Shown piece after piece: positions 1 to 64,000 of a DNA stretch of 64,000 nt. The notes below the pieces were generated by a model that made no database searches, was not told the origin of the DNA, and saw nothing but the letters and a program-made list of their open reading frames with translations. This DNA comes from an uncultured Thermoplasmata archaeon. Lineage in GTDB: Archaea; Thermoplasmatota; Thermoplasmata; RBG-16-68-12. The stretch lies in NCBI GenBank assembly GCA_963768855.1, contig CAVYJM010000011.1:352001-416000 (forward strand), in the 5' to 3' direction. Position numbers and translations under genes: made by a program. How positions within the stretch are numbered: position 1 is the first letter of the stretch; every line of letters starts with the position of its first letter.

Positions 1-1
1 G

Positions 2-82
2 TGGGACGGCTACCAGCGGCTTCGCACGCGGATCGTCGACGCCCTATCGCGGATCCTGCCGAAGCGGGCGAAGCCCGCCTAG
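2..82 (+). CDS. 3' end of a gene entering the window (partial, unknown function)
   Basis: Frame from nt 2 reads WDGYQRLRTRIVDALSRILPKRAKPA-TAG(80-82); its stop overlaps the convergent roadblock stop. Confidence 0.4.
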   Translation, partial: WDGYQRLRTRIVDALSRILPKRAKPA

Positions 83-384
83 GACGTCTTTGCCAGGAGG
101 GCCCGCGCCCGGGTCGCGGTCTCCTCGACCTGCTTCTCGACGTCCGCGGGATGTCCGTCCGTCAGGGCGACGAAGAACACCTTGGACGTGACCACGCGGA
201 TCAGGAGGTTCCCGTTCTCCGTGTGCACGGCGACCTGCTGAGGGGACGGCCCCTTCGTCGTGGAGTAGATGACCTCCAGGGCACCAAGCAGGGTCGCGGC
301 CATCGTCGCGAAGTTGTCCGCGGGCACCTCGTCCGGGAGGACGGAGGCGAGCGGCACCCCGGAGCGCGTCACGACGGCGCACAT
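79..384 (-). CDS. Roadblock/LC7 (MglB-like) domain protein; true start probably a non-ATG codon ~20 codons upstream
   Basis: CAVVTRSGVPLAS...DNFATMAATLLGALE...VAVHTENGNLLIRVV...FFVAL matches the roadblock beta-beta-alpha-beta-beta-beta pattern; frame stays open upstream (LSGGPDELRVLLKGFNGQTGSR), supplying the N-terminal helix. Confidence 0.8.
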   Translation of the reverse strand: MCAVVTRSGVPLASVLPDEVPADNFATMAATLLGALEVIYSTTKGPSPQQVAVHTENGNLLIRVVTSKVFFVALTDGHPADVEKQVEETATRARALLAKTS

Positions 385-486
385 GCGGCTTCCGGTCTGC
401 CCGTTGAAACCCTTCAGGAGGACGCGTAGTTCGTCGGGGCCGCCAGACAGGGAAGTCCCTCCAAGCCCGCGCCGATGAGTCCCTCG

Positions 487-495
487 TTATTTATA
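487..495 (-). promoter_or_regulatory. Archaeal TATA box upstream of roadblock gene
   Basis: TATAAATAA on minus strand in an otherwise GC-rich intergenic region. Confidence 0.55.
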
Positions 496-583
496 CATTC
501 CTCACGCGGGTCGCTCCTGTGAAATGACTCTCGCGAGCTTGAGGGGAGAAACCTTATCCGCGCCCTTCTGATTCGGCGGGTCG

Positions 584-1519
584 ATGGAGGACGGTGCGCG
601 GCTCATTCTCCGAACAAGCGCCGGCCTCCGCGAGAAGGAGAAGGTCCTGATCCTCGTGGACCGGGACACGAGGACCCTGGGCGACGCGTTCCTCGCCGCG
701 GCCCGGAGCCTCGGGACGGACCCCGTCCTCTTCCTCATCGTCCCCCGAGAGCGCGACGGCGAGGAGCCGCCCGAGATCGCCTCGACCGCGATGGAGTCGG
801 CGGACCTCATCGTCCTGGCGACCCGCAGGTCCCTCACGCACACCCACGCGAGACGGCAGGCGAACCGCGCGGGCGCCCGCGTCATCTCGATCCCGGGCAT
901 CACGGAGGACATGCTCGCGAAGGGCGGGCTCGCCGCCGACTGGATCGAGGTCCACGAGCTCGTCCGCCGCGTCGCACGCCGCCTGCGCAACGCACGGCAG
1001 GTCCACCTGACCTCCTCGGCGGGGACGGACCTGTCCTTCTCGATCGACGGCCGGGAGTGGATCGCGGAGGACACGGGCCTCTGCTCCCGGAGGGGCGCGT
1101 TCACGACCCTCCCGGCGGGGGAGCTCTTCATCGCGCCAATCGAGTCGAGCGCGGAGGGCCGCCTCGTCGCGGACGTCTACTTCGACGAGCCCCTTATCGA
1201 GCCCGTGACCGCGACCCTGCGGGAGGGGCACGCGACCAAGATCGTCGGCGCCTCGAAGGCGGTCCACGCGATGAACCTCGGAGGCCGGGAGGGGCGCACC
1301 CTCGGCCGCTTCGGCTTCGGGCTCAACGCGAAGGCGCGTGCATCGGGTCCCCACTTCGAGGCGGAGAAGTCGCTCGGCTGCGCGAACCTGGGGTTCGGGG
1401 ACAACGTGGCGATCGGCGGGCGGCTCGCATCCAACGTGCGGGTGGAATGCATCCTCTCCGACGTGACCTTCGAGGTCGACGGCAAGCCCGTGATCGAGAA
1501 GGGCCATCTCGTCGGGTGA
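584..1519 (+). CDS. M29 (aminopeptidase T/AmpS-like) family protein with degenerate metal ligands
   Basis: LPAGELFIAP, EAEKSLGCANLGFGDNVAIGG and the N-terminal EKVLILVD pattern are typical of M29 proteins. Confidence 0.8.
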   Translation: MEDGARLILRTSAGLREKEKVLILVDRDTRTLGDAFLAAARSLGTDPVLFLIVPRERDGEEPPEIASTAMESADLIVLATRRSLTHTHARRQANRAGARVISIPGITEDMLAKGGLAADWIEVHELVRRVARRLRNARQVHLTSSAGTDLSFSIDGREWIAEDTGLCSRRGAFTTLPAGELFIAPIESSAEGRLVADVYFDEPLIEPVTATLREGHATKIVGASKAVHAMNLGGREGRTLGRFGFGLNAKARASGPHFEAEKSLGCANLGFGDNVAIGGRLASNVRVECILSDVTFEVDGKPVIEKGHLVG

Positions 1520-1525
1520 GCGCGG

Positions 1526-4381
1526 TCAGCGGTGGTAGAGGACCCCGTAGAAGCGGTTCTCCTTCGAGGTCTTCTCCAGGCGGCCCACGATCGCGACCTT
1601 CGTGCCGCACTTCTTGCACTTGTTGTCCTTGTCCAGGTACCAGCCCGTGATGTCGAATCCGTACCGCTTCACGGCCATGGCCCCGCATCCGGGGCAGTAC
1701 GTGTTCTCGAGGCGGTGGCCCGGGACGTTGCCGATGTACGCGTACGGGAGACCTTCCTCCTTCGCGACCGCGCAGTGCCGCTCGAGGGTCTCGACCGGCG
1801 TCCAGGGGAACTCCATCATCTTGTAGTCCGGATGGAAGCGGAGGAAGTGGATCGGCGTGTCGGGGCCGAGGTTGTCGTGGACCCAGCGGGCCAGCTTGCG
1901 GGCCGCCTCCAGGCTGTCCCCCACCTGGGGAACGATGAGGTCCGTGATCTCGATGTGGATCTTCTTCGTGTCCCGCATCTCGAGGATCGTCTGGAAGATG
2001 GGGTCCGCGTTCGGGATGTTGATGTACTTCCGGACGAACTCGGTCTCGCCGGACCCCTTGAAATCGACCGTCACGCAATCGAGGAACTTCTCCATCTCCG
2101 CCACGGTCTCGGGCGTGTCGTAGCCGTTGGACACGAAGATGTTGATGAGGCCCGCCTTCCTGGCGAGGACACCGATGTCCCGGGCGAACTCGATGAAGAT
2201 CGTGGGCTGGTTGTACGTGTACGCGAGGCCCTGACAACCCTGCTCCACGGTCATGCGGACGACGTCTTCGGGTTGGACCTCGATGCCCTCGACCTTGCGC
2301 CGCTGGGAGATGTCAGCGTTCTGGCAGTTCGCGACCGCGAGGCCGTTGGCCGTGTAGCTGTGATCTTCCTCGACCTCGATGTTGTAGACGGGACCGACGT
2401 AGGTCTCCTCTGTGATTTCGCGAATCGGAACGAGCAGATACCGTGCAGTCTTGATTGTGCGGACCTTGCTGCTCACCCACTCCACGGAATCGGGGTCCAT
2501 ACGGACTTGGTCTACGAAGAGCCGAAGCATGAAGTCGTTCGCGCGCGACACCTTCCGGCCTTCGATTTCGTACTCGGTGGGATTCTGGGCGACGTACACT
2601 CGGGGTGTCTCGCCAAGCATGACGAGCAATTGTGCGACGCCAAAGGTCAGCGCTGGAGAAGTGGACGAACTCCCGAGCACCAGGGAATCGCCTCGGCCCT
2701 TGGTTACATAACCGTCCCCGTTGAGATACCCGGAGAGGAATCCGAGGATCACAGGCGGGTCCGTGGACCGGAGGATGAATGAAGGAACCCGCTTGGTTTC
2801 GCAGGAGTCGCCGCATGTCTCTTGGACGAGTCGGGTGAAGGGTGCGTTCGGGACGATGACGGCGGCTCGATGTCCCTGGACGGAGACGCGCGTCGGGAGC
2901 CCGAGAGTCGTCTCGATCAGCCGACGGACCTCCGCAATCCGGTCCGTTTCCTGGAGCCCCAAGCTGAACCAGACTGAGCCGCTATTGGGCCGCTTTCGAT
3001 GCCACGACACCGACCCCTCTGCGCAGTAGTAGCCAAGAAGCCTCGCGAATTCCGGGGTCACACGAATGCGGGCCGGGATTCCAGGTCCCTTCTCGGCAGA
3101 CCAACGGATCCGTCCAGACTGCGTCTTGAGGCTGTACCTGTGCTTGTATTTCGGGGAGCTCGCGGCTCGAACGAACGCATCCATGTCGAGCGGAGGGTTG
3201 GCCTCAGGGAAGGGGCGTGGTATCGCCAGGAAGTCTCCAATCTTGAGATCCCGGGCACGGAGCTTCCGTACCGGCCCACCTGCGACCGAAGCGAAGACCG
3301 GGTGGTCCGGCGTGCAGCGGAAGCCGGGCAGGTAGAACGGTCTGATTGTCAGGAGAGGGCCCTCGTACAAGTGTCGGAATGCCTGCCGGACCTGCTTCCA
3401 CCGACCCCGATGTGTCAGGACCTCGTGGTCGCCGACATCCCGGACATCCATGTTCCTCGTTGCCGTTCCGCTCTCGAATAGCGACTCGATCGGGAGGTGT
3501 CCGTTTTCAGTCAGCACGAGCGTCCCAGGTGCAAAACAGTATCGACAGTTGTGAACGACCGTCCCATCGGCTACATAGTTGTGGAAGGGAACGCATTCGA
3601 AGCTGAAAACCGGTTCGCTGGAGTCCTCTTCGGTGATCGTCCGTACTCGTTTCCACCCAAGCTCCGGCACGGGGGCGTGAAGTGAGTCCAGCGTCGTGAA
3701 GAACGCAGACATCTCCCTCGGGTGTGCCACGACTCCATGTGCTGGAAGGTCATGCGGGCATTCCAAGCTTCGGGGTTCCGGCGCAAAGCCCTGTGAGGCG
3801 AGTACGTCATCCCCGGGAGAGAGCGAAGAGACCCTCGTCCAGCCTTTCGTTGAGAGAACGGGATGCTCGGCGGTAGCGAGTAGCGGCTTGTGCGGACCCC
3901 AGAAGCGGACGCGGAAGGAGGGGGCGCGACGGAACCCTCGTGCAGACACGATGGAGGGCAGGGGGTTCGTGGGCCCGGAGAGTGACCAGAGCACATCCCC
4001 CTCGGACACGTCCTCCACGGGCTTCGTGGACCCGTCCGCCAGAAGGACTTGAGTGCCCGCAGGGTGGCAGAGCCAGTTGCACCCCGTCGTCGCGATGCTG
4101 AAGATCTTCGACCCCGGTCGATAGTGCTGGACCGGCTTCTTCTCGATCGGATCGACATGGCCGGTGATCACGCGCCCGTACACGTAGAGCCACAGTTTCC
4201 CCTGGTGGACCCCTCGGATCCCACAGAGGCCGACCTGGCCCTCGCCGATCTTGCAGTACCGCGCGCAGGCGGTGCACATGATCTTGTTCGTTCCCTCGAC
4301 GGGCTTCCACAGCTCCGCCACCTTGCCCACCGCCTGTCCGGGCGGCTGGCGCACGTCGAGGACATCCTCGGGAGGAATCAT
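1526..4381 (-). CDS. amrS: AmmeMemoRadiSam system radical SAM enzyme (PFL-activase-like) precursor with two inteins; 373 aa after splicing
   Basis: N-terminal CxxCxxxC and DPIEKKP; spliced motif ATTGCNWL-CRY-CQNADISQ; YTYNQP, SNGY, LLRFHP-like HFLRFHPDY, YIGNVPG, CPGC. Confidence 0.93.
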   Translation of the reverse strand: MIPPEDVLDVRQPPGQAVGKVAELWKPVEGTNKIMCTACARYCKIGEGQVGLCGIRGVHQGKLWLYVYGRVITGHVDPIEKKPVQHYRPGSKIFSIATTGCNWLCHPAGTQVLLADGSTKPVEDVSEGDVLWSLSGPTNPLPSIVSARGFRRAPSFRVRFWGPHKPLLATAEHPVLSTKGWTRVSSLSPGDDVLASQGFAPEPRSLECPHDLPAHGVVAHPREMSAFFTTLDSLHAPVPELGWKRVRTITEEDSSEPVFSFECVPFHNYVADGTVVHNCRYCFAPGTLVLTENGHLPIESLFESGTATRNMDVRDVGDHEVLTHRGRWKQVRQAFRHLYEGPLLTIRPFYLPGFRCTPDHPVFASVAGGPVRKLRARDLKIGDFLAIPRPFPEANPPLDMDAFVRAASSPKYKHRYSLKTQSGRIRWSAEKGPGIPARIRVTPEFARLLGYYCAEGSVSWHRKRPNSGSVWFSLGLQETDRIAEVRRLIETTLGLPTRVSVQGHRAAVIVPNAPFTRLVQETCGDSCETKRVPSFILRSTDPPVILGFLSGYLNGDGYVTKGRGDSLVLGSSSTSPALTFGVAQLLVMLGETPRVYVAQNPTEYEIEGRKVSRANDFMLRLFVDQVRMDPDSVEWVSSKVRTIKTARYLLVPIREITEETYVGPVYNIEVEEDHSYTANGLAVANCQNADISQRRKVEGIEVQPEDVVRMTVEQGCQGLAYTYNQPTIFIEFARDIGVLARKAGLINIFVSNGYDTPETVAEMEKFLDCVTVDFKGSGETEFVRKYINIPNADPIFQTILEMRDTKKIHIEITDLIVPQVGDSLEAARKLARWVHDNLGPDTPIHFLRFHPDYKMMEFPWTPVETLERHCAVAKEEGLPYAYIGNVPGHRLENTYCPGCGAMAVKRYGFDITGWYLDKDNKCKKCGTKVAIVGRLEKTSKENRFYGVLYHR
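2327..3538 (-). mobile_element. Intein 2 (404 aa) with LAGLIDADG homing endonuclease
   Basis: Starts CFAPGTLVLTENG; block B CTPDHP; LAGLIDADG motifs LLGYYCAEG and FLSGYLNGDG; ends HSYTANGLAVAN followed by Cys+1. Confidence 0.92.
3548..4069 (-). mobile_element. Intein 1, mini-intein (174 aa) without endonuclease
   Basis: Starts CHPAGTQVLLADG; block B ATAEHP; ends VFSFECVPFHNYVADGTVVHN followed by Cys+1. Confidence 0.92.
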
Positions 4382-4429
4382 GCTCCCTCCAGATTAGGCC
4401 AGAGCGACCATAAACATGTTTCGAGGAGA

Positions 4430-5416
4430 CTACCCCGAATGTGAAACTCGGAAGTGCTCCCATCCGCGGCCCGCGAGCGGCTCCGGTTTCCCCAAAACTA
4501 CCAGGACGTTGGGTCCGGGCTTGCCCACCTTCCCGATGACCGTGAGCGCGTGATGGGTCCCGCGGTGCGGCTCGTTGAGCCGCGCCGCCAGATCCGCGAC
4601 GGCCTCCGGCTTGACCGTGGCCACGAGCTCGAAATCCCCGCCGGAGTAGAGCGCGTACTCCCGCTGACGTTCGAGCGGGGCGGATTCGAGCGGTTTGTAG
4701 AGCGGGACCTTCTCCCACTCGACGGCGTAGGACAGTCCGCTCATCGCCGCCATCTGCGCGAGGCTCAGCCCGAGGCCATCCGAGATGTCCATGCAGCTCG
4801 TCACGACCCCGGAATCGGAGAAGATCTGTCCCTCCGCCACGCGCGGGTACGGATGGAGGAGCTGCTCGAGGCCCTCCGCGCGAGTCGTGGGTGCGGCGAT
4901 CTGCTCGTACGCCAGCCCCGCGCGCCCGAGGTCGCCCGTGACGACGATCGCGTCCCCCGGGCGGGCTCCCTTCCGGAGCAGGATTCGCTCCTTCCGCACG
5001 CGGCCGATCGCGGTGCCCGCGAGGGACATCACGTCGGCCTCCTTCGTGTCCCCCCCGAGCACGGCGACCCCGAACTCGCGCGTGCAGGCCTCCATGCCCT
5101 GCGCGAGCCCCTTGAGGAAGTCGACCTCCGTGGTCGGCGGGAGGGACAAGGCCGCCACGAACCCGAGCGGGCGCGCGCCCGCCGCGGCGATGTCGCTCAA
5201 GTTCACAGCGACGAAGTACCAGCCGACCGCCTCGGGCCGCGAGCCTTCCGGGATATGGGTCCGCGGGTTCACGACGTCCGTCGTGATGACGAGGTAGTCC
5301 TCGCCCCACTCCGCGACGCCGCAGTCGTGCCCCAGGCCGATGGGCTGCCCGCGGTCGAAGATGCGGGTCAGGAGCCGGATCGCCTCGCGCTCGCCGATGT
5401 CGGAGAGCTTCGCCAT
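4430..5416 (-). CDS. thiL: Thiamine-monophosphate kinase
   Basis: GEREAI, GHDCG, VNLSDIAAAG, GGDT, MDISDGL, GGDFELV motifs. Confidence 0.93.
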   Translation of the reverse strand: MAKLSDIGEREAIRLLTRIFDRGQPIGLGHDCGVAEWGEDYLVITTDVVNPRTHIPEGSRPEAVGWYFVAVNLSDIAAAGARPLGFVAALSLPPTTEVDFLKGLAQGMEACTREFGVAVLGGDTKEADVMSLAGTAIGRVRKERILLRKGARPGDAIVVTGDLGRAGLAYEQIAAPTTRAEGLEQLLHPYPRVAEGQIFSDSGVVTSCMDISDGLGLSLAQMAAMSGLSYAVEWEKVPLYKPLESAPLERQREYALYSGGDFELVATVKPEAVADLAARLNEPHRGTHHALTVIGKVGKPGPNVLVVLGKPEPLAGRGWEHFRVSHSG

Positions 5417-5464
5417 CCCCCCCGGGAAGGCGGGGCCGCTACAGAAGACTGTCGCCCGCCGGCG

Positions 5465-5968
5465 TCACGGGGTGGTCCAGGACTCGTCCGTGAGGAGGGA
5501 CGCGTCCGACCAGAGGAGGGAGAAGTCGAAGAAGGTCGTGCTCGGCAGGGACACGCCGTTCCCGGAGACCGTGATCAGGTCGCCCTGGGTGAGCGCGCCT
5601 CCGCTGTCGAGGTCCGACCAGGTAACGCGGTACACGGTCCCGTTGACCGTGACCAGCGCGGGGACCTCGCTCGCGGCGAAGTCGGTCCGGGCTCCGAGCG
5701 TGTCCCCGACCTGCAGGACGAACCGGTAGTTCGGGATCGTGATGGTCCGCGAGGCGCCTGCGACCGAGAAGGTCGTGTTGTATCCGCCGAGGGTGAAGGG
5801 GTGGACGGCCGAGAACGCGACGGTGGGCGGGACGGACGAACCCGTGCTCAGGAGGCCGCTCGCCATGATGTAGAGGACAGCCGCCAGGACGACCGCGATG
5901 GCCACCAGGAGGATCTCGGCGACGACGGGCGAGACCGCATGCCGGTCCGGACGAAGGATGGACCTCAT
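5465..5968 (-). CDS. Archaeal type IV pilin (class III signal peptide, DUF1628-like)
   Basis: MRSILRPDRHA-VSPVVAEILLVAIAVVLAAVLYIM prepilin cleavage motif plus hydrophobic helix; beta-rich C-terminal domain; alternative start at 5992. Confidence 0.85.
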   Translation of the reverse strand: MRSILRPDRHAVSPVVAEILLVAIAVVLAAVLYIMASGLLSTGSSVPPTVAFSAVHPFTLGGYNTTFSVAGASRTITIPNYRFVLQVGDTLGARTDFAASEVPALVTVNGTVYRVTWSDLDSGGALTQGDLITVSGNGVSLPSTTFFDFSLLWSDASLLTDESWTTP

Positions 5969-6143
5969 CTCTTCTCGGGTCCAGCGCCCCATGGAGGTCA
6001 AGTAGCTTCCGGGGCTATTATCCATCTGTGAACTCGGCTGCCCCCGCCGAGGTCGCGGGGAGGGCGCGGGAGGTCCGCGCCGCCAAGGGCTCCCTCTCGT
6101 CGGCCGCAACCTTTTCAAACCACCCCGCGTTGGTCCCCCCCGC

Positions 6144-6215
6144 GCGCCGCTAGTCTAGCCGGTAGGACATAGCCTTGCCAAGGCTATAACTCGGGTTCAA
6201 ATCCCGAGCGGCGCA
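6144..6215 (+). tRNA. trnG-GCC: tRNA-Gly(GCC), intronless, CCA not encoded
   Basis: Acceptor GCGCCGC/GCGGCGC, anticodon arm TAGCC-TTGCCAA-GGCTA, T arm TCGGG-TTCAAAT-CCCGA, discriminator A; TTTTCAAA box about 25-30 nt upstream. Confidence 0.97.
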
Positions 6216-6305
6216 CTCCTCGGCCCGCCCTCCTTCTGGGCCGCTGCAGGGCCTTTGGGCGAGTCGTTATTATCCTCTCCCCGGGTTCCCGTCCCCGGTC
6301 ATCGC

Positions 6306-7179
6306 ATGGACGAGGGGTTCGTCGATCGTCCGGAGGTGCGGCTCTACTGGCGGAGCGTGGGCGAGGGCGAGCCTCTGCTGGTCCTCCATGGCGGCCCCGC
6401 ACTGTCCCACGAGTACCTCTACCTAGGCCTCGCTCCCCTCCAAGACGTCGCCCGCGTGGTCTTCTTCGACCAGCGCGGCTGCGGGCGATCCAAGAAACCC
6501 CGCGACGGCCACTACGACATGGCGACCCTTGCGGCCGACGTCGAAGGCGTCCGGACCTCCCTGGGCCTCGGGAAGGTGAACGTCCTCGGGTTCTCGTTCG
6601 GCGGGATGCTGGCGCAGGAGTACGCCCTGCGCTACCCCGCGTCCGTCCGCCGGCTGATCCTCGCGGGTGCGGGACCCAGCGGCTCTGACATCAACCGGCG
6701 CCTTCGCGAGGTCAAGGCCGCCGTCTCGCCAGAGATCCGCTCCGTGATCGATCGATACGAACGCGCCGCTCCGTTCACGAGGGGATGCGTATCCGTCCGA
6801 ATACGCCCAGGCGGCCGACGCGGCCTACCGCCCGTTCTCGTTCCACCGCCTGGCAGCGCCTCCACCCGAGGTCGCGGAGATCCTCGGCCACCTCTCGTTC
6901 GACGTGTACAAGGTCCTCTGGGGGGACCGCGGCGAGTTCGAGGTGACGGGTGTCCTCCGGGACTGGGACCGGCTCGAAGATCTGCCGCGGATCTCCGTCC
7001 CGACGCTGATCCTCCTCGGCCGGTACGACCTGACGACCGTGGAGACCGCGCGGGAGATGGAGCGCCGCATCCCGCACTCGAAGCTCGTGGTCTTCGAGGA
7101 GAGCGGGCACTTCATGTATCTCGAGGAACCGGAGACGTTCCTGCGCGAGGTCCGTTCGTTCCTCCGCGGGCCGGGCTGA
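6306..7179 (+). pseudogene. Proline iminopeptidase-like alpha/beta hydrolase with a +1 frameshift near 6780
   Basis: HGGP, DQRGCGRS and GFSFGG in one frame; DAYPSEY...WDRLEDL..I.VPTL..GRYD and SGHFMYLEEP in the +1 frame. Confidence 0.8.
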
Positions 7180-7200
7180 GCGACCTTCTTGCGAGTCGGA

Positions 7201-7980
7201 TTAGGCTGGCGCCCCGACGAGGTAGGCGATCAGGAACCCGGCCAGCGCCGACACGATGCCGATGATCAGCATCTGCGTGCCGCTGCGGTACGGCCGGCCG
7301 ACCGTGATCCGCCCCTTGTACCAGCCGATGACGAACAGCACGATCGCCGCGACGATCACGGACCCGATCATCCCCAGGATGACGTCGGAGGAGAACACGA
7401 GGAACGGGAGGAGCGGGATGATCGATCCGAAGATGGCCGCGAAGCCGACGAGGAGCGCGCTCTTCCGCGCCTGGTTGTCCTCGAGAGGGGCGAGGCCGAG
7501 CTCGTGGGCCATCATGAACTCGAGCCAGGCTTTGGGCTTGGAGATGATGTGCCCGACGGCGGCTTCGAGTTCCTTCCCTTCGAAGCCCCACCGCTGGAAG
7601 ACCTCGCGGACCTCCTGCCGCTCGACGTCCGGGAGCTCCTCCATCTCGCGCTGCTCGCGCGCCAGTTCGCCGAGATAGTGGTCCCGCCTCGCCAGGGTGG
7701 ACGTGTAGGCCACCGCGCCCATCGAGATCGACTCGCCGAACGTGGCCGCGAGGCCTCCCGCGAGCACCACCCGGAACACGGCGCTCGAGGGGCCGTACTG
7801 CTGCATGGCCCCCGCGGCGACTCCGAGGAGGACCGCGAGGACGTTCACGATGCCGTCTTGGCTCCCGAGGATGAAGTCGGAGAGCATCCCGGGGTGGGTG
7901 TGCCGCTCCGCCCCCTCCTCGAGCTCTTCCTTCCGCCAGAACGTGAGTCGCGTGACCACGGTCGCTTCCGGGGGGAGCAC
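7201..7980 (-). CDS. VIT1/CCC1 family Fe/Mn transporter (copy 1)
   Basis: DFILGSQDGIV, ESISMGAVAY, EREQ..ELP..ERQEV, FMMAHELG. Confidence 0.92.
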   Translation of the reverse strand: MLPPEATVVTRLTFWRKEELEEGAERHTHPGMLSDFILGSQDGIVNVLAVLLGVAAGAMQQYGPSSAVFRVVLAGGLAATFGESISMGAVAYTSTLARRDHYLGELAREQREMEELPDVERQEVREVFQRWGFEGKELEAAVGHIISKPKAWLEFMMAHELGLAPLEDNQARKSALLVGFAAIFGSIIPLLPFLVFSSDVILGMIGSVIVAAIVLFVIGWYKGRITVGRPYRSGTQMLIIGIVSALAGFLIAYLVGAPA

Positions 7981-8065
7981 CGCGATGGGCCCGATTTAGG
8001 GGTTGCGTCCTTACTATTGTCCGGATACGCATTTTCGGTTGGAGGAGCGAAAGCCGAAACCCTTA

Positions 8066-8875
8066 TCAGATGGGCCCTGCGCCGACGAGGTACGCGATCA
8101 GGAACCCAGCCACCGCGGACGCGATCCCGATCGCGACCATCTCGAGGCCGCTGCGGGCCGGCCGCCCGACCGTGCTCGTGGCCTTGTACCAGCCGATCAG
8201 GAACAGGGCGACCGCGGCGACCAGGACGGACGCGAGCATCCCGGTCAGGATGTCCCCCGGGAAGACCAGAAAGGGGAGGAGGGGGATGACTGATCCGAAG
8301 ATCGCCGCGAAGCCCACCAGGAACGCGCTGTTCCGCGCCTGGCGCTTTTCCACGGGCGTCAGGCCGAGCTCGTGGGCCATCATGAACTCGAGCCACGCCT
8401 TCGGGTTCGAGACGATGTCGTCCGTGACCTGCTCCAGCTTCGCGCCCTGGAACCCCCATTTCTCGAAGACCTCCCGCACCTCCTGCCGCTCGAGGTCGGG
8501 GAGCTCCCGCATCTCGCGCTCCTCCCGCTCCCGCTCCTTCAGGTAGTGGTCCCGCCGGGCAAGGGTCGTCGTGTAGGCGACGGCCCCCATGGAGATGGAC
8601 TCCGCGAACGTCGCGGCGAGCGCGCCCGCGACGACGATCCGGAACGGGTCGGCCAGTTGCTGCGCCAGGGCCTGCTGGTGCGCCGCGATCGCGATCCCGA
8701 GGATCACGCCGAGGACGTTCACGAGCCCGTCCTGGCTGCCGAGGATGAAATCGGACAGGAGTCCCGGCCGGGCGTGCTCCTCGCCCGCGGCCTCCTCTTC
8801 CTGCTTCCGCCAGAACGCCAACCGTGTCGACACCGGCCCACCGTGGGTCCCGAACCGGTCGGGTCTTTTAGCCAT
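8066..8875 (-). CDS. VIT1/CCC1 family Fe/Mn transporter (copy 2)
   Basis: C-terminal 269 aa of the long 8066..10078 ORF; DFILGSQDGLV, ESISMGAVAY, FMMAHELG. Confidence 0.9.
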   Translation of the reverse strand: MAKRPDRFGTHGGPVSTRLAFWRKQEEEAAGEEHARPGLLSDFILGSQDGLVNVLGVILGIAIAAHQQALAQQLADPFRIVVAGALAATFAESISMGAVAYTTTLARRDHYLKEREREEREMRELPDLERQEVREVFEKWGFQGAKLEQVTDDIVSNPKAWLEFMMAHELGLTPVEKRQARNSAFLVGFAAIFGSVIPLLPFLVFPGDILTGMLASVLVAAVALFLIGWYKATSTVGRPARSGLEMVAIGIASAVAGFLIAYLVGAGPI

Positions 8876-8959
8876 TGCGCTGGCCGCCCTCGGCGGACGG
8901 GGCGAAACCGAACCGGGTCGGGAAGGTATTTCAAGGAAACCTGAGATGCCGCGCCGGCC

Positions 8960-10294
8960 ATGCCCGATTCCCCCCAGGCATCCCCGCTGGCCGAGCTGGA
9001 GCTCGCCCTCGCGGCGTCTCGCTCGGACCGGGCCGCGGACGCTGTCCTCGCGGCCCTCCGGGAGCACGTCGGGCCGGTCGAACTCCTGCGGACCGCGGCC
9101 CGCGTCGCGGCCTCCCGATACGACGCGGCCTCCCGCCTCGCGCCCCACGCCCTCCCGACCCTCGCGGCCGCGGCCGCCCTGCGGGACGCGATGGATCCGC
9201 GTCACGTCCCGCTCGCCCTCCTCCAGGCCGTCGTCCTCGTGGCCGCGGAGAAGAAGCTCCCGGCCCCGCAACGGCCGCCGGCCGTGGTCTCCGGGGAGAT
9301 CACCCACCTGGGCCGCTCCGCCCTCTTGGCCCTCCGCGCAGGCAACCTGTCCGATGCGGAGCCGATCTTCCTGGGGATCGTCGACGAGGGGTGGGAACGC
9401 CGGATGGCGGGGGAGATCCTGTTCCGCGCGGCCGTCGAGGATCCCGGCGAGGGCGGTCACAAGCTCCTCGCGGCCGTCGCGACGTGGCGCCTCGCGCGCG
9501 CGCTGGGCTTCCGCGATGCCCGCACCCTCCTGCGCCCGGCGGTCCAGTATCTCGTGAACGGCGAACCTGCGAAAAGGTCCTATGCGGTAACGATGACCCT
9601 CCTGGGGAAGGAGCGGGCGGACCTCGACACCCTCGCGTCCGGAGGAAGACCCCTCGACGAGCCCGCGCGCGGACGTCTGGCCACCGCGCTCGCGACCCCC
9701 ACGGACGAGGCCTGCGCCGCGGCGATCCTGGGGATGCTGCGCGACGGATACGCGGCGTCCTCCCTCGCACTGGGCATCGGAATCGAGGCGTCCAAGCGGC
9801 TCCTGGCTTCGGAGGGCTACCACCCCGAGCTCGCGCACGTGCTCCTCTGCGCCCACTCCGCCCGGTTCGCCCTCGAGTTCACCCGTTCGAGCGACCGCGT
9901 TTACGCCCTCTTCCGCGCCGCGCTGCGCGTCCGTTCCCCGGCGCCGCACCTCCCCTCCGTCGCCGTCGCCGAGGTCGTGGGCGAGGACGCCGCCCTGAAG
10001 CAGGTCGTTGAGGACCTCGCGTCCCGGAGGCCCCGCGAGGCCGCGGCGCACGTGCGCGTCTACCTGGCGCGCGGCCATCCTGCATCGCGCCTCGTCCCGG
10101 TCCTAGCCTACCACGCAGCCCTGGATTCCTCCCTCGCGAACCAGGGCCACAACCTGCAGCTCGCGGACGCCTGCGTCTCGGAGCACGCCGCGACGGGGGC
10201 CCCCGAGTTCCTCATGGCCCTCGCGAAGAGCGTCGCCGCCTCGCCCAAGGACGTGACCGCCTCGAAGGCGTGGGCCGCGGCCCTCGGCCTCTGA
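8960..10294 (+). CDS. Alanine-rich all-alpha hypothetical protein with four His-containing internal repeats
   Basis: 444-aa ORF filling the gap between VIT copy 2 and rfcS, with abutting convergent stop; no family recognised. Confidence 0.7.
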   Translation: MPDSPQASPLAELELALAASRSDRAADAVLAALREHVGPVELLRTAARVAASRYDAASRLAPHALPTLAAAAALRDAMDPRHVPLALLQAVVLVAAEKKLPAPQRPPAVVSGEITHLGRSALLALRAGNLSDAEPIFLGIVDEGWERRMAGEILFRAAVEDPGEGGHKLLAAVATWRLARALGFRDARTLLRPAVQYLVNGEPAKRSYAVTMTLLGKERADLDTLASGGRPLDEPARGRLATALATPTDEACAAAILGMLRDGYAASSLALGIGIEASKRLLASEGYHPELAHVLLCAHSARFALEFTRSSDRVYALFRAALRVRSPAPHLPSVAVAEVVGEDAALKQVVEDLASRRPREAAAHVRVYLARGHPASRLVPVLAYHAALDSSLANQGHNLQLADACVSEHAATGAPEFLMALAKSVAASPKDVTASKAWAAALGL

Positions 10295-11257
10295 CTACTT
10301 CTTGATCTCCTGGCCGACGAGGGCGAAGTGCGCGAGCAAGGCCTCGATCTGGATCCGCTCGTTGCTGCCTTCGACGAGCCGGTAGTCCGTCTCGCCGATG
10401 CGGTCCAGGAGCCGCACCTTGATTTCGTCGGGCACGTTGAGGTCGAAGACGGACCGGTGCAGCTGGCGCACGACGTCCTCCCCGGAGACGCCGTACTCGA
10501 TGAGCAGCTTGTCGAGGACCTCGCGCGCCTTCAGGAACTCCCCGGCGAGGGCGCGCTCGACGATCTTCTTGACCTCCTCCGGGCGGATCGTGCTGGCCAC
10601 CTTGTACAGGGCGTCCGCGTCGATTGTCGAGCTCAGGGAGGCCGCGACCTGCAGCGAGTTCACCGCGCGCCGCATGTCCCCCTCGGAGATGTACACGAGG
10701 GCTTCCATGCCATCGTCCGTGATCTTCAGCTTCTCCGCCTTCGCGATTCGCGCCAGGTACGCCCGAATCGCCTCCGGCTTCAGCGGACGGAAGCGGAAGA
10801 CCGCGCACCGCGACTGGATCGGCTCGATGATCCGCGAGGAGTAATTCGCGGAGAGGATGAACCGCGAAGTCTTCGAGTACGTCTCCATCGTGCGACGCAG
10901 GGCCGCCTGGGCGTCCGCGGTCAGGTTGTCCGCCTCATCGAGGAAGAGCAATTTGAAGTCCGTGCCGCCGAGGGGCGCGAGGCGGGCGATCTCCTTGATC
11001 TTCGTTCGGACCGTGTCGATCCCGCGTTCATCCGACGCATTGAGCTCGTAGTAGTTCTGCCGCCAGGTCTCGCCGAACAGGTCGCGGGAGAGCGCCATGG
11101 CGCTCGTCGTCTTGCCCGTGCCCGCGGGTCCGGCAAACAGGAGGTGCGGCAGGTTCCGGGAATCGCGGTAGGCCTTGAGCCTCTCCACGATTTCGTCCTG
11201 ACCGACGATATCCTCGAGGGTCTTTGGTCGGTACTTCTCGACCCAGATCTCCTTCAT
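10295..11257 (-). CDS. rfcS: Replication factor C small subunit (no intein)
   Basis: WVEKYRP, GPAGTGKT, ELNASDERG, LDEAD, IQSRC, GDMRRAVN. Confidence 0.97.
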   Translation of the reverse strand: MKEIWVEKYRPKTLEDIVGQDEIVERLKAYRDSRNLPHLLFAGPAGTGKTTSAMALSRDLFGETWRQNYYELNASDERGIDTVRTKIKEIARLAPLGGTDFKLLFLDEADNLTADAQAALRRTMETYSKTSRFILSANYSSRIIEPIQSRCAVFRFRPLKPEAIRAYLARIAKAEKLKITDDGMEALVYISEGDMRRAVNSLQVAASLSSTIDADALYKVASTIRPEEVKKIVERALAGEFLKAREVLDKLLIEYGVSGEDVVRQLHRSVFDLNVPDEIKVRLLDRIGETDYRLVEGSNERIQIEALLAHFALVGQEIKK

Positions 11258-11469
11258 CCTGGCCCCAACGTCCGCGGCATCCGGCGGGAGCGTAATAACC
11301 CTTTGCCGGAGGGCCCCGATTGGGACCTTTGGCGTCCCGCCGGTGAGAACCGCTAGGAAGGTTTCAAGACACCTAAATCACATCGACCAGGAGATAGCAT
11401 AGGCCCGCCGGGTCGTCCGGGAGAAGCCGAGGTGCCCCTCCCGCCGCTCCTGCGGAGAGGGACGCTACG

Positions 11470-12306
11470 ATGAAGATCCTGATCGCGGACGACGATGAGC
11501 TGCTGCGGGAGCTCTTGGCGGAGTTCCTTCGGGACCACGGCCACTCGGTCGATCTCGCGAACGATGGGACCGAGGCCCTCGAACGTCTGCGCACAGGCTC
11601 GTACGAGGTTGCGTTCCTCGACTACGCCATGCCTGGCATGTCCGGAATGGAGGTCATCCGCGCCGCGCGCGAGGCGGTTCCGCAAACGGCCTGCGTGATG
11701 ATGACCGGGCACACGAGCGTCACGACGGCCGTGGAGGCGATCAAGTCCGGAGCGAGTGACTTCGTCGCAAAGCCGCTCGAACCAGAGGCGATCGACCGCG
11801 TCCTGGAGAGCGTGAAGACGGCCACCCGAGCGCGGGAGGCGGCCGGGGTACGCTCCCGCGCGAGCGGTCTCTCCCGCCAGCCCGAGATTCGCGCCGCCTT
11901 CCTCACCGACCACGCAGGCCTCCTCATCGCCTCCCGGGTGGACCCGGAAGAGGGCATGGTGGACGGGGATCTCTTCAGCGCGACGCTCGACGTCATCCAG
12001 AACTTCATGCGCACTTCCTTCCCGGTGCTCCGCGGCCGCTCCCTGTCGGCCATCCACCAGGGCGACTGCACCCTCGTGCTCGAGCCCGGCGACCAGGCGC
12101 TCCTCACGGTCCTCGTCCAGGGGCGGGAGACCGAGTCCCTACGGCGTCGGATGCGGAAGGTCCTGCGGGACTTCGAGGTCCAGAACGAAGGGCGACTCCA
12201 AGCCGGTCTCGTCCACACGGACGCGGTCCGTGGAGCGGAGGAGCTGATGTCGAGGATCATGGTCAGCGGCGATTCGCACTCCGCCCGGCCACCGCGCGCC
12301 CCCTAG
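11470..12306 (+). CDS. Response regulator receiver (REC) fused to a longin-like output domain
   Basis: ILIADDD, FLDYAMPGMSG, MMTG, FVAKP intact; C-terminal DLFSATLDVIQNFMRTSFP domain shared with 21208 and 22388 genes. Confidence 0.88.
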   Translation: MKILIADDDELLRELLAEFLRDHGHSVDLANDGTEALERLRTGSYEVAFLDYAMPGMSGMEVIRAAREAVPQTACVMMTGHTSVTTAVEAIKSGASDFVAKPLEPEAIDRVLESVKTATRAREAAGVRSRASGLSRQPEIRAAFLTDHAGLLIASRVDPEEGMVDGDLFSATLDVIQNFMRTSFPVLRGRSLSAIHQGDCTLVLEPGDQALLTVLVQGRETESLRRRMRKVLRDFEVQNEGRLQAGLVHTDAVRGAEELMSRIMVSGDSHSARPPRAP

Positions 12307-13301
12307 AGGCGAAGGTGGAGAGCCGCGAGGACCTCTTCGATCGGGTTCAGGATCGTCGTCGTGGCCCCGCCGGCGAAGAGCAGGCCGACGGCCCGGTTGG
12401 CGTCGTCGAGGATGAGGGATCCGCTGTCGCCGCCTCGGGACAGGATGTCGCCCACGACCTGGCGCCGGAAGAGGGCGGTCTTCCCGCCGTAGTCGACTTC
12501 GACGGAGGCGTCCAGCGCCGTGATCCGACCCCGCGTCAACCCGGTCGTGCGCCCGCTCTTCTTGACCCGCGTGCCGATTTCCGCTTGGGCGGTCCCCGAG
12601 ACCCGCCCCACTTCGAGGATGTCCGGGGCCACGAGGTCCGTTGCGAGCGGCCGGGCCAAGGCCGCATCGACCACGTTCGTGTTCGCGGATGGCAGGCGGC
12701 GCACCCCGAGCCCGATGGGCGCCAGGAGTGGTCCGAGCGCCCGTTCCAGGAGGCGTCCCAGTCCGCCCAGATCCTGCTCGCGAAACTGGATCGGGACGAA
12801 CTCGACGAGCTCCGCGATCGCATCCTGCGGACGCCCTCCGTCGTACGGACCGGGCTGAAGGATTCGGTCGCCCACCTTGGCCTCGTTGCTGTTTGCGAGC
12901 ACGTGGTTGTTCGAGAGGATGACCGCCTCGCCCGACGTCCGCCGCGCGAGGACGCCCAGCGTCCCTGCGGTGACCCGCTCATGGGCGATGCTCACGCCGC
13001 CCGGCGCGGGCCGGACCTTGGCGGTGTGACTCACCGCGAGCGTCTCGAGGAGGGGCAGGGCCCGGAACCGCCCGGTCTCCACGACGTCCGTCCGGATGCC
13101 GTCGAGGGCCTTCGGCACGAGGTCCCTCCGCCGCAGGCGGTCCTCGTCCTCCTTATGGTCCACATAGACGACGACGCACGGCTCGTCGCTCTCGCGACCT
13201 CCGGTGACCTTGCGGCCCACCGCCACGCCGACCACGTTCGCGCGGTCGAAGAGCTCCGCCTCGTACGCGGCCTTCGCCTCGCGTGCCCCGTCGAAGGCCA
13301 T
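12303..13301 (-). CDS. Trypsin-like serine protease (NAL1-like), no signal peptide
   Basis: Catalytic triad contexts ILSNNHVL (H), VDAALA (D), GGDSGS (S); TAGTLG; KSGRTTGLT. Confidence 0.85.
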   Translation of the reverse strand: MAFDGAREAKAAYEAELFDRANVVGVAVGRKVTGGRESDEPCVVVYVDHKEDEDRLRRRDLVPKALDGIRTDVVETGRFRALPLLETLAVSHTAKVRPAPGGVSIAHERVTAGTLGVLARRTSGEAVILSNNHVLANSNEAKVGDRILQPGPYDGGRPQDAIAELVEFVPIQFREQDLGGLGRLLERALGPLLAPIGLGVRRLPSANTNVVDAALARPLATDLVAPDILEVGRVSGTAQAEIGTRVKKSGRTTGLTRGRITALDASVEVDYGGKTALFRRQVVGDILSRGGDSGSLILDDANRAVGLLFAGGATTTILNPIEEVLAALHLRL

Positions 13302-13305
13302 GCGA

Positions 13306-13596
13306 TCACTTCTCGTGGGAGCGGAACGCGCTGATCTCCAGGAGGCCTTCGCCGAGCTTCCCGCCCGCGGTGATCCCCGCGACCCGGACGATCATGTTCG
13401 CGACGAAGCCCAGGAAGATGCCGATGCCGTAGTACGCGAGCAGGTCCTTCGCGTACAGCCACGAGATCAGGCTCACGCCGAACCCGATCACGAAGAACGC
13501 GGCGAACGCGCCCCACTGGACCTTGTACCTCCGCACCGCGAAGAGGAGGAACCAGCCCAGGACCGAGCCCATGAGCAGGATGCCGACTTGGTTCAC
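13306..13596 (-). CDS. Small membrane protein (3 TM), upstream of the protease in an operon
   Basis: 96 aa, three hydrophobic segments; stop 4 nt from protease ATG. Confidence 0.75.
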   Translation of the reverse strand: MNQVGILLMGSVLGWFLLFAVRRYKVQWGAFAAFFVIGFGVSLISWLYAKDLLAYYGIGIFLGFVANMIVRVAGITAGGKLGEGLLEISAFRSHEK

Positions 13597-13832
13597 ATCG
13601 ATCGAGATCCCTCCGGATGGGGTCGCCGAGTCGACGGACGTTGGATAAACGGACCTCCGCGGTTCTCATGCGCAGTAACCGCGGCGCGTCCGGCTGCCGA
13701 TATCCGACAACCTCTGGCACCGCGTCTTGAGGCCCTCTCGCAACCCGCGCCGAAGCCGGCGCACTCCCTGCCGGTCAGTAGCGGCGTCCCGAAATCCTGA
13801 AGCTTTCTCAACATCCTCCGGGCGTCGGAGGG

Positions 13833-14924
13833 TTGCCCACGTCTGCATCCCGATTCTGTCCGAACTGCGGCCGGCCCCTGTCTCCCGAACACCGATTCTG
13901 CCCGGCGTGCGGAACCGCCACGGGAGGCGCGGCCGCGACGCCGATTGCCGCTCCGCCCGCGGCGCCTCGTCCCGCTTATCCGCTATACCCTGGGTATCCG
14001 CCGTATCCCGCCTATCCACCAGGCTACTGGCAGCCGCGCCGGATGGCAGACTTCTCCAACATGTTCTCCGGCGTCTTCAACGTCTGGACGAAGAACTTCC
14101 TCGAGTTCTTCGTCGTCTACGTCCTCCTGGCGGCCGTGATCCTGGGCCTCACCGACTTGGGCGGGATTCTCCTCCTGCACACGCCGGTCCTCAGCGGAGC
14201 ATTCGGTGGGGTCACGACCGTGCCCAGTTTCACGAGCCTCGACCTCGGCGCGTTCGTTGCCTACGAGCTTCTCGTCGCCCTCGTCTCCTGGTTCTTCGGG
14301 AGCATCGCGATCGGGTCGATGACGGACTTCTCAGTGCGACGGTACCGGGGCGAGAAGGTCCGGCTCGGTGAGTCCTTCTCCCGCGGGTTTCAGAGGTTAC
14401 CGAGCGTGCTCGGTGCCAACTTCCTCGTGACCCTCGCGACGACCGGAGCGATTGTTCTCCCGCTCTTCGTCGCGCTCATGGGCGTCCTTTCGTTCGCCAC
14501 ATCGCCGGGCGTCGCGGTCGGCGTCCTGTGCGGCTTCGTCGTCGCGCTACCCTTCCTCCTGGTCCTCATCCTGTACCTGCTGCTCTCCCTCTTCCTGTAC
14601 GGACCCGCGATTATGGTGGAGGGTGCGGCCGCCGTGGACAGCCTCCAGCGCAGCTGGACCCTCACGAAAGGGTACAAATGGTCCATCTTCGGGACCGCCC
14701 TGATTCTGGGCATCCTGTCGGTTCTCTTCTCGGTCGTCGCTTTCGTCGTTGGGCTCGTGGCGGCGAACGGACTGGTCACCCTGGTGGCTTCCATCCTGCT
14801 GAGCGGCCTTACGGGAGGCTGGTTCACGATTCTGGCGGCGGTCGTGTACCACCTGATCATCCAGGATCAGAGGGCTGCGCCGTGGCCCTGGCCGTATCCG
14901 CCTGCGCCCGTCCCGCCGCGGTGA
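13833..14924 (+). CDS. Zinc-ribbon plus multi-TM membrane protein (DUF975-like)
   Basis: FCPNCG...FCPACG double zinc ribbon, Pro/Tyr-rich linker, about six TM helices, SLQRSWTLTKG motif. Confidence 0.8.
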   Translation: MPTSASRFCPNCGRPLSPEHRFCPACGTATGGAAATPIAAPPAAPRPAYPLYPGYPPYPAYPPGYWQPRRMADFSNMFSGVFNVWTKNFLEFFVVYVLLAAVILGLTDLGGILLLHTPVLSGAFGGVTTVPSFTSLDLGAFVAYELLVALVSWFFGSIAIGSMTDFSVRRYRGEKVRLGESFSRGFQRLPSVLGANFLVTLATTGAIVLPLFVALMGVLSFATSPGVAVGVLCGFVVALPFLLVLILYLLLSLFLYGPAIMVEGAAAVDSLQRSWTLTKGYKWSIFGTALILGILSVLFSVVAFVVGLVAANGLVTLVASILLSGLTGGWFTILAAVVYHLIIQDQRAAPWPWPYPPAPVPPR

Positions 14925-14964
14925 AGCCTGAAGGGTAAAGAACCCGGGCCGCGCTCTCAGCGAC

Positions 14965-15891
14965 GTGCCCTGCAACCGGTGCGACACGCCCGCGGTCCTC
15001 TTCATCCGGTACAGCGGCGCCCACCTGTGCGCCAAGCATTTCCAGGAATACGTGGAGCACCGCGTGAAGCAGGAGATCCGCCGCGAGCTTGACCTGACGG
15101 GCGACCCGACGACGATCGCGGTCGGGCTCTCCGGCGGCAAGGACAGCAGCACGACCCTCGTACTCCTCCATGAGTACCTGGGCCGCCGGCCGGACGTGAC
15201 CCTCGCGGCGATCACGGTCGACGAGGGCATCGCGGGCTACCGGCCTCCGAGCCTGGAGTCGGCGCGCGCCCTCTGCGAAAACCTGGGCGTCCCGCATCAC
15301 GTGATTGCCTATCGGGAGAGCCAAGGATTCGAGATGGACCGAGTGGTCCGCGTCGATCCAGACGCGATCCCGTGCAGCTACTGCGGCGTCTTCCGTCGGG
15401 CCGCGCTGAACGAGAAGGCCAAGGAGATCGGCGCAAACTTCCTCGCGACGGGCCTCAACCTGGACGACACGGCCGAGTCCATCCTGATGAACGTGGCGCG
15501 GGGCGACGTGGAGCGCCTCGCCCGCCTCGGCCCGCACGAGCATGTCCAGCCCGGTCTCGTCCCGAGGCTCCAGCCCCTGCGGATGATCCCCGAGCTCGAG
15601 GTCTACCTGTACGCGTACCTGCGGAAGATCCCGTTCCACGATGCGGAGTGTCCGTATGCCGCGAGGGCGCAGCGCGGACGGTTCAAGGAGATCGTGCACC
15701 GCCTCGAGGCGGAGAGCCCGGGGACACGCCACGCGATCGTGCGCGGCTACGACGAACTGAGGCCGGTTCTCCTGTCCGCGTGGCCTCCCGCGACCCTCCG
15801 CACGTGCACGAGTTGCGGCGAGCCGACAGTCCACGAGATGTGCAAGGCGTGCGAGCTCCGGCTGCACCTCGAGTCGCTCGCCGGTGCGTGA
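14965..15891 (+). CDS. ncsA: tRNA 2-thiolation protein (TIGR00269/NcsA/TtuA family)
   Basis: N-terminal CxxC..CxxH zinc finger, PP-loop SGGKDS, CSYCGVFRR, C-terminal CxxC..CxxC; GTG start. Confidence 0.9.
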   Translation: MPCNRCDTPAVLFIRYSGAHLCAKHFQEYVEHRVKQEIRRELDLTGDPTTIAVGLSGGKDSSTTLVLLHEYLGRRPDVTLAAITVDEGIAGYRPPSLESARALCENLGVPHHVIAYRESQGFEMDRVVRVDPDAIPCSYCGVFRRAALNEKAKEIGANFLATGLNLDDTAESILMNVARGDVERLARLGPHEHVQPGLVPRLQPLRMIPELEVYLYAYLRKIPFHDAECPYAARAQRGRFKEIVHRLEAESPGTRHAIVRGYDELRPVLLSAWPPATLRTCTSCGEPTVHEMCKACELRLHLESLAGA

Positions 15892-15903
15892 TCGTCACGC
15901 GCC

Positions 15904-17202
15904 TCAGCGGTGCAGCGCCATCGTCGCGGCGCGTGAGCGACCGACGGACGCGATGTCGACGCGAACCTTGAGCGCCGACTCCAGGTACGCCAGGTAGCGG
16001 CGCACCGGGGGCGGGAGCGCCCGCGAGCCCTTCTTCGCGATTCGGATCCAATCATCCTCAGGGAGTTCGGGCCAGCCCTTGAAGTCGCGGTACACGGGTT
16101 CGGCCTCCGCGAGGACCTTCGTCGAGGCGGGGAACTCCTTCACGGTCGTCCCGTGGTGGCGGTACGCCGTGCAGACCCGGATCCGGTCGAGACCGCCGAG
16201 CACGTCGAGCTTGGTCACCGCGAGACCCGTGAGCCCGTTCACCCGCACGGCCGCGCGGAGCATGACGAGGTCGATCCATCCGACCCGCCGCGGCCGATGC
16301 GTCGTCGTCCCGTACTCGCCTCCCCCGGTCTCTCGGAGATGGGTGGCCACGTCATCCTGTTGTTCCGTGGGAAAGGGCCCCGCGCCGACGCGGGAGGTGA
16401 ACGCCTTCGCGACGCCGAGGATCGTGTCGAGGTATCGGGGGGAGACGCCCGCGCCGGTCGCCGCCGCCCCCGCGGTACAGTTGCTCGAGGTGCCGTACGG
16501 GTAGATGCCGTGGTCGATGCAGAGGAGCGTCCCCTGGGCGCCCTCGAAGAGGACCCGCTTGCGCCGCTTCAGCATCCCGTCCAGGAGCACGGAGGTGTCC
16601 GTGACGAAGGGCGCGAGCCTCTTGCCGTACAGCGCGTACTCCGTGTAGATCGCCTCGAGGTCGAGGACGTCCGTGCCGCCGTAGGCCTGGATGAGCCGCT
16701 GCTTGATCGGGACGACGAGGGAGAGCCTCTCGCGCAGGGCGTCCGGATCCACGAGGTCGCACATCCGCAGGCCCCACTTGCCCACCTTGTCCTCGAACAC
16801 GGGCGCGATCCCGCGGCGCGTGCTCCCCGCGGCGAGGCTGCCCTTGAGGCCCTCCTCGAGCCCGTCGAGGATCTTGTGGTACGGCATGACGACGTGCGCG
16901 CGGTCGGAGATGCGGAGGTTCTTCGCCGGATGCCCGCGCGCCTCGACCTCGTCGATCTCCGCGAGGAGCTGCCCCGGTTCCACGACGACGCCGCCCGCGA
17001 TCACGTTCAGGGTGCGGGGTCGCAGGATCCCGGACGGCATGAGGTGGAACGCGTAGAGCTCGTCGCCCACCTGGACCGTGTGCCCGGCGTTCGCTCCGCC
17101 CTGAAAGCGAACCACGACGTCGGCCCGCTCCCCGAGGAAGTCGATGATCTTCCCCTTGCCTTCGTCCCCGAATTGGCAGCCCAAGACTACCGTGGCGGGC
17201 AT
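15904..17202 (-). CDS. purA: Adenylosuccinate synthetase
   Basis: QFGDEGKGK, GGANAGHT, EGAQG, RVGAGPFPTE, GTTTHRPRRVGW, TKLDVL. Confidence 0.97.
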   Translation of the reverse strand: MPATVVLGCQFGDEGKGKIIDFLGERADVVVRFQGGANAGHTVQVGDELYAFHLMPSGILRPRTLNVIAGGVVVEPGQLLAEIDEVEARGHPAKNLRISDRAHVVMPYHKILDGLEEGLKGSLAAGSTRRGIAPVFEDKVGKWGLRMCDLVDPDALRERLSLVVPIKQRLIQAYGGTDVLDLEAIYTEYALYGKRLAPFVTDTSVLLDGMLKRRKRVLFEGAQGTLLCIDHGIYPYGTSSNCTAGAAATGAGVSPRYLDTILGVAKAFTSRVGAGPFPTEQQDDVATHLRETGGGEYGTTTHRPRRVGWIDLVMLRAAVRVNGLTGLAVTKLDVLGGLDRIRVCTAYRHHGTTVKEFPASTKVLAEAEPVYRDFKGWPELPEDDWIRIAKKGSRALPPPVRRYLAYLESALKVRVDIASVGRSRAATMALHR

Positions 17203-17390
17203 GGCCGTCCTCGCCGAGAGGATGACCTGGGAGATAAGGAGCTTTCGCCCTCCATCGCCCGGCCGAGCGCCGCGGGTGAAAACGGAACATACTCCGGTCC
17301 GCCTACCGAATGTATTTATCCGCAGCAACCGTTCGCCGTCCCACACCGCTCGGGCCGGGGGGTGCGGGTTCCACGTCGGAGTACATACCA

Positions 17391-18098
17391 CTGGACAGTC
17401 GAGTGCCCACGCGCGTCGCCGGCCTCGATGACCGGCTCGGTGGCGGCATCCCCCGGGGTCACATCGTCCTCGTCGCCGGCCCGCCCGGATCGCTCAAGTC
17501 CACGTTCGCGTACCGGATCCTGTACCAGGAAGCGAAGGAGCACGGCGCCTCCTGCCTCTATCTCTCGATGGAGCAGAGCCGCGCCTCCCTCATCGCGCAG
17601 ATGACCTCCCTGGGGATGGACCCGGAGCAGGTCAAGGGCGTCCACATCATCGACGTCCGCGCCCTCCGCAAGGAGATCGAGGACCTCCGGGAACAGCCGC
17701 GGTGGCTCCTCGGCCTGCGCCGCCAGCTCGGCCGCTACAAGGAGGAGATGGGCTGCGACCTCCTCGCGATCGACAGCCTCGACGCGCTCTACGCGCTCAC
17801 GCCGATGGAGAACCCGCGCAACGAAGTGTTCCATTTCTTCGAGGAGTTGCGGGAGCTCCAGGCAACGACCTTCCTCGTCTCGGAGATGGGCCGCGACGAC
17901 GTGCGCCTCTCGCACTACGGCGTCGAGGAGTTCCTCGCGGACACGATCGTCCACCTGCGCCTCCGGGAGATCGACATCGGGATGAGCACCTCCGTCCGCC
18001 GATACATCGGCGTGGTGAAGATGCGCGGCGTGGACCACGACCTCGACTACTATCCGTTGCTCATTGAGGACGGCGGCTTCGAGATCGTGTCGGAGTGA
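17391..18098 (+). CDS. Single-domain KaiC/RAD55-like ATPase
   Basis: TRVAGLDDRLGGGIP, Walker A GPPGSLKS, Walker B LAIDSL, VVKMRG; start codon uncertain (17391 CTG or 17403 GTG). Confidence 0.88.
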   Translation: MDSRVPTRVAGLDDRLGGGIPRGHIVLVAGPPGSLKSTFAYRILYQEAKEHGASCLYLSMEQSRASLIAQMTSLGMDPEQVKGVHIIDVRALRKEIEDLREQPRWLLGLRRQLGRYKEEMGCDLLAIDSLDALYALTPMENPRNEVFHFFEELRELQATTFLVSEMGRDDVRLSHYGVEEFLADTIVHLRLREIDIGMSTSVRRYIGVVKMRGVDHDLDYYPLLIEDGGFEIVSE

Positions 18099-18119
18099 GA
18101 CCACGCGCGGGGTGGGACC

Positions 18120-19871
18120 GTGAACCTCCTCGGTGCGGCTCTCTCCCTGGCGGCCTTGGGCGTCAGCGCGTTCCTCGCGGTGTACGTCCTCGGGATGCAC
18201 CCGCGCTCGTTGCCGAGCCGCGCCTTCTTCGCCCTCATGATGACGTTCGTGTGGTGGGACGCCTGCGAGGCGGTCGAGCGGGCGCTGCCCGCCGGGACCA
18301 CGCCGTCCGCGGCCTTCCCGTGGACTCAGGGCGTGTGGCTCGGGATCAGCGCGGTGCCCGCCGCCCTGATGCAGCTCGCCCTCGTGTACCCGGAGCGGCG
18401 ACCCTGGTTCCGGCGCGAGTACCTCCCGCTGATCTACGCCCCCGTGGTCGGGTGGGCCTACCTGATCTTCGGGACCCGCCATCTGATCGCCGGTGTGGCG
18501 GAGGGGCCCCTCGGTCCCGGCGCAGTCGTCGGGGATAGCTACCTCCCCCTCGCTTCGGTCTACGCGGCCTGGTTCTACCTCAGCGTCGTCCTGTTCGCCG
18601 TGAACTGGTGGCGTCTGCGCGGGAGCAACCTCCGCCAGATGCAGGGCGTCGTCGTCCTCGGCCTGCTGGTCGGGTCCGTCCCCGCCGGCGTGACGGAGAT
18701 CTTCTGGCCCCTGATCGACGGATTCTCGGTCCGCCTGGGGCTGGGGTCCCTCTATACGCTCGTCTGGTCCATCTTCCTCGCGTTCGCCATCGCGCGCTAC
18801 CGCTACCTGGTCATCGAGCCCGTGACGGAGTCGCTCGGCGCGACGCGTGCCCGCCATCCGCTCTCCCGCGGGTTCAACTACCTCGTTCTGGAGCCGGGCC
18901 GGGCCGCGGGGATGGGGGCGTTCCGCGAGATCGTCTCGACGACGCCGGGGTTGTGCGTGACGGGCCTCGCGCCGGCTCGGATCGCCGAGCGGTTCGGGCT
19001 CGAGCGGACGCCCGTCCTGTGGATCACGACCGTCTCGGGCGAGGGGCGCACGGTCCGCCCGCAGGGGCTCGACTTCGAGCTCGTGCACACGGTCCTGAAG
19101 TTCCAGCGGGAGAACCCGGGGACCGCGATCCTCCTCGACGATCTGGACTACCTGGCCGCGGTGGACGGGTTCGAGGCGGTCGCCCGCTTCCTGAAGCGTG
19201 TCGCGAATCAGGCGAGTTCCTCGAGCGGCACGCTCATCGTGACGGCGGGCCACGGTACGTTCACGGCGGAGCAGGTCGCGGTGCTCGGCGGTTGCGTCGA
19301 CCATGTCCTCGACATCCCCGAGACCTCGAACGGGACGCTCGCCCCTTCGCGGGGTCACGCCCTCCTCTTCGTGCCGCAACAGGACGTCGGGGGCGTCCTC
19401 GCCCTCGTCGGCGCCAGCCGCGGCCTGATCGTGACCACGGAGCACCCCGCGAAGGCCCGCCGCCGGCTCGGAGAAGGCTTCGACATCCTCTGGATCACGG
19501 AGCATCCGGAGGCAGGGATCCTCTGCGCGCGACCGACGGCGCTCGACACGGAAGCCCGCCGCGCCATCAGCAATCACCTTTCCGCCCATCCGGGATCGGC
19601 CGTCGTCCTAGCGGGGCTCGAGCAGCTGTCCCTCTTCGCGGACTTCCCCGCCCTCCTGTCCTTCGTGAAGGACACGGTCGACGCGGCGTCCCTCCGGGGA
19701 AGCCAGGTCATCGCCGCGGTCAGTCCGAACGGGCTCCCCGCCCGGGAGGTCGCGATGCTCGCCCGCCGCTTGGATGTTCCCGCGGGCTCTTTTGTCAGGG
19801 GTTCTCCGGCTGGAGGGCTGTCCACAGCCGTTCCTGGAAGTCGAACTCCGATTCGAGGACCCGTTTCATGA
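18120..19871 (+). CDS. 7TM sensor (HisKA_7TM-like) fused to two DUF835 (inactive KaiC-like) domains
   Basis: Seven hydrophobic helices ending AIARYRYLVIEP; then PGLCVT..P, PVLWIT, ILLDDLDYL and a second copy ILWITE, VVLAGLEQL. Confidence 0.85.
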   Translation: MNLLGAALSLAALGVSAFLAVYVLGMHPRSLPSRAFFALMMTFVWWDACEAVERALPAGTTPSAAFPWTQGVWLGISAVPAALMQLALVYPERRPWFRREYLPLIYAPVVGWAYLIFGTRHLIAGVAEGPLGPGAVVGDSYLPLASVYAAWFYLSVVLFAVNWWRLRGSNLRQMQGVVVLGLLVGSVPAGVTEIFWPLIDGFSVRLGLGSLYTLVWSIFLAFAIARYRYLVIEPVTESLGATRARHPLSRGFNYLVLEPGRAAGMGAFREIVSTTPGLCVTGLAPARIAERFGLERTPVLWITTVSGEGRTVRPQGLDFELVHTVLKFQRENPGTAILLDDLDYLAAVDGFEAVARFLKRVANQASSSSGTLIVTAGHGTFTAEQVAVLGGCVDHVLDIPETSNGTLAPSRGHALLFVPQQDVGGVLALVGASRGLIVTTEHPAKARRRLGEGFDILWITEHPEAGILCARPTALDTEARRAISNHLSAHPGSAVVLAGLEQLSLFADFPALLSFVKDTVDAASLRGSQVIAAVSPNGLPAREVAMLARRLDVPAGSFVRGSPAGGLSTAVPGSRTPIRGPVS

Positions 19872-20022
19872 AGAGGACGATCTGACCCTGCGGGTCGAGG
19901 CCGTTCCGGGCGCAGTACTCGCGGAAGCCGTGGAGGACCTCCCCCTCGACGCGGATGTTGTACTGCACCTTGGCTTTCCTCGGCGGGGGCGATCCTCGGG
20001 GCGCCACGGCCCTCCGAATCAC
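19795..20022 (-). CDS. Small ribbon-helix-helix (CopG/Arc-like) DNA-binding protein
   Basis: VQYNIRV (ribbon), EGEVLHGFREYCARNG (helix), DPQGQIVLFMKRVL (helix); GTG start; overlaps the 3' end of the DUF835 gene. Confidence 0.7.
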   Translation of the reverse strand: MIRRAVAPRGSPPPRKAKVQYNIRVEGEVLHGFREYCARNGLDPQGQIVLFMKRVLESEFDFQERLWTALQPENP

Positions 20023-20030
20023 ACCGCCTC

Positions 20031-20099
20031 TATATCTACATTCTGTAGCATTTGCTATCTTTTTGTTCAAATCGTAGCCATTAAGTAAGTGATAATCAC
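20031..20099. promoter_or_regulatory. AT-rich divergent promoter region with short palindromes
   Basis: CTACA-ttc-TGTAG (20036-48), TAGCA-tt-TGCTA (20046-57), TTAAGTAA box (20081-88) followed directly by GTGAT-a-ATCAC (20089-99). Confidence 0.6.
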
Positions 20100-20134
20100 A
20101 TCTGGGAACGAGTGGGAGAGGAGGAGACCATCGG

Positions 20135-21196
20135 ATGACCGAGGCGACCCCCGCCCGGAACCGGCCGGCGACCCCCGAGGAACCAGGACTGGAACCCCCT
20201 GATTCGACGGTATCCGGCTCCACCGACGCCGACTTGCAGGCGGACCTGCTTGAGTCGCTCGTCGAGTCGGCGGACTACGTGGACGTCCGGAAACCACTCC
20301 CGGCCCGGAGTGGAGGGGGCCTGCTACTGGCCACCCCCGAGGCGATTCGGGACGCCTTCGTCACCGCATGGGAGGGCCTCTCCCATTCTCTCCATCTGGA
20401 GATCAGCGCGGCGCGCGCGCTCGACGGCGTGAGGGACCTCGTGCTCTACGACATCCCGGATGGGACCCGCAGCACGCTCTCCGTGCCCGCGGCGACGGAC
20501 GTCGAGACGGACGCCGGGCTGTATTGCCTCGCGCTCGTGCACACGCTCGCGTCGCTCGGAGCGGCGAGGACCGTCCTGCTCACGCACACGGTCTACAATC
20601 GCGAGCGCGGGCCCGAGGACACGAAGCGCTTCCTCGAGATCATGGCCCACGGCGTCGAACCCTTCCGCGGGTACACCCGGCGGCACAAGATCCGCGTGCA
20701 CCTCCACGGGATTCACGAGGGCTACGAACTCGGCCCCCTCCTCTCGAAGGCCTTCCCCGTCCCTGCGGCCCCCAAGTTCGATGCCCATTTCCTCCTGGAG
20801 TACGAGGAGGAATGGTTCCTGACCCCGCAGGGTCGCGCCCTGCTGGAGATGCTCCCGGACATCGACGTCGTCGTGCGCCACACGAAGCTCCAGGTGAGCG
20901 GCGGCTGGATCCCGATGAAGATGCGCAAGTCCGCGTACGTGTACTCCCAGAACGGGAGCCTGAACTCGAACTGGTCCTACGACGAGTACGCCTCGATGGT
21001 CGCCGTGGCCTACCTGGCCAAGGTCCTGCACTCCGGCGAGGCCCTGAGCAAGAAGTACGTCTCGATCGACGAGATCAAGGAGCGCTACCAGCAGCGGGAG
21101 ATGCGGCTCCAGACACGGGTCGTGCGGCTCAGGGAGAAACCGCGGAAGCTCTTCGTCGTCGGCTCCGCGACCGGCCTCATCCAGGTCTACGCCTGA
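20135..21196 (+). CDS. Divergent cis-prenyltransferase-fold protein (Rv3378c/UppS-like)
   Basis: YDIPDGTR, TVLLTHTVYNRERG, RRHKIRVHLHG, PDIDVVVR line up in order and spacing with cis-PT motifs. Confidence 0.7.
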   Translation: MTEATPARNRPATPEEPGLEPPDSTVSGSTDADLQADLLESLVESADYVDVRKPLPARSGGGLLLATPEAIRDAFVTAWEGLSHSLHLEISAARALDGVRDLVLYDIPDGTRSTLSVPAATDVETDAGLYCLALVHTLASLGAARTVLLTHTVYNRERGPEDTKRFLEIMAHGVEPFRGYTRRHKIRVHLHGIHEGYELGPLLSKAFPVPAAPKFDAHFLLEYEEEWFLTPQGRALLEMLPDIDVVVRHTKLQVSGGWIPMKMRKSAYVYSQNGSLNSNWSYDEYASMVAVAYLAKVLHSGEALSKKYVSIDEIKERYQQREMRLQTRVVRLREKPRKLFVVGSATGLIQVYA

Positions 21197-21207
21197 GGCT
21201 GGCGCGG

Positions 21208-22326
21208 TCACGAGGCGGCCAGCAGGGCAGTGAGCAGGTCGTCGACGCCCCGGGCGTCTTTCGCCATGCCCCGCCAGTTGCCCAGCGCCTCCGCGTTCTC
21301 CTCTTCGAATTTCTCGACGGCCTCGATGACCAGCCGACGGAGCTGGTCGTTCTCCTCCCCGTCGAGGACGAGGGTGAGGCAGGCATGCCGTCCGCGCTCC
21401 ATGAGGAGCGTGTAGTTGCCATGGCGGATGGACTTGAGCCACTTCCCTCGCAGGGTCGGGAACGACGTGCGCATGAAGTTCGAGATCACGTCGAGCGTCG
21501 CGCTGAACGAGTCCGCGTCGATCATGCGTTCTTCCGGCTGGATTCTTGACCCGATCAGCGTGCCGTCGCTGAAGGTGAGGAAGGCGCCCTTCACATCGTA
21601 GGTCGAAGCCTTCTTCCGCCGGAGGGCGTCGTTCAGCCTCCGGCTGGCGGACGGGCTCGTCGCAAAGAAGATCAGGAATCCGGGGACGGCGAGAAAGGTC
21701 GAGAACAACGGAGGCTGGCCCGGGGAGTCCTCGAGGCCGAGCACCGCGTTCGAGAACGTGCCCGCCAGGAGGGCGGCGACGAAGCCAACGAGGATCGCCT
21801 CGATCCGATGCGCGAGTTTGGGACTCTGGCCGTGGACTTCGAAGACCGTCCGCCCGATTTGGGCCAGAGCGACCAGCCAGCACGCGGCAACAAACAGGAG
21901 CCACGGAAGATACCAATCCAGGTTGTACTGGGGGACCCGCGGGACCGGGCCCGGCGGGAGGGGCGGGAATCCGGCGAACATGTGTGTCGGGAACGAGACG
22001 ATGAAGAACGCGGCGGGGACGAAGACCAGGAGCGACACACGGCGGAACCGGCCGTGGAACGCCATCCCATAGAGGAGCAGGAACACGCTCCCCACGGTGA
22101 GGCAGGTCAGGGAGACGCTGGCCTCGAGCGTCAGGTCCGCACCTGGGGGCATGTTGAAGAAGATCGCATCGCCCAGGGCGTACCCTCCCGTCAGCGTGCA
22201 GAGGAGGACGAAGAACAACTCGGTCCACGTCCGGTACCGCTCCTGATACGTGAGGTACCCCGCCAGGGAGAACCAGATCCCCGCACTGACCAGGGGGGCC
22301 CAGAACAGGAAGTCGTACGCGGACAT
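21208..22326 (-). CDS. 7TM sensor fused to C-terminal longin-like domain (copy B)
   Basis: Seven TM helices starting MSAYDFLFW; C-terminal DSFSATLDVISNFMRTSFP domain. Confidence 0.85.
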   Translation of the reverse strand: MSAYDFLFWAPLVSAGIWFSLAGYLTYQERYRTWTELFFVLLCTLTGGYALGDAIFFNMPPGADLTLEASVSLTCLTVGSVFLLLYGMAFHGRFRRVSLLVFVPAAFFIVSFPTHMFAGFPPLPPGPVPRVPQYNLDWYLPWLLFVAACWLVALAQIGRTVFEVHGQSPKLAHRIEAILVGFVAALLAGTFSNAVLGLEDSPGQPPLFSTFLAVPGFLIFFATSPSASRRLNDALRRKKASTYDVKGAFLTFSDGTLIGSRIQPEERMIDADSFSATLDVISNFMRTSFPTLRGKWLKSIRHGNYTLLMERGRHACLTLVLDGEENDQLRRLVIEAVEKFEEENAEALGNWRGMAKDARGVDDLLTALLAAS

Positions 22327-22387
22327 GCGGGTTCCTCGATTCTTCAGTCCCCGTTGTGTCTTAAGCATTTAGTGTTCGAGTTCGGCC

Positions 22388-23527
22388 TCATGTCTGCTCG
22401 AGGAGGGAGGTGAGCAGCCCGTCCGTCCCGATCGCCTCGGACGGCATGCCTCTCCAGTCCGCGAGGACGGGCTGGTTGTCCCGCTCGTACCCCAGGAGGA
22501 GATCGCGCATGTGCCGGCGCAACTGGTCGTTCTCCTCTCCTTGTAGGATCACGGTCAGGTAGGCGTACCGGCCGCGTTCCATGACGAGCGTGTAGTCCCC
22601 GTGTTTGATCGCGCTCAGCGAACCGCGCAGGGTCGGGAAGGAGGTGCGCATGAAGTTCTGGATCACGTCGAGCGTCGCGCTGAACAGGTCCTGGTCGATG
22701 ACCTTCTCCCCGGGTCGGACCTTCGCGCCGATCAGGGTGCCGTCCGTGAAGATCACGAAGGCCGCCTTGATGTTGTAGCGGCTTGCCTTCCACCGCCGCA
22801 CCGCAACGGAGAACCGCTCCGTGCTCAGAGGCGACAGGGTCACGACCGAGACGATTCCCGGGAGGACGAGCCCGGTGGAGAAGAGCGGGAGGAACTGGTA
22901 ATTCCCGAGCCCGCGCGTCACGTTCGTCAGCCCTCCGAGGGCCAGGGCGAGGAGGGTCGAGACGAGCAGGCCGAGCATCCGGCGGCGGAGCTTCGTCGTC
23001 TGGTCCGCCACCTCCCGATAGGTTCGCAGGAGGAAGTACGCGGCGAGGCCGGCGTAGGCCACCACGCCCACCACCCAAGTGATGAACACGGTCTTGTCCC
23101 AGGAGCCGAGCCAGGGCGGCCCGAACAGCGCGCCGGGCGACGAGTCGAGGGGCTGGATCATGCCCAGGTTCGGGACGAGACCCGCCCACACGAGCGCGAT
23201 GAGGCCGACCGCGGGCACGAACGCGAGCAGGTACCCGGTCCGCATCCTCGTGTAGAAGACGAGGGAGAAGAGGAAGATGAAGCAGACACTGAGGGTGAGG
23301 ACGCTGAAGCCAAGCAGGGCGGCGGTTCTGGCTTGCATCTGGTCCGGCGAAGTGAAGAAGAGGACATCGGCAAAGGCGTACGCCCCGACGAAAATGCAGC
23401 CGGCGAGGAAGAACACCTCGGTCCACGTACGATAGCGGTCGCGATAGACCTGGTAGAGGGCGAGGCCCCACCACACGCCGACCGTGGCGAGGGGCAACCA
23501 CTGCTGGCCGGGGATGGGGAGGGCCAT
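22388..23527 (-). CDS. 7TM sensor fused to C-terminal longin-like domain (copy C)
   Basis: Seven TM helices; shares YRTWTE.FF with copy B; C-terminal DLFSATLDVIQNFMRTSFP domain. Confidence 0.85.
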   Translation of the reverse strand: MALPIPGQQWLPLATVGVWWGLALYQVYRDRYRTWTEVFFLAGCIFVGAYAFADVLFFTSPDQMQARTAALLGFSVLTLSVCFIFLFSLVFYTRMRTGYLLAFVPAVGLIALVWAGLVPNLGMIQPLDSSPGALFGPPWLGSWDKTVFITWVVGVVAYAGLAAYFLLRTYREVADQTTKLRRRMLGLLVSTLLALALGGLTNVTRGLGNYQFLPLFSTGLVLPGIVSVVTLSPLSTERFSVAVRRWKASRYNIKAAFVIFTDGTLIGAKVRPGEKVIDQDLFSATLDVIQNFMRTSFPTLRGSLSAIKHGDYTLVMERGRYAYLTVILQGEENDQLRRHMRDLLLGYERDNQPVLADWRGMPSEAIGTDGLLTSLLEQT

Positions 23528-23628
23528 GGAAACCAAGGGGTAGTTTCCCAACCTTCGCAAGGTATGTTAAAGCCTTCGACGTGATTTTCCGTCGCAAGAA
23601 GAGCCCGGGGCGCGCAACGGCTAAGGCG

Positions 23629-24665
23629 GTGGGTCCGATGCCCCGTCCACGAAGGTCCGGATCGCGGGCGCGGGTCCCGCAGGCCTCAGCGCGGCCTGCG
23701 TCCTCGCCGAGGGGGGAGCTGAGGTGGAGGTCTTCGATCGAGGACCCGCCCTCGGGTCGAAAGAGGCCGATTTCTCCGCAGGTCTGCGGAACTACGCCGG
23801 CCGGGACGCCCTCGAGGAACTTGCGTCCTACGGCGTGCCGGTCCGTCCGTTCGCCACCGCGCAGAAAACGATCCGGCATTCGCCGCGGTTCGCGAACGTG
23901 CTCCATGGCCCCTCCTACTTCATCCTGGCCCGCGGCGCGGGGCCGACCACGGTCGAGCGCCAGCTCTTCGACCGGGCCGTGCGGGCGGGAGCTCGGGTGC
24001 GGTTCGGGACGGCGAAGGATCCTCAGGACGTGGACATCGTGGCCGCGGGACGGCCCACCGGTCCGCCGTCCCTCCTCGGCGTGGGGTTCACGTTCTCGCG
24101 GGAGGGGAGCCCGATGGACGACACGACGCTCTACGCCCTCCTCGATAACTCGATCGCGCCCGCCGGCTACTTCGCCCTCGCCCCGGGGCCTGAGGCTTGC
24201 ACGCTCTACGCCGTCTCCTGGACGGATCTGGATCTGGAGAGCATGCGGTCGCGCGTCGAGGCCTCGCTCCAGATTCCCTGGGTGAGGGAGCTCGTCGGAT
24301 CGAGCCGCCGGCTTCAGCGGATCGAGTGCGGCGCCTACTTCGCGCGGGACCCGATCGCCGATGCGGTGGCCCCGTCGGGCGCGCTCCGGGTCGGAGAGGC
24401 CGCCGGCTTCCTCGATGCGATCGGCGGCTATGGCGTCCGGTACGCGTTGATCACGGGAGCCCTCGCGGCGAAGTCGGTCCTCGACCGGTCCGACTATCCT
24501 GCCCTCCTGCGGCAGGCGTTCGGCACTGAGTTCGAGGAAGCCTTCGCGTTCAGGCAGCAGTTGAACCGCGCGACGAACGAGGACATGGACCGCCTCGTGG
24601 CGTCCATGGGGCCGGAGATGGATCTGGCCGCGTACCAACAGCACCGGTCCTCCCGACTCCTGTGA
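23629..24665 (+). CDS. Geranylgeranyl-reductase-like FAD oxidoreductase 1; no in-frame start upstream of the GxGxxG motif (probable 1-nt indel)
   Basis: KVRIAGAGPAGLSAA at 23652, VGEAAGFLDAIGGYGVRYAL; in-frame TAA at 23622 with no ATG/GTG/TTG before the Rossmann motif. Confidence 0.75.
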
Positions 24666-24706
24666 CCCGCGCAAGCTTATTCTGGGGATCCCACCATCGT
24701 GCCGCG

Positions 24707-25726
24707 ATGGCCGATTCGGTCCGCGTCGCAGGGGCCGGCCTTGGAGGTCTGACCGCGGCACTCGTGCTCGCGCGAGCGGGGCGGACGGTCGAGGTCTTCG
24801 ACCCGAAGACGGCGCTGCTCCCCAGCTCGGGCCCGCACACGGAAGGCATCCGGAACTACCGCAAGTTGGACGCTCTCGAGGAACTGCGGTCCGTGGGCTT
24901 CGATTTTTCGCCGTTCTCGACCGTCCAGCGGACGATTCGCGCCGCGCCGCACGCCCGAACCGAGCTCCTCGGCCCCGCGCACTACCTGTTCCAGCGGGGC
25001 CGTGAACCCGAATCCGTCGATCAGGTCCTCTTCCGTCGGGCCCAGGAGGCCGGGGTCCGGTTCCACTTCGGCGCCTCCCTCGGCGCCGATGATGCAGACA
25101 TCGTCGCGACCGGTCCTCCGAAGGACGAGACCCAGATCCTCGGCGCGGGCTACACGTTCTCGGCCACGGGTAGCTCCCTGACGCGCGACGTCGCATGCGC
25201 CCTCTTCGACAACGAGGTCGCACCAGCCGGATACCTGGCCATCACGCCCGGCATCGACTACCACTCGATCTACAGCGTCTCCTGGTCCGAGTTCGACTAC
25301 GCGCGGCTCCTCGCTCGCGTCCACAAGGCGTTCGAGGTCCCCTGGGTCAAGGCGATTCTCGGGACGAGCACCTGGGTCGGCAAGATCCACGGCCGCGCAC
25401 ATTTCGTCCGAGATCCGATCGCGGACGCGGAGCGGGGCGGGGTGCTGTATGTCGGCGAGGCCGGAGGCTTCCAGGACGCCGTTGCGGGCTTCGGCTTCCG
25501 GTACGCGGCGATGACGGGCGCGCTCGCCGCACGGTCCATCCTGGAGGGCCGGGACTATCGTGGACTCCTGCGCCAGGCCTTCGGCAACGAGTTCGTGGAG
25601 TCCTGGGTCTTCCGGGAGAAGCTGAACGCCGCGACGAACGAGGACTATGACCGGATGTTCGCGGCCCTTGGCCCCGAGATCACCCTCGAGGCGTACGTCG
25701 CCCAGCGTGGCTCCCGCGGGTTCTGA
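24707..25726 (+). CDS. Geranylgeranyl-reductase-like FAD oxidoreductase 2 (tandem paralog)
   Basis: VAGAGLGGLTAA, VGEAGGFQDAVAGFGFRYAAMTG; clearly similar to the upstream copy. Confidence 0.85.
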   Translation: MADSVRVAGAGLGGLTAALVLARAGRTVEVFDPKTALLPSSGPHTEGIRNYRKLDALEELRSVGFDFSPFSTVQRTIRAAPHARTELLGPAHYLFQRGREPESVDQVLFRRAQEAGVRFHFGASLGADDADIVATGPPKDETQILGAGYTFSATGSSLTRDVACALFDNEVAPAGYLAITPGIDYHSIYSVSWSEFDYARLLARVHKAFEVPWVKAILGTSTWVGKIHGRAHFVRDPIADAERGGVLYVGEAGGFQDAVAGFGFRYAAMTGALAARSILEGRDYRGLLRQAFGNEFVESWVFREKLNAATNEDYDRMFAALGPEITLEAYVAQRGSRGF

Positions 25727-25728
25727 AC

Positions 25729-27489
25729 TCATGCGCCGCCGGGCTTCACGGCCTTGAGCTGTCCGCGGTACATCTCGAGCAGCTCTTTCTGGGAGGTCGC
25801 GTCCTCGGGCTTCTTGTCGTCGCGCCACTTGCCGGTGAACCGGGGGAACCGGACGGCAAGGCCCGCGCCCTTGCGGACCGCATCGCGGGCGCACGTGTGG
25901 ACCGGGCTGACCGTGATCTCCGCACCCTTGACCTCGAGGACGAACCGCGGCTCGAACCAGACGTCGGGTGTGAGCGCGGAATCCACGCGGGCGTGCCGGT
26001 GCGGGACGACCGCGTCCTGGAATCGGTCCTTCAAGCCGAACAGGGTCTCGTCGTCGAAGCCCGTGCCGAGCTTGCAGGTCGTGCGGAACACGTCCGCCTG
26101 GTCATCGTAGGCGGCCATGAGCAACGCACCGTACGTGCCGGCGCGCTTCCCCCGCCCCGCGAACGCGCCGACCGCCACGAGATCGATCGTGTCGCTCAGC
26201 TCCGTGCTGTATTCCTTCTTGAACTTGATCCACTGAAAGCCGCGGGCGCCCGCGTCGTACGTCGAGGAGAGGGCCTTCGCCATGAGGCCCTCGCACCCCG
26301 CCTGGAGGGCCTCGTCGAAGAACGCCTCCGCGGCCTTGACGTCCGCGGTGACCTTGTACGTCGCGCGCCGCACGCGCTCGTTCTCCTTCAGGATCCCGTC
26401 CAGGGCCTTCCTCCGCTCGACATACGTACGAATCGTGAGGTCCTCTCCCTCCAGGAAGAGGCAGTCGAAGGTGAACAGGGTCACGGGGAACTCCTGCGAC
26501 ATCCGGTCCACGTCCGTCTTCCGTCCGCGACGGCGGCTGACCTCCTGGAACGGGAGGAACTCGCCCGTGTTTGCGTCGACGGGGACCGCCTCGCCCTCGA
26601 CGATCGCCTCTTTCGCGCGGATCGCGGTCCGCAGCCCTTCGACAATCTCGGGGAACTGCCCCGTGATGTTTTCGAGCTCCCGCGAGAAGAGCCGGATCTT
26701 GTCGTTCGAGATGTGCGCCTGGCACCGCAGGCCGTCGTACTTGTACTCGAGCGCGGGCTCCCCCATCCTCTCCATGATTTCCTGCAACGTGGGCAGCCGC
26801 TCCGCGAGCATGGAGCGGATTGGGCGGAAGAGCTGGAGATGGATTGCATCGGCGCCCGCGAGCCCGTTCTCGGCGAGGGCGCGGGCCACCTCGCCCAGGT
26901 CGGACGACACGTTGTACGCGCGCTCGACGCGGTCCCGCTCCTCCTTCGTCGCGAAGGTGGCCGCAAGGGCGTCCACGATCGTCATGTCCGCGACCCCGAG
27001 GCGCATCTTGCCCACGACGATCCGCACGAGGTAGCGCGCCTCCTTCGGTTCCGCGTCAGTCAGGAGCTCCGCGAGGAGCCGCAGCTTCTTCTCCTGCGAA
27101 CCGGATCCACCGGTGGTCGCGATCTCCTTCAGGTTCTCGTAGACCTTCGCGATGGTCAGCGGCTCGGAGGTGAGCGAGGTCTGCTTCTTCCCGCGGAGGC
27201 GCTCCTCTGCCACGAGCCCGAGATCGCCGGAGGCCTTCCAGGCCTTCTCGATGTCCTCGTCCCGGTCCCCGGTGGCCTGAGCGATTGCGCGGATCGCGAG
27301 CTTCTCCGCGACGCCGAGCTCGATCCCTGCGTAGCCCGGATAGACCCGGCCCTGCGTGAGGTAGACGACCGGTTCCAGATCGGGCTTGGGCACCTGCCTG
27401 AACAGGCTGACGAGGAGGTCGGTCATCTCGAGGCGCTTCGTCGTGGCCTCGAGCTTCTCGTACGCGTCGACCAGGGTCGCGTACTGCAT
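25729..27489 (-). CDS. lig: ATP-dependent DNA ligase (archaeal)
   Basis: EYKYDGLR (adenylation Lys), EGEAV, CEGLMAK, WIKFK, RFPRF, RDDK. Confidence 0.97.
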   Translation of the reverse strand: MQYATLVDAYEKLEATTKRLEMTDLLVSLFRQVPKPDLEPVVYLTQGRVYPGYAGIELGVAEKLAIRAIAQATGDRDEDIEKAWKASGDLGLVAEERLRGKKQTSLTSEPLTIAKVYENLKEIATTGGSGSQEKKLRLLAELLTDAEPKEARYLVRIVVGKMRLGVADMTIVDALAATFATKEERDRVERAYNVSSDLGEVARALAENGLAGADAIHLQLFRPIRSMLAERLPTLQEIMERMGEPALEYKYDGLRCQAHISNDKIRLFSRELENITGQFPEIVEGLRTAIRAKEAIVEGEAVPVDANTGEFLPFQEVSRRRGRKTDVDRMSQEFPVTLFTFDCLFLEGEDLTIRTYVERRKALDGILKENERVRRATYKVTADVKAAEAFFDEALQAGCEGLMAKALSSTYDAGARGFQWIKFKKEYSTELSDTIDLVAVGAFAGRGKRAGTYGALLMAAYDDQADVFRTTCKLGTGFDDETLFGLKDRFQDAVVPHRHARVDSALTPDVWFEPRFVLEVKGAEITVSPVHTCARDAVRKGAGLAVRFPRFTGKWRDDKKPEDATSQKELLEMYRGQLKAVKPGGA

Positions 27490-27532
27490 CGGCCGGGCTA
27501 GGCAGGACGACGGCTTAAGCGTGGCGGGAGGG

Positions 27533-28876
27533 TCACCGGGACTTCGCGACCACGGCGGCGACGATCTCCTCGCTCTTCCCGGTGTAGCGGTCCGGGCGCA
27601 TGGCCTCGTCGATCTCCTTGTCGGTGAGGTGGGCCTTGATCCGCTTGTCCGCCTTCAGCGCGTCCCGGAGGTGGCGGCCCTCCGCGCGGGCTCTCATCGC
27701 GACCTCCCGGACGAGGCGGTGCGCTTCCTGGCGGCCCAGCCCCTTGCGCGTCAAGGCGATCATCACGGACTCCGACATGACCTGCCCCTTCGTCGCCTCG
27801 AGGTTCTCCTTCATGCGCTCCGGGTACACGCGCAGGTCTCGGAAGATCTCGATGCTCCGGGCGAGCATCTCGTCAAGCAGGACGCAGGCGTGCGGGATCA
27901 GGATGCGTTCGGACGCGCTGTTCGTCAGGTCCCGCTCGTGCCACAGCGCGACGTTCTCGTACGCGGGGATGACGAAGGACCGGACGATTCGCGCGAGGGA
28001 GACCACGTTCTCCGCGTTGACCGGGTTCTCTTTCTGGGCCATCGTCGAGCTGCCGACCTGCTTGGTCGACTCGAACGCCTCCGCGGCCTCGCCGATTTCG
28101 TTCCGCTGGAGGTTCCGCACTTCGGTCGCGAACTTCTCCAGGGAGGACGCGACGTTCGCGAGGACCGCGATGAACTCTGCGTAGCGGTCGCGCCCGACCA
28201 CCTGGGTGGACGCCTCGTCCACGCCGACGCCAAGGTCCGCCATGACGGCCGACTGAATCTCGAGGGCCTTCGGGCCGAACGCCGCGCCCGTGCCCACCGC
28301 GCCGGACATCTTGCCGACGACCACGCGCTTCGTCATCTCGACGATCCGTTCGCGGTGGCGGTCCACCTCGGCGGTGTACACGGCCATCTTCAGTCCGAAG
28401 GTGATCGGGATCGCCGCCTGCCCGTGGGTCCGTCCGAGCATGACTGTGCCCTTGTGCTTCTTCGCGAGGTCCGCGAGGGCCTGCGCCAGGGTTGCGAGAT
28501 CGTCGTCCACAATCGCGATCGCGTCGCGTAGCTGCAACGCCGTCGCCGTGTCCGAGATGTCGTTGCTCGTCGCCCCGAAGTGGACGAACTTCCCCGCCTC
28601 AGGGCCGCTCGCCTCGGTCAGCGCGAGGACGACGGCCATGATGTCGTGGCGGGTCTCCTTCTCGAGCTCGGACACCCGGTCGACGGTCACGTCCTTCGTG
28701 GTCGCATGCTTCGTGATGCCCTTCGCCGCGGGGGCTGGGATCAGGCCCGCCTTCGCCTCGGCCCGGGCCAACGCCGCTTCCACGTCGAGGAGCCGCTGGA
28801 GTCGGGTCTCTTCCTCGAAGACGGCTTTCATCTTCGGGCGTCCGTAGCGGAAGTCGATCGGGCAGAGGAGCGACAT
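27533..28876 (-). CDS. purB: Adenylosuccinate lyase
   Basis: PIDFRYG, TRHDIMA, HFGATSND, GRTHGQ, GSSTMAQKENP. Confidence 0.96.
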   Translation of the reverse strand: MSLLCPIDFRYGRPKMKAVFEEETRLQRLLDVEAALARAEAKAGLIPAPAAKGITKHATTKDVTVDRVSELEKETRHDIMAVVLALTEASGPEAGKFVHFGATSNDISDTATALQLRDAIAIVDDDLATLAQALADLAKKHKGTVMLGRTHGQAAIPITFGLKMAVYTAEVDRHRERIVEMTKRVVVGKMSGAVGTGAAFGPKALEIQSAVMADLGVGVDEASTQVVGRDRYAEFIAVLANVASSLEKFATEVRNLQRNEIGEAAEAFESTKQVGSSTMAQKENPVNAENVVSLARIVRSFVIPAYENVALWHERDLTNSASERILIPHACVLLDEMLARSIEIFRDLRVYPERMKENLEATKGQVMSESVMIALTRKGLGRQEAHRLVREVAMRARAEGRHLRDALKADKRIKAHLTDKEIDEAMRPDRYTGKSEEIVAAVVAKSR

Positions 28877-28982
28877 GGCCTTCCCGCACGGGGAACCGCA
28901 CGGGCCGTTATGGAGCTTTCCTCCCGGCGGCTGCGAGGCCGGGGACCACCGGTCACCGCCCTGCCGGGACGGCGCGGCCCGT

Positions 28983-29654
28983 CTACGCGCGGCGGACGGG
29001 ACTGCCATGCCCAGGGAGGAGAACCGGCGCGTCGAGGGTCGTGAGCTTGCGGTACGAATCGAGCGCTGCCTCGCGGTCCTCCACGACGATCGGCGGCTCG
29101 GGCTTTCCCTGCCGGCCGTTCACCGCGTCCCCGGCGAACAGGATGCCAGCGGAGCGGGCGTAGAAGGTGCACGATCCGAGCGTGTGCCCGGGCGCATGAA
29201 TGACCTCGATGGGCCAGCCGAGGACGTCCAGGACCTCGCCGCCTTGGAGGATGCGGTCCGTCTCGAGGGGAGGCCCTCGCATGAACGGAGTGAAGACGCC
29301 CATCAGGGCGGCGACGACCATCATCGACGGCCGCGTGCCGTGCGTCCGTCGGCGCTCGCGACGGGCCGCGACCGGGGCGTCGAGCGCATGGAGGTCGACC
29401 TGGGCTCGGCTCTCGCGCTTCCACACCGCCGCCGTGCCGATGTGGTCGACGTGGTGGTGGGTGAGCAGGAGCATGGAGACGTCCTGCACCTCCTTGCCGA
29501 GCTCCCGGAGCCCGCGGCGGATCGGTTCTTCCGCACGGCGCGTCCCCGTGTCCACGAGGACGACCTTGCCGAGGTCGAGGAGGTAGAGGTTGACGAAGCG
29601 GTCCTCGAGACGGTACACCTGGTCCGCGATGCGCTGGAGGACGTCGGCGGCCAC
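28983..29654 (-). CDS. Metallo-beta-lactamase-fold hydrolase
   Basis: VDTG, THHHVDHIG, PGHTLGS, FAGD, PGHG. Confidence 0.9.
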   Translation of the reverse strand: MAADVLQRIADQVYRLEDRFVNLYLLDLGKVVLVDTGTRRAEEPIRRGLRELGKEVQDVSMLLLTHHHVDHIGTAAVWKRESRAQVDLHALDAPVAARRERRRTHGTRPSMMVVAALMGVFTPFMRGPPLETDRILQGGEVLDVLGWPIEVIHAPGHTLGSCTFYARSAGILFAGDAVNGRQGKPEPPIVVEDREAALDSYRKLTTLDAPVLLPGHGSPVRRA

Positions 29655-29697
29655 GGATCAGGGAGCCGTGCGTCGCGGATAAGCCTCGCGGTCTCGA

Positions 29698-31629
29698 TCA
29701 GGGACCCGCGACCTCGGTCGGCAGGAGGAGGGAGAACGAGGCGCCCCGCCCCGGCTCGGACGCCAGTTCGATCCGCCCGCCGTGGGCCTCGGCGACGGCC
29801 TTCACGAAGAGCAGTCCGAGCCCGACCCCTTCGCCGTGCGGCTTCGTCGTGAAGAACGGCTGGAAGATCCGGTCCCGGTCCTGCGGCGAGATCCCCTTCC
29901 CCGTGTCCCGCACCGTGACGCACGCCCACTCCCCCTCGCGCCGCAGGGACACCGTCACGGTCCCCTTGTCCGTCGCCTGGTACGCGTTCTTGATCAGGTT
30001 GCCGACCGCCTGGGAGATCTTCAGCGCGTCGACGGTCATCGGGAGCGGCGCGTCGCCGACGTCGAGGTCAAGCGCCACGGCCGGTTTCCGGTAGGCGGCC
30101 ACTTGCTCCGCGGCGGCCCGAAGCAGGGTCGCGAGGTCCGCCTCCTGCCGGCGGATCTCCGTGGACCGGGTGAAGGTCATGATTTCCTCGATGATGCGGG
30201 CCGCGAGGCGCCGCTGGGCGTCGATCCGGTCGAGGCGCTCCCTCGTCGCATCCTCCTGGGTCTGGCGCCGGATGCTCGCGGTCAGCAGGGAGATGTTCGT
30301 CAGGGGCGTATTCAGCTCGTGGGCCACGTACGACGCGGTGCGGCCGATCGACGCGAGGCGCTCCGTCTCGAGGAGGGCCCGTTGAGCCTCCCGAAGGCTC
30401 GTGACGTCCACGAGGGTCGTGAGGATCGTCGGCTCGTCGGCGAGGGTCATCGGCTCGACGAACACGAGCGCGGTCCACGTCCGGCCCGACCTCGTCCGGA
30501 ACCGTTCCTCGACGCCGCGAACGCTCTCGCCCCGTCGCACGGGCTCCAAGATCCGGTCGCGCTGCGCCGCGTCGGACCAGATTTCGAGTTCGGGCGACGG
30601 TCGTCCGAGGACCTCGTACGGGGCGTACTCGCAGGCGCGGAGGAAGCTCGCGTTCGCCTCGATCACCCTGCCGTCCGCGAGGCGCGTGACCGCAGCGGGC
30701 ACCGGGCTGTTGTGGAAAGCCTTCGCGAACCGCTCCTCGGCCTTCCTCCGCTCGCTCTCGAGCCGCTCCGACTCGAGGAACTGTCCCATCCGATCCCCCA
30801 GGTCGGCCATGAGCTCGAGGAGTTGGGGATCCGGCTCGCGGGTGCTCCGGCTGAAGAAGACCATCACGCCGAGGACCCGCGGTCCGCGCCCGGTGATCGG
30901 GAAGGAGAGTCCCTGCCGCAGGCCGAGGTCCGCGCCGGATTGGCCGCGGGCGAAGTGCGTCCGGGGTGTCAGCTCCTCGAGCCACTCGGGGCGTCCGGTC
31001 GCCCAGGTGGTCCCCGGGATCCCGACCCCGCGCGGGACGGCGACGGTCCGGCTCGCGGCCTCGAACTCGGCGGAAGGGAACCCCGGGACGTGCCAGGCCG
31101 CCTGCCACCGCAGGCTCGTGCCCTCGGCGGACGCGATCCACAGTTCCCCGTACTCCCAGCTCGCTTCCTCGCAGACCGCCTGGAGGAGGCGCGGGATTGC
31201 CTCCCGAGCCGGGGCCGAGTCGTTCAGGACCCGGGTCACCGCGAACTCGGTCCGGAGGCGGCGCTCGAGCCGCAGCCGCTCCGTGATGTCGTGGCACAGC
31301 ACGAGGCGCGCGCGGTGGTCGTCGAAGTCGATCTCGCTCGCCAGGACCTCGACGTCGATGATGCTCCCGTCGCGCTTGAGATGCCTCCAGATCCCGATCG
31401 TCGTGGTGCCGCTGTCGAGCCGCCTGACCTCGTCCATGAGCGCGGGGATGTCCTCGGGCGGCCGGATGTCCTTGATCGTCATCCGGAGGAACTCGTTCCT
31501 CGAGTAGCCGTAGTGGGTGACCGCCGCGTCGTTGACGGCGAGGAAGTAGAGGGACTTGACATCGAACACCCACATCGGGAGCGGGTTCTTCTCGAACAGC
31601 AGGCGGTACGACTCCCTGATGAAGTGCAT
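29698..31629 (-). CDS. Cytoplasmic sensor histidine kinase PAS-GAF-PAS-HisKA-HATPase
   Basis: Two PAS domains (AVNDAAVTHYGY; EANASFLRACEY), GAF, H-box VAHELNTPL, N-box NLIKNA, G1 DTGKG, F and G2 GVGLGL. Confidence 0.93.
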   Translation of the reverse strand: MHFIRESYRLLFEKNPLPMWVFDVKSLYFLAVNDAAVTHYGYSRNEFLRMTIKDIRPPEDIPALMDEVRRLDSGTTTIGIWRHLKRDGSIIDVEVLASEIDFDDHRARLVLCHDITERLRLERRLRTEFAVTRVLNDSAPAREAIPRLLQAVCEEASWEYGELWIASAEGTSLRWQAAWHVPGFPSAEFEAASRTVAVPRGVGIPGTTWATGRPEWLEELTPRTHFARGQSGADLGLRQGLSFPITGRGPRVLGVMVFFSRSTREPDPQLLELMADLGDRMGQFLESERLESERRKAEERFAKAFHNSPVPAAVTRLADGRVIEANASFLRACEYAPYEVLGRPSPELEIWSDAAQRDRILEPVRRGESVRGVEERFRTRSGRTWTALVFVEPMTLADEPTILTTLVDVTSLREAQRALLETERLASIGRTASYVAHELNTPLTNISLLTASIRRQTQEDATRERLDRIDAQRRLAARIIEEIMTFTRSTEIRRQEADLATLLRAAAEQVAAYRKPAVALDLDVGDAPLPMTVDALKISQAVGNLIKNAYQATDKGTVTVSLRREGEWACVTVRDTGKGISPQDRDRIFQPFFTTKPHGEGVGLGLLFVKAVAEAHGGRIELASEPGRGASFSLLLPTEVAGP

Positions 31630-31847
31630 CCGACCGTTCCGTGGGCTCTCGGCTTCCCGCCGTTGGCTCGGGAACTCATCGGATGGTATGGGCTCGTTGC
31701 CGGGCATTGGAAAGGGTCAGCCGACCGGCCGTGGCCGCATCGCGCCCGGGGATACCATCCCCCGCGCGCGTATTTCCCCTTTGTGCAGTCGGATAAGGCA
31801 AGCCTAAAGAGTCGGATGGGCTCGCCCCCCATCCCCGGGCCGGGGGA

Positions 31848-33137
31848 TCATGTCGCGCGGCCCTTGCCAATCGTCTCCTGGCCCCCCATGTAGGGGCGCA
31901 AGACCTTGGGCACGGTGACGCTGCCGTCCGCGTTCTGATCGTTCTCCAGGATGGCGACGAGTCCGCGCGAGGTCGCCATGGCCGTCGAGTTCAGGGTGTG
32001 CGGGACGAACTTCTCGCCGCCGACCTTCCCCGCGCGGATGTTCAGCCGCCGCGACTGGTAGTCCGTGCAGTTCGAGCAGGAGATGACCTCGCGGTACTTC
32101 CCCTGCCGTGGATACCACGCCTCGATGTCGTACTTCTTCGCCGCCACGCTGCCGATGTCCCCCGTGCAGACGTTCACCACGCGGTACGGGATCTCGAGCG
32201 CGCGGTAGATTGCCTCCCCGTTCGCGCGGATCTTCTCGTGCCACGACCAGCTCTCCTCGGGTCGGCAGAAGACGAACTGCTCGATTTTGTTGAACTGATG
32301 CATCCGGAAGAGTCCCTTCGTGTCGACGCCGTGCGCGCCGATCTCCCGCCGGAAGCACGCGCTGATCCCCGCGAAGGCCAGGGGCAGTTGCGCGTCGTCG
32401 ATGATCTCGTCCTTGTACAGCGCGCCGATCGGATGTTCCGACGTCGCGATCAGGAAGAGGTCCTCCCCCTCGACCTTGTACATGACCGTCTCGAAGTCGC
32501 CGAGGTCCGTGACGCCCTCGTAGGCGCCGCGGTGCATCATGTAGGGCGGGAAGACGGGCGTGAAGCCCTGCTGGACCATGTAGTCCAGGGAGAACGACAG
32601 GAGCGCTTGGTCGAGCCGCACGAGGTCGCCCATCATGTACACGAAGCCCGCGCCGGCGATCTTGCGCGCGCGCTCGAAGTCCGCGAGCTGGAGCGCCTCG
32701 AGGAGCTCGCCGTGCGGCTTGAGCTCGAAGTCGAACTTCCTGGGTGTGCCCCATTTCGCGACCTCGACGTTTTCGGAGTCGTCCTTGCCCACGGGGACGG
32801 ATTCGTGGAGGAGGTTCGGCAGGCGCATCAGGCCGTTGCGCACCTTCGCGTCGAGGTCCGCGGTCTTCGCGTCGAGGGCGTCGATCTTCTTTGGGAGCTC
32901 GGCGGCCTCCTTCTGGAGGGCCGCGGTGTCCTTCATCGCCTTCCGCGCCTCCGCGATCGCGCGGGTGATCTCGTTCCGCTTCTTCTTCAGGCCGTCCGCC
33001 TCCGACGACGCGGTCCGCCATTCTTTGTCCCAGCGGATGACCTCGTCGAGGAGGCGTTCTTTGTCCGCGGCCCCCCGCTTCTTCAGGTCGTCCCGGACCC
33101 GATCCGGATGCTCGCGGATGAGACGGATGTCCAGCAC
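31848..33137 (-). CDS. serS: Seryl-tRNA synthetase (canonical type)
   Basis: MLDIRLIR, LIATSEHP, FRREIG, RMHQFNKIE, SCSNCTDYQSRR, HTLNST. Confidence 0.97.
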   Translation of the reverse strand: MLDIRLIREHPDRVRDDLKKRGAADKERLLDEVIRWDKEWRTASSEADGLKKKRNEITRAIAEARKAMKDTAALQKEAAELPKKIDALDAKTADLDAKVRNGLMRLPNLLHESVPVGKDDSENVEVAKWGTPRKFDFELKPHGELLEALQLADFERARKIAGAGFVYMMGDLVRLDQALLSFSLDYMVQQGFTPVFPPYMMHRGAYEGVTDLGDFETVMYKVEGEDLFLIATSEHPIGALYKDEIIDDAQLPLAFAGISACFRREIGAHGVDTKGLFRMHQFNKIEQFVFCRPEESWSWHEKIRANGEAIYRALEIPYRVVNVCTGDIGSVAAKKYDIEAWYPRQGKYREVISCSNCTDYQSRRLNIRAGKVGGEKFVPHTLNSTAMATSRGLVAILENDQNADGSVTVPKVLRPYMGGQETIGKGRAT

Positions 33138-33326
33138 GGCGGAGCCGATGGGGTGGAGGCTATTAGTACGTTACCGGAAACGGCCCGGGAGAGCGGCGGC
33201 GCACCGAATGCGGAAGCATGCGGGCCGCGGGTCGTACAGGGCGGTCCCGCCCCTTGATTTCCCGCCTGATAACAACCGGGGACCTGTTAAATAACGCGCC
33301 ATCCAAGGGAGACCGATGGAGCCACC

Positions 33327-34055
33327 ATGGCGTTCCATCTGCGACCGTCCATCGTGAACGCCGCGTTCGTGATCCTGTTCGCGGTCATTGCCGGCCTTGC
33401 CTGGGCCACCGCCTCGGCGACCAGCGCGCCGTGGTACGACGCTTCGGTAGGGCTTCAGGTCTACGCTCTTGCGGCGGCTCTTGCGACGTTGCTCGCGACC
33501 GTCGTGGTCCTCACCACCTCGCGTCGCGTCTCGGACCTCGAATCTTCCCTGCGTCGCGTCGAACGGCGGGTCGGGATGCTCCGTGCGAAGGTCCGGAAGA
33601 ACCCGTCGAGTTTCGCGTCCGCCGCCAGATCCGTCTCCCTCCCTGAGCTGGACACGGTCGAGGCGCTCGACGGCCTGGCCGGTGCGGGCACGCCCTCCGT
33701 GATCCGGATCGAGCGGCAGGGTCACGACACCCTGGTCCCGGTGCCGGAGGGCGTCTCGTCGTCGAAGTCCTTCGCGGTCACGGAGGTCCTCCGTCAGCTG
33801 GTCCGGGAGCGGAACGCGCTGTGGCAAGCCCGCGCGCAGGTCTGGGCGGTGGCGGCGGGCCCGGTCATCACGTGCATCGTGTTCCTCGCGATCGCGGGCC
33901 CCATGCTCCCCGGGTCGGCCGGGTTCGCGGCCGCCCACTTCCAGATGAACACGGCGTTCATCCTCTTCCTCGCGTACGGCCTTCCACCCCTGGTCGCCTG
34001 GTCCCTCATCGCCCTGGGGATGCTCGGCGGATCGAGCCGTCGCTGGGTCCCCTAG
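33327..34055 (+). CDS. 4-TM membrane protein with cytoplasmic coiled-coil loop; paralog of 57388..58080
   Basis: Two N-terminal TMs, charged linker, AAGP..LP...Q.N C-terminal TM hairpin; TTAAATAA box upstream. Confidence 0.75.
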   Translation: MAFHLRPSIVNAAFVILFAVIAGLAWATASATSAPWYDASVGLQVYALAAALATLLATVVVLTTSRRVSDLESSLRRVERRVGMLRAKVRKNPSSFASAARSVSLPELDTVEALDGLAGAGTPSVIRIERQGHDTLVPVPEGVSSSKSFAVTEVLRQLVRERNALWQARAQVWAVAAGPVITCIVFLAIAGPMLPGSAGFAAAHFQMNTAFILFLAYGLPPLVAWSLIALGMLGGSSRRWVP

Positions 34056-34339
34056 AAGCAGGGACTCGTGGGTCTGCCTGCTGCGATTCAAGGCGGCATG
34101 GCCCCGCTCGACACGCTGCCCGCCCGGCGCCCAGGATGCTCGAAGACTACATAGGTACCGAGACGTTGCCGCAGTTGACCGCCGCGCGTCGGCGAACTGG
34201 GAAATCCAACCGGTTGGATGGGTATCTCGTGGCAGGTGCAACGGAGCGGACCGGGGACGCCGGACGGGACGCCGGCGTCATCTCAGCTCGGTGGAGGGCA
34301 GCGAACGCCTTGGGCGGGTCCTTGGTCTCCCTTGCCGCG

Positions 34340-36952
34340 ATGGGTCCAGGCGGGGCCGCCCCGGATCCGTCGGCTGCGGCGGGGACCCCAACCGCGGCAC
34401 CGCTCTGGTCCGGAGACCCGGTCCGCACGCTCCGAGGGCTGAAAGGGCTCGATGAGATTCGTCCCCTGTGGGATGCCCTGTCGGCTCCGTGGGCCAGCCC
34501 CATGCTGAGCCAGGCCTGGATCCGGGCCTGGGCCGAGGTGTACGGGATCGATCGGGATCTGGAGTTCCTCGTGGCGGGAGACGGCCGCGCGGCAGCGATC
34601 GCGCCGCTCGTCCGCTCGAGGCGGGGTGGGCTGCGGTTCGAACTCGCGGGACCCGACAACCTCGTCGAGGTCATGGACTTCCTCTACGAGGATGGCTCGC
34701 ACATTCCCGTGCTCGCCCGATCCCTCGCCCGTTCGCGGGTTCCCCTGCGATTCTGGCGGGTCCCGGCCGATTCTCCGATCATCCCCGCTCTGACGGAGGC
34801 GTGTCGAGGCCGGGGGATTGTCCGATGCCAGGCGAGCGCCGGGTGTCCCTCGCTTCCTCTCGACGCGACCTGGGCGAACCCCCTCGAGCACTTGGATTCC
34901 CACCGGCGTTCGAACGTCCGCCGGGCTCGACGGATCGCGGAGAGCATGGGGCCGGTCACGTCGGAGATCCTCTCGCCGCGCCCCGACGAGGTCGACCGAC
35001 TCCTGGACGAAGCCTATGCGGTCGAGGCGGCGGGGTGGAAATCGCGCGAGGGTTCGCCGCTCGCCCGCGATCCCCTGCTGGGCGATTTCTTCCGTCGGTA
35101 CGCGCGGCTTGCCGCGGAGACCGGAGAACTTCGGATCTGCTTCCTCCGAATCGGGGGACGGGCGGTCGCCATGAAGCTTGCCGCCGTCACGGGGAAGCGG
35201 TTCTGGCTCCTGGCGATGGGCTTCTCCGAGGACTACGAGCGGTGTTCCCCCGGCACGCTTCTCCTCCTCGATACCCTCCAGTACGCGGCCCGGGCCGACC
35301 TCCGCTCCTACGAGTTCCTCGGGGCGGACGAGCCCTGGGTCCGCGTATGGAGCCCGACCCAGCGACCTTGCGTTTCGATTCGGACGTACCCCATCGGGGC
35401 CCGAGGAGCCGTGGCGTTGGTTTCCGATGCATCGGACCGGATGCGTTCTCGCGCGCGGACCCTGAGGCCGACGGGGGAGCGCCTCTTCGACAAGGTCGTC
35501 CAGCGGTTGGCCCTGGCGTACTCGGCGGGGCCCACGGCCGAGCAGGCGGTGCAAACGGCGGAGTCTCTGGCGGCGATCGGCTATCCGGGCATCGTCGGCT
35601 ACATGAGCGCCGACCGCGCCGATCCCCGAGTCGTCGCGCGCAACAGCCTGGAGGCCCTCGAGGCCATTCACGCGAAACAACTCGACTGCTACGTGTCGAT
35701 CAAGGCGCCCCCGCTTCGGTTCGATCGAGGCCTCGTTCGCGGGATCGTCCAGTCTGGAAACGAGAAGGGCATCCGGGTCCACTTCGATGCGATGGCCGCG
35801 GACGACGTGGACCGCACATTCTCCCTCATCCAGGAGATGCAAGCGATAAATCGGAACGTCAGTTGCACCCTCCCCGGTCGATGGCAACGGAGCACGGCGG
35901 ACGCCCAGCGAGCGATCGACCTCGGCCTTGCGGTCCGGGTGATCCAAGGAGAATGGGCCGACCTCCCGGAACGCGAGCGCGATCCCGTGGCCGGTTTCTA
36001 CGAGATCGTCGATCGGCTCGCGGGCCGCGTTCCCACGGTTGGCGTCGCAACGCACGACCCGGCGCTCGCGCGCAAGTGCGTTCGCCGTCTGCGTGCGGCA
36101 GGGACCCCGTGCGAAATCGAAGTCGTCCGGGGATATCCGATCCATCGCGTCCTCCCCGTCGCCGTGGACGAAGGCGTCCGGGTGCGGGTCTACGTCCCCT
36201 TTGGGCACATCGCGTTCCCCTACACGATGGGCAAGGTCGTCCACAAGCCCCGGATTGCGCTCTGGGCCCTGCGGGATGTGTTCCGAGGCGGCACGTCCGT
36301 GGTTCCACGGACGCGAGCGGGAAGGGGACCGGGCAGCGAGCGGCTCAGGCAGGGCCGACTCGGCGCCTCGGGATTCGGTACTCACGCCTGGGAAGCTCCG
36401 CGTCACAGGCGACCCAGACCAGCCCGACAGGTCACGGACCTCCGGAGCTCGATCACGGCCTCCAGCTATGTCGTGCTCCAGTGGACGGCCCCCGGAGACA
36501 ACGGGAGCGTGGGCCAGGCGAGCCAGTATGATCTCCGTTACAGCGCGCAGGGCCCCCTCGACAGCACGTCGTTCGGTGCCGCCACACGGGTGCCCACTTT
36601 CCCGCCCCAGCTGGCCGGCTCAACGGAGTCTCTGAACGCCAGCGGACTGTTGCCCGGGACGCAGTACTGGTTCGCCTTGCGGACCGCCGACGCCGTGCCG
36701 AACTGGTCCCCAATCTCCAACGACCTATCGGTCACGACTCCCGCGCTCCCGCCTCCCGTGCCCGCGTGGCGACGCGCTGAAGAGGCCTTCCGGAAGCGGA
36801 TTCTGAATCGGAGGACCCTCCGAACCGGGAGGTGCGTGGGATGCACACGACCCGGGCGAGCGCCCGGCTTCATGCCTCGTCGGTCCAACGCAACCAGCTG
36901 GCTCGGCTCGGCTACCGTCGCCGATTCGTCTCCGAGAGGAGCGAGTCGATGA
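34340..36952 (+). CDS. Fusion ORF: CelD/BcsL-like GNAT, proline-dehydrogenase-like barrel, fibronectin type III domain
   Basis: GNAT (AWIRAW, AIAPL, SPGTLLL), ProDH-like (SIK, RVIQG, ATHD, RVYVPFG), Fn3 (LQWTAPGDNG, YDLRYS, YWFALR, WSPISN); start uncertain. Confidence 0.72.
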   Translation: MGPGGAAPDPSAAAGTPTAAPLWSGDPVRTLRGLKGLDEIRPLWDALSAPWASPMLSQAWIRAWAEVYGIDRDLEFLVAGDGRAAAIAPLVRSRRGGLRFELAGPDNLVEVMDFLYEDGSHIPVLARSLARSRVPLRFWRVPADSPIIPALTEACRGRGIVRCQASAGCPSLPLDATWANPLEHLDSHRRSNVRRARRIAESMGPVTSEILSPRPDEVDRLLDEAYAVEAAGWKSREGSPLARDPLLGDFFRRYARLAAETGELRICFLRIGGRAVAMKLAAVTGKRFWLLAMGFSEDYERCSPGTLLLLDTLQYAARADLRSYEFLGADEPWVRVWSPTQRPCVSIRTYPIGARGAVALVSDASDRMRSRARTLRPTGERLFDKVVQRLALAYSAGPTAEQAVQTAESLAAIGYPGIVGYMSADRADPRVVARNSLEALEAIHAKQLDCYVSIKAPPLRFDRGLVRGIVQSGNEKGIRVHFDAMAADDVDRTFSLIQEMQAINRNVSCTLPGRWQRSTADAQRAIDLGLAVRVIQGEWADLPERERDPVAGFYEIVDRLAGRVPTVGVATHDPALARKCVRRLRAAGTPCEIEVVRGYPIHRVLPVAVDEGVRVRVYVPFGHIAFPYTMGKVVHKPRIALWALRDVFRGGTSVVPRTRAGRGPGSERLRQGRLGASGFGTHAWEAPRHRRPRPARQVTDLRSSITASSYVVLQWTAPGDNGSVGQASQYDLRYSAQGPLDSTSFGAATRVPTFPPQLAGSTESLNASGLLPGTQYWFALRTADAVPNWSPISNDLSVTTPALPPPVPAWRRAEEAFRKRILNRRTLRTGRCVGCTRPGRAPGFMPRRSNATSWLGSATVADSSPRGASR

Positions 36953-37208
36953 CGGACGTCGTCTCGCTATCCTTCGAGCCGGTCACACTCGAACGGGGAA
37001 TCATCAACGCAGTCACGGTCAGGGACAGGCCCACGGATGCGAGGATCGACACGCCGAGGAACGGCGCGATGACCGTGACGACGGACTGGAGCGGCCAGTA
37101 CATCGTCGACACGACGGCCAGGAAAAGGAGGGCGAGAGCGATAAGCGCCGACCCCACCACCAGAAGCGCCGTCCTCGTCTTCACGTCCCCAACCGCCCCC
37201 GTCATCAT
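36912..37208 (-). CDS. Small 2-TM membrane protein
   Basis: Two hydrophobic helices and a Ser/Thr-rich tail. Confidence 0.55.
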   Translation of the reverse strand: MMTGAVGDVKTRTALLVVGSALIALALLFLAVVSTMYWPLQSVVTVIAPFLGVSILASVGLSLTVTALMIPRSSVTGSKDSETTSVIDSLLSETNRRR

Positions 37209-37405
37209 GGTCGACGCATAAAAGGAGGCGCCCCGCAACGCTTGGCGCAAAACCTCGCCGGCGTCCCCGGTGCGGAGGCGTCCACCGTACCCGTTACCCC
37301 GATTTTCAGGGTGAAAGCCTTATCCCCCTAGCCCGGGATGGGGCGACCCTAAGGGAGGAGTCCGCGATCGACCGTCCCGAACCACCCCGCCGACGCCGGA
37401 TCCGT

Positions 37406-38855
37406 GTGCCGCACGTGCTCGCGGCCCTCGTGGCCGTGGGCCTCGTCCTCCGGTTCGTGACCTTCGACTCCTGGGGCATCGTCTACGACGGCGCGGTCAT
37501 GAGTGTGATGGGCGACTCCTTCGCCCTCCACGGAGAGTTCCTCCTCCCCTATGCGTCCGTGCCGACGTTCTACCACCACTACCCGCCGCTCTACCCGATG
37601 TTCCTCTCCCTGTTCTACCGCGCCCTCGGTTTCTCGATCTTCGCGACGAAGTTCGCGGAGCTCGTGCTCTCCGTCCTCCTCGTGGCCGTCGTCTGGTTCG
37701 CGACCGCGGACCTCTTCGGCCGCCGCAAGGCGTGGTACGCCGCCGCGTTCGTCGCCCTCGAGCCGATGTTCCTCATGACGAGCCTGATCGGCTACTCCGA
37801 GGAGCTCGTCGGGATCTGTTTCGTCCTGACTGCTTGGGCCGCGGTGAAGGGGCTGCGGGACCTGCCCTACCTCGCCCTCGCCGGGCTCTTCGCGGGCCTC
37901 GGGTTCCTCGCGAAGGCGTCCATCGGCTGGGTCTTCGTCGTGACGATCGTCATGGGCTTCCTCTGGATCCGAAGGGCGAAGGGCTGGTGGATCCTGAAGG
38001 ACAAGTGGTTCCTGACCGGCGTCGGCGCGTTCGCCCTCCTGGCGGGCGGCTGGACCCTCCGCAACCTGTCCGTGTACGGCTGGCCGCACTGGGACACGTC
38101 CGCCTACATCGACAACGTGTACGGTTACGGGTTCGCGCATCCCTCCATGCTCGCGGAGGCCCTCGTCGTCAAGGTGCCGCTCTTCCTCCTCTTCTTCCTC
38201 CTGTACGGGGGGCTGTTCTTCCCGGAGCTGCGCCTGTCCCGGCGGGCGGCCGCAGGCGAGGCGACCGGCCTCCTGTGGACGATCGTCGGCTCGACGTTCC
38301 TCATGGGCTGGATCGTGTCCTCGTTCTTCTGGACGGTCGAGCAGACGCCGCTGTGGTGGTGGGACAACCTCCGCTACGTCGTCGTGTCCTCGCCGCTGAT
38401 CCTGTGGCTCGTCCTGAAGGAGACGGAGCCGCGGTGGACCTTCACCCGTGCGCCCTCCACGGACCTGCGATCCTTCTCGAAGCGCTTCGCGGTCCTCATG
38501 GCGGTGTTCCTCGCGATCGGCCTTGCGATTGTCGCGTTCCCCGCGCCGTACCCGCAGATGAGCGTCGTGCAGAGCCTCGACGGCTACCTGCAGCCCGGGG
38601 CCATCGTCGGCGTGGATGGGATCTCGCCCGAGTCAGATCCTCCCCTACATCTCCGTGCCGAACGTCTCCGTGATCCCCTATCACGGCGGCGTGGCTGCGG
38701 CCTACATCCTCTCCGCGACGTCCGCGGCGTACGCGGGGTTCGTCCACGTCACCACGTCCAAATCCGGCGACCTCCTCGGGGAGAACTTCGCGTGCTCGCT
38801 GTGGGCACGCGCCGGGACCGCGCTCGCGGACGCGGCGTCCCACCCCGGCCCGTGA
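37406..38855 (+). pseudogene. ArnT/PMT-like (GT-C fold) glycosyltransferase with a +1 frameshift near 38628
   Basis: YD acidic loop, HHYPPLYP, YSE, GFLAKAS, about 12 TM; C-terminus continues in +1 frame QILPYISVPNVSVIPY after an extra C in tcgcccgag. Confidence 0.75.
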
Positions 38856-38943
38856 CGGACTCGCACGACTTGGGCGCCCGAATCCGCCCTCCTCCCCTCG
38901 GGATCGGGCCGAGGCCCTCGGGCATGGGCCACGGCAAAAGCCT

Positions 38944-39924
38944 ATGAGGACCCGCCGCGTCGGCCCCGAACGGCAGACCATGGCACCCCGGAGGCGTGGA
39001 CGCGGACTCGTGATCCTCGGCGCGATCCTGATCGTCGCGGGGCTGTTCGCGATGTTCTACGGGCTCTCGCCGGCCGGCGCCCAGGACACCGCCCCGATCG
39101 GTCCGAACGATGCCACGACGGAGTACTTCACGGAGTACTCCTGGAGCGTCCTCGCAGGCGGCAACGTGCAGGGCACCTTCCAAGTCCTGAACGGCACGCC
39201 CGTCACGGTCTTCGTCTTCAACGACGCGGACTACAACGCCTACCTGAATGGCGCGAACCGGACGGGACTGTACACGGTCACTGCCTCGAGCGGCTCGATC
39301 GACGTCGCGGTCCCCGGCTTCAACACGTACCACCTCGTCTTCCAGCACGCCCCCGGCTACGAGAACGTGGAGCAGGACGTGGCGGTGGACCTGACGAGCA
39401 CGGGGATCGACCCCGGGTTCTTCTTGGGCGGGATCGCGGCGATGGGAATCGGTCTGGTGCTCGTGGTCTTCGGGGTCCGCCGCATGCGGGCGTCTTCGGG
39501 ACAGGCCCCCTCCGGGATTCTCGACAGCCGCGCGACCTACGCACCGGCTCCCTTGCCGCCCTCCGCTCCGGACACGACGCCGAGCGGCTCGGGCGTCTAC
39601 CGCGTCCCACCGCCCCTGCTGGGGTCTTCGGGCTCGGAGGGTTCGGGAGAACCCGCGGCGGTCCCCACGGGGAGCGTCGTCGTATCCGTGGAGAACCGCT
39701 CCGCGGGGGCGGAGACCGTGCAGCTCCTCGTGAACGGCTCGGCCGTCTCGACCCTGAGCGTGCCTCCGGGGACCTCCCAGGTCACGACGGTCGCGGCACG
39801 CCTGTCCTCGCCCTTCGGCTCTATGGTCACGATCCAGGCCATCACGTCGGGCGGCCGCCGCGCAGAGCAGTCCGTGTTCGTCGGGGCGAAGGGGACCGCG
39901 CAGGTGGCCCTGCGCATCGGGTGA
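38944..39924 (+). CDS. Membrane protein: TM, beta-sandwich, TM, Pro-rich linker, Ig-like C-terminal domain
   Basis: Hydropathy and beta-strand periodicity of the 326-aa ORF. Confidence 0.7.
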   Translation: MRTRRVGPERQTMAPRRRGRGLVILGAILIVAGLFAMFYGLSPAGAQDTAPIGPNDATTEYFTEYSWSVLAGGNVQGTFQVLNGTPVTVFVFNDADYNAYLNGANRTGLYTVTASSGSIDVAVPGFNTYHLVFQHAPGYENVEQDVAVDLTSTGIDPGFFLGGIAAMGIGLVLVVFGVRRMRASSGQAPSGILDSRATYAPAPLPPSAPDTTPSGSGVYRVPPPLLGSSGSEGSGEPAAVPTGSVVVSVENRSAGAETVQLLVNGSAVSTLSVPPGTSQVTTVAARLSSPFGSMVTIQAITSGGRRAEQSVFVGAKGTAQVALRIG

Positions 39925-39936
39925 GCGACGCGGCGC

Positions 39937-40899
39937 TCACTTCATCCGCTCGAGCTCGGCCTCGACCATGAGCTTGACGAGGTCCTTGAACCGGACCTTC
40001 GGCTCCCAGCCCAGGAGGCGCTTCGCTTTCGAGGCGTCCCCGCGGAGATTGTAGACTTCGGAGGGCCGCAGGTTCTTCTCGTCCACGGTCACGTGCTTCT
40101 CCCAGTCCGGGATCCCGGCGACGCGGAACGCCTCCTCGACGAACTCCCGCACGGGGTGCGCCTCGCCCGTCGCGCCGACGAACTCGGTGGGCTCCTTGTA
40201 CTGCAGGACCCGCCACATCAGGTCGACGTACTCCGGGGCGTAGCCCCAGTCGCGCTTCGCGTCGAGGCTCCCGAGGGAAATCGACTTCGCCTTGCCCGCG
40301 TGGATCCGGGCCACGCCGTTCGCGACCTTGCGGGTGAGGAACTCGAGTCCGCGCCGTTCGGACTCGTGGTTGAATAATATTCCATTCGATACATAAATAT
40401 CGTAGGCCTCGCGATAGTTGATGCACGCCCAGTACGCGTACACCTTCGCGACGCCGTAGGGGCTGCGGGGGTGCATCGGAGTCGTCTCGTTCTGCGGCTC
40501 CCGGTCCACCTTGCCGAACATCTCGCTCGAGGAGGCTTGGTACACGCGGGCGTGGGGGGCGTAGTTCCGCACGGCTTCCAGGATTCGCACCATGCCGAGG
40601 CCCGTGATCTCGCCCGTGAGGACAGGCTGGACGAAGGACGTGCCCACGAAGGACTGGGCCGCCAGGTTGTACACCTCGTCCGGCTTCGAGGCCCGCACGG
40701 CCGCATCGAGGGACGACTGGTCCATCAGGTCCCCGTCGTGGAGGTGGATCCGGTCCGCGAGCGCGGCGATGTTGTTGAAGTTCGGGGTGCTCAAGCGCCG
40801 CACGAGGCCGTGGACCTCATAGCCTTTCTTGAGGAGCTGCTCCGCGAGGAACGACCCATCTTGGCCGGTGACTCCGGAGATGAGGGCTCGCTTGGACAT
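39937..40899 (-). CDS. gmd: GDP-mannose 4,6-dehydratase
   Basis: GVTGQDGS, NLAAQSFV, ASSSEMFG, PRSPYGVAK, LFNHES, RDWGYA. Confidence 0.96.
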   Translation of the reverse strand: MSKRALISGVTGQDGSFLAEQLLKKGYEVHGLVRRLSTPNFNNIAALADRIHLHDGDLMDQSSLDAAVRASKPDEVYNLAAQSFVGTSFVQPVLTGEITGLGMVRILEAVRNYAPHARVYQASSSEMFGKVDREPQNETTPMHPRSPYGVAKVYAYWACINYREAYDIYVSNGILFNHESERRGLEFLTRKVANGVARIHAGKAKSISLGSLDAKRDWGYAPEYVDLMWRVLQYKEPTEFVGATGEAHPVREFVEEAFRVAGIPDWEKHVTVDEKNLRPSEVYNLRGDASKAKRLLGWEPKVRFKDLVKLMVEAELERMK

Positions 40900-40925
40900 C
40901 GGGCCGGTGTACCGGGCCCAGGGTC

Positions 40926-41597
40926 TTAACGGTGTCGCTGTGTCCGGGCATCGAGCTTCGCGGGCTCCCGGCGATCTGCGTCAACGGGCAGGGCCAGGAG
41001 GGGCAGCGGCTCTCGTGCTCCGCGTCGGAGCCGCCACTCCGGCGGCCTCGGCGCGTCCGAGAAACCTACCAGCTCTAGGGGGAAGGGCAGGAGCGTGACG
41101 AGGAGGTCGCGCGCGTAACATGCCTTCTCTGGATCCCCGCGGTCGCCGTCCCTCCGGAAGAACCACCAGGTCGTGCGCCGTCCACCGTGGATCTCCAGGC
41201 AGGGGAGGGTCTGCCTCTCCCGTCCGCGGGTGAGCCTCGCGCGCCGTACGAGCGCGTAGGGGACGATTGCGGTCACGTGGGCCGGGGTCAGGGGTCGAGG
41301 AATCGCGACGAGGTGGAGCGCCGCGTGGACTGTGGGGTACCGGTCCGCGAACGCCGGAGGGGGCGGCAGGAAGAGGCCGGAGGCCTGCGGGGCCGGTTCG
41401 GAGAAGGCGGGCACCGCGAGGAGCTTGTCCTCCGTGAAGAGGAGGTGGTGCCACCGCGGGATCGTGCTCACGTCCGCGACGAACGGAAGGACGCCTAGGA
41501 TCCGCTCCGGCCCGGTGAATGCGTCGAGGAGGTTCCCTGGGTCTACCTCTCTGACGCGCTCCCTCGGCGGGTGGATCATCTCGATCATGGATGCCAT
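40926..41597 (-). CDS. Hypothetical protein
   Basis: Open frame with mixed alpha/beta pattern (HLLFTEDKLLAV); no family recognised. Confidence 0.45.
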   Translation of the reverse strand: MASMIEMIHPPRERVREVDPGNLLDAFTGPERILGVLPFVADVSTIPRWHHLLFTEDKLLAVPAFSEPAPQASGLFLPPPPAFADRYPTVHAALHLVAIPRPLTPAHVTAIVPYALVRRARLTRGRERQTLPCLEIHGGRRTTWWFFRRDGDRGDPEKACYARDLLVTLLPFPLELVGFSDAPRPPEWRLRRGAREPLPLLALPVDADRREPAKLDARTQRHR

Positions 41598-41984
41598 CTC
41601 GCGCCGGCGAGAGTTCGGAGGGCCTAATAGCCGCATCCCGGGAATGCCGCGGGAGCCCCCCGATAGTTCGAGGGGCGTTCTCGTCGCGAGGGCCGTTTCG
41701 CGAACGGAGTTCAACGCATCCCGACGGAACCGGGCCGCGGTCTCGGGCGTCGGTTTCGGGTGTCCGAAATAGGGCGTTCCAGGCCCTCACGGCCCGGCCG
41801 CGGGAGGCCGGCATCAGCGCGAAGCCGCGTTTTTTATTACCATCGACCGCCATGACGGTCTGGGTTCGACAGACTGGTTCGGGGGGCAGGGCTTCTTCGT
41901 TCGAGCCTCCATGAAGGCTCGGCACGTCGGGGAACGCGCCAGTTGGGGGACTCGAAGACGAGGAGTCGCCGAGGTGCGGGCACC

Positions 41985-42515
41985 GTGCGTGTCCTCATCC
42001 TGCCCCTCCTCATCCTGCTGATTCTCCTGCCCGCGATCCTGCCCGTCGTCGCCTCCTCGGCCCTCGCGGACCTTCCGCCCGCGGCTGCCGTCGGCCTCGG
42101 CGTTGCGGCCCTCGACCATCCCACGCGCGCGAGAATCTTGGCCCACCTGGAGGCCATCCCCGGGGACCACTTCCGGTCCATCGTCCGGTCCATCCGGGTG
42201 AGCGTGGGGGAGACCCGGCACCACCTGAACGTCTTGATGCGACGAGGCCGTGTCCGTGAGCAGCGGGTCGAGGGACGATGTCGCTACTACGTGAACGGCG
42301 AGGAGATCACGGACCGGAATTCGGTGTTCGAAGCGTACTGGACCCTGCAGGGTTGCCGCCTCCGCGTCCTGGCCGTGGTGCGCGAGCGGCAGGTCGTCCG
42401 GCCTTCCGATGTCGCCGCGGACCTGGGGATTAGCCGCCAACTCGCCGACTACCATCTGCAGCGCCTCGCGGCATCCGGGCAGGTGCGGCATGAGGGTGGC
42501 CTCTACCGTCCGTGA
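41985..42515 (+). CDS. Membrane-tethered double winged-HTH regulator
   Basis: N-terminal hydrophobic helix, LDHPTRARIL..HL..L and a second wHTH ISRQLADYHLQRL. Confidence 0.75.
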   Translation: MRVLILPLLILLILLPAILPVVASSALADLPPAAAVGLGVAALDHPTRARILAHLEAIPGDHFRSIVRSIRVSVGETRHHLNVLMRRGRVREQRVEGRCRYYVNGEEITDRNSVFEAYWTLQGCRLRVLAVVRERQVVRPSDVAADLGISRQLADYHLQRLAASGQVRHEGGLYRP

Positions 42516-42727
42516 CATCGGAGCGGTTTAGGCTGACCAAAAATCGTACACTTTTGCGGTTCGGTCAAATGTCGAACTAATCTGCCCAAGTACCCACCCG
42601 CGGATTCGGTCCCACTCCTTGAACGGCTGGGGGAAGGGCAGAGATGACATCTTCAAGCGGTCGGCGTGCTAGTTCGACAAACGAATCGGTGTCCGGACGC
42701 ACGGCTCGGTCGCATCGATCCAAGGCG

Positions 42728-45700
42728 ATGGCTCTGCTCCTCACCTGGGTGATGCTCGGCGCCGCGCTCCTCGCGGTGACCCAAGTCGCGAACGCGGTCC
42801 ACGCCAACGGGCAGTTCGAGCTGGGCCCGGGTCCGGGGGCGGGAGCCCTGACGGACATCCTGGGCGATGGCGCGATCCCGGGACCCGACTGGGGTGACAT
42901 CTTCGACGCGTCGGGCCACGTGATCTATCCCGGTGCGATCGCCGACTTCCTTGCGGACGATTTGTCTCAGGGAGGCGCGACCGACCAGACGACGTACTCG
43001 GGCGGCGGCAGTTCCAACAAGAACGGGGACCCCATCTCGACCTGGAGCTGGGCTACCGGGAACGTGCCGGCGAAGGACGATCTGTCCAACGTCTACGCCT
43101 ACGCGACCCTGTACGGCGGTCATCTTCTCATCTACGTCGGCTTCGAACGGATCACGGCGAACGGCGACAGCCACATCGACCTCGAATTCTTCAAGGACAA
43201 CGTTCGCCTGGATGAAGCCCCGCCCTGCGACGACCCCGGTATCTCCGATCCGACGGTCTGCCACTGGCTGGGCTCCCGCACCGTGGGCGACATCATCGTC
43301 TCCATGGACTTCACGACGGGAGGCTCGTTCGGCACGATGACGGTCCGGAAGTGGGATGGGAGCGCCTACCAGGTCATCATCACCTTGACGGGTCAGGGCT
43401 GCAACCTCGCTGCCGGGGCAATCCCCGCCGACTCGATCTGCGGCTTCAACAACGGAGGATCGATCAACGGCGGCCCGTGGCCGAACTACGACAGCCACGG
43501 CAACCTGATCACGAACCTGCCCACGAACGCGTTCACGGAATTCGGACTCGACATCACCGCGATCGAGGGCAGCACGCCCTGCCTGACGACCGTCTTGGGC
43601 AAGACCCGCAGCTCCCAGTCCTTCACGGCGGAGCTCAAGGACTTCGCCGGCCCGGCCGGCTTCCCGCTCTGCAGCGCGGGCATTGTGATCAAGCCGGACG
43701 CGGTCAACGAGATCGGACAGGAACACACGTTCAACGTCTTCGTCAACAAGACGTTCGCGGGCGTCGAGTCTCCAGCCGATGACGGCACGATCGTGACGGT
43801 CGACCTGACCGCCTCCTTCGGCGCCTCCGTCGACCTGATCTCGGACACCTGCGCTTCGCCGGGGACGGTCGCCGGGATGTGTTCCGTGACGTTCAAGTCG
43901 GACAGCTCGGGCACGATTACCGGGCATGCCTCCGCGGACGTCTTGGTAGCGAGCGAGACGATCCACGTCGAGACGGACGGCACCGGGACCAACTCCGGGG
44001 ACGCGACGAAACGATATGTCGACGCCTTCGTGACGCTGAGTCCCCTCGAGGCCACGGACGAGGTCAACGACCCGCACACCGTGACGGTCCACGTCGAGGC
44101 CGATGATGGCATGGGCGTGGACTCGAACAGCGACGGATCCTTCTTCGACCCGGTCTCGGGCGTCATCCCGGCGATCAGCTTCACGGGTGACACGCCTTCC
44201 TTCGTGGACACCTCCGACTGTGACGCGGGCACGGACGCCTCCGGCAACTGCGACGTCGTGATCAACTCGACCAGCGCTGGGACGTTCACGATCCACGCGG
44301 CCGTCTCCTTCGACGTCAGCGGCGTGACTCTGTCCCGCGAGACGGACGGGCTCGGCCAGAACAGCGGCGACGCGGTCAAGGTCTACGTGGATGCGAAGAT
44401 CTCGATCTCTCCGAGCGCGGTCAACGTGGTCGGCGACCCGCACACGTTCACCGTCACGGTGATGGAGGACGACGGCTCCGGGTCCGGCTTCGCGCCGGCC
44501 GCGGGTGAGCATGTCGACTTCTCCCTGACGGACTCGAACGGCGCGGTCAGCGTGCTCGACGCGACCGCGAGCACGTGCGACAACGTCGGCCCGAACACGG
44601 ACGCGTTCGGCCAGTGCACAATCGTCTTCACGTCGGAGACAGGCGGGATCGTCACGGGCCACGCCTCATCCAGCGTCCAGGTGGGAGGGCTCTCCCTGCT
44701 CCGCTCGACGGACGGGAATGCCCCGAACAGCGGCGACGCGGACAAGCGATTCGTCGACGCGACGCTCAGCCTGACACCGGGCGAGGCCGCGAACCAGGTC
44801 GGCGCGACGCACACGATCACGGCCTTCCTGCAGATCGACTCGGGCGACGGGGACGGCTTCCAGCCCGCCCCGGACGGCGAGGAGATCGACTTCGTGATTG
44901 ACTCCGGCCCCGGCGTGCTGACGCCCACCTTCTGCCTGACGACCGGCGGGACGGGCATGTGCTCCGTGGACCTGACGTCCGCGGTCACGGGCTTGAGCAA
45001 GGTCTCGGCCTTATGGTCCAACACGCTCGTGTTCCCCGAGGGCTCCGTCCTCGTGTCCGCGAACGCGGACCCCGTGGTCAAGCGCTGGGTCGACGCGCGG
45101 CTCACCCTGACCCCGCCCGATGACGCGAACCAGGTCGGCGACGACCACGTCCTGACGGCCACCCTCGAGTTCGACTACGGCGACGGGAACGGCTTCGTGT
45201 CCGCGCCCGCCGGCGAGACGATCACCTGGGAGATCGTCAGCGGACCCGGGCAGCTCTCGAGCCTGACCTGCGTCACGGACGCCTCCGGCATGTGCTCGGT
45301 CACCCTCCACTCCGACACGACGGGCACGACGAGCATCGGCGCATCCTGGACCGGGACGATCGGCACGGCGGAGGGCAACGCGGACGCGACCGCGACAGCG
45401 GACCCCGTCTCGAAGCGCTGGGTCGACGTGCGCCTCTCCCTGACGCCCGAGGACGCGGCGAACCAGGTCAACACGGACCATGAGATCGTCGCGCTCCTTG
45501 AGTTCGACACGGGGAGCGGCTTCGTGGCGGCCCCCGACGGCGAGGAGATCGACTTCACGGTCGTCTCCGGGCCCGGCGTGCTCACCCCGACCTTCTGCCT
45601 GACGGACGGCGGGGACGGCGACTGTTCGGTCTTCCTGTCGTCCTCCATCACGGGCCTGACGACGGTCGAGGCCTCCTGGAGCGGCGACATCGTGACCACG

Positions 45701-47221
45701 GACGGGACCGTGTCGACGAGCGCAACCTCGAACGACGTCCTCAAGCTCTGGATTGACGCCCGGATCAGCGTGAACCCGGACGGCGACAACCCGATCTTCA
45801 CGACGCACACGTTCACCGTCCTCCTGGAGATTGACTACGGCGACGGGAACGGCTTCGTCGCGGCTCCGGACGGCAGCGTGCCGACGGTGAGCGTGACGGG
45901 CGTGGGCAGCATCGACAGCGAGACCTGCTCCGCCGGGACGATCAACGGGGAATGCCAGGTCGTCGTCTCCTCCCAGGTCGCGGGGACCACAAACATCGAC
46001 GTGAGCTGGTCGGGCGACGTGTCCACGCCGCACGGCACCGCGAGCTCGGTGGACGCCGGGTCGGACAGCGCGGTCAAGACGTGGTGGGCCGGATCGATCT
46101 CGATCACAAAGGAGGTCGAGTTCGGCAAGTTCACGACGTCGGCCACGGTCTGCTTCACCCTCGACCGAACGGACGGCACCCTGCACACGACGAGCGATGT
46201 GACCCAGTGCTACGACTTCAGCGTGGGGGACGACTCGCACACCTTCACCTGGGAGGGCCTGACAGCCGGGACGTACAGCATCTCGGAGACGGTGACCTCG
46301 CCGTACGCGGCGATGGACCCGAACCCGATCACGGGCATCGTGGTCGACTCGGACCACCGGGACGTGAATGTGGGCACAGTCGAGAACCCGCTGCCCCCGG
46401 GCAACCTGTCGATCACGAAGCTCAACCAGGACGGGAGCCTGTGGACGGCGTTCGACGTGACCTTCGAGGTCTACCCGTGCTTGGACGACGCCTGCTCGAG
46501 CCTCGGCCCGATTGCGGCGAGCGTGCACATCCCCTCGGACGGCAACCCGGTGGTCCTGAGCTTGCCGGAGGGCCGCTACCTCGTGAAGGAGATCGTCCCC
46601 GCCGGGTACACGGTCCAGCCGTCGGACACGCAGATCGTGGACGTGATCTCGGACCAGACGAGCTCCGTGACCTTCACGAACATCCCGCCCTCCCAAGGCT
46701 GCTCGCCCGGGTTCTGGAAGAACCATCCGGAACTCTGGGACGGCGTGGGCACGGATGACGTGACGTCGACGATCAAGACCTACCTGCTGTTCAACGCCTT
46801 CTTCGGCGTGACGTCGGCGCAGTCGGGGCTCGCGAACAGCGTGACCCTGCTCCAGGCCACGGTCCTCCAAGGCGGTGGACTCACCGCCCTCGACCGGCAC
46901 GCGGCCGCGGCCCTGCCGAGCGCGGACTCGGGCATCAGCTACCCGTACACCGTCGCCGGCGTGCGGGCCCTGTACCGCGACGCGGTCGGCGCAGACCCCG
47001 GGCCCGAGACGGTCGATTCGGCCTTGGCGCTCCTGTCGGCGGCGAACAACCTGAAGTGCCCGTTCGACTCGAGCGGGGCGACGACGGCCCTCGTGGTCGC
47101 TTCGCTCCCGCTTGCGGCGGTCGTCCTGAACCCGGAGGTCGTGATGGCGGCGAACGTCATTGCGCTCGTCGTCATCCTGGCATGGGTCGGCCTCCGCGGA
47201 CGGGGCAAGCGCGAACCGTGA
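42728..47221 (+). CDS. Large surface/adhesin-like protein: signal peptide, N-terminal domain, 7 Ig-like repeats, 2 CnaB/SpaA-like domains, GCSPGFWKNH domain, C-terminal TM anchor
   Basis: Signal MALLLTWVMLGAALLAV; repeats bounded by K(R/V/L)xVD; C-terminal VIALVVILAWVGL-RGRGKR. Confidence 0.88.
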   Translation: MALLLTWVMLGAALLAVTQVANAVHANGQFELGPGPGAGALTDILGDGAIPGPDWGDIFDASGHVIYPGAIADFLADDLSQGGATDQTTYSGGGSSNKNGDPISTWSWATGNVPAKDDLSNVYAYATLYGGHLLIYVGFERITANGDSHIDLEFFKDNVRLDEAPPCDDPGISDPTVCHWLGSRTVGDIIVSMDFTTGGSFGTMTVRKWDGSAYQVIITLTGQGCNLAAGAIPADSICGFNNGGSINGGPWPNYDSHGNLITNLPTNAFTEFGLDITAIEGSTPCLTTVLGKTRSSQSFTAELKDFAGPAGFPLCSAGIVIKPDAVNEIGQEHTFNVFVNKTFAGVESPADDGTIVTVDLTASFGASVDLISDTCASPGTVAGMCSVTFKSDSSGTITGHASADVLVASETIHVETDGTGTNSGDATKRYVDAFVTLSPLEATDEVNDPHTVTVHVEADDGMGVDSNSDGSFFDPVSGVIPAISFTGDTPSFVDTSDCDAGTDASGNCDVVINSTSAGTFTIHAAVSFDVSGVTLSRETDGLGQNSGDAVKVYVDAKISISPSAVNVVGDPHTFTVTVMEDDGSGSGFAPAAGEHVDFSLTDSNGAVSVLDATASTCDNVGPNTDAFGQCTIVFTSETGGIVTGHASSSVQVGGLSLLRSTDGNAPNSGDADKRFVDATLSLTPGEAANQVGATHTITAFLQIDSGDGDGFQPAPDGEEIDFVIDSGPGVLTPTFCLTTGGTGMCSVDLTSAVTGLSKVSALWSNTLVFPEGSVLVSANADPVVKRWVDARLTLTPPDDANQVGDDHVLTATLEFDYGDGNGFVSAPAGETITWEIVSGPGQLSSLTCVTDASGMCSVTLHSDTTGTTSIGASWTGTIGTAEGNADATATADPVSKRWVDVRLSLTPEDAANQVNTDHEIVALLEFDTGSGFVAAPDGEEIDFTVVSGPGVLTPTFCLTDGGDGDCSVFLSSSITGLTTVEASWSGDIVTTDGTVSTSATSNDVLKLWIDARISVNPDGDNPIFTTHTFTVLLEIDYGDGNGFVAAPDGSVPTVSVTGVGSIDSETCSAGTINGECQVVVSSQVAGTTNIDVSWSGDVSTPHGTASSVDAGSDSAVKTWWAGSISITKEVEFGKFTTSATVCFTLDRTDGTLHTTSDVTQCYDFSVGDDSHTFTWEGLTAGTYSISETVTSPYAAMDPNPITGIVVDSDHRDVNVGTVENPLPPGNLSITKLNQDGSLWTAFDVTFEVYPCLDDACSSLGPIAASVHIPSDGNPVVLSLPEGRYLVKEIVPAGYTVQPSDTQIVDVISDQTSSVTFTNIPPSQGCSPGFWKNHPELWDGVGTDDVTSTIKTYLLFNAFFGVTSAQSGLANSVTLLQATVLQGGGLTALDRHAAAALPSADSGISYPYTVAGVRALYRDAVGADPGPETVDSALALLSAANNLKCPFDSSGATTALVVASLPLAAVVLNPEVVMAANVIALVVILAWVGLRGRGKREP

Positions 47222-47229
47222 AATCATAG

Positions 47230-47286
47230 GGGGACCGCGCCCGGGGCTGGGTCCCCGGGGCGGCCTCCCTCCCTTTCTCTTTTCTT
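47230..47286 (+). terminator. Hairpin plus pyrimidine tract after the surface-protein gene
   Basis: GGGGACC/GGTCCCC stem followed by CCCTTTCTCTTTTCTT. Confidence 0.5.
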
Positions 47287-47315
47287 AGACCAAGTCGGGA
47301 AGCGGAACGCCCGGC

Positions 47316-48320
47316 TCATCTCCGACGGGCGTGCTGGCCCAGGTACTCCTCCAGGCGCGCGTAGCTTTCCCGCATTCCGTACTCCATCCCCGAGTTGACC
47401 TTCCCGTCCCGGTCCTCTCGGCTGTCGAATCGCGCATTCACCGTCACCTTCGTCTTGTCGCCCCGCACCGCCTCGAACGTGATCGTCTCGACCGAGACGT
47501 GGCCCGGCATGCCTTCGTACTCGAACGTCCAAGTGAGCCGCTCGGGCGGACGGATCTCCCGGAACTCGCCATGGAACCCGTGCTCGCTCCCGTCCGGCGC
47601 CTTCGAGATGAATCGCCAGGCGCCGCCCGGGCGCACCTCCATCCGGTCCACGGTGACGATGGAGCCGCGAGGCCCCCACCACTCCGGGATTGCCTTCGGG
47701 TCCACGTACGCCCGGAAGACTCGCTCCCGCGGCGCATCGAGGACGCGCGTGACGACGACCTCGCGCTCAGTCGGCAACGTCAGCTTGAGCGCGTCCCGGC
47801 CTCGGAAGCCTTCGGCCAGCTTGTCCAGGGACGAGTTCCATCCCGCGCCGGTGAGTCGGGTCATCTCTCCTGCGGGGAGGCCCGCGTGACGCAGGGTGAG
47901 CTTCGTCTTGCCTCCGTGCTCCTCGAAGGTCACGGTCACGTTCATCTCGAGCGGGAAGTCCCCGCCCATCCCGTAGTACGTCGCCGGCACGATGCGGCCC
48001 TTCTCGTCCGCGAAGTGATCCGTGTACACGAGCCGCTCGTTCGGGACGACCTCCTGGAAGACCCCCGTGCTCCAGAAGTCCTTCCCCTCGGGGGAGCGCA
48101 TGCAGAACAGGTACGTGCCGCCCACGCGCGGGTCCATGCGGATGGACGGCGCCGTGAAGGGGGCCGGGCCCCACCACTTCTTCATCTGCTCCGGCTCCGT
48201 CCACGCCTTCCACACCTTCTCGCGCGGCGCGTCGAGGAACCGCGTGATCACGAGGTCTCTTCCCTTCGCGCCCTTCCTTTTCGTTGGGGTCCTCTTCTCC
48301 GTCGTCTTGGGCATGATCAT
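47316..48320 (-). CDS. Tandem SRPBCC (AHSA1-like) domain protein
   Basis: Two copies of VITR.LDAPRE.V..A..P....WWGP ... GW/GM C-terminal helix. Confidence 0.9.
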   Translation of the reverse strand: MIMPKTTEKRTPTKRKGAKGRDLVITRFLDAPREKVWKAWTEPEQMKKWWGPAPFTAPSIRMDPRVGGTYLFCMRSPEGKDFWSTGVFQEVVPNERLVYTDHFADEKGRIVPATYYGMGGDFPLEMNVTVTFEEHGGKTKLTLRHAGLPAGEMTRLTGAGWNSSLDKLAEGFRGRDALKLTLPTEREVVVTRVLDAPRERVFRAYVDPKAIPEWWGPRGSIVTVDRMEVRPGGAWRFISKAPDGSEHGFHGEFREIRPPERLTWTFEYEGMPGHVSVETITFEAVRGDKTKVTVNARFDSREDRDGKVNSGMEYGMRESYARLEEYLGQHARRR

Positions 48321-48398
48321 ACCTCCAGGGCCTTCGCCCGCGGAGCGGGTCTCTTCGTGTCTTGCTTCGTCATGATGCTTCCCCCTGTTCGTCCTGCG

Positions 48399-48734
48399 TC
48401 ATCGGTCTTCCTCGAGATGCTTGGCCAAACGGTCGAACCGGTCCTCCCACAGGACGCGGTAGCGCGTGAGCCAGCCGAACGCGGCGCTCAGCGGCGCGGC
48501 GTCGATCTGACATCGGTGCACGCGACCCTCGGGCTCCACCTTGATCAGGCCCGCGTCCTCGAGCACGCGCAGGTGCCTCGAGATCGCGGGCAGGCTGACG
48601 TGGTGGGGCTCCGCGAGCTCGCCCACGTTCGCGTCTCCCCCGGCGAGCTGCTCGAGGATGGCCCTCCGGATGGGGTGGGCCAGCGCCGCGAAGACCGCGT
48701 CCAGGTCCAAGGCGACCGGCTTTCGTTTAACCAT
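48399..48734 (-). CDS. ArsR/SmtB family repressor (SRPBCC-associated)
   Basis: VFAALAHPIRRAIL, SLPAISRHLRVLEDAGLI, GRVHRC. Confidence 0.92.
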   Translation of the reverse strand: MVKRKPVALDLDAVFAALAHPIRRAILEQLAGGDANVGELAEPHHVSLPAISRHLRVLEDAGLIKVEPEGRVHRCQIDAAPLSAAFGWLTRYRVLWEDRFDRLAKHLEEDR

Positions 48735-48780
48735 CTGGTTAAGTGAAAAGCAGGCCGGATATTTAACGCTTTGGTTAAAT
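48727..48780. promoter_or_regulatory. Two TTAAC-N6-GTTAA inverted-repeat operators
   Basis: TTAACCA-tc-TGGTTAA (48727-42, over the start codon) and ATTTAAC-gctttg-GTTAAAT (48761-80). Confidence 0.75.
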
Positions 48781-48842
48781 GACGCACTACGGTCCTCTCG
48801 CTTTGCGTGAGTCCGTCACGAACCCCGCACGGGACGCTTCTC

Positions 48843-49127
48843 CTAGAATTGCCGCGGGGGCGGAATCTGGGCGAAACTGGGCATGCCCCGGAAAGGGCCC
48901 CAGAGCCAGAGGTAGAGGAACATGCTCACGAAGAACACGAAGAAGGAGAATACCCCCATCGCCGAGATTGAGATGGAGCGCACGCTGTCGAGGAAGGGGT
49001 AGTGCACGTCCACACCGTTGACGACGACCCGAAGGACGATGTACAGCCACAGGAGGAAACTGGAGACCCAGGTGGTCAGGATTAGGGCCCGGAGGAACCG
49101 GCTGGTTTGCAGCAACGGGACGGCCAT
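48843..49127 (-). CDS. Small 2-TM membrane protein
   Basis: Two hydrophobic helices in 94 aa. Confidence 0.6.
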   Translation of the reverse strand: MAVPLLQTSRFLRALILTTWVSSFLLWLYIVLRVVVNGVDVHYPFLDSVRSISISAMGVFSFFVFFVSMFLYLWLWGPFRGMPSFAQIPPPRQF

Positions 49128-49274
49128 CGCCTGGCTCCAGGGACTCCCGGTACATAGGGTATTCGGTTCCAGGCCGGCCGGGGCAGGACGGATCCCGACG
49201 ACCCCTCCCGTCGCGCGATCCGGCCATTTGACTCTCCGTCGCGAGTCGAATGGGGTGCGTTGTCCGCGTTGCCA

Positions 49275-50180
49275 CTAGGTCACGGTCACGTACAGGTGGA
49301 TCTCCCGGTACGCGCTCGAGAAGTCGTCATTCTTGTAGAGGAGGAGCTGGACTTTCCACAGGCCGGCCGCCGGGATGGCGAAGGAGTACGGCTCCGTCCG
49401 GTTCGCCCCGTCCGCGACGGTGAGGTTCGTCCATGTCCACGTGGTGCGGTTGACCTCGACGGTCTCGTTGAAGCCCGCGGTCGCGTTGAACACGATCCGC
49501 ACGCCAACCAGCTCCACGCGCACGGTGTAGTTGACCGTCGCGCCCTCGTGGTTCGCGACGCCGATGATCACGCTGCCTGTCTCGTTCACGGTCAGGTTCG
49601 TCGGATAGCCGCTCGCGTTCCCGCCCGGGCCGAGAACGTAGAACTCCGTGAAGGTCTCTCCGGGCCGTGGCGTCAGGACGACGTAGGCGAGGGTACCGCC
49701 GGCGACGAGGATGCTCGCGATCAGGGCGATCGTCAGGACCTTGTCGAGCATGCCGTACTCCTTCCACTCAGGAAGGCCGAGGACCATGGTCAGGGAGAGC
49801 CGCCGCTCCGAGGGCAGCTGCATGCGCCGCCAGTACGCCGCGTAGCCGACGCCGACCGTGAAGAGCGTGATCGTCGAGACGATCGGGGCGAAGCGGATCC
49901 CGAACGGCGTGAAGTTCAGGAGAAGGCCGAGGAGCGGGACGACGGCGATGCTCAGCCCGAAGGACAGGGCGACCCGCTCGATCCAATCGATCTCGGGCTT
50001 CTCCGGCGTGAGGGAACCCGGGAACAGGGCCGCCACGAGGACGTATCCGGGGATGAAGAGGACAAGGAGGATTGCGAGGAGGTTGCCCACGTTCAGGGCG
50101 AGGAGAACTGCGGCCATGACGATGGTATAGGCCACAACGACGTACAGGTCCCAGGGCTTCTCCTGAAAATGCAGCCTCAC
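49275..50180 (-). CDS. DUF1616 domain membrane protein
   Basis: LFIPGYVLVAALFP, IERVALSFGLS, FTEFYVLG...YP, LLYK. Confidence 0.88.
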   Translation of the reverse strand: MRLHFQEKPWDLYVVVAYTIVMAAVLLALNVGNLLAILLVLFIPGYVLVAALFPGSLTPEKPEIDWIERVALSFGLSIAVVPLLGLLLNFTPFGIRFAPIVSTITLFTVGVGYAAYWRRMQLPSERRLSLTMVLGLPEWKEYGMLDKVLTIALIASILVAGGTLAYVVLTPRPGETFTEFYVLGPGGNASGYPTNLTVNETGSVIIGVANHEGATVNYTVRVELVGVRIVFNATAGFNETVEVNRTTWTWTNLTVADGANRTEPYSFAIPAAGLWKVQLLLYKNDDFSSAYREIHLYVTVT

Positions 50181-50340
50181 GCCAGACCTCTCGCCCGGTG
50201 CAGGCGAGACGGTCGTTTAACCGTTTTCCTACGTTGCCTCAGGACGCGGGGTGGCCGCTCCAGGAGCCGACGAGGACGCACGCTCTTCGTTCGATGACGA
50301 TCGACTTCGGATCGTCTGCCTGGCCGGGTCGGCGAGTCGA

Positions 50341-50727
50341 CTACCACCACCGCCCGTCCCCGAGCCTGCGGATGACCCACTCCTGGTCTCCCCATTCATC
50401 CATCTCCGCCAACGCGAGGCCGATCGCGTGATGCAGGGGTTCGTGGGTGAACACGTGGACGAAGACCTCCCGCCACGTGATCCCCTTCGGGAGCTGGTCC
50501 ATCTGCCACAGGTGGACCGCCGTCGTGCTCCGGTACGCGTGGAAGTCCGGGTCAGGGGACCCGAACGTGACGGCGAGACGGAGAAACCGGTTGTGCCTCG
50601 CCCACCTAACGATCTGCCGTTCGCGCGGGGGGACCTCCGACTCTCGGAAGAAGAAGACCCATTCGATCCCGCCGTCCCGCAACACGCGGGTCTCCCTCGG
50701 TTCGAGCATGGGCCTCGTCGACCTCAC
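50341..50727 (-). CDS. Small HExxH-containing (minimal zincin-like) protein
   Basis: VFTHEPLHHAIG within a predicted helix. Confidence 0.55.
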   Translation of the reverse strand: MRSTRPMLEPRETRVLRDGGIEWVFFFRESEVPPRERQIVRWARHNRFLRLAVTFGSPDPDFHAYRSTTAVHLWQMDQLPKGITWREVFVHVFTHEPLHHAIGLALAEMDEWGDQEWVIRRLGDGRWW

Positions 50728-50797
50728 TCCGTGCGGGTAGATACGGACTCGCCGATCGGCTCACCGGAAGGAGTCCGCCGGAGCGCCGGACGCAGCG

Positions 50798-51394
50798 TCA
50801 CTTCTCGTTCTGCGCGACCTTGAGCATCTCGCGGCAGAACGCGGGCAAGTCCATCGGATAGCGTGAGGTCACGAGGTTGCCGTCGACGACGACCTCCTCG
50901 TCCTCCCACTTCCCGCCTGCCTTCTGGATCTCCTGGGGCACGCCGTCGTGCCAGTAGGAGGTCAGGCGGCGTCCCTTGACCAGGTCGGCGGAGACGAGGG
51001 TCCATGGCCCGTGACAGATCGAGGCGACCGGTTTGTCCTTCGCGAAGAAGGAGCGGGCGATCTCCTGGGCCCGCTTGATCTTGCGCACGGTGGCGGGCGC
51101 GCCGTCCGGGAACCCGCCGGGGATCAGGAGGAGGTCGTACTCGTCGGGGTTGACCTGGGCGATCGTCTTGGCCGGCTTCAGGCTGTAGCCGTGTTCCCCA
51201 CCGATCGGATCCAGGGTCGGGGCGGCGATGTCCACGTCCCACCCCTCCTCGAGGAGGCGGAACAGTGGGACGAACACTTCCATGTCCTCGAACTTGTCGG
51301 CCGTCAGGATGACGGCCTTGCGAGTGCGGTTGGCGGAGATGTGGTTGGCCCCCGGCGCGCCAGGTGAGCGGGGTATTTCAGGATGTGCCGTCAC
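50798..51394 (-). CDS. pfpI: PfpI/DJ-1 family protein
   Basis: FEDME, LLIPGG, nucleophile ASICHGPW, DGNLVTSR. Confidence 0.9.
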   Translation of the reverse strand: MTAHPEIPRSPGAPGANHISANRTRKAVILTADKFEDMEVFVPLFRLLEEGWDVDIAAPTLDPIGGEHGYSLKPAKTIAQVNPDEYDLLLIPGGFPDGAPATVRKIKRAQEIARSFFAKDKPVASICHGPWTLVSADLVKGRRLTSYWHDGVPQEIQKAGGKWEDEEVVVDGNLVTSRYPMDLPAFCREMLKVAQNEK

Positions 51395-51428
51395 GAGCCC
51401 GGCCAACTCGAGACCGGTGGCCCGTCTG

Positions 51429-52883
51429 TCAACCGGCAAGCCGGCGCAGGAAGCGCCTCATCTTGTGCAGCGGATAGGCCAGGAATCTCTGGCTCTGCTG
51501 GACCGCCCGCCGGGAGATCGCCTCGGCCGACGTGTAGGCGGCCTTCAGGTCCTGCAGCTCGCTCCGCGGGGAGAAGAAGACGTAGATCGGGATCCCGACC
51601 GCGAGCAGGATCAGGGAGATTGCGATGAGCAGCGGACTGACCAGCGCCATCAAGGTCAGGGAGAAGAGGGCGCCCGCCAACGGGATCGCGCGTTTCAGGC
51701 GGAGTCCGCGGGAGACCTGGGGATGCTTCTTCTCCAGGACCAGGGTGGAGATGCAGGTCATGAAGTACACGAAGGCGAGAAGGAACACAGAGGAGGAGAT
51801 CAGATCCGTGAGCCCGCCCAACAGACTGGCGACATAGGCCGCGGCACACAGGACGATCAATCCGACGTAGGGCGTCTTGAACCTCGCGTGCGTCCGGCTG
51901 AAGGCCCGAGGGAGAAGGCCGTCGATGGACATCGCGTACACCAGGCGTGAGGTCCCGACGGTCCCCGACTCATCGGCCCCGGTGATCGACAGCAGGGCGC
52001 CCACCGCGACGACGAGCACGACAACGCTCGTCAGGAGGACCGGGGAGCCGAACATCGCGTATGCCGCGTCGATGAGCGGGCTGCTGGAGCTCGCGAGGAT
52101 GCTCCCGCCGACCGATCCGATGACCACGAAGTTCGTGAGGAAGTAGAAGGCGATGACAATGAGCATGCCGACCAGGATGGCCCGCGGGATCGTTCGCGCG
52201 GGCCGATCGACCTCATCGGTCGGGATCGTGGAGAGCTCGAATCCCGCGTACGCCCAGAAGATGAGGACGAGGGCTCGACCGAAGGCAACGAGGTCGCCGG
52301 TGAGCGGGGGCTGGAAGTTCGATTCGAATCTCCCGGGTTGCAGGCCCAGAAACGCGAGGCCCCCCAAGACGATGAGGAACAGCGGGGCGAGCTTGGCGAT
52401 CGTCAGGCCGTCGTTGAACCGTCCCGCGGCCTTGACCCCGACCAGGTTCGTGACCAGGATGATCGCGATGAACACCGCCTTCAGCAGGGCTCTCCCCAGA
52501 TCGCTGATGCCCGGATCGAAGAACAGGAAGTACTGGGTGAAGGCGACCGGGAAGACCGCGAGGGAGAAGAATTCCGCGAGGAGGAGACCCCAGCCGACGA
52601 GGAACCCTGCGAAGGGGTTGAACGCCTCCCTCACGAAGGCATAGGGGCCACCGACCTTTGGCAGGATCAGGACGCAGTGGGCGAAGGAGAGGGCGATCAC
52701 CATCGCCATCGCGCCGGCCAGGACCCAGACCAGGAGGGAGGCGGGGCCGATGAGCTTGGCGCCGATCGCGGTCGCCACGTACACGTCCGCGCCGATGATC
52801 GACCCAACGACCAGGCTCGTGACGTCAAAGGTGCTGAGTTTGGAGGCCGGACCCCCGGCGTTCGCTGGGCTTCCTCTCCGCAT
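51429..52883 (-). CDS. APC family amino-acid permease
   Basis: GSIIGADVY, GGPYAF, FWAYAGFE, SRLVYAMS.DG.LP, TPY; 12 TM. Confidence 0.9.
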   Translation of the reverse strand: MRRGSPANAGGPASKLSTFDVTSLVVGSIIGADVYVATAIGAKLIGPASLLVWVLAGAMAMVIALSFAHCVLILPKVGGPYAFVREAFNPFAGFLVGWGLLLAEFFSLAVFPVAFTQYFLFFDPGISDLGRALLKAVFIAIILVTNLVGVKAAGRFNDGLTIAKLAPLFLIVLGGLAFLGLQPGRFESNFQPPLTGDLVAFGRALVLIFWAYAGFELSTIPTDEVDRPARTIPRAILVGMLIVIAFYFLTNFVVIGSVGGSILASSSSPLIDAAYAMFGSPVLLTSVVVLVVAVGALLSITGADESGTVGTSRLVYAMSIDGLLPRAFSRTHARFKTPYVGLIVLCAAAYVASLLGGLTDLISSSVFLLAFVYFMTCISTLVLEKKHPQVSRGLRLKRAIPLAGALFSLTLMALVSPLLIAISLILLAVGIPIYVFFSPRSELQDLKAAYTSAEAISRRAVQQSQRFLAYPLHKMRRFLRRLAG

Positions 52884-53097
52884 CCCGGGGCACATCCTCC
52901 CGGAGGTTCTTAGCGGCTTCGTTCCTCCGCTTCCGGCTTCGGCGTTGCGCGGTCCCGGATGGGGATCGTCCGGGAGGCGTCCGTCCTCGCGTCGGGATGC
53001 CGCCTTGGCTTCGCAATTCGGGCATCCGGAGGGGCCGAAAAGGTGAAGGGTCCTCTCGCGATAGGATGACGCACGAGAAGCAGGAGGGTGCGGTAAC

Positions 53098-53355
53098 ATG
53101 GAGGACAGCGCGGGCAAGAGCAACGACGAATGGTTCGAGGCGAATCTCCAGGACCTCGTGGGGAAGTACCCGCGTCAGTGGATCGCGGTCTTGGAGGGCA
53201 CGGTGATCTGCACCTCCGCGTCGAGAGGCCGGGCCAGGGCGGAGGCGAAGAGGCTCGCTGGCGGACGGGAATTCTCCCTCTACTTCATCGAGCCCAGCAT
53301 GCTCCAGATGGGGTTCGCCCGCGGACGTTCCCCTCCGGGCGAAGGCTCGGGATAG
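53098..53355 (+). CDS. DUF5678-like small protein
   Basis: WFEANLQDL.GKYPRQWIAV..G.VI pattern. Confidence 0.65.
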   Translation: MEDSAGKSNDEWFEANLQDLVGKYPRQWIAVLEGTVICTSASRGRARAEAKRLAGGREFSLYFIEPSMLQMGFARGRSPPGEGSG

Positions 53356-53541
53356 GCGAGGACCCACGGCCTGGATTGGGCTCAATCCCATCCGACCCGG
53401 GCTCGCCGAGGGTCGGTTCCCAAGGAGTATCTTATAGGGAGGACGGCATTCCGGAGGCGCCGCATGGCGGGATGATCCCCGTTCGCCGCCTCACGTCGAG
53501 CGCGGCCAGCGCGGCAGGAACGACTCGAGGAGAGGGGAATC

Positions 53542-53781
53542 ATGGCGTTCGTCGATCCGTTGGCACTTCAGCTCTTCACGCTTGCCTTCGTCGCGGGATT
53601 GCTGTTCTACTCCGGAGTTGTCGGATACATCTCGTACACGCGCCACGGCCACCACCGCGCCTACGAGCACCTCCGGGGTCAGGCCGTGCCCCTCGCGGGC
53701 ATCGGAGTGATCGTCTTTGCGATTGGGATCTGGGGAGAGCTGACCTGGCCCCTCCCGGGGTTCTCCAACATCCTCTTCTAG
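53542..53781 (+). pseudogene. Truncated DUF981-like membrane protein
   Basis: FVDPLALQL and TWPLPG..NILF motifs; stops at TAG with no room before the convergent gene. Confidence 0.6.
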
Positions 53782-53804
53782 ATCCAGTGCGCTTACTTGC
53801 CGGC

Positions 53805-53839
53805 GGAAAAACGAAAGGTGACCGGATCACGATCCGGTC
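53805..53839 (-). terminator. Hairpin plus U-tract terminator for the Lrp-domain gene
   Basis: GACCGGATC-ac-GATCCGGTC inverted repeat followed on minus strand by CACCTTTCGTTTTTCC. Confidence 0.6.
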
Positions 53840-53865
53840 GTTGGGTCTTCTTCGAAGGAAGACGT

Positions 53866-54366
53866 TCAGAACTGCGCGAAGGTCGGCAGCGTCTCGGTGG
53901 ACTTCACGCCGGGCACGTCGTTGACCTGCTTCACGATCGAGGAGAACATGCTGTCCCGGTTCTCCGCTCCGATGCGGGCGATGACGTCCACGTCTCCGGT
54001 CGTCCCGATGACCGTCTCGACGCCGGCGAGCTTGCTCAGCTCACTGGTCGCCCGAGCCGGGTCGGCGCTCCGGATGAGGATGTACGCGCTGGCCGCGTGG
54101 CCGTCCTTCTCCGAGCTCTTCCAGTTCTGGAGGCTCGGGTACGAACGCAATCCGCGGACGTTGTCCATCGACTGGACATGGGCCGCGAACTTTTGGAGCT
54201 CCTCCGTGGTCCGGAAGCTGGCCGCGACGGCAACGTCATGCCGTCCGAGGACCGCCTCGGCCTTGGTGACATGGGGTTGCTCTCGAATCGTCTTCAACGT
54301 TCTCTCGACATAGCCTGGCGCCACCTTGAGAAGGATAACGCTGTCACCGTTCAGGTCCGTGGTCAT
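53866..54366 (-). CDS. Tandem Lrp/AsnC ligand-binding (RAM) domain protein without HTH
   Basis: Two copies of AxILx...V......G..DVxA. Confidence 0.82.
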   Translation of the reverse strand: MTTDLNGDSVILLKVAPGYVERTLKTIREQPHVTKAEAVLGRHDVAVAASFRTTEELQKFAAHVQSMDNVRGLRSYPSLQNWKSSEKDGHAASAYILIRSADPARATSELSKLAGVETVIGTTGDVDVIARIGAENRDSMFSSIVKQVNDVPGVKSTETLPTFAQF

Positions 54367-54608
54367 GTGTTTCACTCAGTCGTCCTACCAGGCCCGAGCA
54401 CTTATAGTTAGGTAAACCGAATAGATGCACCCTCTAACGGGTTCGAACGAGAAATGGTCGGCGCGTGACTCGCCGGTTTCTCCAGAGGATTGCGGTTTTC
54501 GTTCAAGTCCGGGCAACATCTGGAGGATCGGCGGTCCGGCGAATCCGGAGGTCCCGATCACCGAGGGGATGTTTCCGAGAAAGGGCCCACTCCTTCGAGC
54601 GGGATTCT

Positions 54609-54788
54609 TCATGGGCCGCGACGGGGCTTGAAGCTCCAGGCAATCAGGACCGCGCCGGCGGCTGCGTAGACCAACCCGAACCCAATCAGGGCGCCCGCAG
54701 CTTGGTCTCGCCCGTATTCGGCGAGGAGGATCCCGGCAGAGATGAACCAGATCCCCAACAGCACGACGGGTGTGCGGACGGTTCGCAT
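54609..54788 (-). CDS. 59-aa 2-TM membrane protein not in ORF track
   Basis: MRTVRTPVVLLGIWFISAGILLAEYGRDQAAGALIGFGLVYAAAGAVLIAWSFKPRRGP; GGAAGGA purine tract upstream. Confidence 0.6.
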   Translation of the reverse strand: MRTVRTPVVLLGIWFISAGILLAEYGRDQAAGALIGFGLVYAAAGAVLIAWSFKPRRGP

Positions 54789-54844
54789 GTTCCTTCCCTG
54801 CCCCGCCTCGCTGCCCTACGATCCCATCTCAGTTGGCCGGACCG

Positions 54845-55267
54845 CTAAGGCTGCTGGCTCTCCAGCTTCTGGATGCCCTCATCGATGAATTCGAGGATGG
54901 CGTTCAAGTCCGCGAGGTGTTGATCGACTCGGCGTAGCCCCTCTTCTGATTTCTCGTGGCTTGGCTGTCCTGCGTGGCCAGCGCGAGTCATTTCCCGGTG
55001 GTCCTCCGAGAGAACTTCCCTCCGACTGATCGTGTCTTGCCGGAGTTCAAGCAACCCCTTGAGCCGGACCGCCAGCGGGGCGTCCCGGTACTCTTCGACT
55101 TGGTAGGTCAGCCGTGCGGCGTGAAATAGAATCGGGAAACCGAAAACCCCCTCATCCTCAAGCTGCCTCAACAGCTGCTGTCGCCGCTCATTCGACATTC
55201 CGCCGTATCCGGCGAGCATCTCCCCGAATCGCGACATGCTATCCGACAGAAACGGGAGCAGAGCCAC
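54845..55267 (-). CDS. Hypothetical helical protein (lower GC)
   Basis: 140-aa ORF, coiled-coil-like; no family recognised. Confidence 0.55.
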   Translation of the reverse strand: MALLPFLSDSMSRFGEMLAGYGGMSNERRQQLLRQLEDEGVFGFPILFHAARLTYQVEEYRDAPLAVRLKGLLELRQDTISRREVLSEDHREMTRAGHAGQPSHEKSEEGLRRVDQHLADLNAILEFIDEGIQKLESQQP

Positions 55268-55444
55268 TTAAGGGTTCGGAAACGATGATCTCATGTCCGG
55301 CAGGGTTCAAGTCTGTCTGGACCCACGCCATGGATGGGATAGTGCCCGCCCGCCGCGGACACATCCGCCTCGCGTCTGCCTTCTTATGTTCGGATTACGT
55401 CGTCGTAGCCCTCGTTCCCCGCCAACGCCCGCCCCTTACAGCTG

Positions 55445-56260
55445 TCAATTCAATTCGTAACGAGCAATCCACATGATCTTACCAAACCTTGGGAGCTTGA
55501 GCAGAAGCCGATACCAGCCCCATTTCTTCTCTTTTGTCTTCAGATAGTAGGATTCGCTAAGCAGCCTGATGCCGGAGTGCCAGTGCTCTGGGGCATGGCT
55601 ATCTTCCATCCCCCAATTGAAGATCGCCTCCTTTCCCAAGTGAAATCGTCGCTCGAACTTCCTCCGTCCAAGCTTGCCTCTTGCGATTTTCGTTCCCCAG
55701 GCGCTGCAAGTCTCGAATGCGAGTTCCGCGCCGGAGAACCTCTCTTGAATCTTCAACACGACCGATTTGACCTCGTCTTCATGGAGGTACATGAACAGAC
55801 CCTCGGCCAAGAATAGGAACGGCTTCCCACGGTGCACCTCGGAGAGCTTCGTCATCCAGCTAGAATCGAGTACCGAGGATGAAATTGAATGGTAGCGATC
55901 GGTCTCCTCAAAGAAGCGCTTTCTCATCGCGATAACCCCCGGGAAATCGAGGTCGTACCAGTTGCACCTACCGTTGTCCATTCTGGTGAAGCGAGTATCC
56001 AGGCCGCATCCCAGATTCACAATGACGCCATCGGGTGCACGTGATAGGAAGGCACCTACGAGTTCATCGAAAACCTTCGTACGAACCGCAATCATCACCT
56101 GCAGTTGCCTTCGCTGGAAGGGAGCCTGCACATTGAGTTGTCTAAAGATCTCGACTGCTTTGGGATCTCGTATGATCGGCTTCTCGGACTCGGTTTCCAG
56201 CGCTCGACAGTAGAGAGGGATGAACAGCGTCTCTGCAACATCTGGGAGTTCTTTCACCAT
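55445..56260 (-). CDS. Class I SAM-dependent methyltransferase (LCM/TcmP-like)
   Basis: ETLFIPLY, VNLGCGLDTR, WYDLDFP, AEGLFMYL; GGTGAGG SD. Confidence 0.9.
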   Translation of the reverse strand: MVKELPDVAETLFIPLYCRALETESEKPIIRDPKAVEIFRQLNVQAPFQRRQLQVMIAVRTKVFDELVGAFLSRAPDGVIVNLGCGLDTRFTRMDNGRCNWYDLDFPGVIAMRKRFFEETDRYHSISSSVLDSSWMTKLSEVHRGKPFLFLAEGLFMYLHEDEVKSVVLKIQERFSGAELAFETCSAWGTKIARGKLGRRKFERRFHLGKEAIFNWGMEDSHAPEHWHSGIRLLSESYYLKTKEKKWGWYRLLLKLPRFGKIMWIARYELN

Positions 56261-56649
56261 TTCCTCACCCCCTCTTCGAGCCCCACCGCGCCGTCGATAT
56301 GGGGTCTTGTGTTCTTGTTCGGTTTCGCGGCGGAGAACGACCTCACGCAGCCAGACTGGTGACCCGGGAGCTGGGCATAGGTCGTCGGCGAATCGCTCTC
56401 GTCCCCTATCAAGGATCGCCCCTACCTGGGGTGCCATTCCTCACAACAAACATCCGGGAGGGTTCGAACCCGATGAGATTCGAAGCATCCCGTGCCGCCA
56501 CGGTACTCCCTCATCGCAGAGGATGTCACCTCGGTGATTGTCCGCGGGCCTTCGGTGGCCGATCTGGGAGGAGTGGCGGGCCTGCGAGACCCGCGCGATT
56601 CCGTCAACGTTATCCCCCGCCGCGGTGGTGAGTGCTCGAGGGAGATTCC

Positions 56650-57111
56650 GTGGCCGTCGATTTTGCCATGAAGCGTGCGCCGAAGTACCGAGTGGCATCC
56701 GTCCGCTTCGTCGGACCGTACCAGGAAAAGCGCATCCGGTCCGAGTGGGAGGGAATCGCGAGCTGGGCGGAGGCCAAAGGCCTGAAGACGGGCCGGTGGT
56801 TCTTCTCCGAGGACGGCGAAGGCCCACGATACAAATTCGAGGTCGCGATCGAGGTGCGAGGTCCGGCGAAGTCGGATCGCAAGGTGCGCCTCCGGACGTT
56901 CCCCGCGTCGCCCATCGCGACCGTGACGTTCAATCCGGACCAGGTCGAGCCGCGGGTCATCTACCACGGACTCAATGACTGGCTCCGCTCGCGGAAGAAG
57001 GACAAGACGATCAAGCGGGCGCGGACGTGGCGCGAGGTCTACACGGGCAACCCGTGGAAGGACGCGAAGGCGTGGTCGAAGACGGAGATCCAGGTCCTCG
57101 TCTCGAAGTGA
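56650..57111 (+). CDS. GyrI-like small-molecule-binding domain protein
   Basis: VASVRFVGPY, W..I..W, EVAIEV, YHGLNDWL, REVY, TEIQVLV. Confidence 0.75.
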   Translation: MAVDFAMKRAPKYRVASVRFVGPYQEKRIRSEWEGIASWAEAKGLKTGRWFFSEDGEGPRYKFEVAIEVRGPAKSDRKVRLRTFPASPIATVTFNPDQVEPRVIYHGLNDWLRSRKKDKTIKRARTWREVYTGNPWKDAKAWSKTEIQVLVSK

Positions 57112-57387
57112 TCCCGGTCCCGACAGGATCAGGCTCGCGTGACTTCGACGCGCGAGCGTCCTGAAGACGGTTCCCTCAACGCGCGTCCCCGGGGTCGTCC
57201 TCGGGGCGACAGAACCCTAGACGCCCCGATCCCGAGCGAGAACCGGGAGAAGATGGCGTGTCCTTTCGTTGATGCGGATCTCTGGATTGAGTCGCGTCCG
57301 GCATTGCCTCGCTCCCGGCGTCCGTCGCTATCAATGTTGAAAAGAGGGGGGCGAAGTATATCCGGAGCAGGAGGAGGTACGTCGCCG

Positions 57388-58080
57388 ATGGCGACGGCGC
57401 GTCGGGTCCGACCTCGTACCCTGTCTCTCGTCTTCGGGGCCTACGTCGTGGTCGTCTTCGGGGTCACCTTCTTCGTTTCCACCCCGCTCTCCATCTACGT
57501 CGACCCGGGCGCGACCCGCTGGATCTGCGCCGCCTACGTGCTCCTGGGAGCGCTCGTCTTGGTGGCTGTGTGCGTAGGGGCCTTCGCACGCTCCGCGCGT
57601 CTCGACGCGCGCCTCGCGGAGCTCGAGGACGCGCAACGCGAAGCCCCGGCGGCCGCCCCGGCGGGCGTCCCGGCGTCGCCCCTCGAGGAGGCCGCGCTCC
57701 CGGCCGAACCGTCAGACCAGGACGTCGACCAACTCCTCGAGGAACTCCACCACATCGGCGAGGCCGCGGCGGAAGCGGGGCCCGGCGAGGAGCCCGAGGC
57801 ACCGTCGGGGCAGATGGCCGAGGCGACCGCCGGCCTGCGAGAGGCCCGCAGCCGCGAGTTCCGGCGGCTGACGAGGATCCGCGACGCCGTCGCCGCCACC
57901 GCGGCGGGGCCTGCGATCGCAAGCGCCGGGCTCCTCGGGGTGTTCGCCACCCTCCTGCCTGCGTCGAATGGGATGCTCCTCGGGAATCTGCAGCTCAACG
58001 CGTTCCTGGGGCTCGCGGGACTCGGATGGCTTGTGGGACTCCCCATCTACGCGGGCGTGAGCTTCCATCGGCTGTCCTAG
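57388..58080 (+). CDS. 4-TM membrane protein with acidic loop; paralog of 33327..34055
   Basis: AGGAGGAGG SD; same TM layout; AAGP...LLP...QLN. Confidence 0.75.
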   Translation: MATARRVRPRTLSLVFGAYVVVVFGVTFFVSTPLSIYVDPGATRWICAAYVLLGALVLVAVCVGAFARSARLDARLAELEDAQREAPAAAPAGVPASPLEEAALPAEPSDQDVDQLLEELHHIGEAAAEAGPGEEPEAPSGQMAEATAGLREARSREFRRLTRIRDAVAATAAGPAIASAGLLGVFATLLPASNGMLLGNLQLNAFLGLAGLGWLVGLPIYAGVSFHRLS

Positions 58081-58153
58081 GCCGGTGTCGTGGAAGGCGG
58101 ACCGGGGCGTGCGCGTCGAGTCCCCTTGGGACGGCCCGAATCGGGATCCGCTG

Positions 58154-58606
58154 TCAGCCGCCCTCGACCGCGAGGCCGTGGCTTCGCTCGAAACCCGTGA
58201 TGCGCGGCACGAGGACCCATTCGCGCAGGAACGGGAGGAGCCTCGGAGACGGTCGCGCGGCGATGGGCGTTCGGACGTTCCCGCGGTCGTCCACGGCGAG
58301 GAGGCCGACCCCTTCCGCCTCGAACCGCCACCGCTGCCGGTACGCGGACGAGGCCGCGGCGAGGGGCATCGCGACCCAGGCCCACTCCGCGGCCACCTGG
58401 TAGGCGATTGCCTGCCGCAGCGCGCCCGACCAGTCGCGCATCTTCATCTCGACCGCCGCGAGCCCATCGGGCCGCACCCCGAGCACGTCGGCCCGGCGGG
58501 CGAGGATCGGGACCTCCGTGCGGACCTCGAATCCCGCCTCCTCGAGCCACCGCGAGACCGGGTCCAGGAGTTCGGCTTCGACGCGGAAGGCCACGGACCG
58601 GGGCAT
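58154..58606 (-). CDS. PD-(D/E)xK nuclease-like protein
   Basis: E(AELL)...EV...RADV...AVEMK...QAIAY. Confidence 0.7.
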   Translation of the reverse strand: MPRSVAFRVEAELLDPVSRWLEEAGFEVRTEVPILARRADVLGVRPDGLAAVEMKMRDWSGALRQAIAYQVAAEWAWVAMPLAAASSAYRQRWRFEAEGVGLLAVDDRGNVRTPIAARPSPRLLPFLREWVLVPRITGFERSHGLAVEGG

Positions 58607-58971
58607 GAGCGTCCGGCAGAAGAAGCTGTCCGTGGGTGGGGCGAACGCTCGAAGGGCGTCCGGGAGAAAGAGGCTTCCGCGCCCGCGAGTCCGTGCCGCT
58701 TGGCGAACCGCCGCAGGCGAGGTCGCGGGTAGCGTGCTCCTGTCGAGGTAGGCGATCCCCCCGCTCCTCCGCCGTCGGCGTGCTTCCCAGGCATCCACCA
58801 CGAACGTGCGGGGGCTCGACCCTTTCACGAGGGACTTCGAGGCGAGCCTCGCACCCACGCCCGCCCGCTCGGGGGATTTCCACCTTCGCACCCCTCCCCC
58901 GGACGTGGTGTTCCCTTTCTTCGCCCTTGCCCAAAAGACTAAGTATGGCGGGTTCACTAAGTGAATCGGAT

Positions 58972-59208
58972 ATGCTTAGCAAGAGCAAAGTCTCAAAGGG
59001 CTACCTCACCGTGGTCCCGAAAGAAGTGCGCAAGGCCTCGCAGGTACAGGAAGGGGATATCCTCGAATGGTCGCTGGAGGGCGACAAGATCGTCGTCCGT
59101 CCTCGCCGGCGGCGGACCCTCGACGACATCACCGGTCTCATCGCCCACGGCGGGGACGCGGTGTCCTCGAAGCGGACGGCCCAGAGGGGAGAACCTGATC
59201 CTCGCTGA
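58972..59208 (+). CDS. AbrB/MazE-type antitoxin
   Basis: SKVSKGYLTVVPKEVRK....EGD.LEW. Confidence 0.85.
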   Translation: MLSKSKVSKGYLTVVPKEVRKASQVQEGDILEWSLEGDKIVVRPRRRRTLDDITGLIAHGGDAVSSKRTAQRGEPDPR

Positions 59209-59581
59209 TTCCTCGTACTTCGTGGCCCTGGCGGATGAGCGGGACCGGTGGCATCGGGACGCCCTCCGCGTCCGGGAGGAGGCGGGTCAGGAGTACCTGG
59301 TCCACGATCTCGTCGTCGCGGAGGCCGTGACGATCGTGGGCTCCCGGCAGGGCTGCAAGCCCGCTCGGACGCTCTACGAGTACTTCACGGACGCCTGCGA
59401 GGTCGTCTTCGCGGACCGCGGCATCCTCGAGGACGCGATGGCCCTCCACCTCCGCTACGACGGATCCCTCTCTGTCGCGGACTGCGTGAGCCTCGCCCTC
59501 ATGGAGCGGCGGGGGATCCGCACGATCGTCTCCTTCGACCGGGACTTCGACAAGGTCCGCGGCCTGCGGCGAATCCACTGA
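59195..59581 (+). CDS. vapC: PIN-domain (VapC) toxin, apparent CTG start
   Basis: ILADSSYFVAL, VVAEAV, SVADC.S, IVSFDRDF; overlaps antitoxin stop. Confidence 0.88.
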   Translation: MILADSSYFVALADERDRWHRDALRVREEAGQEYLVHDLVVAEAVTIVGSRQGCKPARTLYEYFTDACEVVFADRGILEDAMALHLRYDGSLSVADCVSLALMERRGIRTIVSFDRDFDKVRGLRRIH

Positions 59582-59614
59582 CGGCTCGATCCTCGTTGTT
59601 CCCGTCCTCGCGGA

Positions 59615-60223
59615 TCAGTCCAAGTCCTCGTCGCGCAGGACGTTGCAGTAGCCCGACACGAACCGGCTGATCTCCCCCGACACGGGGTCGTAGCTGTGCC
59701 GCTCCGTGGTCCCGATGTCCCGTCCGTAGACGTGGATGCTGTGGGACGGCCTCGCGGAGACGTTGTCGATCCGGTGGATCCCCGCCCGGCCGAGGGTGGT
59801 GACGTGCCCCTTCGCGCTGATCCGCTCGCTCGCGAGCACCAGGGTCGCCCTCTTCGGATCCGATCCGTCGTCCGTCCTCCGATAGATGGATTCCCGCTCC
59901 TCTCCTTCTTACACCCCGACGACCGCCCAGGTCAGATGGTCATGGATTGGAGTGGTCTGTCCCGGGGCCCAGTTCCCACCCGTGACGGAGAAGATCGCGT
60001 CCTTCGGTCGGTAGAGGAGGTTGTTCGCGAACCGATCCTTCCGGGGTGCGAAGGCCTCCGAGGGGACCGATCCCGGGGTGCGAAGGAGCCGCTCCATTCG
60101 AGGTTGGAGACTCCGGAGCAACTCGGACTCGGAGGGGGAGGACCGGACGATCGCCTCGGCCTCCTCGGTGAAGCGCAGGAGCGAATATCCGTCCGAGCCG
60201 GTGGTCATGGGTCCGGACGACAT
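59615..60223 (-). pseudogene. Cysteine-dioxygenase-like cupin with in-frame TAA at 59909-59911
   Basis: TPIHDHLTWAVVGV-TAA-EGEERESIY...IHRIDN...SIHVYG in one frame. Confidence 0.8.
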
Positions 60224-60332
60224 GGCGAAGATGAGCAAGGTCTTTTCGGTCCTCCGAAAACGCTCGGGTGTCTTTGTCAAGCCATGGGAGCTCGGGTCCT
60301 GCGATCTCCCGCCGGCCGCGTACCGCCCCGGC

Positions 60333-61613
60333 CTAGCGCTCGAGCTCCTTCGGTTCGTGGATCCGCAGGAGGACGAGGAAGGAGAGGACGAAGGGCGGCA
60401 CGGCCGCCAGGAAGGGAAGGACGGGCGCGATCGTGTACAGGTAGCCGCCGAGGATCCCGGCGGGGATCGACGCGAGCAGGGGGAAGGCGCTGAAGATCGC
60501 CATGATCCGGCCTCGGATGATGCGCGGGACGATGTCCGCCTGGAGGGAGCTGAGGGGCGGTCCGAGGAGGGCGGTGCCCGTCCCGCTCACGACGCTCCAG
60601 GCGACGAGCTCGTCCACGTTCCTCGCGAGGGTGAAGAAGAACTGGTTCAGGGGCACGGAGAGGGAGGCGAGCACGACGGCGCGCTTGAGTCCTGCGTGTT
60701 CGGCGAGGGACGCGGCCGGGAAGAGGAGGAGGATGACCGCGATGGAGGTCATGCCGACGAGGAAGCCGAACGCCACGGGCGAGACGTGGACGTCCTGCAC
60801 GAGGTAGAGGATCGAGAAGGAGGACGTCAGGCCGACCCCAAAGGCGCTGAGGACGGCGTAGTCCAGGAGGAGGTGCACCTCCCGCCCGGACTCGCGGAGG
60901 GCGGCGCGGCTCTCCCGCAGCAGGGAGCGTGCGAACTGCCCGAACGAGACGCGCACCCGGATTACGTGGGTCTCCTCGAGCTGGAGGGCGCGCCACGTGA
61001 TCCCGACGATCCCGAAGGCCCCGCTCAGGAAGAACGCGATCCGCAGGCCCGGGACGTCGCCGAGGGAGGCGATCAGGACGCCTCCGAGGTACGGGCCGAA
61101 GACGGAGGGGATCGAGCTGATCACGGAGAAGGAGGCGATCCCGCGCGGGCGCAGGCTCGGCTCGAGGGACTCGGAGAGGGCTGTGCTGAAGAGCGGGCCG
61201 TAGATGCCCGCGACGGACCCGACGACGATGGGGACGAAGAGCCACGAGGCGTCCGGAAGGGCCGCGAGGATGAAGCCGTTCGCCACGCTCAGGAAGCTGA
61301 AGACGACGATTGTCCGCTTGCGGCCCCAGACGTCGCCGACGTAGCCTCCGACGATCTGCACGACGGCGATGATCGCGGACGACAGGGCGGCGAGGTAGCC
61401 GATGAAGACGACGGACGCGCCGAGGTCGTAGAAGTAGAGGCTCTGGAACGGGGTGCTCATCGCGCCGCCGATGGACCAGACCGTCGCGGTCGCCGTGAGG
61501 ATCCACGCGTTGCGCGGGAGGTAGAAGGCTCCCCGGAGGCGCGCCCAAGGATGCCCGCGCCGCGCGGCCGCGGCGGCATCCTCGGGACGGGTGACGATGC
61601 CTCCGTTCCTCAT
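60333..61613 (-). CDS. MFS transporter
   Basis: GYVGDVWGRK motif A, 12 TM, DIVPRIIRGR. Confidence 0.9.
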   Translation of the reverse strand: MRNGGIVTRPEDAAAAARRGHPWARLRGAFYLPRNAWILTATATVWSIGGAMSTPFQSLYFYDLGASVVFIGYLAALSSAIIAVVQIVGGYVGDVWGRKRTIVVFSFLSVANGFILAALPDASWLFVPIVVGSVAGIYGPLFSTALSESLEPSLRPRGIASFSVISSIPSVFGPYLGGVLIASLGDVPGLRIAFFLSGAFGIVGITWRALQLEETHVIRVRVSFGQFARSLLRESRAALRESGREVHLLLDYAVLSAFGVGLTSSFSILYLVQDVHVSPVAFGFLVGMTSIAVILLLFPAASLAEHAGLKRAVVLASLSVPLNQFFFTLARNVDELVAWSVVSGTGTALLGPPLSSLQADIVPRIIRGRIMAIFSAFPLLASIPAGILGGYLYTIAPVLPFLAAVPPFVLSFLVLLRIHEPKELER

Positions 61614-61734
61614 CCGGGATCCTCCGGCCGCGCGCCGACCGTTCGTGCGACGCGGCCTATTCAAAGGTGTCGTCCTTATTCACCGGAACCGGAATGGGGC
61701 GGATCTCCGGTCGCGTCGTCTCGATTGGCGCGGA

Positions 61735-62205
61735 CTAGGCCGGCGGGGGAGGAGCCGGTTCGGGCTCGGCTAGCGATTCCGTGCTCGGGCTCGGCGGTGG
61801 CGGGATTTCCAGCGGCGCGGGCTCGGCCTTCATGGGTTCGGGTTTCGGTGAGTGGGCTTCGACCCAGGTGCGGGTCGATGCGATTCCAACGCCCAGTCCG
61901 GAACGGAATCCCGAACGGTGCCCGGCGCAGTACGTCAGGTAGGCGAGGGTCGCCGCGAATCCCCCGAATCCGATGAACGGTTTGAGGACGTCCGGCGGCC
62001 AGGGTTGCCAGAGCGGGCGGAACAGGTCGATGTAGATCCCGGCCCGGGCGAGCGTGGTCAGGACGCCCATGAGGACGAGCGGGAGTCCGAACACGAGGAG
62101 GAGGACCCAAGCGCCTCGCAGGGGGCGTTCATTCGGAGGTTTCCGGGGGCGTCGATGGTCGAAGGAGATGGGGTGCCGAGCCACCGGATGCTTGGGGGCG
62201 GCCAT
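61735..62205 (-). CDS. Small 2-TM membrane protein with Pro-rich tail
   Basis: Two hydrophobic helices; upstream in-frame extension looks non-coding. Confidence 0.55.
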   Translation of the reverse strand: MAAPKHPVARHPISFDHRRPRKPPNERPLRGAWVLLLVFGLPLVLMGVLTTLARAGIYIDLFRPLWQPWPPDVLKPFIGFGGFAATLAYLTYCAGHRSGFRSGLGVGIASTRTWVEAHSPKPEPMKAEPAPLEIPPPPSPSTESLAEPEPAPPPPA

Positions 62206-62682
62206 GCTGGCGGCGGACCGGGTCGAGGGTGGGATAAAGCCCGCGGCGACGCTATCAGCGACGATAACCTCCTTTCGCAGGCTACTGGGGGAGGGGACGG
62301 CGTTCCTCGAGGAGATTGGGTCCGAGGTGCACGAAGGGAGGGTCGAGCTGACGAGAGCGGACCGAGGGGCGCTGGCGGACCATCCGAACTGCTCCGACCT
62401 GATTGTCCAAGGAGGGGACAAGAGGCGCGCCATCGGCAACCCATGGCCACTTCGAGGAATGTGGGACCGGGCGGGGGACAGCCTGAATGCCCCAGGCCGA
62501 TGCCTATGACCCTCTGCCCGCCCATACGGGGTCGGGGAGGGAATCATCCGCGATCTACGCTGCCACTGTGGCCATGGGTTCGACCAGCACCTGGACAACG
62601 ATGAGTGTCATGAGGCGGATTGCTCCTGCCTCCACTTCGTAATTGACTGGGCCGTCGAGGACGAGATTTACGCTTAGGGCGT

Positions 62683-62716
62683 AGAAAGGGGAAGAGGCCC
62701 GCCCGTTCGGACGGGC
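62683..62716 (-). terminator. Hairpin plus pyrimidine tract after the C39 gene
   Basis: GCCCGT-tcgg-ACGGGC; minus strand continues into TCTTCCCCTTTCT. Confidence 0.45.
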
Positions 62717-62726
62717 CTTCTGCGAT

Positions 62727-63905
62727 TCAGGCTCCAATCGTGATGCTGGCCGATCGGGTGCCCCCGATTCGATCCGTGTAGCTGTAGGCGGGATAGTCCG
62801 GCCACCAGGGGCCGAGCGAGCCCGATACGAGGCCGGTGGCGGTTACCGCGAAGGAGGAGGGGCCCGGGGCGCTTCCGGCCTGCACTTCCCAGCTCACGGT
62901 CACCGCCTGGCCTGCGGCCAGGGTCCCCTTCGTGGTTGCGATGGGGCTCCCCAGGAGGACCAGACCCGTCCCGACTCCCAGGCGGATCTGGACCCCGGAG
63001 GCGGGGAACGTCGGGAAGTTCGTGGAGCCGAAGGGCGCGAGCACGGGGTACGTGACCGTGGCCGTGACGGTGAAGGCCTTCCCCGGAGCGACCGTGGCCG
63101 GGGCGCTCATCCGCACGTTCCACGGAGTCACGAGCACGGCTCCGTACGCCAGGCCGGGGACTCCCCAAATCGTGGTGGGCGCCCGCCACGTGGTCAGGAA
63201 GTCCGCGTAGGTCATGTTGAACGTGCCGAAGTCCGTGTCCCAGGCGCTCGAGTTGGCGAACCCGGACGTCGAACCCTGGTAGTTCATGTCGTTCTTGAAC
63301 TGTCGGGACCATGGGTCGAGCATCATGAGGACCCCCTTCGTGTCGTCATAACCGACGACGACCCGATAGTGGAAGGCGAGATCCCCCTGGGCCGTCCCGG
63401 GCAACCAGTAGACGAGCACGATCACGGGCCACCCCTGGGCCAGGATCGCCTTGAGCTGGCCGAGCCAGGGCGCCGTCGAGGCGTAGTAGAAGCCCGCGTA
63501 CCCCAGGGATCGCTCCTGGAAGCCCGTCGTGATCCCTTTCGTGAATCGATCGCCGGCCGTCGTGCTGAGGTTGCTGAACTGGGCCGCCCGCGCCATGTCC
63601 GGGAGGGAGGTCCCCCGCGTCCGGGCCGCGTCGTAGATTTCCATTTGATCAATGATGGGGCCGTAGTGGGCGAACACCATCTGCAACGAGGCCGCCCCGC
63701 ATCCCGAGGCGTCGATCTGCTGGAAGAGCGGAATTCCCTGAATCCTGGTGCTCGGCGGGATTGCCTGAGATGCCGCCACCGTGGGAAGGAGCAAGATCAG
63801 CCCAACGACGACGGATAGACACGCACCCGTGTGCCTCCACAATCTGCGATTGTCATACGTCAGGTCCTTTGCCTCCGTTCCGACAAAACCCCTCAACCGA
63901 GGCAT
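62727..63905 (-). CDS. Secreted C39-like cysteine peptidase with C-terminal Ig-like domain
   Basis: Signal/TM, QQIDASGCGAASLQMV (Q,C), HYRVVVGYD (H), LDPW. Confidence 0.85.
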   Translation of the reverse strand: MPRLRGFVGTEAKDLTYDNRRLWRHTGACLSVVVGLILLLPTVAASQAIPPSTRIQGIPLFQQIDASGCGAASLQMVFAHYGPIIDQMEIYDAARTRGTSLPDMARAAQFSNLSTTAGDRFTKGITTGFQERSLGYAGFYYASTAPWLGQLKAILAQGWPVIVLVYWLPGTAQGDLAFHYRVVVGYDDTKGVLMMLDPWSRQFKNDMNYQGSTSGFANSSAWDTDFGTFNMTYADFLTTWRAPTTIWGVPGLAYGAVLVTPWNVRMSAPATVAPGKAFTVTATVTYPVLAPFGSTNFPTFPASGVQIRLGVGTGLVLLGSPIATTKGTLAAGQAVTVSWEVQAGSAPGPSSFAVTATGLVSGSLGPWWPDYPAYSYTDRIGGTRSASITIGA

Positions 63906-64000
63906 CCCGCAGGGACGGCTTCACCCTTCTGTACGTACTCTGCGCTTGGACACGCGGGCGGGGGCACCCGCGGCCGCTCGCGCTCTCGAGCCAGTGGATC

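What the first reader, a model, noticed from the sequence alone, without database searches (positions are those of the whole stretch)
2324..4081. Two inteins three residues apart inside the radical SAM CxxxCxxC motif
Seen: C-N-W-L-[174-aa intein]-C-R-Y-[404-aa intein]-C-Q-N. The second and third [4Fe-4S] ligand cysteines each serve as the +1 nucleophile, so no cluster can form until both splice. Known: single inteins occur in radical SAM motifs (P. abyssi MoaA). A double occupation of one 8-residue motif is unusual.
Basis: partly seen in the sequence, partly recalled or inferred. Interest (0 to 1): 0.75.

Follow-up and report, generated by a model that had tools for sequence, protein, structure and literature searches.

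The report
Two inteins splitting one iron-sulfur motif
The only AmmeMemoRadiSam radical SAM enzyme gene of a soil Thermoplasmata archaeon carries two unrelated self-splicing inteins just three codons apart inside its iron-sulfur motif, and relatives carry every empty, single and double version, which makes it a natural system for studying how neighbouring inteins splice and spread.

Summary
Confirmed. ORF 1526-4381 (-) encodes a 951-aa AmrS precursor reading GCNWL-[174-aa mini-intein a]-CRY-[404-aa LAGLIDADG intein b]-CQN. Removing both inserts restores CNWLCRYCQN, as found in intein-free relatives.

- **Real and maintained.** It is the genome's only AmrS copy. The splicing residues of both inteins are invariant in 23 distinct double alleles. 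Exteins, inteins and the endonuclease domain are all under purifying selection.
- **Two separate invasions.** The inteins resemble each other only at the generic HINT level.
- **Common in nature.** In the 79 genomes held for the order I verified 49 alleles: empty 12, a-only 13, b-only 7, double 17. Public proteins add doubles with two endonucleases, so all nine states occur.
- **Mobile.** Near-identical exteins carry inteins about 50% different. In one genome pair the a-CRY-b cassette is half as diverged as its exteins, which points to transfer as one unit.
- **Site b is a known hot spot** (Tes model; P. abyssi MoaA by inference).

This scan had already found single inteins in this motif on other genomes, and the double only on this stretch. 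I found no paper describing co-occupied sites this close. Splicing order, redox gating and hitchhiking remain inferred. Verdict: a new variant of a known kind.

The parts
1526..4381 (-). amrS precursor ORF (951 aa plus stop; 106.1 kDa). It is the only TIGR04337 match in the genome.
4070..4381 (-). N-extein, aa 1-104, ending G-C101-N-W-L (motif Cys1)
   Evidence: TIGR04337 model positions 4-84
3548..4069 (-). Intein a, a 174-aa mini-intein without an endonuclease: Cys1 (C105), block B TAEH (T170, H173), end VVHN278. Inserted before motif Cys2.
3539..3547 (-). Three-residue micro-extein C279-R-Y. C279 is the +1 nucleophile of intein a, motif Cys2, and position -3 of intein b.
2327..3538 (-). Intein b, 404 aa: Cys1 (C282), block B TPDH (T357, H360), end AVAN685 (penultimate Ala, not His). 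Inserted before motif Cys3.
2474..3178 (-). LAGLIDADG homing endonuclease domain inside intein b (about b residues 121-355). Motif 1 GYYCAEG is at 3014-3034 and motif 2 GYLNGDG at 2711-2731.
1526..2326 (-). C-extein, aa 686-951 plus stop, starting C686-Q-N (motif Cys3, +1 nucleophile of intein b); radical SAM core

Best explanation
The gene encodes a working AmmeMemoRadiSam radical SAM enzyme that is made as a 106-kDa precursor. Two independent, unrelated inteins interrupt it. Intein a sits directly before the second cysteine of the [4Fe-4S] motif CxxxCxxC, and intein b directly before the third. Each intein removes itself by standard class-1 protein splicing: an N-S acyl shift at its own Cys1, transesterification to the +1 Cys, Asn cyclisation, then an S-N shift. 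The +1 nucleophiles are the cluster ligands themselves, so the motif CNWLCRYCQN, and hence the enzyme, exists only after both splicing reactions (inferred). Either order of splicing gives an intermediate with the same layout as single-intein alleles that occur naturally, so no fixed order is needed (inferred). At the DNA level, intein b carries an intact LAGLIDADG homing endonuclease and is the mobile partner. Intein a is a derivative, without an endonuclease, of a 353-aa intein that carries a DUF559/EDxHD-type endonuclease. It persists by descent. Because it lies only 9 bp from b's insertion site, it probably also persists by being copied together with b during homing, so a-CRY-b moves as one cassette (partly shown).
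For: **Both inserts are inteins at these exact sites.** Domain and family hits are. The motif is restored in empty orthologues. Nearest solved relatives are PI-PkoII for b (E 6e-17) and DnaB mini-inteins for a (E 4e-5).

**The gene is functional.**
- It is the only AmrS copy in the genome, and the partner genes AMMECR1 and Memo are present.
- C105, T170, H173, H277, N278, C279, C282, T357, H360, N685 and C686 are invariant in 23 distinct double alleles.
- dN/dS is 0.01-0.15 for exteins of same-genus pairs, 0.14-0.37 for inteins and 0.07-0.16 for the endonuclease domain. Both LAGLIDADG motifs are kept in 13 of 13 large b inteins.

**The two invasions were independent.** The best a-versus-b match is generic HINT similarity only (E 2e-7).

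**Allele series.** All occupancy states are found in the order (verified). Doubles with two endonucleases exist in public data.

**Mobility.**
- Exteins 0-2% different carry inteins 47-57% different.
- Intein dS is often 2-4 times extein dS.
- In G019 versus G074 third-codon-position differences are 68/578 in the two inteins (a 10.9%, b 12.2%) against 81/366 in the exteins, Fisher p 3e-5.
- The a and b distances correlate after removing extein distance (partial Mantel r 0.49, p 0.0004, 16 doubles).
Against: - No splicing product has been observed; everything rests on sequence conservation.
- Intein b lacks the canonical penultimate His (AVAN). This is a trait of most site-b inteins in this family, not a local lesion.
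- The AlphaFold model folds both inteins, but the CRY linker and the exteins have low confidence (pTM 0.48). It therefore says nothing about steric compatibility or splicing order.
- Cassette transfer rests on one clear genome pair plus a Mantel correlation across related sequences. G071 looks recombinant between a and b.
- The share of doubles (17 of 46 alleles in intein-bearing families) is close to what independent occupancy would give. Linkage is therefore not obligatory.
- The genome is a MAG with 7.7% contamination.
Confidence: 0.85

Rival explanations
1. The pair is more than selfish DNA. It acts as a redox-gated or assembly-gated checkpoint. Disulfides C101-C105 (CxxxC) and C279-C282 (CxxC, the Cys-3/Cys1 geometry of the P. 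abyssi MoaA redox trap) would block both splicing reactions in oxidising conditions. The oxygen-labile enzyme would then be completed only when the cell is reduced.
For: The geometry is present in the sequence. The MoaA precedent is described in PMC3922620 and PMC10663303. The residues involved are invariant in 23 alleles, but they are also required simply for splicing and for cluster binding.
Against: Closely related species do without either or both inteins, so no regulatory role is required. The cysteines are explained by the motif itself. No experiment supports gating here.
Confidence: 0.2
2. The gene is a decaying pseudogene: one or both inteins no longer splice and AmrS function has been lost in this lineage.
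For: Intein b lacks the penultimate His. Intein a has lost its endonuclease and evolves fast, with only 60% identity to its closest relative.
Against: The 951-codon frame is open. Extein dN/dS is 0.03-0.15 for this allele against its same-genus relatives and intein dN/dS 0.14-0.37 overall. All splicing residues are invariant in 23 alleles. It is the only AmrS copy, while AMMECR1 and Memo are retained.
Confidence: 0.04
3. The whole a-CRY-b block is excised as one composite intein. The N-extein thioester would be attacked by C686, and the CRY tripeptide would be lost.
For: It is chemically conceivable, because the block starts with Cys1 and ends with Asn followed by Cys.
Against: The product CNWL-CQN would lack the second cluster ligand. 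Each intein has its own complete set of blocks A, B, F and G and occurs alone in relatives. CRY (or CKY, CQY) is conserved between the two inteins in all doubles.
Confidence: 0.02
4. The double insertion is an assembly chimera of two single-intein alleles from a mixed population.
For: The genome is a MAG, and alleles of this gene are highly polymorphic in related populations.
Against: The same layout occurs on contigs up to 160 kb in 17 other assemblies and in 22 independent public protein clusters. The window is continuous sequence inside a contig that extends at least 350 kb upstream of it (window placed at 352001-416000).
Confidence: 0.01

Closest known systems
Pyrococcus abyssi MoaA intein (Callahan et al. 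2011, as summarised in PMC3922620 and PMC10663303)
   Same: It is an intein in a radical SAM enzyme with an extein Cys at -3 of the intein's Cys1. That is the geometry of intein b here (C279-R-Y-C282). By inference this is the same position, before the third motif cysteine.
   Different: It is a single intein in a different radical SAM family. I inferred its insertion position from the published Cys-3/Cys1 description and did not check it on sequence. Redox control is shown for MoaA and untested here.
NCBIfam NF045703 'tetraether lipid synthase Tes, intein-containing'
   Same: Intein b matches the model's intein part (positions 360-611; 78 bits, 66 bits). In this genome's intein-free Tes, the model's C-terminal part begins exactly at the third Cys of CNLKCPIC. 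The Tes intein is therefore a homologue of intein b at the same motif position in another radical SAM family.
   Different: Single intein in a different host enzyme. The own-genome Tes has no intein.
[quoted passage not shown] 2023, PMC10643990)
   Same: Two inteins sit in one conserved gene, with polymorphic single and double alleles. The same question arises of whether neighbours help or hinder each other's homing.
   Different: That paper describes the MCM sites only as 'within close proximity', both inteins carry endonucleases, and co-homing into empty alleles was inefficient. Here the sites are 9 bp apart. In most doubles only b has an endonuclease, and one genome pair points to joint transfer.
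DnaB intein sites a and c (Novikova et al. 2016, PMC4760082)
   Same: These are alternative intein insertion points only two residues apart in one conserved motif.
   Different: That paper reports simultaneous occupancy for sites b and a, not for a and c. Here both adjacent sites are occupied in the same protein.
PI-PkoII (PDB 2cw7) and DnaB mini-inteins (PDB 4o1r, 1mi8)
   Same: These are the nearest solved relatives by sequence. PI-PkoII aligns with both LAGLIDADG motifs and the HINT blocks of b, and the DnaB mini-inteins align with blocks A, B, F and G of a.
   Different: They have different host proteins and identity is low. Intein b ends in Ala-Asn rather than His-Asn.
Other published multi-intein hosts: T. 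kodakarensis DNA polymerase (85 residues apart) and P. abyssi CDC21 (48 residues apart), both cited in PMC8966425
   Same: Two inteins in one host protein, and both are mini-inteins in CDC21.
   Different: The spacing is 48-85 residues, against 3 here.

Membership tests
Class-1 intein (intein a) | N-terminal Cys/Ser, block B Thr-x-x-His, C-terminal His-Asn, +1 Cys/Ser/Thr | tested here: met
   C105, T170-A-E-H173, H277-N278 and C279 are all invariant in 23 alleles.
Class-1 intein (intein b) | N-terminal Cys/Ser, block B Thr-x-x-His, C-terminal Asn, +1 Cys/Ser/Thr | tested here: met
   C282, T357-P-D-H360, N685 and C686 are invariant. TIGR01445 scores 33.9 bits (cut-off 24.5) and TIGR01443 scores 43.3 bits (cut-off 15.6).
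Class-1 intein (intein b) | Penultimate His before the terminal Asn | tested here: not met
   The end is A-V-A-N. Most site-b inteins of AmrS end in A/S/G/C-N, and a few end in H-N. This residue is common but not universal among inteins (my own knowledge).
Intein (both) | In-frame insertion in a conserved host motif, with intein-free alleles that restore the motif exactly | tested here: met
   Empty alleles read CNWLCRYCQN or CNWLCKYCQN in the same genus.
Intein (both) | Protein splicing demonstrated | not testable with these tools
   The support is indirect only: purifying selection on exteins and inteins and a sole gene copy.
LAGLIDADG homing endonuclease (in intein b) | Two LAGLIDADG motifs with the catalytic acidic residues | tested here: met
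   GYYCAEG and GYLNGDG are present. Pfam LAGLIDADG_3 scores 39.5 bits (cut-off 22.5). The motifs align to those of PI-PkoII and are kept in 13 of 13 large b inteins.
LAGLIDADG homing endonuclease (in intein b) | Site-specific cleavage of the empty allele | not testable with these tools
   Activity is inferred from dN/dS of 0.07-0.16 on the domain and from the evidence of transfer.
AmmeMemoRadiSam system radical SAM enzyme (TIGR04337) | Score over the curated cut-off | tested here: met
   291.6 bits against a cut-off of 220, in two stretches that flank the inteins.
AmmeMemoRadiSam system radical SAM enzyme (TIGR04337) | CxxxCxxC cluster motif | tested here: met
   The motif is present only after conceptual removal of both inteins.
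AmmeMemoRadiSam system radical SAM enzyme (TIGR04337) | Partner genes AMMECR1 and Memo in the genome | tested here: met
   One copy of each is on contig C6, not linked to amrS.
Redox-trap intein (P. abyssi MoaA type) | Extein Cys at -3 of the intein's Cys1 | tested here: met
   C279-R-Y-C282.
Redox-trap intein (P. abyssi MoaA type) | A disulfide that blocks splicing under oxidising conditions | not testable with these tools
   Known only from the literature on MoaA.

The most novel reading that the evidence does not exclude
Because the two insertion sites are only 9 bp apart, a-CRY-b behaves as one compound mobile element. Intein a, which has no endonuclease, is carried into empty alleles by unavoidable co-conversion whenever b's endonuclease cuts. 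This would be a natural case of a mini-intein homing with a neighbour's endonuclease, which Turgeman-Grott et al. 2023 name as an open question. The enzyme's Fe-S site is then assembled only after two coupled, possibly redox-gated, splicing events.
Probability: 0.4. Interest if true: 0.72.

Novelty: new variant of a known kind. Interest (0 to 1): 0.6.

Why it matters
This is the tightest natural packing of two inteins that I could find documented: a three-residue extein whose first residue is at once a splicing nucleophile, position -3 of the next intein, and an iron-sulfur ligand. It raises concrete questions that experiments can answer.

- Can two HINT domains fold and react when joined by three residues?
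- Is there a splicing order or cross-talk between the two reactions?
- Does each endonuclease still recognise a target whose far half is replaced by the neighbouring intein?

Nature has also supplied all nine allele states: empty, mini or endonuclease-bearing at each of the two sites, within closely related genomes. That gives a ready comparative system for the intein homing cycle of gain, endonuclease loss and intein loss. It also bears on the question Turgeman-Grott et al. (PMC10643990) leave open, namely whether a mini-intein can spread using its neighbour's endonuclease.

On the practical side, these proteins are annotated in public databases as 'pyruvate formate lyase activating enzyme' or 'DUF559 domain-containing protein', with no mention of inteins. 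Two natural inteins that work side by side might also be useful as an orthogonal pair for protein engineering.

Tried and rejected
1. **Is intein b a shifted duplicate of intein a?** Rejected. There is only generic HINT similarity, and the nearest solved relatives differ.
2. **Do two endonuclease-bearing inteins never coexist?** None appeared among the 49 verified genome alleles. The idea is rejected, because P0237 and P0238 (1119 and 1128 aa) carry both DUF559 and LAGLIDADG domains.
3. **Does occupancy of one site favour or exclude the other?** In intein-bearing families the counts are both 17, a only 13, b only 7, neither 9. This is close to independence. The genomes are related, so I make no statistical claim.
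4. **Is intein a found in other host proteins?** All 37 hits were AmrS. The search is limited by its word index.
5. **AlphaFold2 of the whole precursor** with 23 double alleles. The inteins fold, but the CRY linker and exteins have low confidence (pTM 0.48), so it cannot inform steric fit or splicing order. I did not take it on to a fold search.
6. **Is the genome's third intein also in a radical SAM motif?** No. It is in a class II ribonucleotide reductase.
7. **Do empty alleles carry obvious resistance changes at the target site?** There are only scattered synonymous or conservative differences, so nothing decisive.
8. **Position of the Rv2578c-family intein model.** Coordinate arithmetic suggests site b, but the alignment is ambiguous by one residue.
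9. **Literature.** Searches for intein with CxxxCxxC and radical SAM, and for intein with AmmeMemoRadiSam, gave zero papers. Intein(s) with 'radical SAM' gave nothing relevant. A search on phrases for adjacent, tandem or neighbouring inteins gave only the papers cited here.
Full report
**1. The observation**

The window holds one open frame, 1526-4381 on the minus strand, of 951 aa. Reading from the N-terminus it runs as follows:
- the N-extein ends G-C101-N-W-L104;
- a 174-aa insert starts CHPAGT and ends VVHN278;
- three residues follow, C279-R-Y281;
- a 404-aa insert starts CFAPGT and ends AVAN685;
- the C-extein starts C686-Q-N.

Taking out both inserts leaves a 373-aa protein with CNWLCRYCQN.

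NCBIfam identifies the exteins as the AmmeMemoRadiSam radical SAM enzyme (TIGR04337, 291.6 bits, cut-off 220). Pfam and NCBIfam intein, Hint and LAGLIDADG models hit the inserts.

**2. Are both inserts inteins, and is the gene alive?**

Each insert has its own Cys1, block B TxxH (TAEH and TPDH), a terminal Asn and a +1 Cys. In an alignment of 23 distinct double-intein proteins from public data, these eleven residues are all invariant: C105, T170, H173, H277, N278, C279, C282, T357, H360, N685 and C686.
- Intein b is related to PI-PkoII (PDB 2cw7, E 6e-17), and both LAGLIDADG motifs align.
- Intein a resembles DnaB mini-inteins (E 4e-5).
- The two inteins share only generic HINT similarity (best E 2e-7), so they are separate invasions and not a duplication.

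The genome is a 2.87-Mb MAG, 93.6% complete with 7.7% contamination.
- It has no second AmrS.
- It keeps single AMMECR1 and Memo genes elsewhere.

All parts of the gene are under purifying selection.
- dN/dS is 0.01-0.15 for exteins in same-genus pairs and 0.14-0.37 for the inteins.
- It is 0.07-0.16 for the endonuclease domain of b, whose catalytic motifs are kept in 13 of 13 large b inteins.

I conclude that both inteins splice and that b's endonuclease is probably active. This is inferred from conservation, not observed.

**3. The allele series**

I searched the 79 genomes held for the order with TIGR04337 and read the loci. In the table, 0 means empty, a or b a mini-intein, and A or B an intein with an endonuclease.

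| State | Count |
|---|---|
| 00 | 12 |
| a0 | 5 |
| A0 | 8 |
| 0b | 4 |
| 0B | 3 |
| ab | 6 |
| aB | 10 |
| Ab | 1 |

- The aB alleles include this window.
- The large site-a intein (353 aa) carries a DUF559/MTES_1575 nuclease. According to PMC9403480, this belongs to the EDxHD homing-endonuclease family.
- The mini forms align to the two ends of the large forms and lack the middle.

Public protein collections extend the series.
-, dissected, gave 16 aB, 6 ab and 14 A0 clusters.
-, dissected, gave 92 more A0 clusters, some named from Nitrososphaerota.
- At least two true AB proteins exist, P0237 and P0238, with both nuclease types.

All nine states therefore exist. On the extein tree the states are scattered among near-identical sequences, as the intein homing cycle predicts.

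**4. Mobility, and whether the two travel together**

Alleles whose exteins differ by 0-2% (G007, G017, G019, G073) carry a and b inteins that differ by 47-57%. Intein dS is commonly two to four times extein dS. Old intein lineages therefore sit in young extein backgrounds, which implies horizontal exchange.

The reverse pattern appears in G019 versus G074. Differences at third codon positions are 10.9% in a and 12.2% in b, but 22% in both exteins (68/578 against 81/366, Fisher p 3e-5). This points to a recent transfer of the whole a-CRY-b block.

Across 16 doubles, the a and b distances stay correlated after extein distance is removed (partial Mantel r 0.49, p 0.0004). This test is known to be liberal for related sequences. 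G071 looks recombinant: its a resembles the G007 type and its b the G019 type.

Mechanistically, a break made by b's endonuclease in an empty allele leaves only 9 bp of homology before the donor's intein a. Repair should therefore copy both inteins. That step is inference.

Overall occupancy of the two sites is close to independent (17 both, 13 a only, 7 b only, 9 neither in intein-bearing families). Linkage is therefore frequent but not obligatory.

**5. How it compares with what is known**

Inteins in radical SAM cluster motifs are known.
- The P. abyssi MoaA intein has a native Cys-3/Cys1 disulfide (PMC3922620, PMC10663303).
- NCBIfam has models for intein-containing Tes and Rv2578c-family proteins.
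- Novikova et al. list 48 inteins in SplB-type (COG1533) proteins of Actinobacteria.
- I showed that the Tes-model intein is a homologue of intein b, inserted at the same place before the third cysteine.
- Earlier agents of this scan found single site-b inteins in AmrS, PflX and PflA-like genes of several other genomes and judged them ordinary.

Genes with two inteins are also known. Published spacings include 85 and 48 residues (PMC8966425). DnaB has alternative sites two residues apart, but co-occupancy is reported only for other site pairs (PMC4760082). The Haloferax MCM study found that two endonuclease-bearing neighbours hinder co-homing. It asks explicitly how often an intein without an endonuclease homes with a neighbour's help (PMC10643990).

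I found no paper that describes two occupied sites three residues apart, or a double intein in a radical SAM motif. The searchable library lacks most subscription journals, so this absence is not proof.

**6. What stays open**

Splicing itself, its order, any redox gating and the endonuclease's target tolerance are all untested. AlphaFold2 folds both inteins (pLDDT about 60-86 for a and 66-95 for b). The CRY linker and the exteins come out below confidence (pTM 0.48), so the model cannot show whether two HINT domains three residues apart fit together.

One logical point helps. Whichever intein leaves first, the intermediate has the layout of a natural single-intein allele of the same intein family. 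Only the first reaction therefore takes place in a truly new context.

**7. Verdict**

This is a new variant of a known kind: an extreme and recurrent case of neighbouring inteins, with a complete natural allele series and some evidence that the pair moves as one unit. Interest is moderate to high for intein biology (0.6).

Noticed in passing
L053:969-4576 (own genome, contig C10:42468-46075; outside the window): The genome's only other intein sits in a class II (B12-dependent) ribonucleotide reductase, before the catalytic Cys of TNP|CGEQPL. It carries LAGLIDADG_3 (61.6 bits) and ends ...VVRQ before the +1 Cys, so it has a terminal Gln rather than Asn. About 40 codons downstream of the intein the reductase reading frame changes (ORF 969-3233, then ORF 3050-4576). 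This could be a frameshift or an assembly error.
   Followed up: partly
L020 (G013), L013 (G001), P0174, P0238; not in the window: The 353-aa form of the site-a intein carries a DUF559 / REase_MTES_1575 (Vsr-like, EDxHD-type) nuclease instead of LAGLIDADG. At least 106 distinct public clusters have it at this site, including proteins named from Nitrososphaerota (for example Candidatus Nitrosotalea sp. TS). Several are annotated only as 'DUF559 domain-containing protein'.
   Followed up: partly
P0152-P0293 (public homologues): Intein-bearing AmrS proteins are labelled 'pyruvate formate lyase activating enzyme' by JGI. Some NCBI gene calls start inside the intein (P0201 has 615 aa for a 726-aa-type gene). 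The inteins are not mentioned in any source name shown.
   Followed up: no
window 2327-2341 and homologues: Most site-b inteins of AmrS end in Ala/Ser/Gly/Cys-Asn. A minority (P0056, P0077, P0099) end in His-Asn, so loss of the penultimate His is a trait of the lineage.
   Followed up: partly
window 584-1519 (+) and 4430-5416 (-): The genes flanking amrS are a Peptidase_M29 aminopeptidase and an AIR-synthase-related (ThiL/HypE-like) protein. The AMMECR1 and Memo partner genes are not adjacent; they lie on another contig.
   Followed up: yes
G028:C130:585-1413 (relative, not fetched): In one relative the empty amrS matches the family model in two abutting frames (model positions 5-35 and 84-330). 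This may be a disrupted or frameshifted copy, alongside a second partial copy on another contig.
   Followed up: no

Follow-up and report, generated by a model that had tools for sequence, protein, structure and literature searches.

Bacterial quorum sensing employs synthase-receptor pairs such as cqsA-cqsS and luxM-luxN, and in the membrane-fluidity circuit of Bacillus subtilis (DesK-DesR-Des), DesK-DesR switches on the Des desaturase. Signalling networks of archaea built on KaiC and inactivated KaiC (DUF835) were reportedly described by Makarova and colleagues in 2017. In the available sections of the archaeal census by Galperin et al. (2018; PMC5847659), DUF835 is an output domain and HisKA_7TM a sensor domain, and these sections assign HisKA_7TM neither a named ligand nor an enzyme partner; the accessible passages of the literature that mention HisKA_7TM or the KaiC/DUF835 network likewise name no ligand for either. 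None of the known non-canonical cis-prenyltransferases has been reported next to a membrane sensor. Such enzymes demonstrate that their fold can carry out head-to-middle condensation and can use acceptors besides IPP (PMC8131916).

Here we describe a locus (positions 17391-25726) in a 64,000-nt stretch of DNA, referred to as the window (GCA_963768855.1, CAVYJM010000011.1:352001-416000), from an uncultured Thermoplasmata archaeon. Eight signalling and enzyme genes, picked by third-position GC (0.86-0.92), all sit between the flanking purA and DNA ligase genes (Table 1). In gene layout alone, the locus resembles cqsA-cqsS and luxM-luxN in that the gene for an enzyme that makes a hydrophobic molecule adjoins that for a polytopic membrane sensor, and in a distant lineage that sensor is in some cases a histidine kinase, as in the quorum-sensing pairs. 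The enzyme class, sensor domain and chemistry (isoprenoid) are different, however, and this clade has no kinase output but uses DUF835 with KaiC and a longin domain instead. DesK-DesR-Des shares the placement of a gene for a membrane-embedded sensor beside one for a lipid-modifying enzyme, but all the proteins differ, and the regulator here is RHH instead of a response regulator. As in the archaeal KaiC/DUF835 networks, the gene immediately 5' of that for a DUF835 protein is KaiC-like; what sets this pair apart from the census networks is its link to a particular enzyme and to a specific RHH protein with a candidate operator. The locus connects HisKA_7TM and KaiC/DUF835 with a single enzyme and with genes for isoprenoid tailoring, and does so in two deep lineages; it therefore offers a concrete, testable ligand class.

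Table 1. Features of the locus, with positions counted from the first nucleotide of the window.
Feature	Position	Strand	Basis
KaiC-like single-domain P-loop protein	17310-18098	+	PF06745, 157 bits
HisKA_7TM-DUF835x2 membrane sensor, 583 aa	18120-19871	+	PF16927, 38.3 bits; PF05763, 107.6 bits
RHH regulator, 70 aa	19795-20007	-	strand-helix-helix alignment pattern
Candidate RHH operator	20037-20078		GTAGC repeats and palindrome
X353, 353 aa	20135-21196	+	cis-prenyltransferase fold
7TM-longin protein, 386 aa	21208-22368	-	structure model, family profile
Paralogous 7TM-longin protein, 390 aa	22388-23560	-	alignment with 386-aa paralogue
First GGR-like flavoprotein	23625/23724-24665	+	NCBIfam, GAGPAG motif
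Second GGR-like flavoprotein	24662-25726	+	Rossmann-type matches; TIGR02032, 42 bits

The cis-prenyltransferase fold that a sequence-only reading of the window had assigned to the gene at 20135, here called X353, was borne out by structural comparison. X353 matched nothing in Pfam or NCBIfam; with its AF2 model (pLDDT 71.8), the best 50 Foldseek matches were all cis-prenyltransferases (best E 1.6e-6), and VIA gave Z scores of 12.6-15.3 against cis-prenyltransferases versus 5.7 for the next unrelated fold; most of ten structures superposed over 181-226 residues with an rmsd of 3.0-3.7. In cis-prenyltransferases, an N-terminal Asp-Gly-x-Arg loop binds Mg2+ and the allylic diphosphate, and a Ser/Thr-x-x-Asn-x-x-Arg motif serves proton elimination and IPP binding. 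Both DGxR and T-x-x-N-x-x-R were aligned when the X353 family profile was compared with structures of UPPS (undecaprenyl/dolichyl diphosphate synthase, PF01255; E 4e-5). D109-G110-T111-R112 is invariant in 34 family members, and D109, G110 and R112 correspond in the profile search to the UPPS loop IMDGNgRW; T152, N155 and R158, invariant in a 30-member alignment, fall on the UPPS motif S-x-E-N-W-x-R. Since Thr63 and Asn66 are the proton-elimination residues of MM_0014 (PMC8131916), it is plausible that X353 catalyzes a condensation reaction. R248 and K251 are conserved within R-H-T-K-L-Q-V-S-G-G-W, a region that lies beyond the end of the profile-UPPS alignment, and the classical C-terminal Arg...Arg-x-Ser motif for the IPP diphosphate has no confident alignment onto X353.

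X353 did not match PF01255 (Prenyltransf) at E <= 0.01 (gathering threshold 27 bits), and its best-scoring distant relative (P0144) reached 21 bits; X353 is thus a superfamily relative outside the curated family and belongs to a clade of the cis-prenyltransferase superfamily that carries no annotation. Best matched in Foldseek and VIA were MM_0014 and MA1831 from Methanosarcina, the lavandulyl and cyclolavandulyl diphosphate synthases and Rv3378c of M. tuberculosis, which have the same fold, the DGxR loop and the Thr/Asn proton-elimination pair. X353 nevertheless shares only 10-18% identity with these non-canonical enzymes, from which it also differs in failing the PF01255 model, in a C-terminal IPP-binding motif that is not readily recognised, in its own N-terminus (62 residues, predicted to be disordered) and in an additional C-terminal helix-plus-sheet part (residues 311-352). 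With UPPS it has superfamily, fold and key N-terminal catalytic motifs in common, whereas the two UPPS-type genes elsewhere in the genome score 277-285 bits against PF01255. Because these two canonical genes are present, X353 need not be an ordinary carrier-lipid synthase, and its patchy distribution (15 of the 401 genomes taken from across the phylum) indicates that it is no housekeeping gene. As the founder of a clade, X353 may make a new archaeal lipid or signal.

The grouping around X353 is kept across ~45 species-level genomes: the RHH and 7TM-DUF835 genes in 35 of 37 related loci, the KaiC-like gene in 29 of the 31 with enough upstream flank, and the 7TM-longin gene, in one or two copies, in 34 of 36. 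The order of purA, DNA ligase and purB around the locus is conserved in the close clade as well, and since the whole region is syntenic, including the housekeeping genes purA and DNA ligase, conservation in the close clade alone proves little. The grouping is far beyond chance. In addition to being kept in these genomes, it has a core that turns up again in a distant lineage of low GC (36-38%), with an X353 homologue that is ~40% identical. A HisKA_7TM sensor, fused either to a histidine kinase or to DUF835, adjoins this homologue in 11/11 loci (7/7 genomes from six genera and 4/4 further contigs). The co-occurrence of enzyme and receptor expected by the sequence-only reading was accordingly seen both in related genomes and in the distant lineage, where the sensor outputs are different. 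The 7TM domains of the DUF835 sensor and of the distant kinases align closely (hhalign 99.2%, E 6e-20), and the 7TM domains of both lineages are homologous. Downstream of the distant X353 homologues are genes for B12-radical SAM, HAD and SDR proteins and sometimes GGR-like genes; in loci L058-L060, a GGR-like homologue (28-31% identity) follows X353.

Genomes with X353 contain one to three copies of PF16927, one of which is always an X353 neighbour. HisKA_7TM sensors without X353 occur as extra copies in genomes G397, G125 and G244 and also in control genomes. Within the core family, three loci have no sensor neighbour (L026, L045 and L057), of which L045 is a frameshifted copy in a Methanocellales bin. 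Remoter X353-like proteins (~27-31% identical) lack sensor neighbours; they are encoded next to a UbiA gene or in housekeeping surroundings.

The DUF835 sensor at the locus is the only PF16927 match in the source genome (residues 10-234; gathering threshold 28.6 bits), and the match to PF05763 covers two stretches after the 7TM domain, which confirms the 7TM protein with two DUF835 (inactivated-KaiC) domains recognised from the sequence. The neighbouring KaiC-like protein, whose true start may be near 17391 given that the 17310 start overlaps purA, was proposed to be an ATPase. Its family assignment stands, but its Walker A motif is not canonical: GPPGSLKST replaces GxxxxGK[ST], Leu having taken the position of the Gly that precedes Lys, and the deviation is common to all orthologues. 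ATPase activity of this protein is therefore uncertain from its sequence, and the path from the sensor to RHH is guesswork.

The RHH gene, single-copy in the genome, begins with a GTG, is divergent from X353 and, at its own 3' end, overlaps the sensor gene by 77 nt. The RHH reading is favoured by a clear pattern of an N-terminal strand and two helices in the family alignment, with family matches below cut-offs: BrnA_antitoxin for 10 of 21 members (best E 5.9e-5) and weaker matches for RHH_10 and Arc. Among PDB structures, 2kel (E 4.4e-4) and Arc repressor (E 0.16) were matched. Between two TATA-like boxes in the divergent RHH-X353 promoter lies a candidate operator composed of TAC-N5-GTAGC, the palindrome GTAGCATTTGCTAT (20045-20058) and another GTAGC at 20074. 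Of 20 related intergenic regions, 9 contain the palindrome (0.09 expected from shuffles) and most contain GTAGC repeats; the combined repeat pattern occurs once in the 2.87-Mb genome. RHH and this genome-unique pattern provide a simple experimental entry point.

The two 7TM-longin paralogues share 41% identity. The model of the 386-aa protein (pLDDT 81.8) agrees with the architecture first suggested, as it has seven helices followed by a C-terminal domain (residues 257-357) in the longin order beta-beta-alpha-beta-beta-beta-alpha. In Foldseek, this domain, taken within the full model, gave weak matches to zeta-COP, the VAMP7 longin domain, MglB and an archaeal roadblock protein (E 6e-3 to 1.2e-2, target-normalised TM 0.44-0.64), and Fuz_longin_1 matched two family members at E 0.015. 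PF16927 matched 7 of 26 family members (best E 4.2e-5), though neither of the two proteins themselves; the 7TM domain aligned with the kinase-type 7TM (hhalign 92.7%, E 4e-7), and a distant kinship of both proteins with HisKA_7TM is likely from these profile comparisons. VIA also superposed the 386-aa protein on GPCRs (Z 14-17 over ~215 residues), a likeness of the 7TM domains that may reflect common helix packing alone. The 7TM-longin proteins, which the sequence-only reading counted with the DUF835 protein as receptors of the system, are specific to the close Thermoplasmata clade.

The two reductases do not form a constant part of the locus. A GGR-like reductase is kept in 6 of 22 related loci and none was found in five other X353-bearing genomes, while the reductase family is far wider than X353 (111 of 401 genomes); reductases are optional in the module. 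GxGxxG is present in both frames, as expected of the proposed flavoproteins, yet the first lacks a canonical start before the motif: its frame, open from 23625 onwards, has GAGPAG at 23664-23681, ahead of the first canonical start (23724), and an ACG at 23649 occupies the position of the paralogue's ATG. This gene likewise has no in-frame start in contigs of related strains; gene decay or translation from a non-canonical start would be possible explanations. The first protein matched the NCBIfam model GG-red-SF (23.5 bits) and a DGGPL reductase (E 2e-6); the second has 354 aa from a GTG at 24662 or 339 aa from an ATG at 24707 and matched the GGR structure 3oz2 at E 0.009. Since TIGR02032 scores of 23.5 and 42 bits are under the 158.8 cut-off, we consider the two GGR-like and not members of the curated family.

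Overall, it is highly probable that sensor and enzyme form one functional module, and the recurrence of their pairing in a distant lineage suggests that a special isoprenoid lipid or signal is made by a pathway under sensor control. In the mechanism that we put forward, tentatively and at somewhat less than even odds for the whole, X353 would condense an allylic prenyl diphosphate with IPP or DMAPP to an unusual prenyl diphosphate, which could be tailored by GGR-like reductases here and by B12-radical SAM, HAD phosphatase and SDR enzymes in the distant lineage. HisKA_7TM domains in the neighbouring sensors would read the lipophilic product, or an intermediate, in the membrane. The signal would in this clade pass via DUF835 and the KaiC-like protein to RHH; by binding the GTAGC repeats that separate its own promoter from the X353 promoter, RHH would set the enzyme level in a cell-autonomous feedback, and the 7TM-longin paralogues might provide a second output, possibly to small GTPases. 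The folds and motifs, the gene neighbourhood conserved in two deep lineages, the low number of sensor-domain copies per genome and the conserved repeat element with its genome-unique combined pattern are observations, and we infer from them the substrate and product of X353, the role of the product as ligand and the sensor-to-RHH path. Regulation of a membrane lipid by feedback fits just as well as a quorum-sensing-like signal, which is one reading among several.

The same neighbourhood evidence, from the 11 distant loci and the related loci, would also be expected if the sensors read another cue, such as membrane thickness or fluidity, temperature, pH or redox, and switched on a lipid-modifying enzyme whose product alters the membrane but is not the ligand, in the manner of DesK-DesR and the Des desaturase. 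GGR-like, B12-radical SAM and HAD proteins are of kinds that serve archaeal membrane or carrier lipids, and the PAS domains of the distant kinases could admit further cues. We regard this as a rather unlikely alternative, as the 7TM domain is the sole constant partner while the outputs change (kinase, DUF835 or longin), which suits a ligand tied to the enzyme, and three 7TM proteins per enzyme would be lavish for a simple on-switch. It is also possible, in line with the sequence-only reading, that a lipophilic isoprenoid made by X353 together with the reductases leaves the cell and is detected by neighbours via the 7TM receptors, as in cqsA-cqsS or luxM-luxN but kinase-free in this clade. A synthase-and-membrane-receptor layout conserved in two deep lineages, the presence at one locus of several receptors that differ in output, and a local regulator whose genome-unique repeat pattern lies at the synthase promoter, an arrangement that autoinduction would require, all agree with this. 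The locus, however, has no export gene, the reductases are optional, very hydrophobic isoprenoids diffuse poorly between cells, and a non-systematic look met no listener genome (an orthologous receptor without the synthase), so we find a released signal improbable. Slightly more doubtful still is the complete cell-to-cell circuit, with an isoprenoid autoinducer from a cis-prenyltransferase-like synthase, GPCR-like 7TM receptors and kinase-free outputs through DUF835/KaiC to RHH and through longin to Ras-like GTPases.

Cis-prenyltransferase, GGR-like reductase and phosphatase constitute the enzyme set for saturated dolichyl phosphate, which raises the question of whether X353 is a third, divergent polyprenyl synthase for a dolichol-type carrier lipid, with the signalling genes as mere neighbours in a frozen gene order. 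The conserved order of purA, DNA ligase and purB would agree, as would a genome rich in KaiC genes (~20), DUF835 loci (~9) and longin domains (~12). This is quite improbable given the sensor adjacency in all 11 loci of an independent lineage with different flanks, the few PF16927 copies per genome, the single-copy RHH gene and candidate operator at the X353 promoter, the two canonical PF01255 genes already present, and the rarity of X353 itself. Least credible, with very little probability, is that X353 makes a dedicated non-covalent isoprenoid cofactor needed by the 7TM sensors, comparable to retinal genes beside rhodopsin or to quinone-dependent sensors. The tight enzyme-7TM pairing, the GPCR- or rhodopsin-like helix arrangement and conserved polar residues in the interiors of TM2 and TM6 are in its favour, but PF16927 sensors are widespread without X353, the GPCR likeness may be common packing only, and the 7TM-longin family alignment has no invariant lysine for a Schiff base in the last helix.

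As to the host, it is a wetland or soil archaeon whose genome encodes many Ras-like small GTPases.

We picked the genes between purA and the DNA ligase gene by their third-position GC (0.86-0.92, in a window of ~68% GC), and their arrangement bears out the gene grouping proposed by the sequence-only reading. Pfam names in this locus are limited to KaiC, HisKA_7TM, DUF835 (an inactivated KaiC) and a Rossmann N-terminus, and its flanks consist of housekeeping or unrelated genes (RFC, a TtuA-like gene, purA, DNA ligase and purB). DNA of the locus was found in metagenomes of wetland and freshwater sediment, in every case as DNA contigs, with no RNA data set listed. Elsewhere in the window, the region 7201-10078 (minus strand), upstream of the locus, contains two genes of the VIT family (iron or manganese transporters), one with a 440-aa N-terminal extension, and a soluble PAS-GAF-PAS histidine kinase is encoded 4 kb downstream of the locus (29698-31707, minus strand).

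Genes of the locus and its borders, with small GTPase/longin examples from the same genome
Feature	Position	Strand	Remark
purA	15904-17391	minus	locus border
KaiC-like gene	17310-18098	plus	Pfam
HisKA_7TM-DUF835-DUF835 protein (7TM-DUF835), 583 aa	18120-19871	plus	Pfam
Small probable ribbon-helix-helix (RHH) gene	19795-20007	minus	start at 20007
X353, 353 aa	20135-21196	plus	without Pfam annotation
7TM-longin paralogs, 386 and 390 aa	21208-23560	minus	
Geranylgeranyl-reductase-like (GGR-like) paralogs, two	23625/23724-24665 and 24662-25726	plus	
DNA ligase	25729-27489	minus	other locus border
Small GTPase/longin example	G000:C6:749275-749769 beside C6:748779-749099		
Small GTPase/longin example	C12:41751-42891 near C12:45304-45672		

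The neighborhood was counted in 47 X353-bearing loci, each from a different species-level genome. Of the 37 loci whose upstream flank is long enough, 35 have RHH and 7TM-DUF835. KaiC is found in 29 of 31 and a 7TM-longin gene in 34 of 36; only 6 of 22 have a GGR-like gene. The order of purA and DNA ligase is also kept, so conservation within the close clade could by itself be frozen synteny. Decisive evidence that the grouping is meaningful comes from a distant lineage (X353 ~40% identical, GC 36-38%), where the core recurs: in all seven genomes, representing six genera, the X353 homolog adjoins a HisKA_7TM-PAS-histidine kinase, and on four further contigs of the distant X353 subfamily it adjoins a HisKA_7TM-DUF835 or HisKA_7TM-kinase protein. 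The two lineages have clearly homologous 7TM domains (hhalign 99.2%, E 6e-20). HisKA_7TM (PF16927) is rare, with one to three copies per distant-lineage genome and one in the window's genome, and one copy is always the neighbor of X353. Given this rarity and the adjacency in both lineages, X353 and the HisKA_7TM sensor are the constant pair, and the output domain varies. The enzyme-receptor link suspected from the sequence alone is real and runs deeper than could be seen there, and the HisKA_7TM sensors and X353 probably form one functional module.

One contig (L070) repeats the window's order of KaiC, 7TM-DUF835, RHH, X353 and a flavoprotein. Genes found downstream in the distant loci encode a HAD hydrolase and radical SAM enzymes that bind B12, and in some cases a GGR-like protein (28-31% identity to the window's copies) and an SDR. 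Three loci, L026, L057 and L045, are exceptions without a nearby sensor, and a search of L045 and L057 for a shared partner gene found none. In L045, from a Methanocellales bin, the X353 homolog (9947-10872, 42% identical) is frameshifted, being split into two overlapping frames. The gene just before it, which overlaps it, encodes a 384-aa Cys-rich protein without a Pfam match. Also exceptional is a more distant X353-like group (~27-31% identical), whose genes stand next to UbiA or amid housekeeping genes. The distant relative P0137 was left out because the sequence around it was too short.

The X353 family is tightly conserved, with ~100 invariant positions over 30 members at identities down to ~50%. 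The AlphaFold model of X353 (pLDDT 71.8; N-terminal 62 residues disordered) has only cis-prenyltransferases as top Foldseek matches, led by MM_0014 (E 1.6e-6) and followed by MA1831, UPPS, Rv3378c and others. A Foldseek-independent structure search returned ten cis-prenyltransferase representatives at Z 12.6-15.3, the next unrelated fold scoring 5.7. The profile of close homologs alone (A1) had no match in the PDB, and the profile widened with distant relatives (A3) matched UPPS structures (E 4e-5). These results confirm the cis-prenyltransferase fold that had been assigned from the sequence. In the A3 alignment to UPPS, D109-G-T-R112 corresponds to the DGNxR loop and T152/N155/R158 to the S-x-x-N-x-x-R motif; no confident alignment of X353 was obtained for the classical C-terminal IPP motif. 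In MM_0014 this Thr/Asn pair serves in proton elimination (PMC8131916), which makes a condensation reaction plausible for the putative enzyme. X353 falls below the curated PF01255 model and represents a new clade of this known superfamily, which would work like other non-canonical cis-prenyltransferases.

The product of the small minus-strand gene, which is single-copy in the window's genome, shows a clear strand-helix-helix pattern and weak matches to RHH families and one RHH structure. The gene is convergent with the 7TM-DUF835 gene, and their 3' ends overlap by 77 nt (19795-19871), an overlap retained in most related loci. Between the RHH and X353 starts lies an AT-rich region of 127 bp in which TAC-N5-GTAGC, the palindrome GTAGCATTTGCTAT and another GTAGC are all placed between two TATA-like boxes. 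The palindrome occurs in 9 of 20 related loci (0.09 expected), tandem GTAGCA repeats are found in others, and the 2.87-Mb genome has a single occurrence of the combined pattern. This arrangement fits a predicted control by RHH of two promoters, its own and the X353 promoter. In the KaiC-like protein the Walker A motif is deviant (GPPGSLKST), with Leu or Met replacing the Gly before Lys; this deviation is kept in all ~35 orthologs and suggests that the protein may be a non-hydrolyzing or unusual P-loop protein.

We tentatively propose a four-step mechanism, which as a whole is possible but somewhat short of an even chance. X353 would make an unusual prenyl diphosphate, with tailoring optional; the 7TM domains would sense this lipophilic product or an intermediate within the membrane; DUF835 and the KaiC-like protein would relay the signal to RHH; and RHH would set X353 transcription. 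KaiC-DUF835 pairs and the HisKA_7TM domain have been catalogued (PMC5847659), and the parts of the literature mentioning HisKA_7TM that we consulted name neither a ligand nor an enzyme partner. The locus layout resembles the DesK-Des circuit, and the sensors could likewise respond to some other membrane cue; this reading is rather unlikely, yet deserves consideration. The layout also resembles quorum-sensing synthase-receptor pairs, the comparison that the sequence-only reading drew for its prenylated signal; its enzyme-receptor link stands, its reductases prove accessory, and an intercellular signal seems improbable to us.

A further alternative is that X353 is an ordinary carrier-lipid enzyme with chance neighbors. 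Another contig of the window's genome carries two canonical PF01255 genes, and X353 is present in just 15 of 401 genomes sampled phylum-wide, so X353 need not be the housekeeping synthase. Together with the recurrence of the pair in the distant lineage, this leaves chance neighborhood very unlikely. That the constant pair reflects an X353 product serving as a bound cofactor of the sensors is an idea to which we give hardly any credence.

The sequence-only reading had counted the GGR-like reductases among the enzymes of the pathway. They are optional accessories to X353: a search of five genomes having X353 without an adjacent copy detected none elsewhere in the genome, and the wider family occurs in 111 of 401 genomes, the majority without X353. 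NCBIfam matches of both genes to geranylgeranyl reductase are weak, far under the cut-off. In the first gene (23625-23724 region), the FAD-binding GxGxxG motif (GAGPAG) lies upstream of the first ATG/GTG/TTG; ACG stands at 23649 where the paralog has ATG, and the ATG at 23638 is off frame by one base. Either the start codon has been lost, the gene uses a non-canonical start, or an indel has gone undetected. Contigs of related strains, from wetland/freshwater-sediment DNA, have the same missing start, and the remaining contigs reproduced the assembly.

The 7TM-longin proteins combine seven helices with a beta-beta-alpha-beta-beta-beta-alpha domain (model pLDDT 81.8). In a structure search covering the helical part only, they superpose on GPCRs at Z 14-17, which shared packing alone may explain. 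HisKA_7TM is matched by 7 of 26 family members, and profile comparison of the 7TM part with the kinase-type HisKA_7TM domain gave 92.7%; the link to the DUF835 sensor is by profile comparison only, pairwise BLAST being not significant. The absence of an invariant lysine from the 7TM family led us to set aside a retinal-like covalent chromophore. When X353 (residues 63-353) and the longin domain of the 386-aa protein were modeled together, the prediction did not support a complex, a result that is uninformative either way.

In Foldseek, the C-terminal domain matches longin and roadblock proteins weakly. A similar domain (44% identity over 128 aa) is fused to a receiver domain at 11470-12306 (plus strand), indicating a shared output module with ~12 copies in the genome, which also has ~20 KaiC genes and ~9 DUF835 loci. 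The genome encodes ~18-20 Ras-superfamily small GTPases (PF00071, mostly 79-135 bits), and at least one such gene directly adjoins a longin-like domain gene, as in MglA-MglB pairs. Given these neighbors, the longin domains of both 7TM proteins might act on a small GTPase; within the locus itself there is no small GTPase gene. Two 7TM-longin genes of related genomes show an internal duplication of ~25 residues (L012:4247-5440) and an in-frame stop (L033:11974-13107), either of which may be an assembly artifact or decay. The 7TM-longin profile matches a 5.5-Mb Thermoplasmatota bin (G162, family f48) 24 times (e.g., C134:185-1234 and C134:5564-6640), in most cases through the longin part within large proteins, a large expansion of the output domain.

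Follow-up and report, generated by a model that had tools for sequence, protein, structure and literature searches.

The protein designated here cisPTL belongs to an uncharacterised, unnamed and previously undescribed branch of the cis-prenyltransferase (UPPS-like) superfamily, in which the catalytic core appears, from residue comparisons, to be kept and the second substrate pocket to be rebuilt. No prior description of the family was found in the literature searched. The gene lies within the window, i.e., the whole 64,000-nucleotide stretch of Thermoplasmata DNA analysed, as follows:

20135..21196, + strand: divergent cis-prenyltransferase-fold protein cisPTL (P0001), 353 aa with an ATG start (ORF listing, coding GC3 0.91, homologues, fold)
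20120..20124, + strand: GGAGG, a ribosome-binding-like site read from the sequence, 10 nt ahead of the cisPTL ATG

cisPTL is a genuine gene and not a high-GC chance ORF, as follows from its GC content by codon position (0.68/0.44/0.91), the GGAGG, the 210 homologues, and its presence as a single copy in 36 of the 43 genomes of the host's family. In the overlapping antisense ORF of 634 aa the codon-position pattern is mirrored (0.90/0.53/0.55). Most of the 120 homologues listed are 65–88% identical to cisPTL over the full length, and homologues are named as Thermoplasmata MAG proteins, in agreement with the archaeal origin suggested in the initial annotation. The open reading frame and all the motifs quoted there are present exactly as written: YDIPDGTRS at aa 105–113, YNRERGPE at 154–161, RRHKIRVHLHG at 182–192, PDIDVVVRH at 241–249, and EKPRKLFVVG...GLIQVY at 334–352. 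The family is patchy, being present in 15 of 401 genomes. No fused forms of at least 619 aa were found, which is weak evidence.

The AlphaFold (AF2) model of cisPTL (pLDDT 83.4, pTM 0.81) has structural matches confined to the cis-prenyltransferase superfamily, at Z 15–19. The best 50 Foldseek matches are all cis-prenyltransferases, and VIA-align superimposes the model on such enzymes at Z 17–19 with an rmsd of 2.6–3.1 Å over ~200 residues. In a Foldseek-independent structure search all 12 chains at Z of at least 8 belong to the superfamily, and the next chain, of an unrelated fold, scores 6.3. The family profile run against PDB reaches undecaprenyl diphosphate synthases at E 1.6e-5 and also finds CLDS, MA1831 and MM_0014. 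Since the profile reaches UPPS and the model matches only the cis-prenyltransferase superfamily, the assignment of a UPPS-like alpha/beta fold holds for the predicted structure; the fold had been proposed from the sequence, and Foldseek, VIA-align and the profile search agree on it, with the best structural matches inside the fold. Searches of Pfam, NCBIfam and PDB with the single sequence gave nothing beyond a chance match to SlpA (E 0.13), the C-terminal half alone gave only a chance match in PDB, and PF01255 did not match the protein at E ≤10. PF01255 was touched below threshold by nine of 33 relatives, with a maximum of 20.7 bits in the per-protein scan and a best E of 7.4e-07 over the 33 aligned members; its curated gathering threshold of 27 bits is not reached by cisPTL or its relatives. 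In hhalign the cisPTL profile aligns with the two canonical cis-prenyltransferases of the same genome at E 5e-5 to 7e-5, at a probability of only 62–69%. As the genome already has these two canonical PF01255 genes, cisPTL is an extra activity in it.

The donor side of the protein comprises two conserved motifs:

20447..20473, + strand: motif I, Y105-D-I-P-D109-G110-T-R112-S113, putative Mg2+ Asp and donor (S1) diphosphate loop, aligned to DGNRR of canonical enzymes
20582..20614, + strand: motif III, T150-H-T152-V-Y-N155-R-E-R158-G-P160, equivalents of UPPS S71/N74/R77 (hhalign, column counts)

D109, G110 and R112 are invariant in all 60 family sequences compared, and the motif III columns hold T in 42/60, N in 42/60 (His in the other 18) and R/K in 52/60. 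T152, N155 and R158 align in hhalign with S, N and R of ENxNRP in canonical enzymes. Profile–profile comparison with the canonical enzymes of the genome reproduced the parallels with UPPS motifs drawn earlier (DGTR/DGNR, TxxNxxR/SxxNxxR, KIRVHLHG/KIRITVFG, LPDIDVVVRH/LPDPDLVLRT), and the alignments bear out the retention of the Mg/diphosphate Asp, the loop Arg and the Asn/Arg pair. The roles of these residues are assigned from positions in DHDDS, where D34, R37/R38, R85, R205, R211, S213 and RxG are functional (PMC7573591), and in MM_0014, where Thr63/Asn66 serve in proton elimination (PMC8131916). Because the donor half is conserved, it would be expected to bind an allylic prenyl diphosphate and Mg2+: D109 would coordinate the metal, and the diphosphate would be bound by R158 together with the G110-x-R112 loop. 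cisPTL would then ionise or displace the donor diphosphate as canonical enzymes do.

The acceptor side and the two terminal extensions are distinctive:

20855..20887, + strand: motif V, P241-D-I-D-V-V-V-R248-H-T-K251, with the first acceptor-site Arg and a family-specific Lys replacing the SGE.R.S loop (hhalign, LPDIDVVVRH vs LPDPDLVLRT)
20948..20974, + strand: Q272-N-G-S-L-N-S-N-W280, family-specific loop after strand F, with no canonical counterpart in hhalign
21035..21193, + strand: C-terminal extension, aa 301–353, helix 311–323 and three strands (model pLDDT 81–97, conservation), with no RxG
20135..20326, + strand: N-terminal extension, aa 1–64, low-confidence or disordered (pLDDT 38–56), with conserved PEEPGLEPPDS and LxESLVESADY

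P241, K251, Q272 and W280 occur in 60/60 sequences, R248 in 59/60, and N273 and G274 in 50/60, while in the C-terminal extension R321 and G347 are invariant in the 60 and K338 is found in 58. The N-terminal extension is limited to the clade of the host order and missing in relatives of 280–320 aa. Only the first Arg (R248) of the acceptor (IPP) Arg-x5-Arg-x-Ser loop is present; the loop reads HTKLQVSGGW, with no Arg in any aligned row of this low-confidence stretch of the alignment. The loss of the R200/S202/E213 equivalents is thus judged from the spacing and from the lack of a conserved Arg there, the alignment being unreliable beyond R248. Also absent is the C-terminal RxG, the role of which in cis-prenyltransferases has been described (PMC7573591, PMC8131916), the C-terminus of cisPTL being ...EKPRKLFVVGSATGLIQVYA. 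Both alignments and translation are therefore in line with the initial annotation, in which the RxG tail and the second IPP-binding Arg were taken to be lost.

Compared with UPPS, DHDDS, Rv1086 and Rv2361c (PF01255), cisPTL has a common fold (Z 17–19, rmsd ~2.8 Å, ~200 residues) and, at 10–14% identity, shares Asp-Gly-x-Arg, S/T-x-x-N-x-x-R and P-D-x-D-(L/V)-(V/I)-x-R with the UPPS/DHDDS type. Unlike these enzymes, it is devoid of the SGE.R.SNFLLWQ loop, the strand-F Glu and the C-terminal RxG, and it has gained K251, the QNG...NW loop and a C-terminal helix and beta-sheet of ~50 residues with R321, K338 and G347. The new basic residues K251, R321 and K338 could rebuild a diphosphate site. Structural alignment with canonical enzymes extends to about residue 300 of cisPTL, with DHDDS to 326 and with Rv3378c to 339.

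The neighbours of cisPTL in the window are sensor-like and flavoprotein genes:

17310..18098, + strand: KaiC-like ATPase, partner of the DUF835 protein (domain match, synteny)
18120..19871, + strand: 7TM (HisKA_7TM) and DUF835 sensor-like protein, directly upstream of cisPTL (Pfam; a link suggested by the conserved neighbourhood)
19795..20001, − strand: small ORF of ~68 aa, ribbon-helix-helix-like, divergent from cisPTL (GC3 0.87; weak BrnA_antitoxin match, E 0.086)
21208..22368, − strand: 7TM membrane protein P0175, C-terminal domain roadblock/longin-like by eye, convergent with cisPTL (synteny)
22388..23560, − strand: tandem paralogue of P0175 (sequence comparison)
23649..24665, + strand: GGR-like flavoprotein A (canonical-start ORF from 23724; FAD-binding VRIAGAGPAG upstream of this in the same frame, preceded by ACG at 23649)
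24662..25726, + strand: GGR-like flavoprotein B, distant geranylgeranyl reductase superfamily (TIGR02032, E 9e-11)

The 7TM-DUF835 gene is found upstream of cisPTL in the 12 loci of the host order that kept it and is absent in two others (L038 and L039). At the place of the small ORF relatives have a gene of 65–68 aa, and tblastn gives 54% identity to L001. P0175, with no Pfam or NCBIfam match, accompanies cisPTL in 13 of 16 loci of the host order, normally in convergent orientation; it is on the same strand in L040 and missing in L053. HAD, GGR-like and HpnA-like SDR genes are present in the cisPTL block of relatives in the host order. There, cisPTL also lies in a syntenic block with the housekeeping genes TtuA, PurA, DNA ligase and ADSL, and its adjacency to other genes may be historical rather than functional. 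In the f23 genomes cisPTL forms a same-strand run with a GGR-like gene, HAD, B12-rSAM and SDR, the adjoining GGR-like gene of these operons being an orthologue of flavoprotein B. In more distant relatives the gene overlaps a DGGGPS-like UbiA gene, precedes SQS_PSY, or follows a DedA/UptA-like gene. The GGR-like flavoprotein was considered as an obligatory partner and rejected, GGR-like genes being present in 111 of 401 genomes versus 15 of 401 for cisPTL; at an E cut-off of 1e-25 the majority of the f23 and f44 genomes with cisPTL show no GGR-like match. The partners are thus not obligatory, and HAD_2 is a very common family.

Genes for 7TM sensors flank cisPTL in two Thermoplasmatota clades that are far apart: one has 7TM-DUF835 together with KaiC, the other a 7TM-PAS histidine kinase. 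The latter, related to the 7TM gene of the window, is located upstream of cisPTL in 13 of 14 f23 loci according to tblastn, and in the 14th, L032, according to ORF clustering only. Together with the short conserved motifs of the clade-specific N-terminal extension, which resemble a docking peptide, this arrangement would suit a protein that is no free-standing enzyme but serves as an accessory or regulatory subunit of the NgBR/Nus1 kind, or as a lipid-binding module acting in concert with the neighbouring sensors. Such a role is very improbable: the catalytic Asp and the diphosphate-binding Arg are invariant in the cisPTL family, whereas subunits of the NgBR/Nus1 type have lost the motif I Asp and diphosphate loop and kept RxG (or Asn), the opposite of cisPTL (PMC7573591). 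Moreover, among superfamily members the cisPTL model matches Nus1 and NgBR least well (Z 9.3–9.8).

The rebuilt acceptor side raises the question of what cisPTL would prenylate. According to the initial annotation it resembles Rv3378c and transfers the prenyl group to a nucleoside, water or another acceptor. It would then be a non-elongating prenyl transferase or a terpene-synthase-like hydrolase of the Rv3378c/kolavelool-synthase kind, in which the prenyl ionised in S1 meets a non-isoprenoid acceptor in a polar, remodelled S2, be it a nucleoside, an alcohol, water or something else. This is unlikely but still a live rival, and several features agree with it. cisPTL has neither the RxG tail nor the second S2 Arg/Ser, and the loss of RxG and the second Arg was tied by the authors of the MM_0014 study to non-diphosphate acceptors, alcohols and water (PMC8131916). 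The new conserved residues are largely polar hydrogen-bonders (Q272, N273, T250, Y270, W280), suited to a polar acceptor. Rv3378c itself (tuberculosinol/tuberculosinyl-adenosine synthase, PDB 3WQM), which is not an IPP elongase (PMC8131916), shares the superfamily fold, has a longer chain and is the solved structure aligning furthest into the cisPTL C-terminal extension (model 79–339 vs chain 6–294, 244 residues).

However, the proposed kinship with Rv3378c finds little echo in the comparisons. In structure 3wqm_A ranks 9 of 12 superfamily representatives, with Z 16.2 and an rmsd of 5.3 Å; DHDDS, LPPS, Rv1086, a cis-geranylfarnesyl diphosphate synthase, MM_0014 and Rv2361c all score over 1 Z unit higher, and UPPS-type enzymes, LPPS and MM_0014 match the model at Z 17–19 and an rmsd of 2.8. 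Rv3378c is outside the best 50 matches of both Foldseek and VIA-align, having appeared only in the wider structure search, and is not among the 32 PDB sequences at E ≤10 in the profile search, an absence that does not exclude kinship. The label 'Rv3378c-like' is not supported, given this ninth place in the structure ranking, and Rv3378c never appeared in the sequence searches.

In M. tuberculosis the bicyclic prenyl diphosphate used by Rv3378c is supplied by the class II diterpene cyclase Rv3377c. No squalene-hopene-type class II cyclase domain (PF13243) that could supply such a diphosphate was found in the host genome, which is 93.6% complete, and there is no terpene cyclase among the cisPTL neighbours. 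Transfer to a non-isoprenoid acceptor also sits poorly with the conserved T152/N155 pair of proton elimination after C-C coupling, and with the HAD phosphatase, GGR-like reductase, UbiA and SQS_PSY partners, which fit a product still bearing (di)phosphate. Between prenyl transfer to water or a nucleoside and condensation, the evidence leans, without being decisive, towards condensation, for which the possible diphosphate site of K251, R321 and K338 also speaks.

The best Foldseek matches of cisPTL are MM_0014 and MA1831, versatile cis-prenyltransferases of Methanosarcina (PDB 7CAQ-7CC3, 7VQ9-7VQD; E 3e-7, TM by target 0.66–0.73). Like cisPTL, both are archaeal extra paralogues beside the carrier-lipid enzyme, have no RxG and retain the Thr-x-x-Asn pair (PMC8131916). 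The deposited chain of MM_0014, listed as a cis-prenyltransferase, has 224 residues and ends with TLGG (PMC8131916), while cisPTL, 14–18% identical to the two proteins, has extra N- and C-terminal parts and another S2 loop. Head-to-middle synthases share the fold as well (LPPS Z 18.3, CLDS Z 16.9), and CLDS is matched by the family profile at E 5e-4. In LiLPPS His78 replaces the catalytic-loop Asn found in regular head-to-tail enzymes (PMC9297866). An LPPS-like His occupies this position in 18 of the 60 sequences, from more distant members of the cisPTL family, whereas the cisPTL of the window has the regular-type Asn155. Unlike cisPTL, the cyclolavandulyl and isosesquilavandulyl diphosphate synthases of solved structure retain RxG (PMC8131916).

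Asn at position 155, the regular head-to-tail form as opposed to the His of lavandulyl diphosphate synthase (PMC9297866), would also suit an ordinary processive cis-prenyl diphosphate synthase. Such an enzyme would extend FPP or GGPP with several IPP units into a second polyprenyl diphosphate pool, e.g., for a carrier lipid that is shorter or saturated in another way; in one distant relative cisPTL adjoins a gene for a DedA/UptA-like polyprenyl-phosphate transporter, and making a dolichol-like saturated carrier would call for a GGR-like reductase together with a phosphatase. Nevertheless, processive elongation is quite unlikely, given that the S2 residues and RxG of solved elongating enzymes are not conserved (PMC7573591), that cisPTL stays under the PF01255 threshold, and that a canonical enzyme is already present in all 31 phylum genomes sampled, against the patchy 15/401 of cisPTL.

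The preferred reading, put forward tentatively and at a little under even confidence, is that cisPTL is catalytically competent as a condensing enzyme and that its product, a diphosphate, enters a pathway to a specialised isoprenoid lipid. As T152/N155, the pair for proton removal after C-C bond formation, is kept, we infer that cisPTL would condense the prenyl group with another isoprenoid diphosphate, be it IPP, DMAPP or a longer one, and would not transfer it to water or a nucleoside. This putative acceptor would lie in the rebuilt S2 pocket, where R248 is retained and the second Arg, Ser, Glu and RxG would have given way to K251, Q272, W280, R321, K338 and G347, part of the S2 residues possibly being contributed by the new C-terminal helix and beta-sheet module. 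The diphosphate product would be passed to accessory enzymes varying between lineages: a GGR-like reductase, HAD phosphatase, B12-radical SAM, HpnA-like SDR, DGGGPS-like UbiA, and SQS_PSY. The presumed outcome would be a specialised isoprenoid lipid, additional to the glycosyl-carrier polyprenol made by the canonical cis-prenyltransferase. Because the core is kept, the acceptor pocket appears rebuilt and isoprenoid-lipid genes adjoin, the product is probably a yet-unknown archaeal isoprenoid. A wider version, in which cisPTL is part of a lipid-synthesis-and-sensing module and the new isoprenoid (e.g., an irregular chain, or one with special saturation and methylation) is a component of the membrane and at the same time serves the 7TM sensors as ligand or read-out, is distinctly doubtful; if true, it would be an archaeal module built on the cis-prenyltransferase fold with a novel acceptor site.

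The chemistries known for the cis-prenyltransferase fold are IPP elongation, head-to-middle coupling, and hydrolysis or transfer of the Rv3378c type. What is new in the cisPTL family is its own set of invariant acceptor-side residues and its C-terminal module, neither Pfam nor NCBIfam having captured it. As both the fold and the general class of substrate were known before, the family is moderately surprising and not revolutionary. Its characterisation could uncover a new prenyl-coupling reaction and give a new scaffold for terpenoid engineering. Lipids of Thermoplasmatota from wetlands and sediments serve as environmental biomarkers, and work on cisPTL could also put a name to an unknown isoprenoid lipid of these archaea. 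It is also worth mentioning that two soil studies have RNA libraries in which contigs match parts of the cisPTL gene at 88–99% identity; the uncovered stretches carry no meaning, the runs were selected by the gene and DNA carry-over is possible, so these contigs are not counted as transcription.

Since the G+C content of the window is 67%, long chance ORFs are common in it. The frame at 20135-21196 (+), here termed cisPTL, behaves like a gene: it starts with ATG, with GGAGG sited 10 nt upstream, runs for 353 codons and has a G+C content of 0.68/0.44/0.91 at the three codon positions, while the overlying antisense ORF of 634 codons displays the mirror pattern. All motifs quoted in the initial annotation are present in its translation, P0001, at residues 105-113, 154-161, 182-192, 241-249, and 334-352. 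Short metatranscriptome contigs from four libraries of two soil studies match parts of cisPTL with 88-99% identity, one of them, of 165 nt, covering 20074-20238 with two differences; this is compatible with transcription of the gene but does not prove it. The features considered below are as follows.

Features of the window in the vicinity of cisPTL
about 11600-12190 (+): partial third relative of the 7TM paralogues, 39% identity, 8.5 kb upstream
17310-19871: 7TM (HisKA_7TM) sensor module
19774-20088 (+): ORF overlapping the next one, with a non-coding GC3 value (0.62)
19795-20001 (-): small conserved ORF of ~68 aa, divergent from cisPTL, ribbon-helix-helix-like at its N-terminus; gene callers place a gene of 65-68 aa at the same site in relatives
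20135-20326 (+): codons for aa 1-64 of P0001
20135-21196 (+): cisPTL
21208-22368 (-) and 22388-23560 (-): tandem 7TM paralogues
23621-23730: N-terminal region of the first GGR-like gene (distant geranylgeranyl reductase-type flavoprotein)

Searching 5.8 billion proteins through a word index returned 210 homologues of P0001, either without a protein name or 'hypothetical', whose named sources are Thermoplasmata MAGs; among the matches listed, most are 353 aa long, with a full-length identity of 65-88%. By exhaustive phmmer only 55 of 1.84 billion cluster representatives matched, including relatives of 270-340 aa with 22-40% identity. As a single sequence P0001 has no match in Pfam, NCBIfam, or PDB, and no prior description of the family was found in the literature searched. 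Used as a profile against PDB, an alignment of 33 relatives (A2) matched E. coli UPPS at E 1.6e-5, as well as other UPPS enzymes, cyclolavandulyl diphosphate synthase, MA1831, and MM_0014; Rv3378c is absent from the 32 PDB sequences listed. PF01255 is touched by nine of the 33 A2 members (best E 7e-7), and in a per-protein scan of ten relatives its score stayed at or below 20.7 bits (cut-off 27), the matches being confined to profile positions 22-140.

The AlphaFold2 model of P0001, with A2 as input, has a pLDDT of 83.4 and a pTM of 0.81; residues 65-353 are confident and 1-64 poorly defined. Despite this disorder, the motifs PEEPGLEPPDS and LxESLVESADY within aa 1-64 are strongly conserved, though limited to the clade of the window's order, and may constitute a docking peptide. 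The top 50 PDB chains found by Foldseek are cis-prenyltransferases without exception, headed by MM_0014 and MA1831 (E 3e-7, TM by target 0.66-0.73), and VIA-align on this list (UPPS, LPPS, Rv1086, MM_0014, and others) gave Z 17-19 and rmsd 2.6-3.1 A over ~200 residues. A Foldseek-independent search yielded 12 of 48,161 representatives at Z >=8, all from the cis-prenyltransferase superfamily.

Structures matched by the P0001 model in the Foldseek-independent search
DHDDS: Z 18.8
LPPS: Z 18.3
Rv1086: Z 17.6
cis-geranylfarnesyl diphosphate synthase: Z 17.6
MM_0014: Z 17.3
Rv2361c: Z 17.3
CLDS: Z 16.9
nerylneryl diphosphate synthase: Z 16.9
Rv3378c: Z 16.2, rmsd 5.3 A, 244 residues, model residues 79-339
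H. pylori UPPS: Z 15.3
Nus1: Z 9.8
NgBR: Z 9.3
next chain: Z 6.3

As the best structural matches all lie within this superfamily, and none outside it as might have spoken against the initial annotation, its claim of a cis-prenyltransferase fold stands; by predicted fold and donor-site motifs P0001 belongs to the superfamily. The specifically Rv3378c-like identity proposed there was not supported: Rv3378c is in the matched set, but nearer structures rank above it, and its sole distinction is the alignment reaching furthest into the C-terminal extension of P0001. An NgBR-like identity was rejected, Nus1 and NgBR giving only Z 9.3-9.8.

Profile-profile alignment of the family with the canonical PF01255 genes of the same genome and 30 canonical enzymes of the phylum (E 5e-5 to 7e-5, probability 62-69%) gave the following correspondences.

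P0001 motifs and their canonical counterparts
D109-G-T-R112: D-G-N-R
T152-x-x-N155-x-x-R158: S-x-x-N-x-x-R
KIRVHLHG: KIRITVFG
Y223: Tyr of (A/N)YGG
L-P241-D-I-D-V-V-V-R248: L-P-D-P-D-L-V-L-R

Among the equivalent residues of human DHDDS, D34 is the Mg2+ ligand, R37, R38, and R85 anchor the donor diphosphate, and R205 is one of three residues gripping the acceptor phosphate (PMC7573591); in MM_0014 proton elimination has been assigned to the Thr63/Asn66 pair (PMC8131916). Across an alignment of 60 family sequences, D109, G110, R112, P241, K251, Q272, W280, R321, and G347 are invariant, and R248, K338, Y105, Y223, Y270, Y308, E322, and K306 nearly so. The loop following R248 in P0001, HTKLQVSGGW, is devoid of the second Arg and the conserved Ser, and the C-terminal end is GLIQVYA, not RxG; the residue bookkeeping of the initial annotation (donor residues kept, second acceptor Arg and RxG absent) was thus right. 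On strand F the family has Tyr or Phe at what, from strand register and spacing, is probably the position of the canonical Glu. It also has an invariant Lys three residues past R248, a QNG...NW loop, and a confidently modelled addition, a C-terminal helix (311-323) and three-stranded sheet (327-352), bearing R321, K338, and G347. The invariant basic residues (R112, R158/K, R248, K251, R321, and K338) would still be numerous enough for two diphosphate sites. That RxG and the second Arg/Ser are missing speaks for the acceptor model of the initial annotation, in which the prenyl group would pass to water or another non-isoprenoid acceptor, like in Rv3378c or in side reactions of MM_0014; we consider this a serious rival, but less probable than the condensation favoured below.

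Position 155 divides the family: 42 of the 60 sequences, P0001 included, have Asn and 18 His. Type N (His-Thr-x-x-Asn, Tyr-x-Glu) comprises P0001, the whole of the window's order, and the f23 family clade, while His155 is carried by many metagenome representatives and by the genomes of f44 and f12. A His at the equivalent position is a hallmark of the head-to-middle lavandulyl diphosphate synthase, and an Asn-to-His swap in a regular enzyme gives more irregular coupling (PMC9297866). With Asn155 instead of this His, P0001 here resembles the regular enzymes, and an LPPS-type identity was rejected at this diagnostic residue.

Neighbourhoods of 8-17 kb around 36 family members, and several shorter metagenome contigs, were compared by tblastn and ORF clustering. 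In the window's order the block consists of TtuA, PurA, KaiC, 7TM-DUF835, cisPTL, a 7TM protein convergent with it, a slot of variable content holding at least one of HAD phosphatase, GGR-like flavoprotein, and HpnA-like SDR, then DNA ligase and adenylosuccinate lyase; in the window the 7TM paralogues and the GGR-like genes each form a tandem pair. In 13 of the order's 16 loci one 7TM copy lies directly downstream of cisPTL, 12 times in convergent orientation and once on the same strand (L040); the two paralogues have no Pfam or NCBIfam match, and by eye their C-terminal domain looks roadblock/longin-like. In the first GGR-like gene the FAD-binding N-terminus KVRIAGAGPAGLSAACVLAEGG follows a TAA stop in frame, with no ATG, GTG, or TTG ahead of the GTG at 23724; an ACG at 23649 occupies the expected start site, which might reflect mutation of the start codon, use of a non-canonical start, or an error in the assembly.

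In f23, whose cisPTL proteins are ~40% identical and whose genomes have ~36% G+C, cisPTL is first in a same-strand run continued by genes for GGR-like, HAD, B12-binding radical SAM, and HpnA-like SDR proteins, whole in one locus (L028) and partial elsewhere. A 7TM-PAS histidine kinase lies upstream of cisPTL, nearly always divergently, in 13 of 14 f23 loci by tblastn, and in the fourteenth (L032) by ORF clustering only. A homologous HisKA_7TM sensor module adjoins cisPTL in two distant clades (window 17310-19871; L028:5838-7832:- and other f23 loci) with differing outputs, DUF835 plus KaiC in the window's order and PAS-HisKA-HATPase in f23. All five f44 loci have a HAD gene 2.1 kb downstream of cisPTL. 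Among distant members, those of L089, L087, and L018 are translationally coupled or adjacent to their partners.

Neighbours of cisPTL in other loci
L089:2080-3832: cisPTL overlaps a DGGGPS-like UbiA prenyltransferase gene (E 1.5e-49 against the NCBIfam model)
L087:2650-5317: cisPTL, an unassigned 308-aa protein, then an SQS_PSY gene
L018:945-2337: a DedA/UptA-like gene, putative polyprenyl-phosphate transporter, precedes cisPTL
L021 and L017: a type I phosphodiesterase gene precedes cisPTL
L086: HpnA-like SDR gene near cisPTL

The shared theme of the neighbours is isoprenoid diphosphate metabolism, their enzymes acting on a prenyl (di)phosphate by reduction, dephosphorylation, transfer, or coupling. 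None of the partners is obligatory; the GGR-like family occurs in 111 of the 401 sampled genomes of the phylum, against 15 for cisPTL.

P0001 would then be an active cis-fold prenyl diphosphate enzyme with a UPPS-like donor site. Retention of the Thr/Asn pair and of R248, together with the kinds of partner found, tentatively favours a C-C condensation in which the acceptor is a second isoprenoid diphosphate and the product keeps its diphosphate, at somewhat less than an even chance. Two further readings are less likely than both this condensation and the acceptor model. A plain processive elongase is improbable; P0001 departs from the canonical PF01255 enzymes in three defining features, as it falls below the score threshold and has neither RxG nor the second half of the acceptor site. 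A non-catalytic role, for a protein with the donor residues in place, is very improbable. The donors are likely linear all-trans diphosphates, since the same genome yielded neither a PF13243 cyclase domain nor SQS_PSY and has two trans-prenyl diphosphate synthases.

Within the window's order cisPTL is found in 51 of 79 genomes (f1, 36/43; f56, 12/14; f54, 2/2; three other families, 0/18), and in f23 in 15 of 108. A canonical cis-prenyltransferase is present in 31 of 31 sampled genomes of the phylum, which, together with this patchy carriage, makes cisPTL an accessory paralogue, albeit one close to core within its own family. DNA of the cisPTL stretch was found mainly in wetland and freshwater-sediment metagenomes. 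Its own genome has two canonical PF01255 genes, for a bacterial-type protein of 247 aa and an archaeal-type one of 261 aa, located at L002:1435-2178:+ (G000 C6:8109-8852) and L003:1495-2280:-, while each of the 30 other sampled genomes has one. The bacterial-type copy carries IIMDGNGRWA and RERRFGG; with the contamination of the assembly estimated at 7.7%, it may stem from a contaminating contig or have been acquired horizontally.
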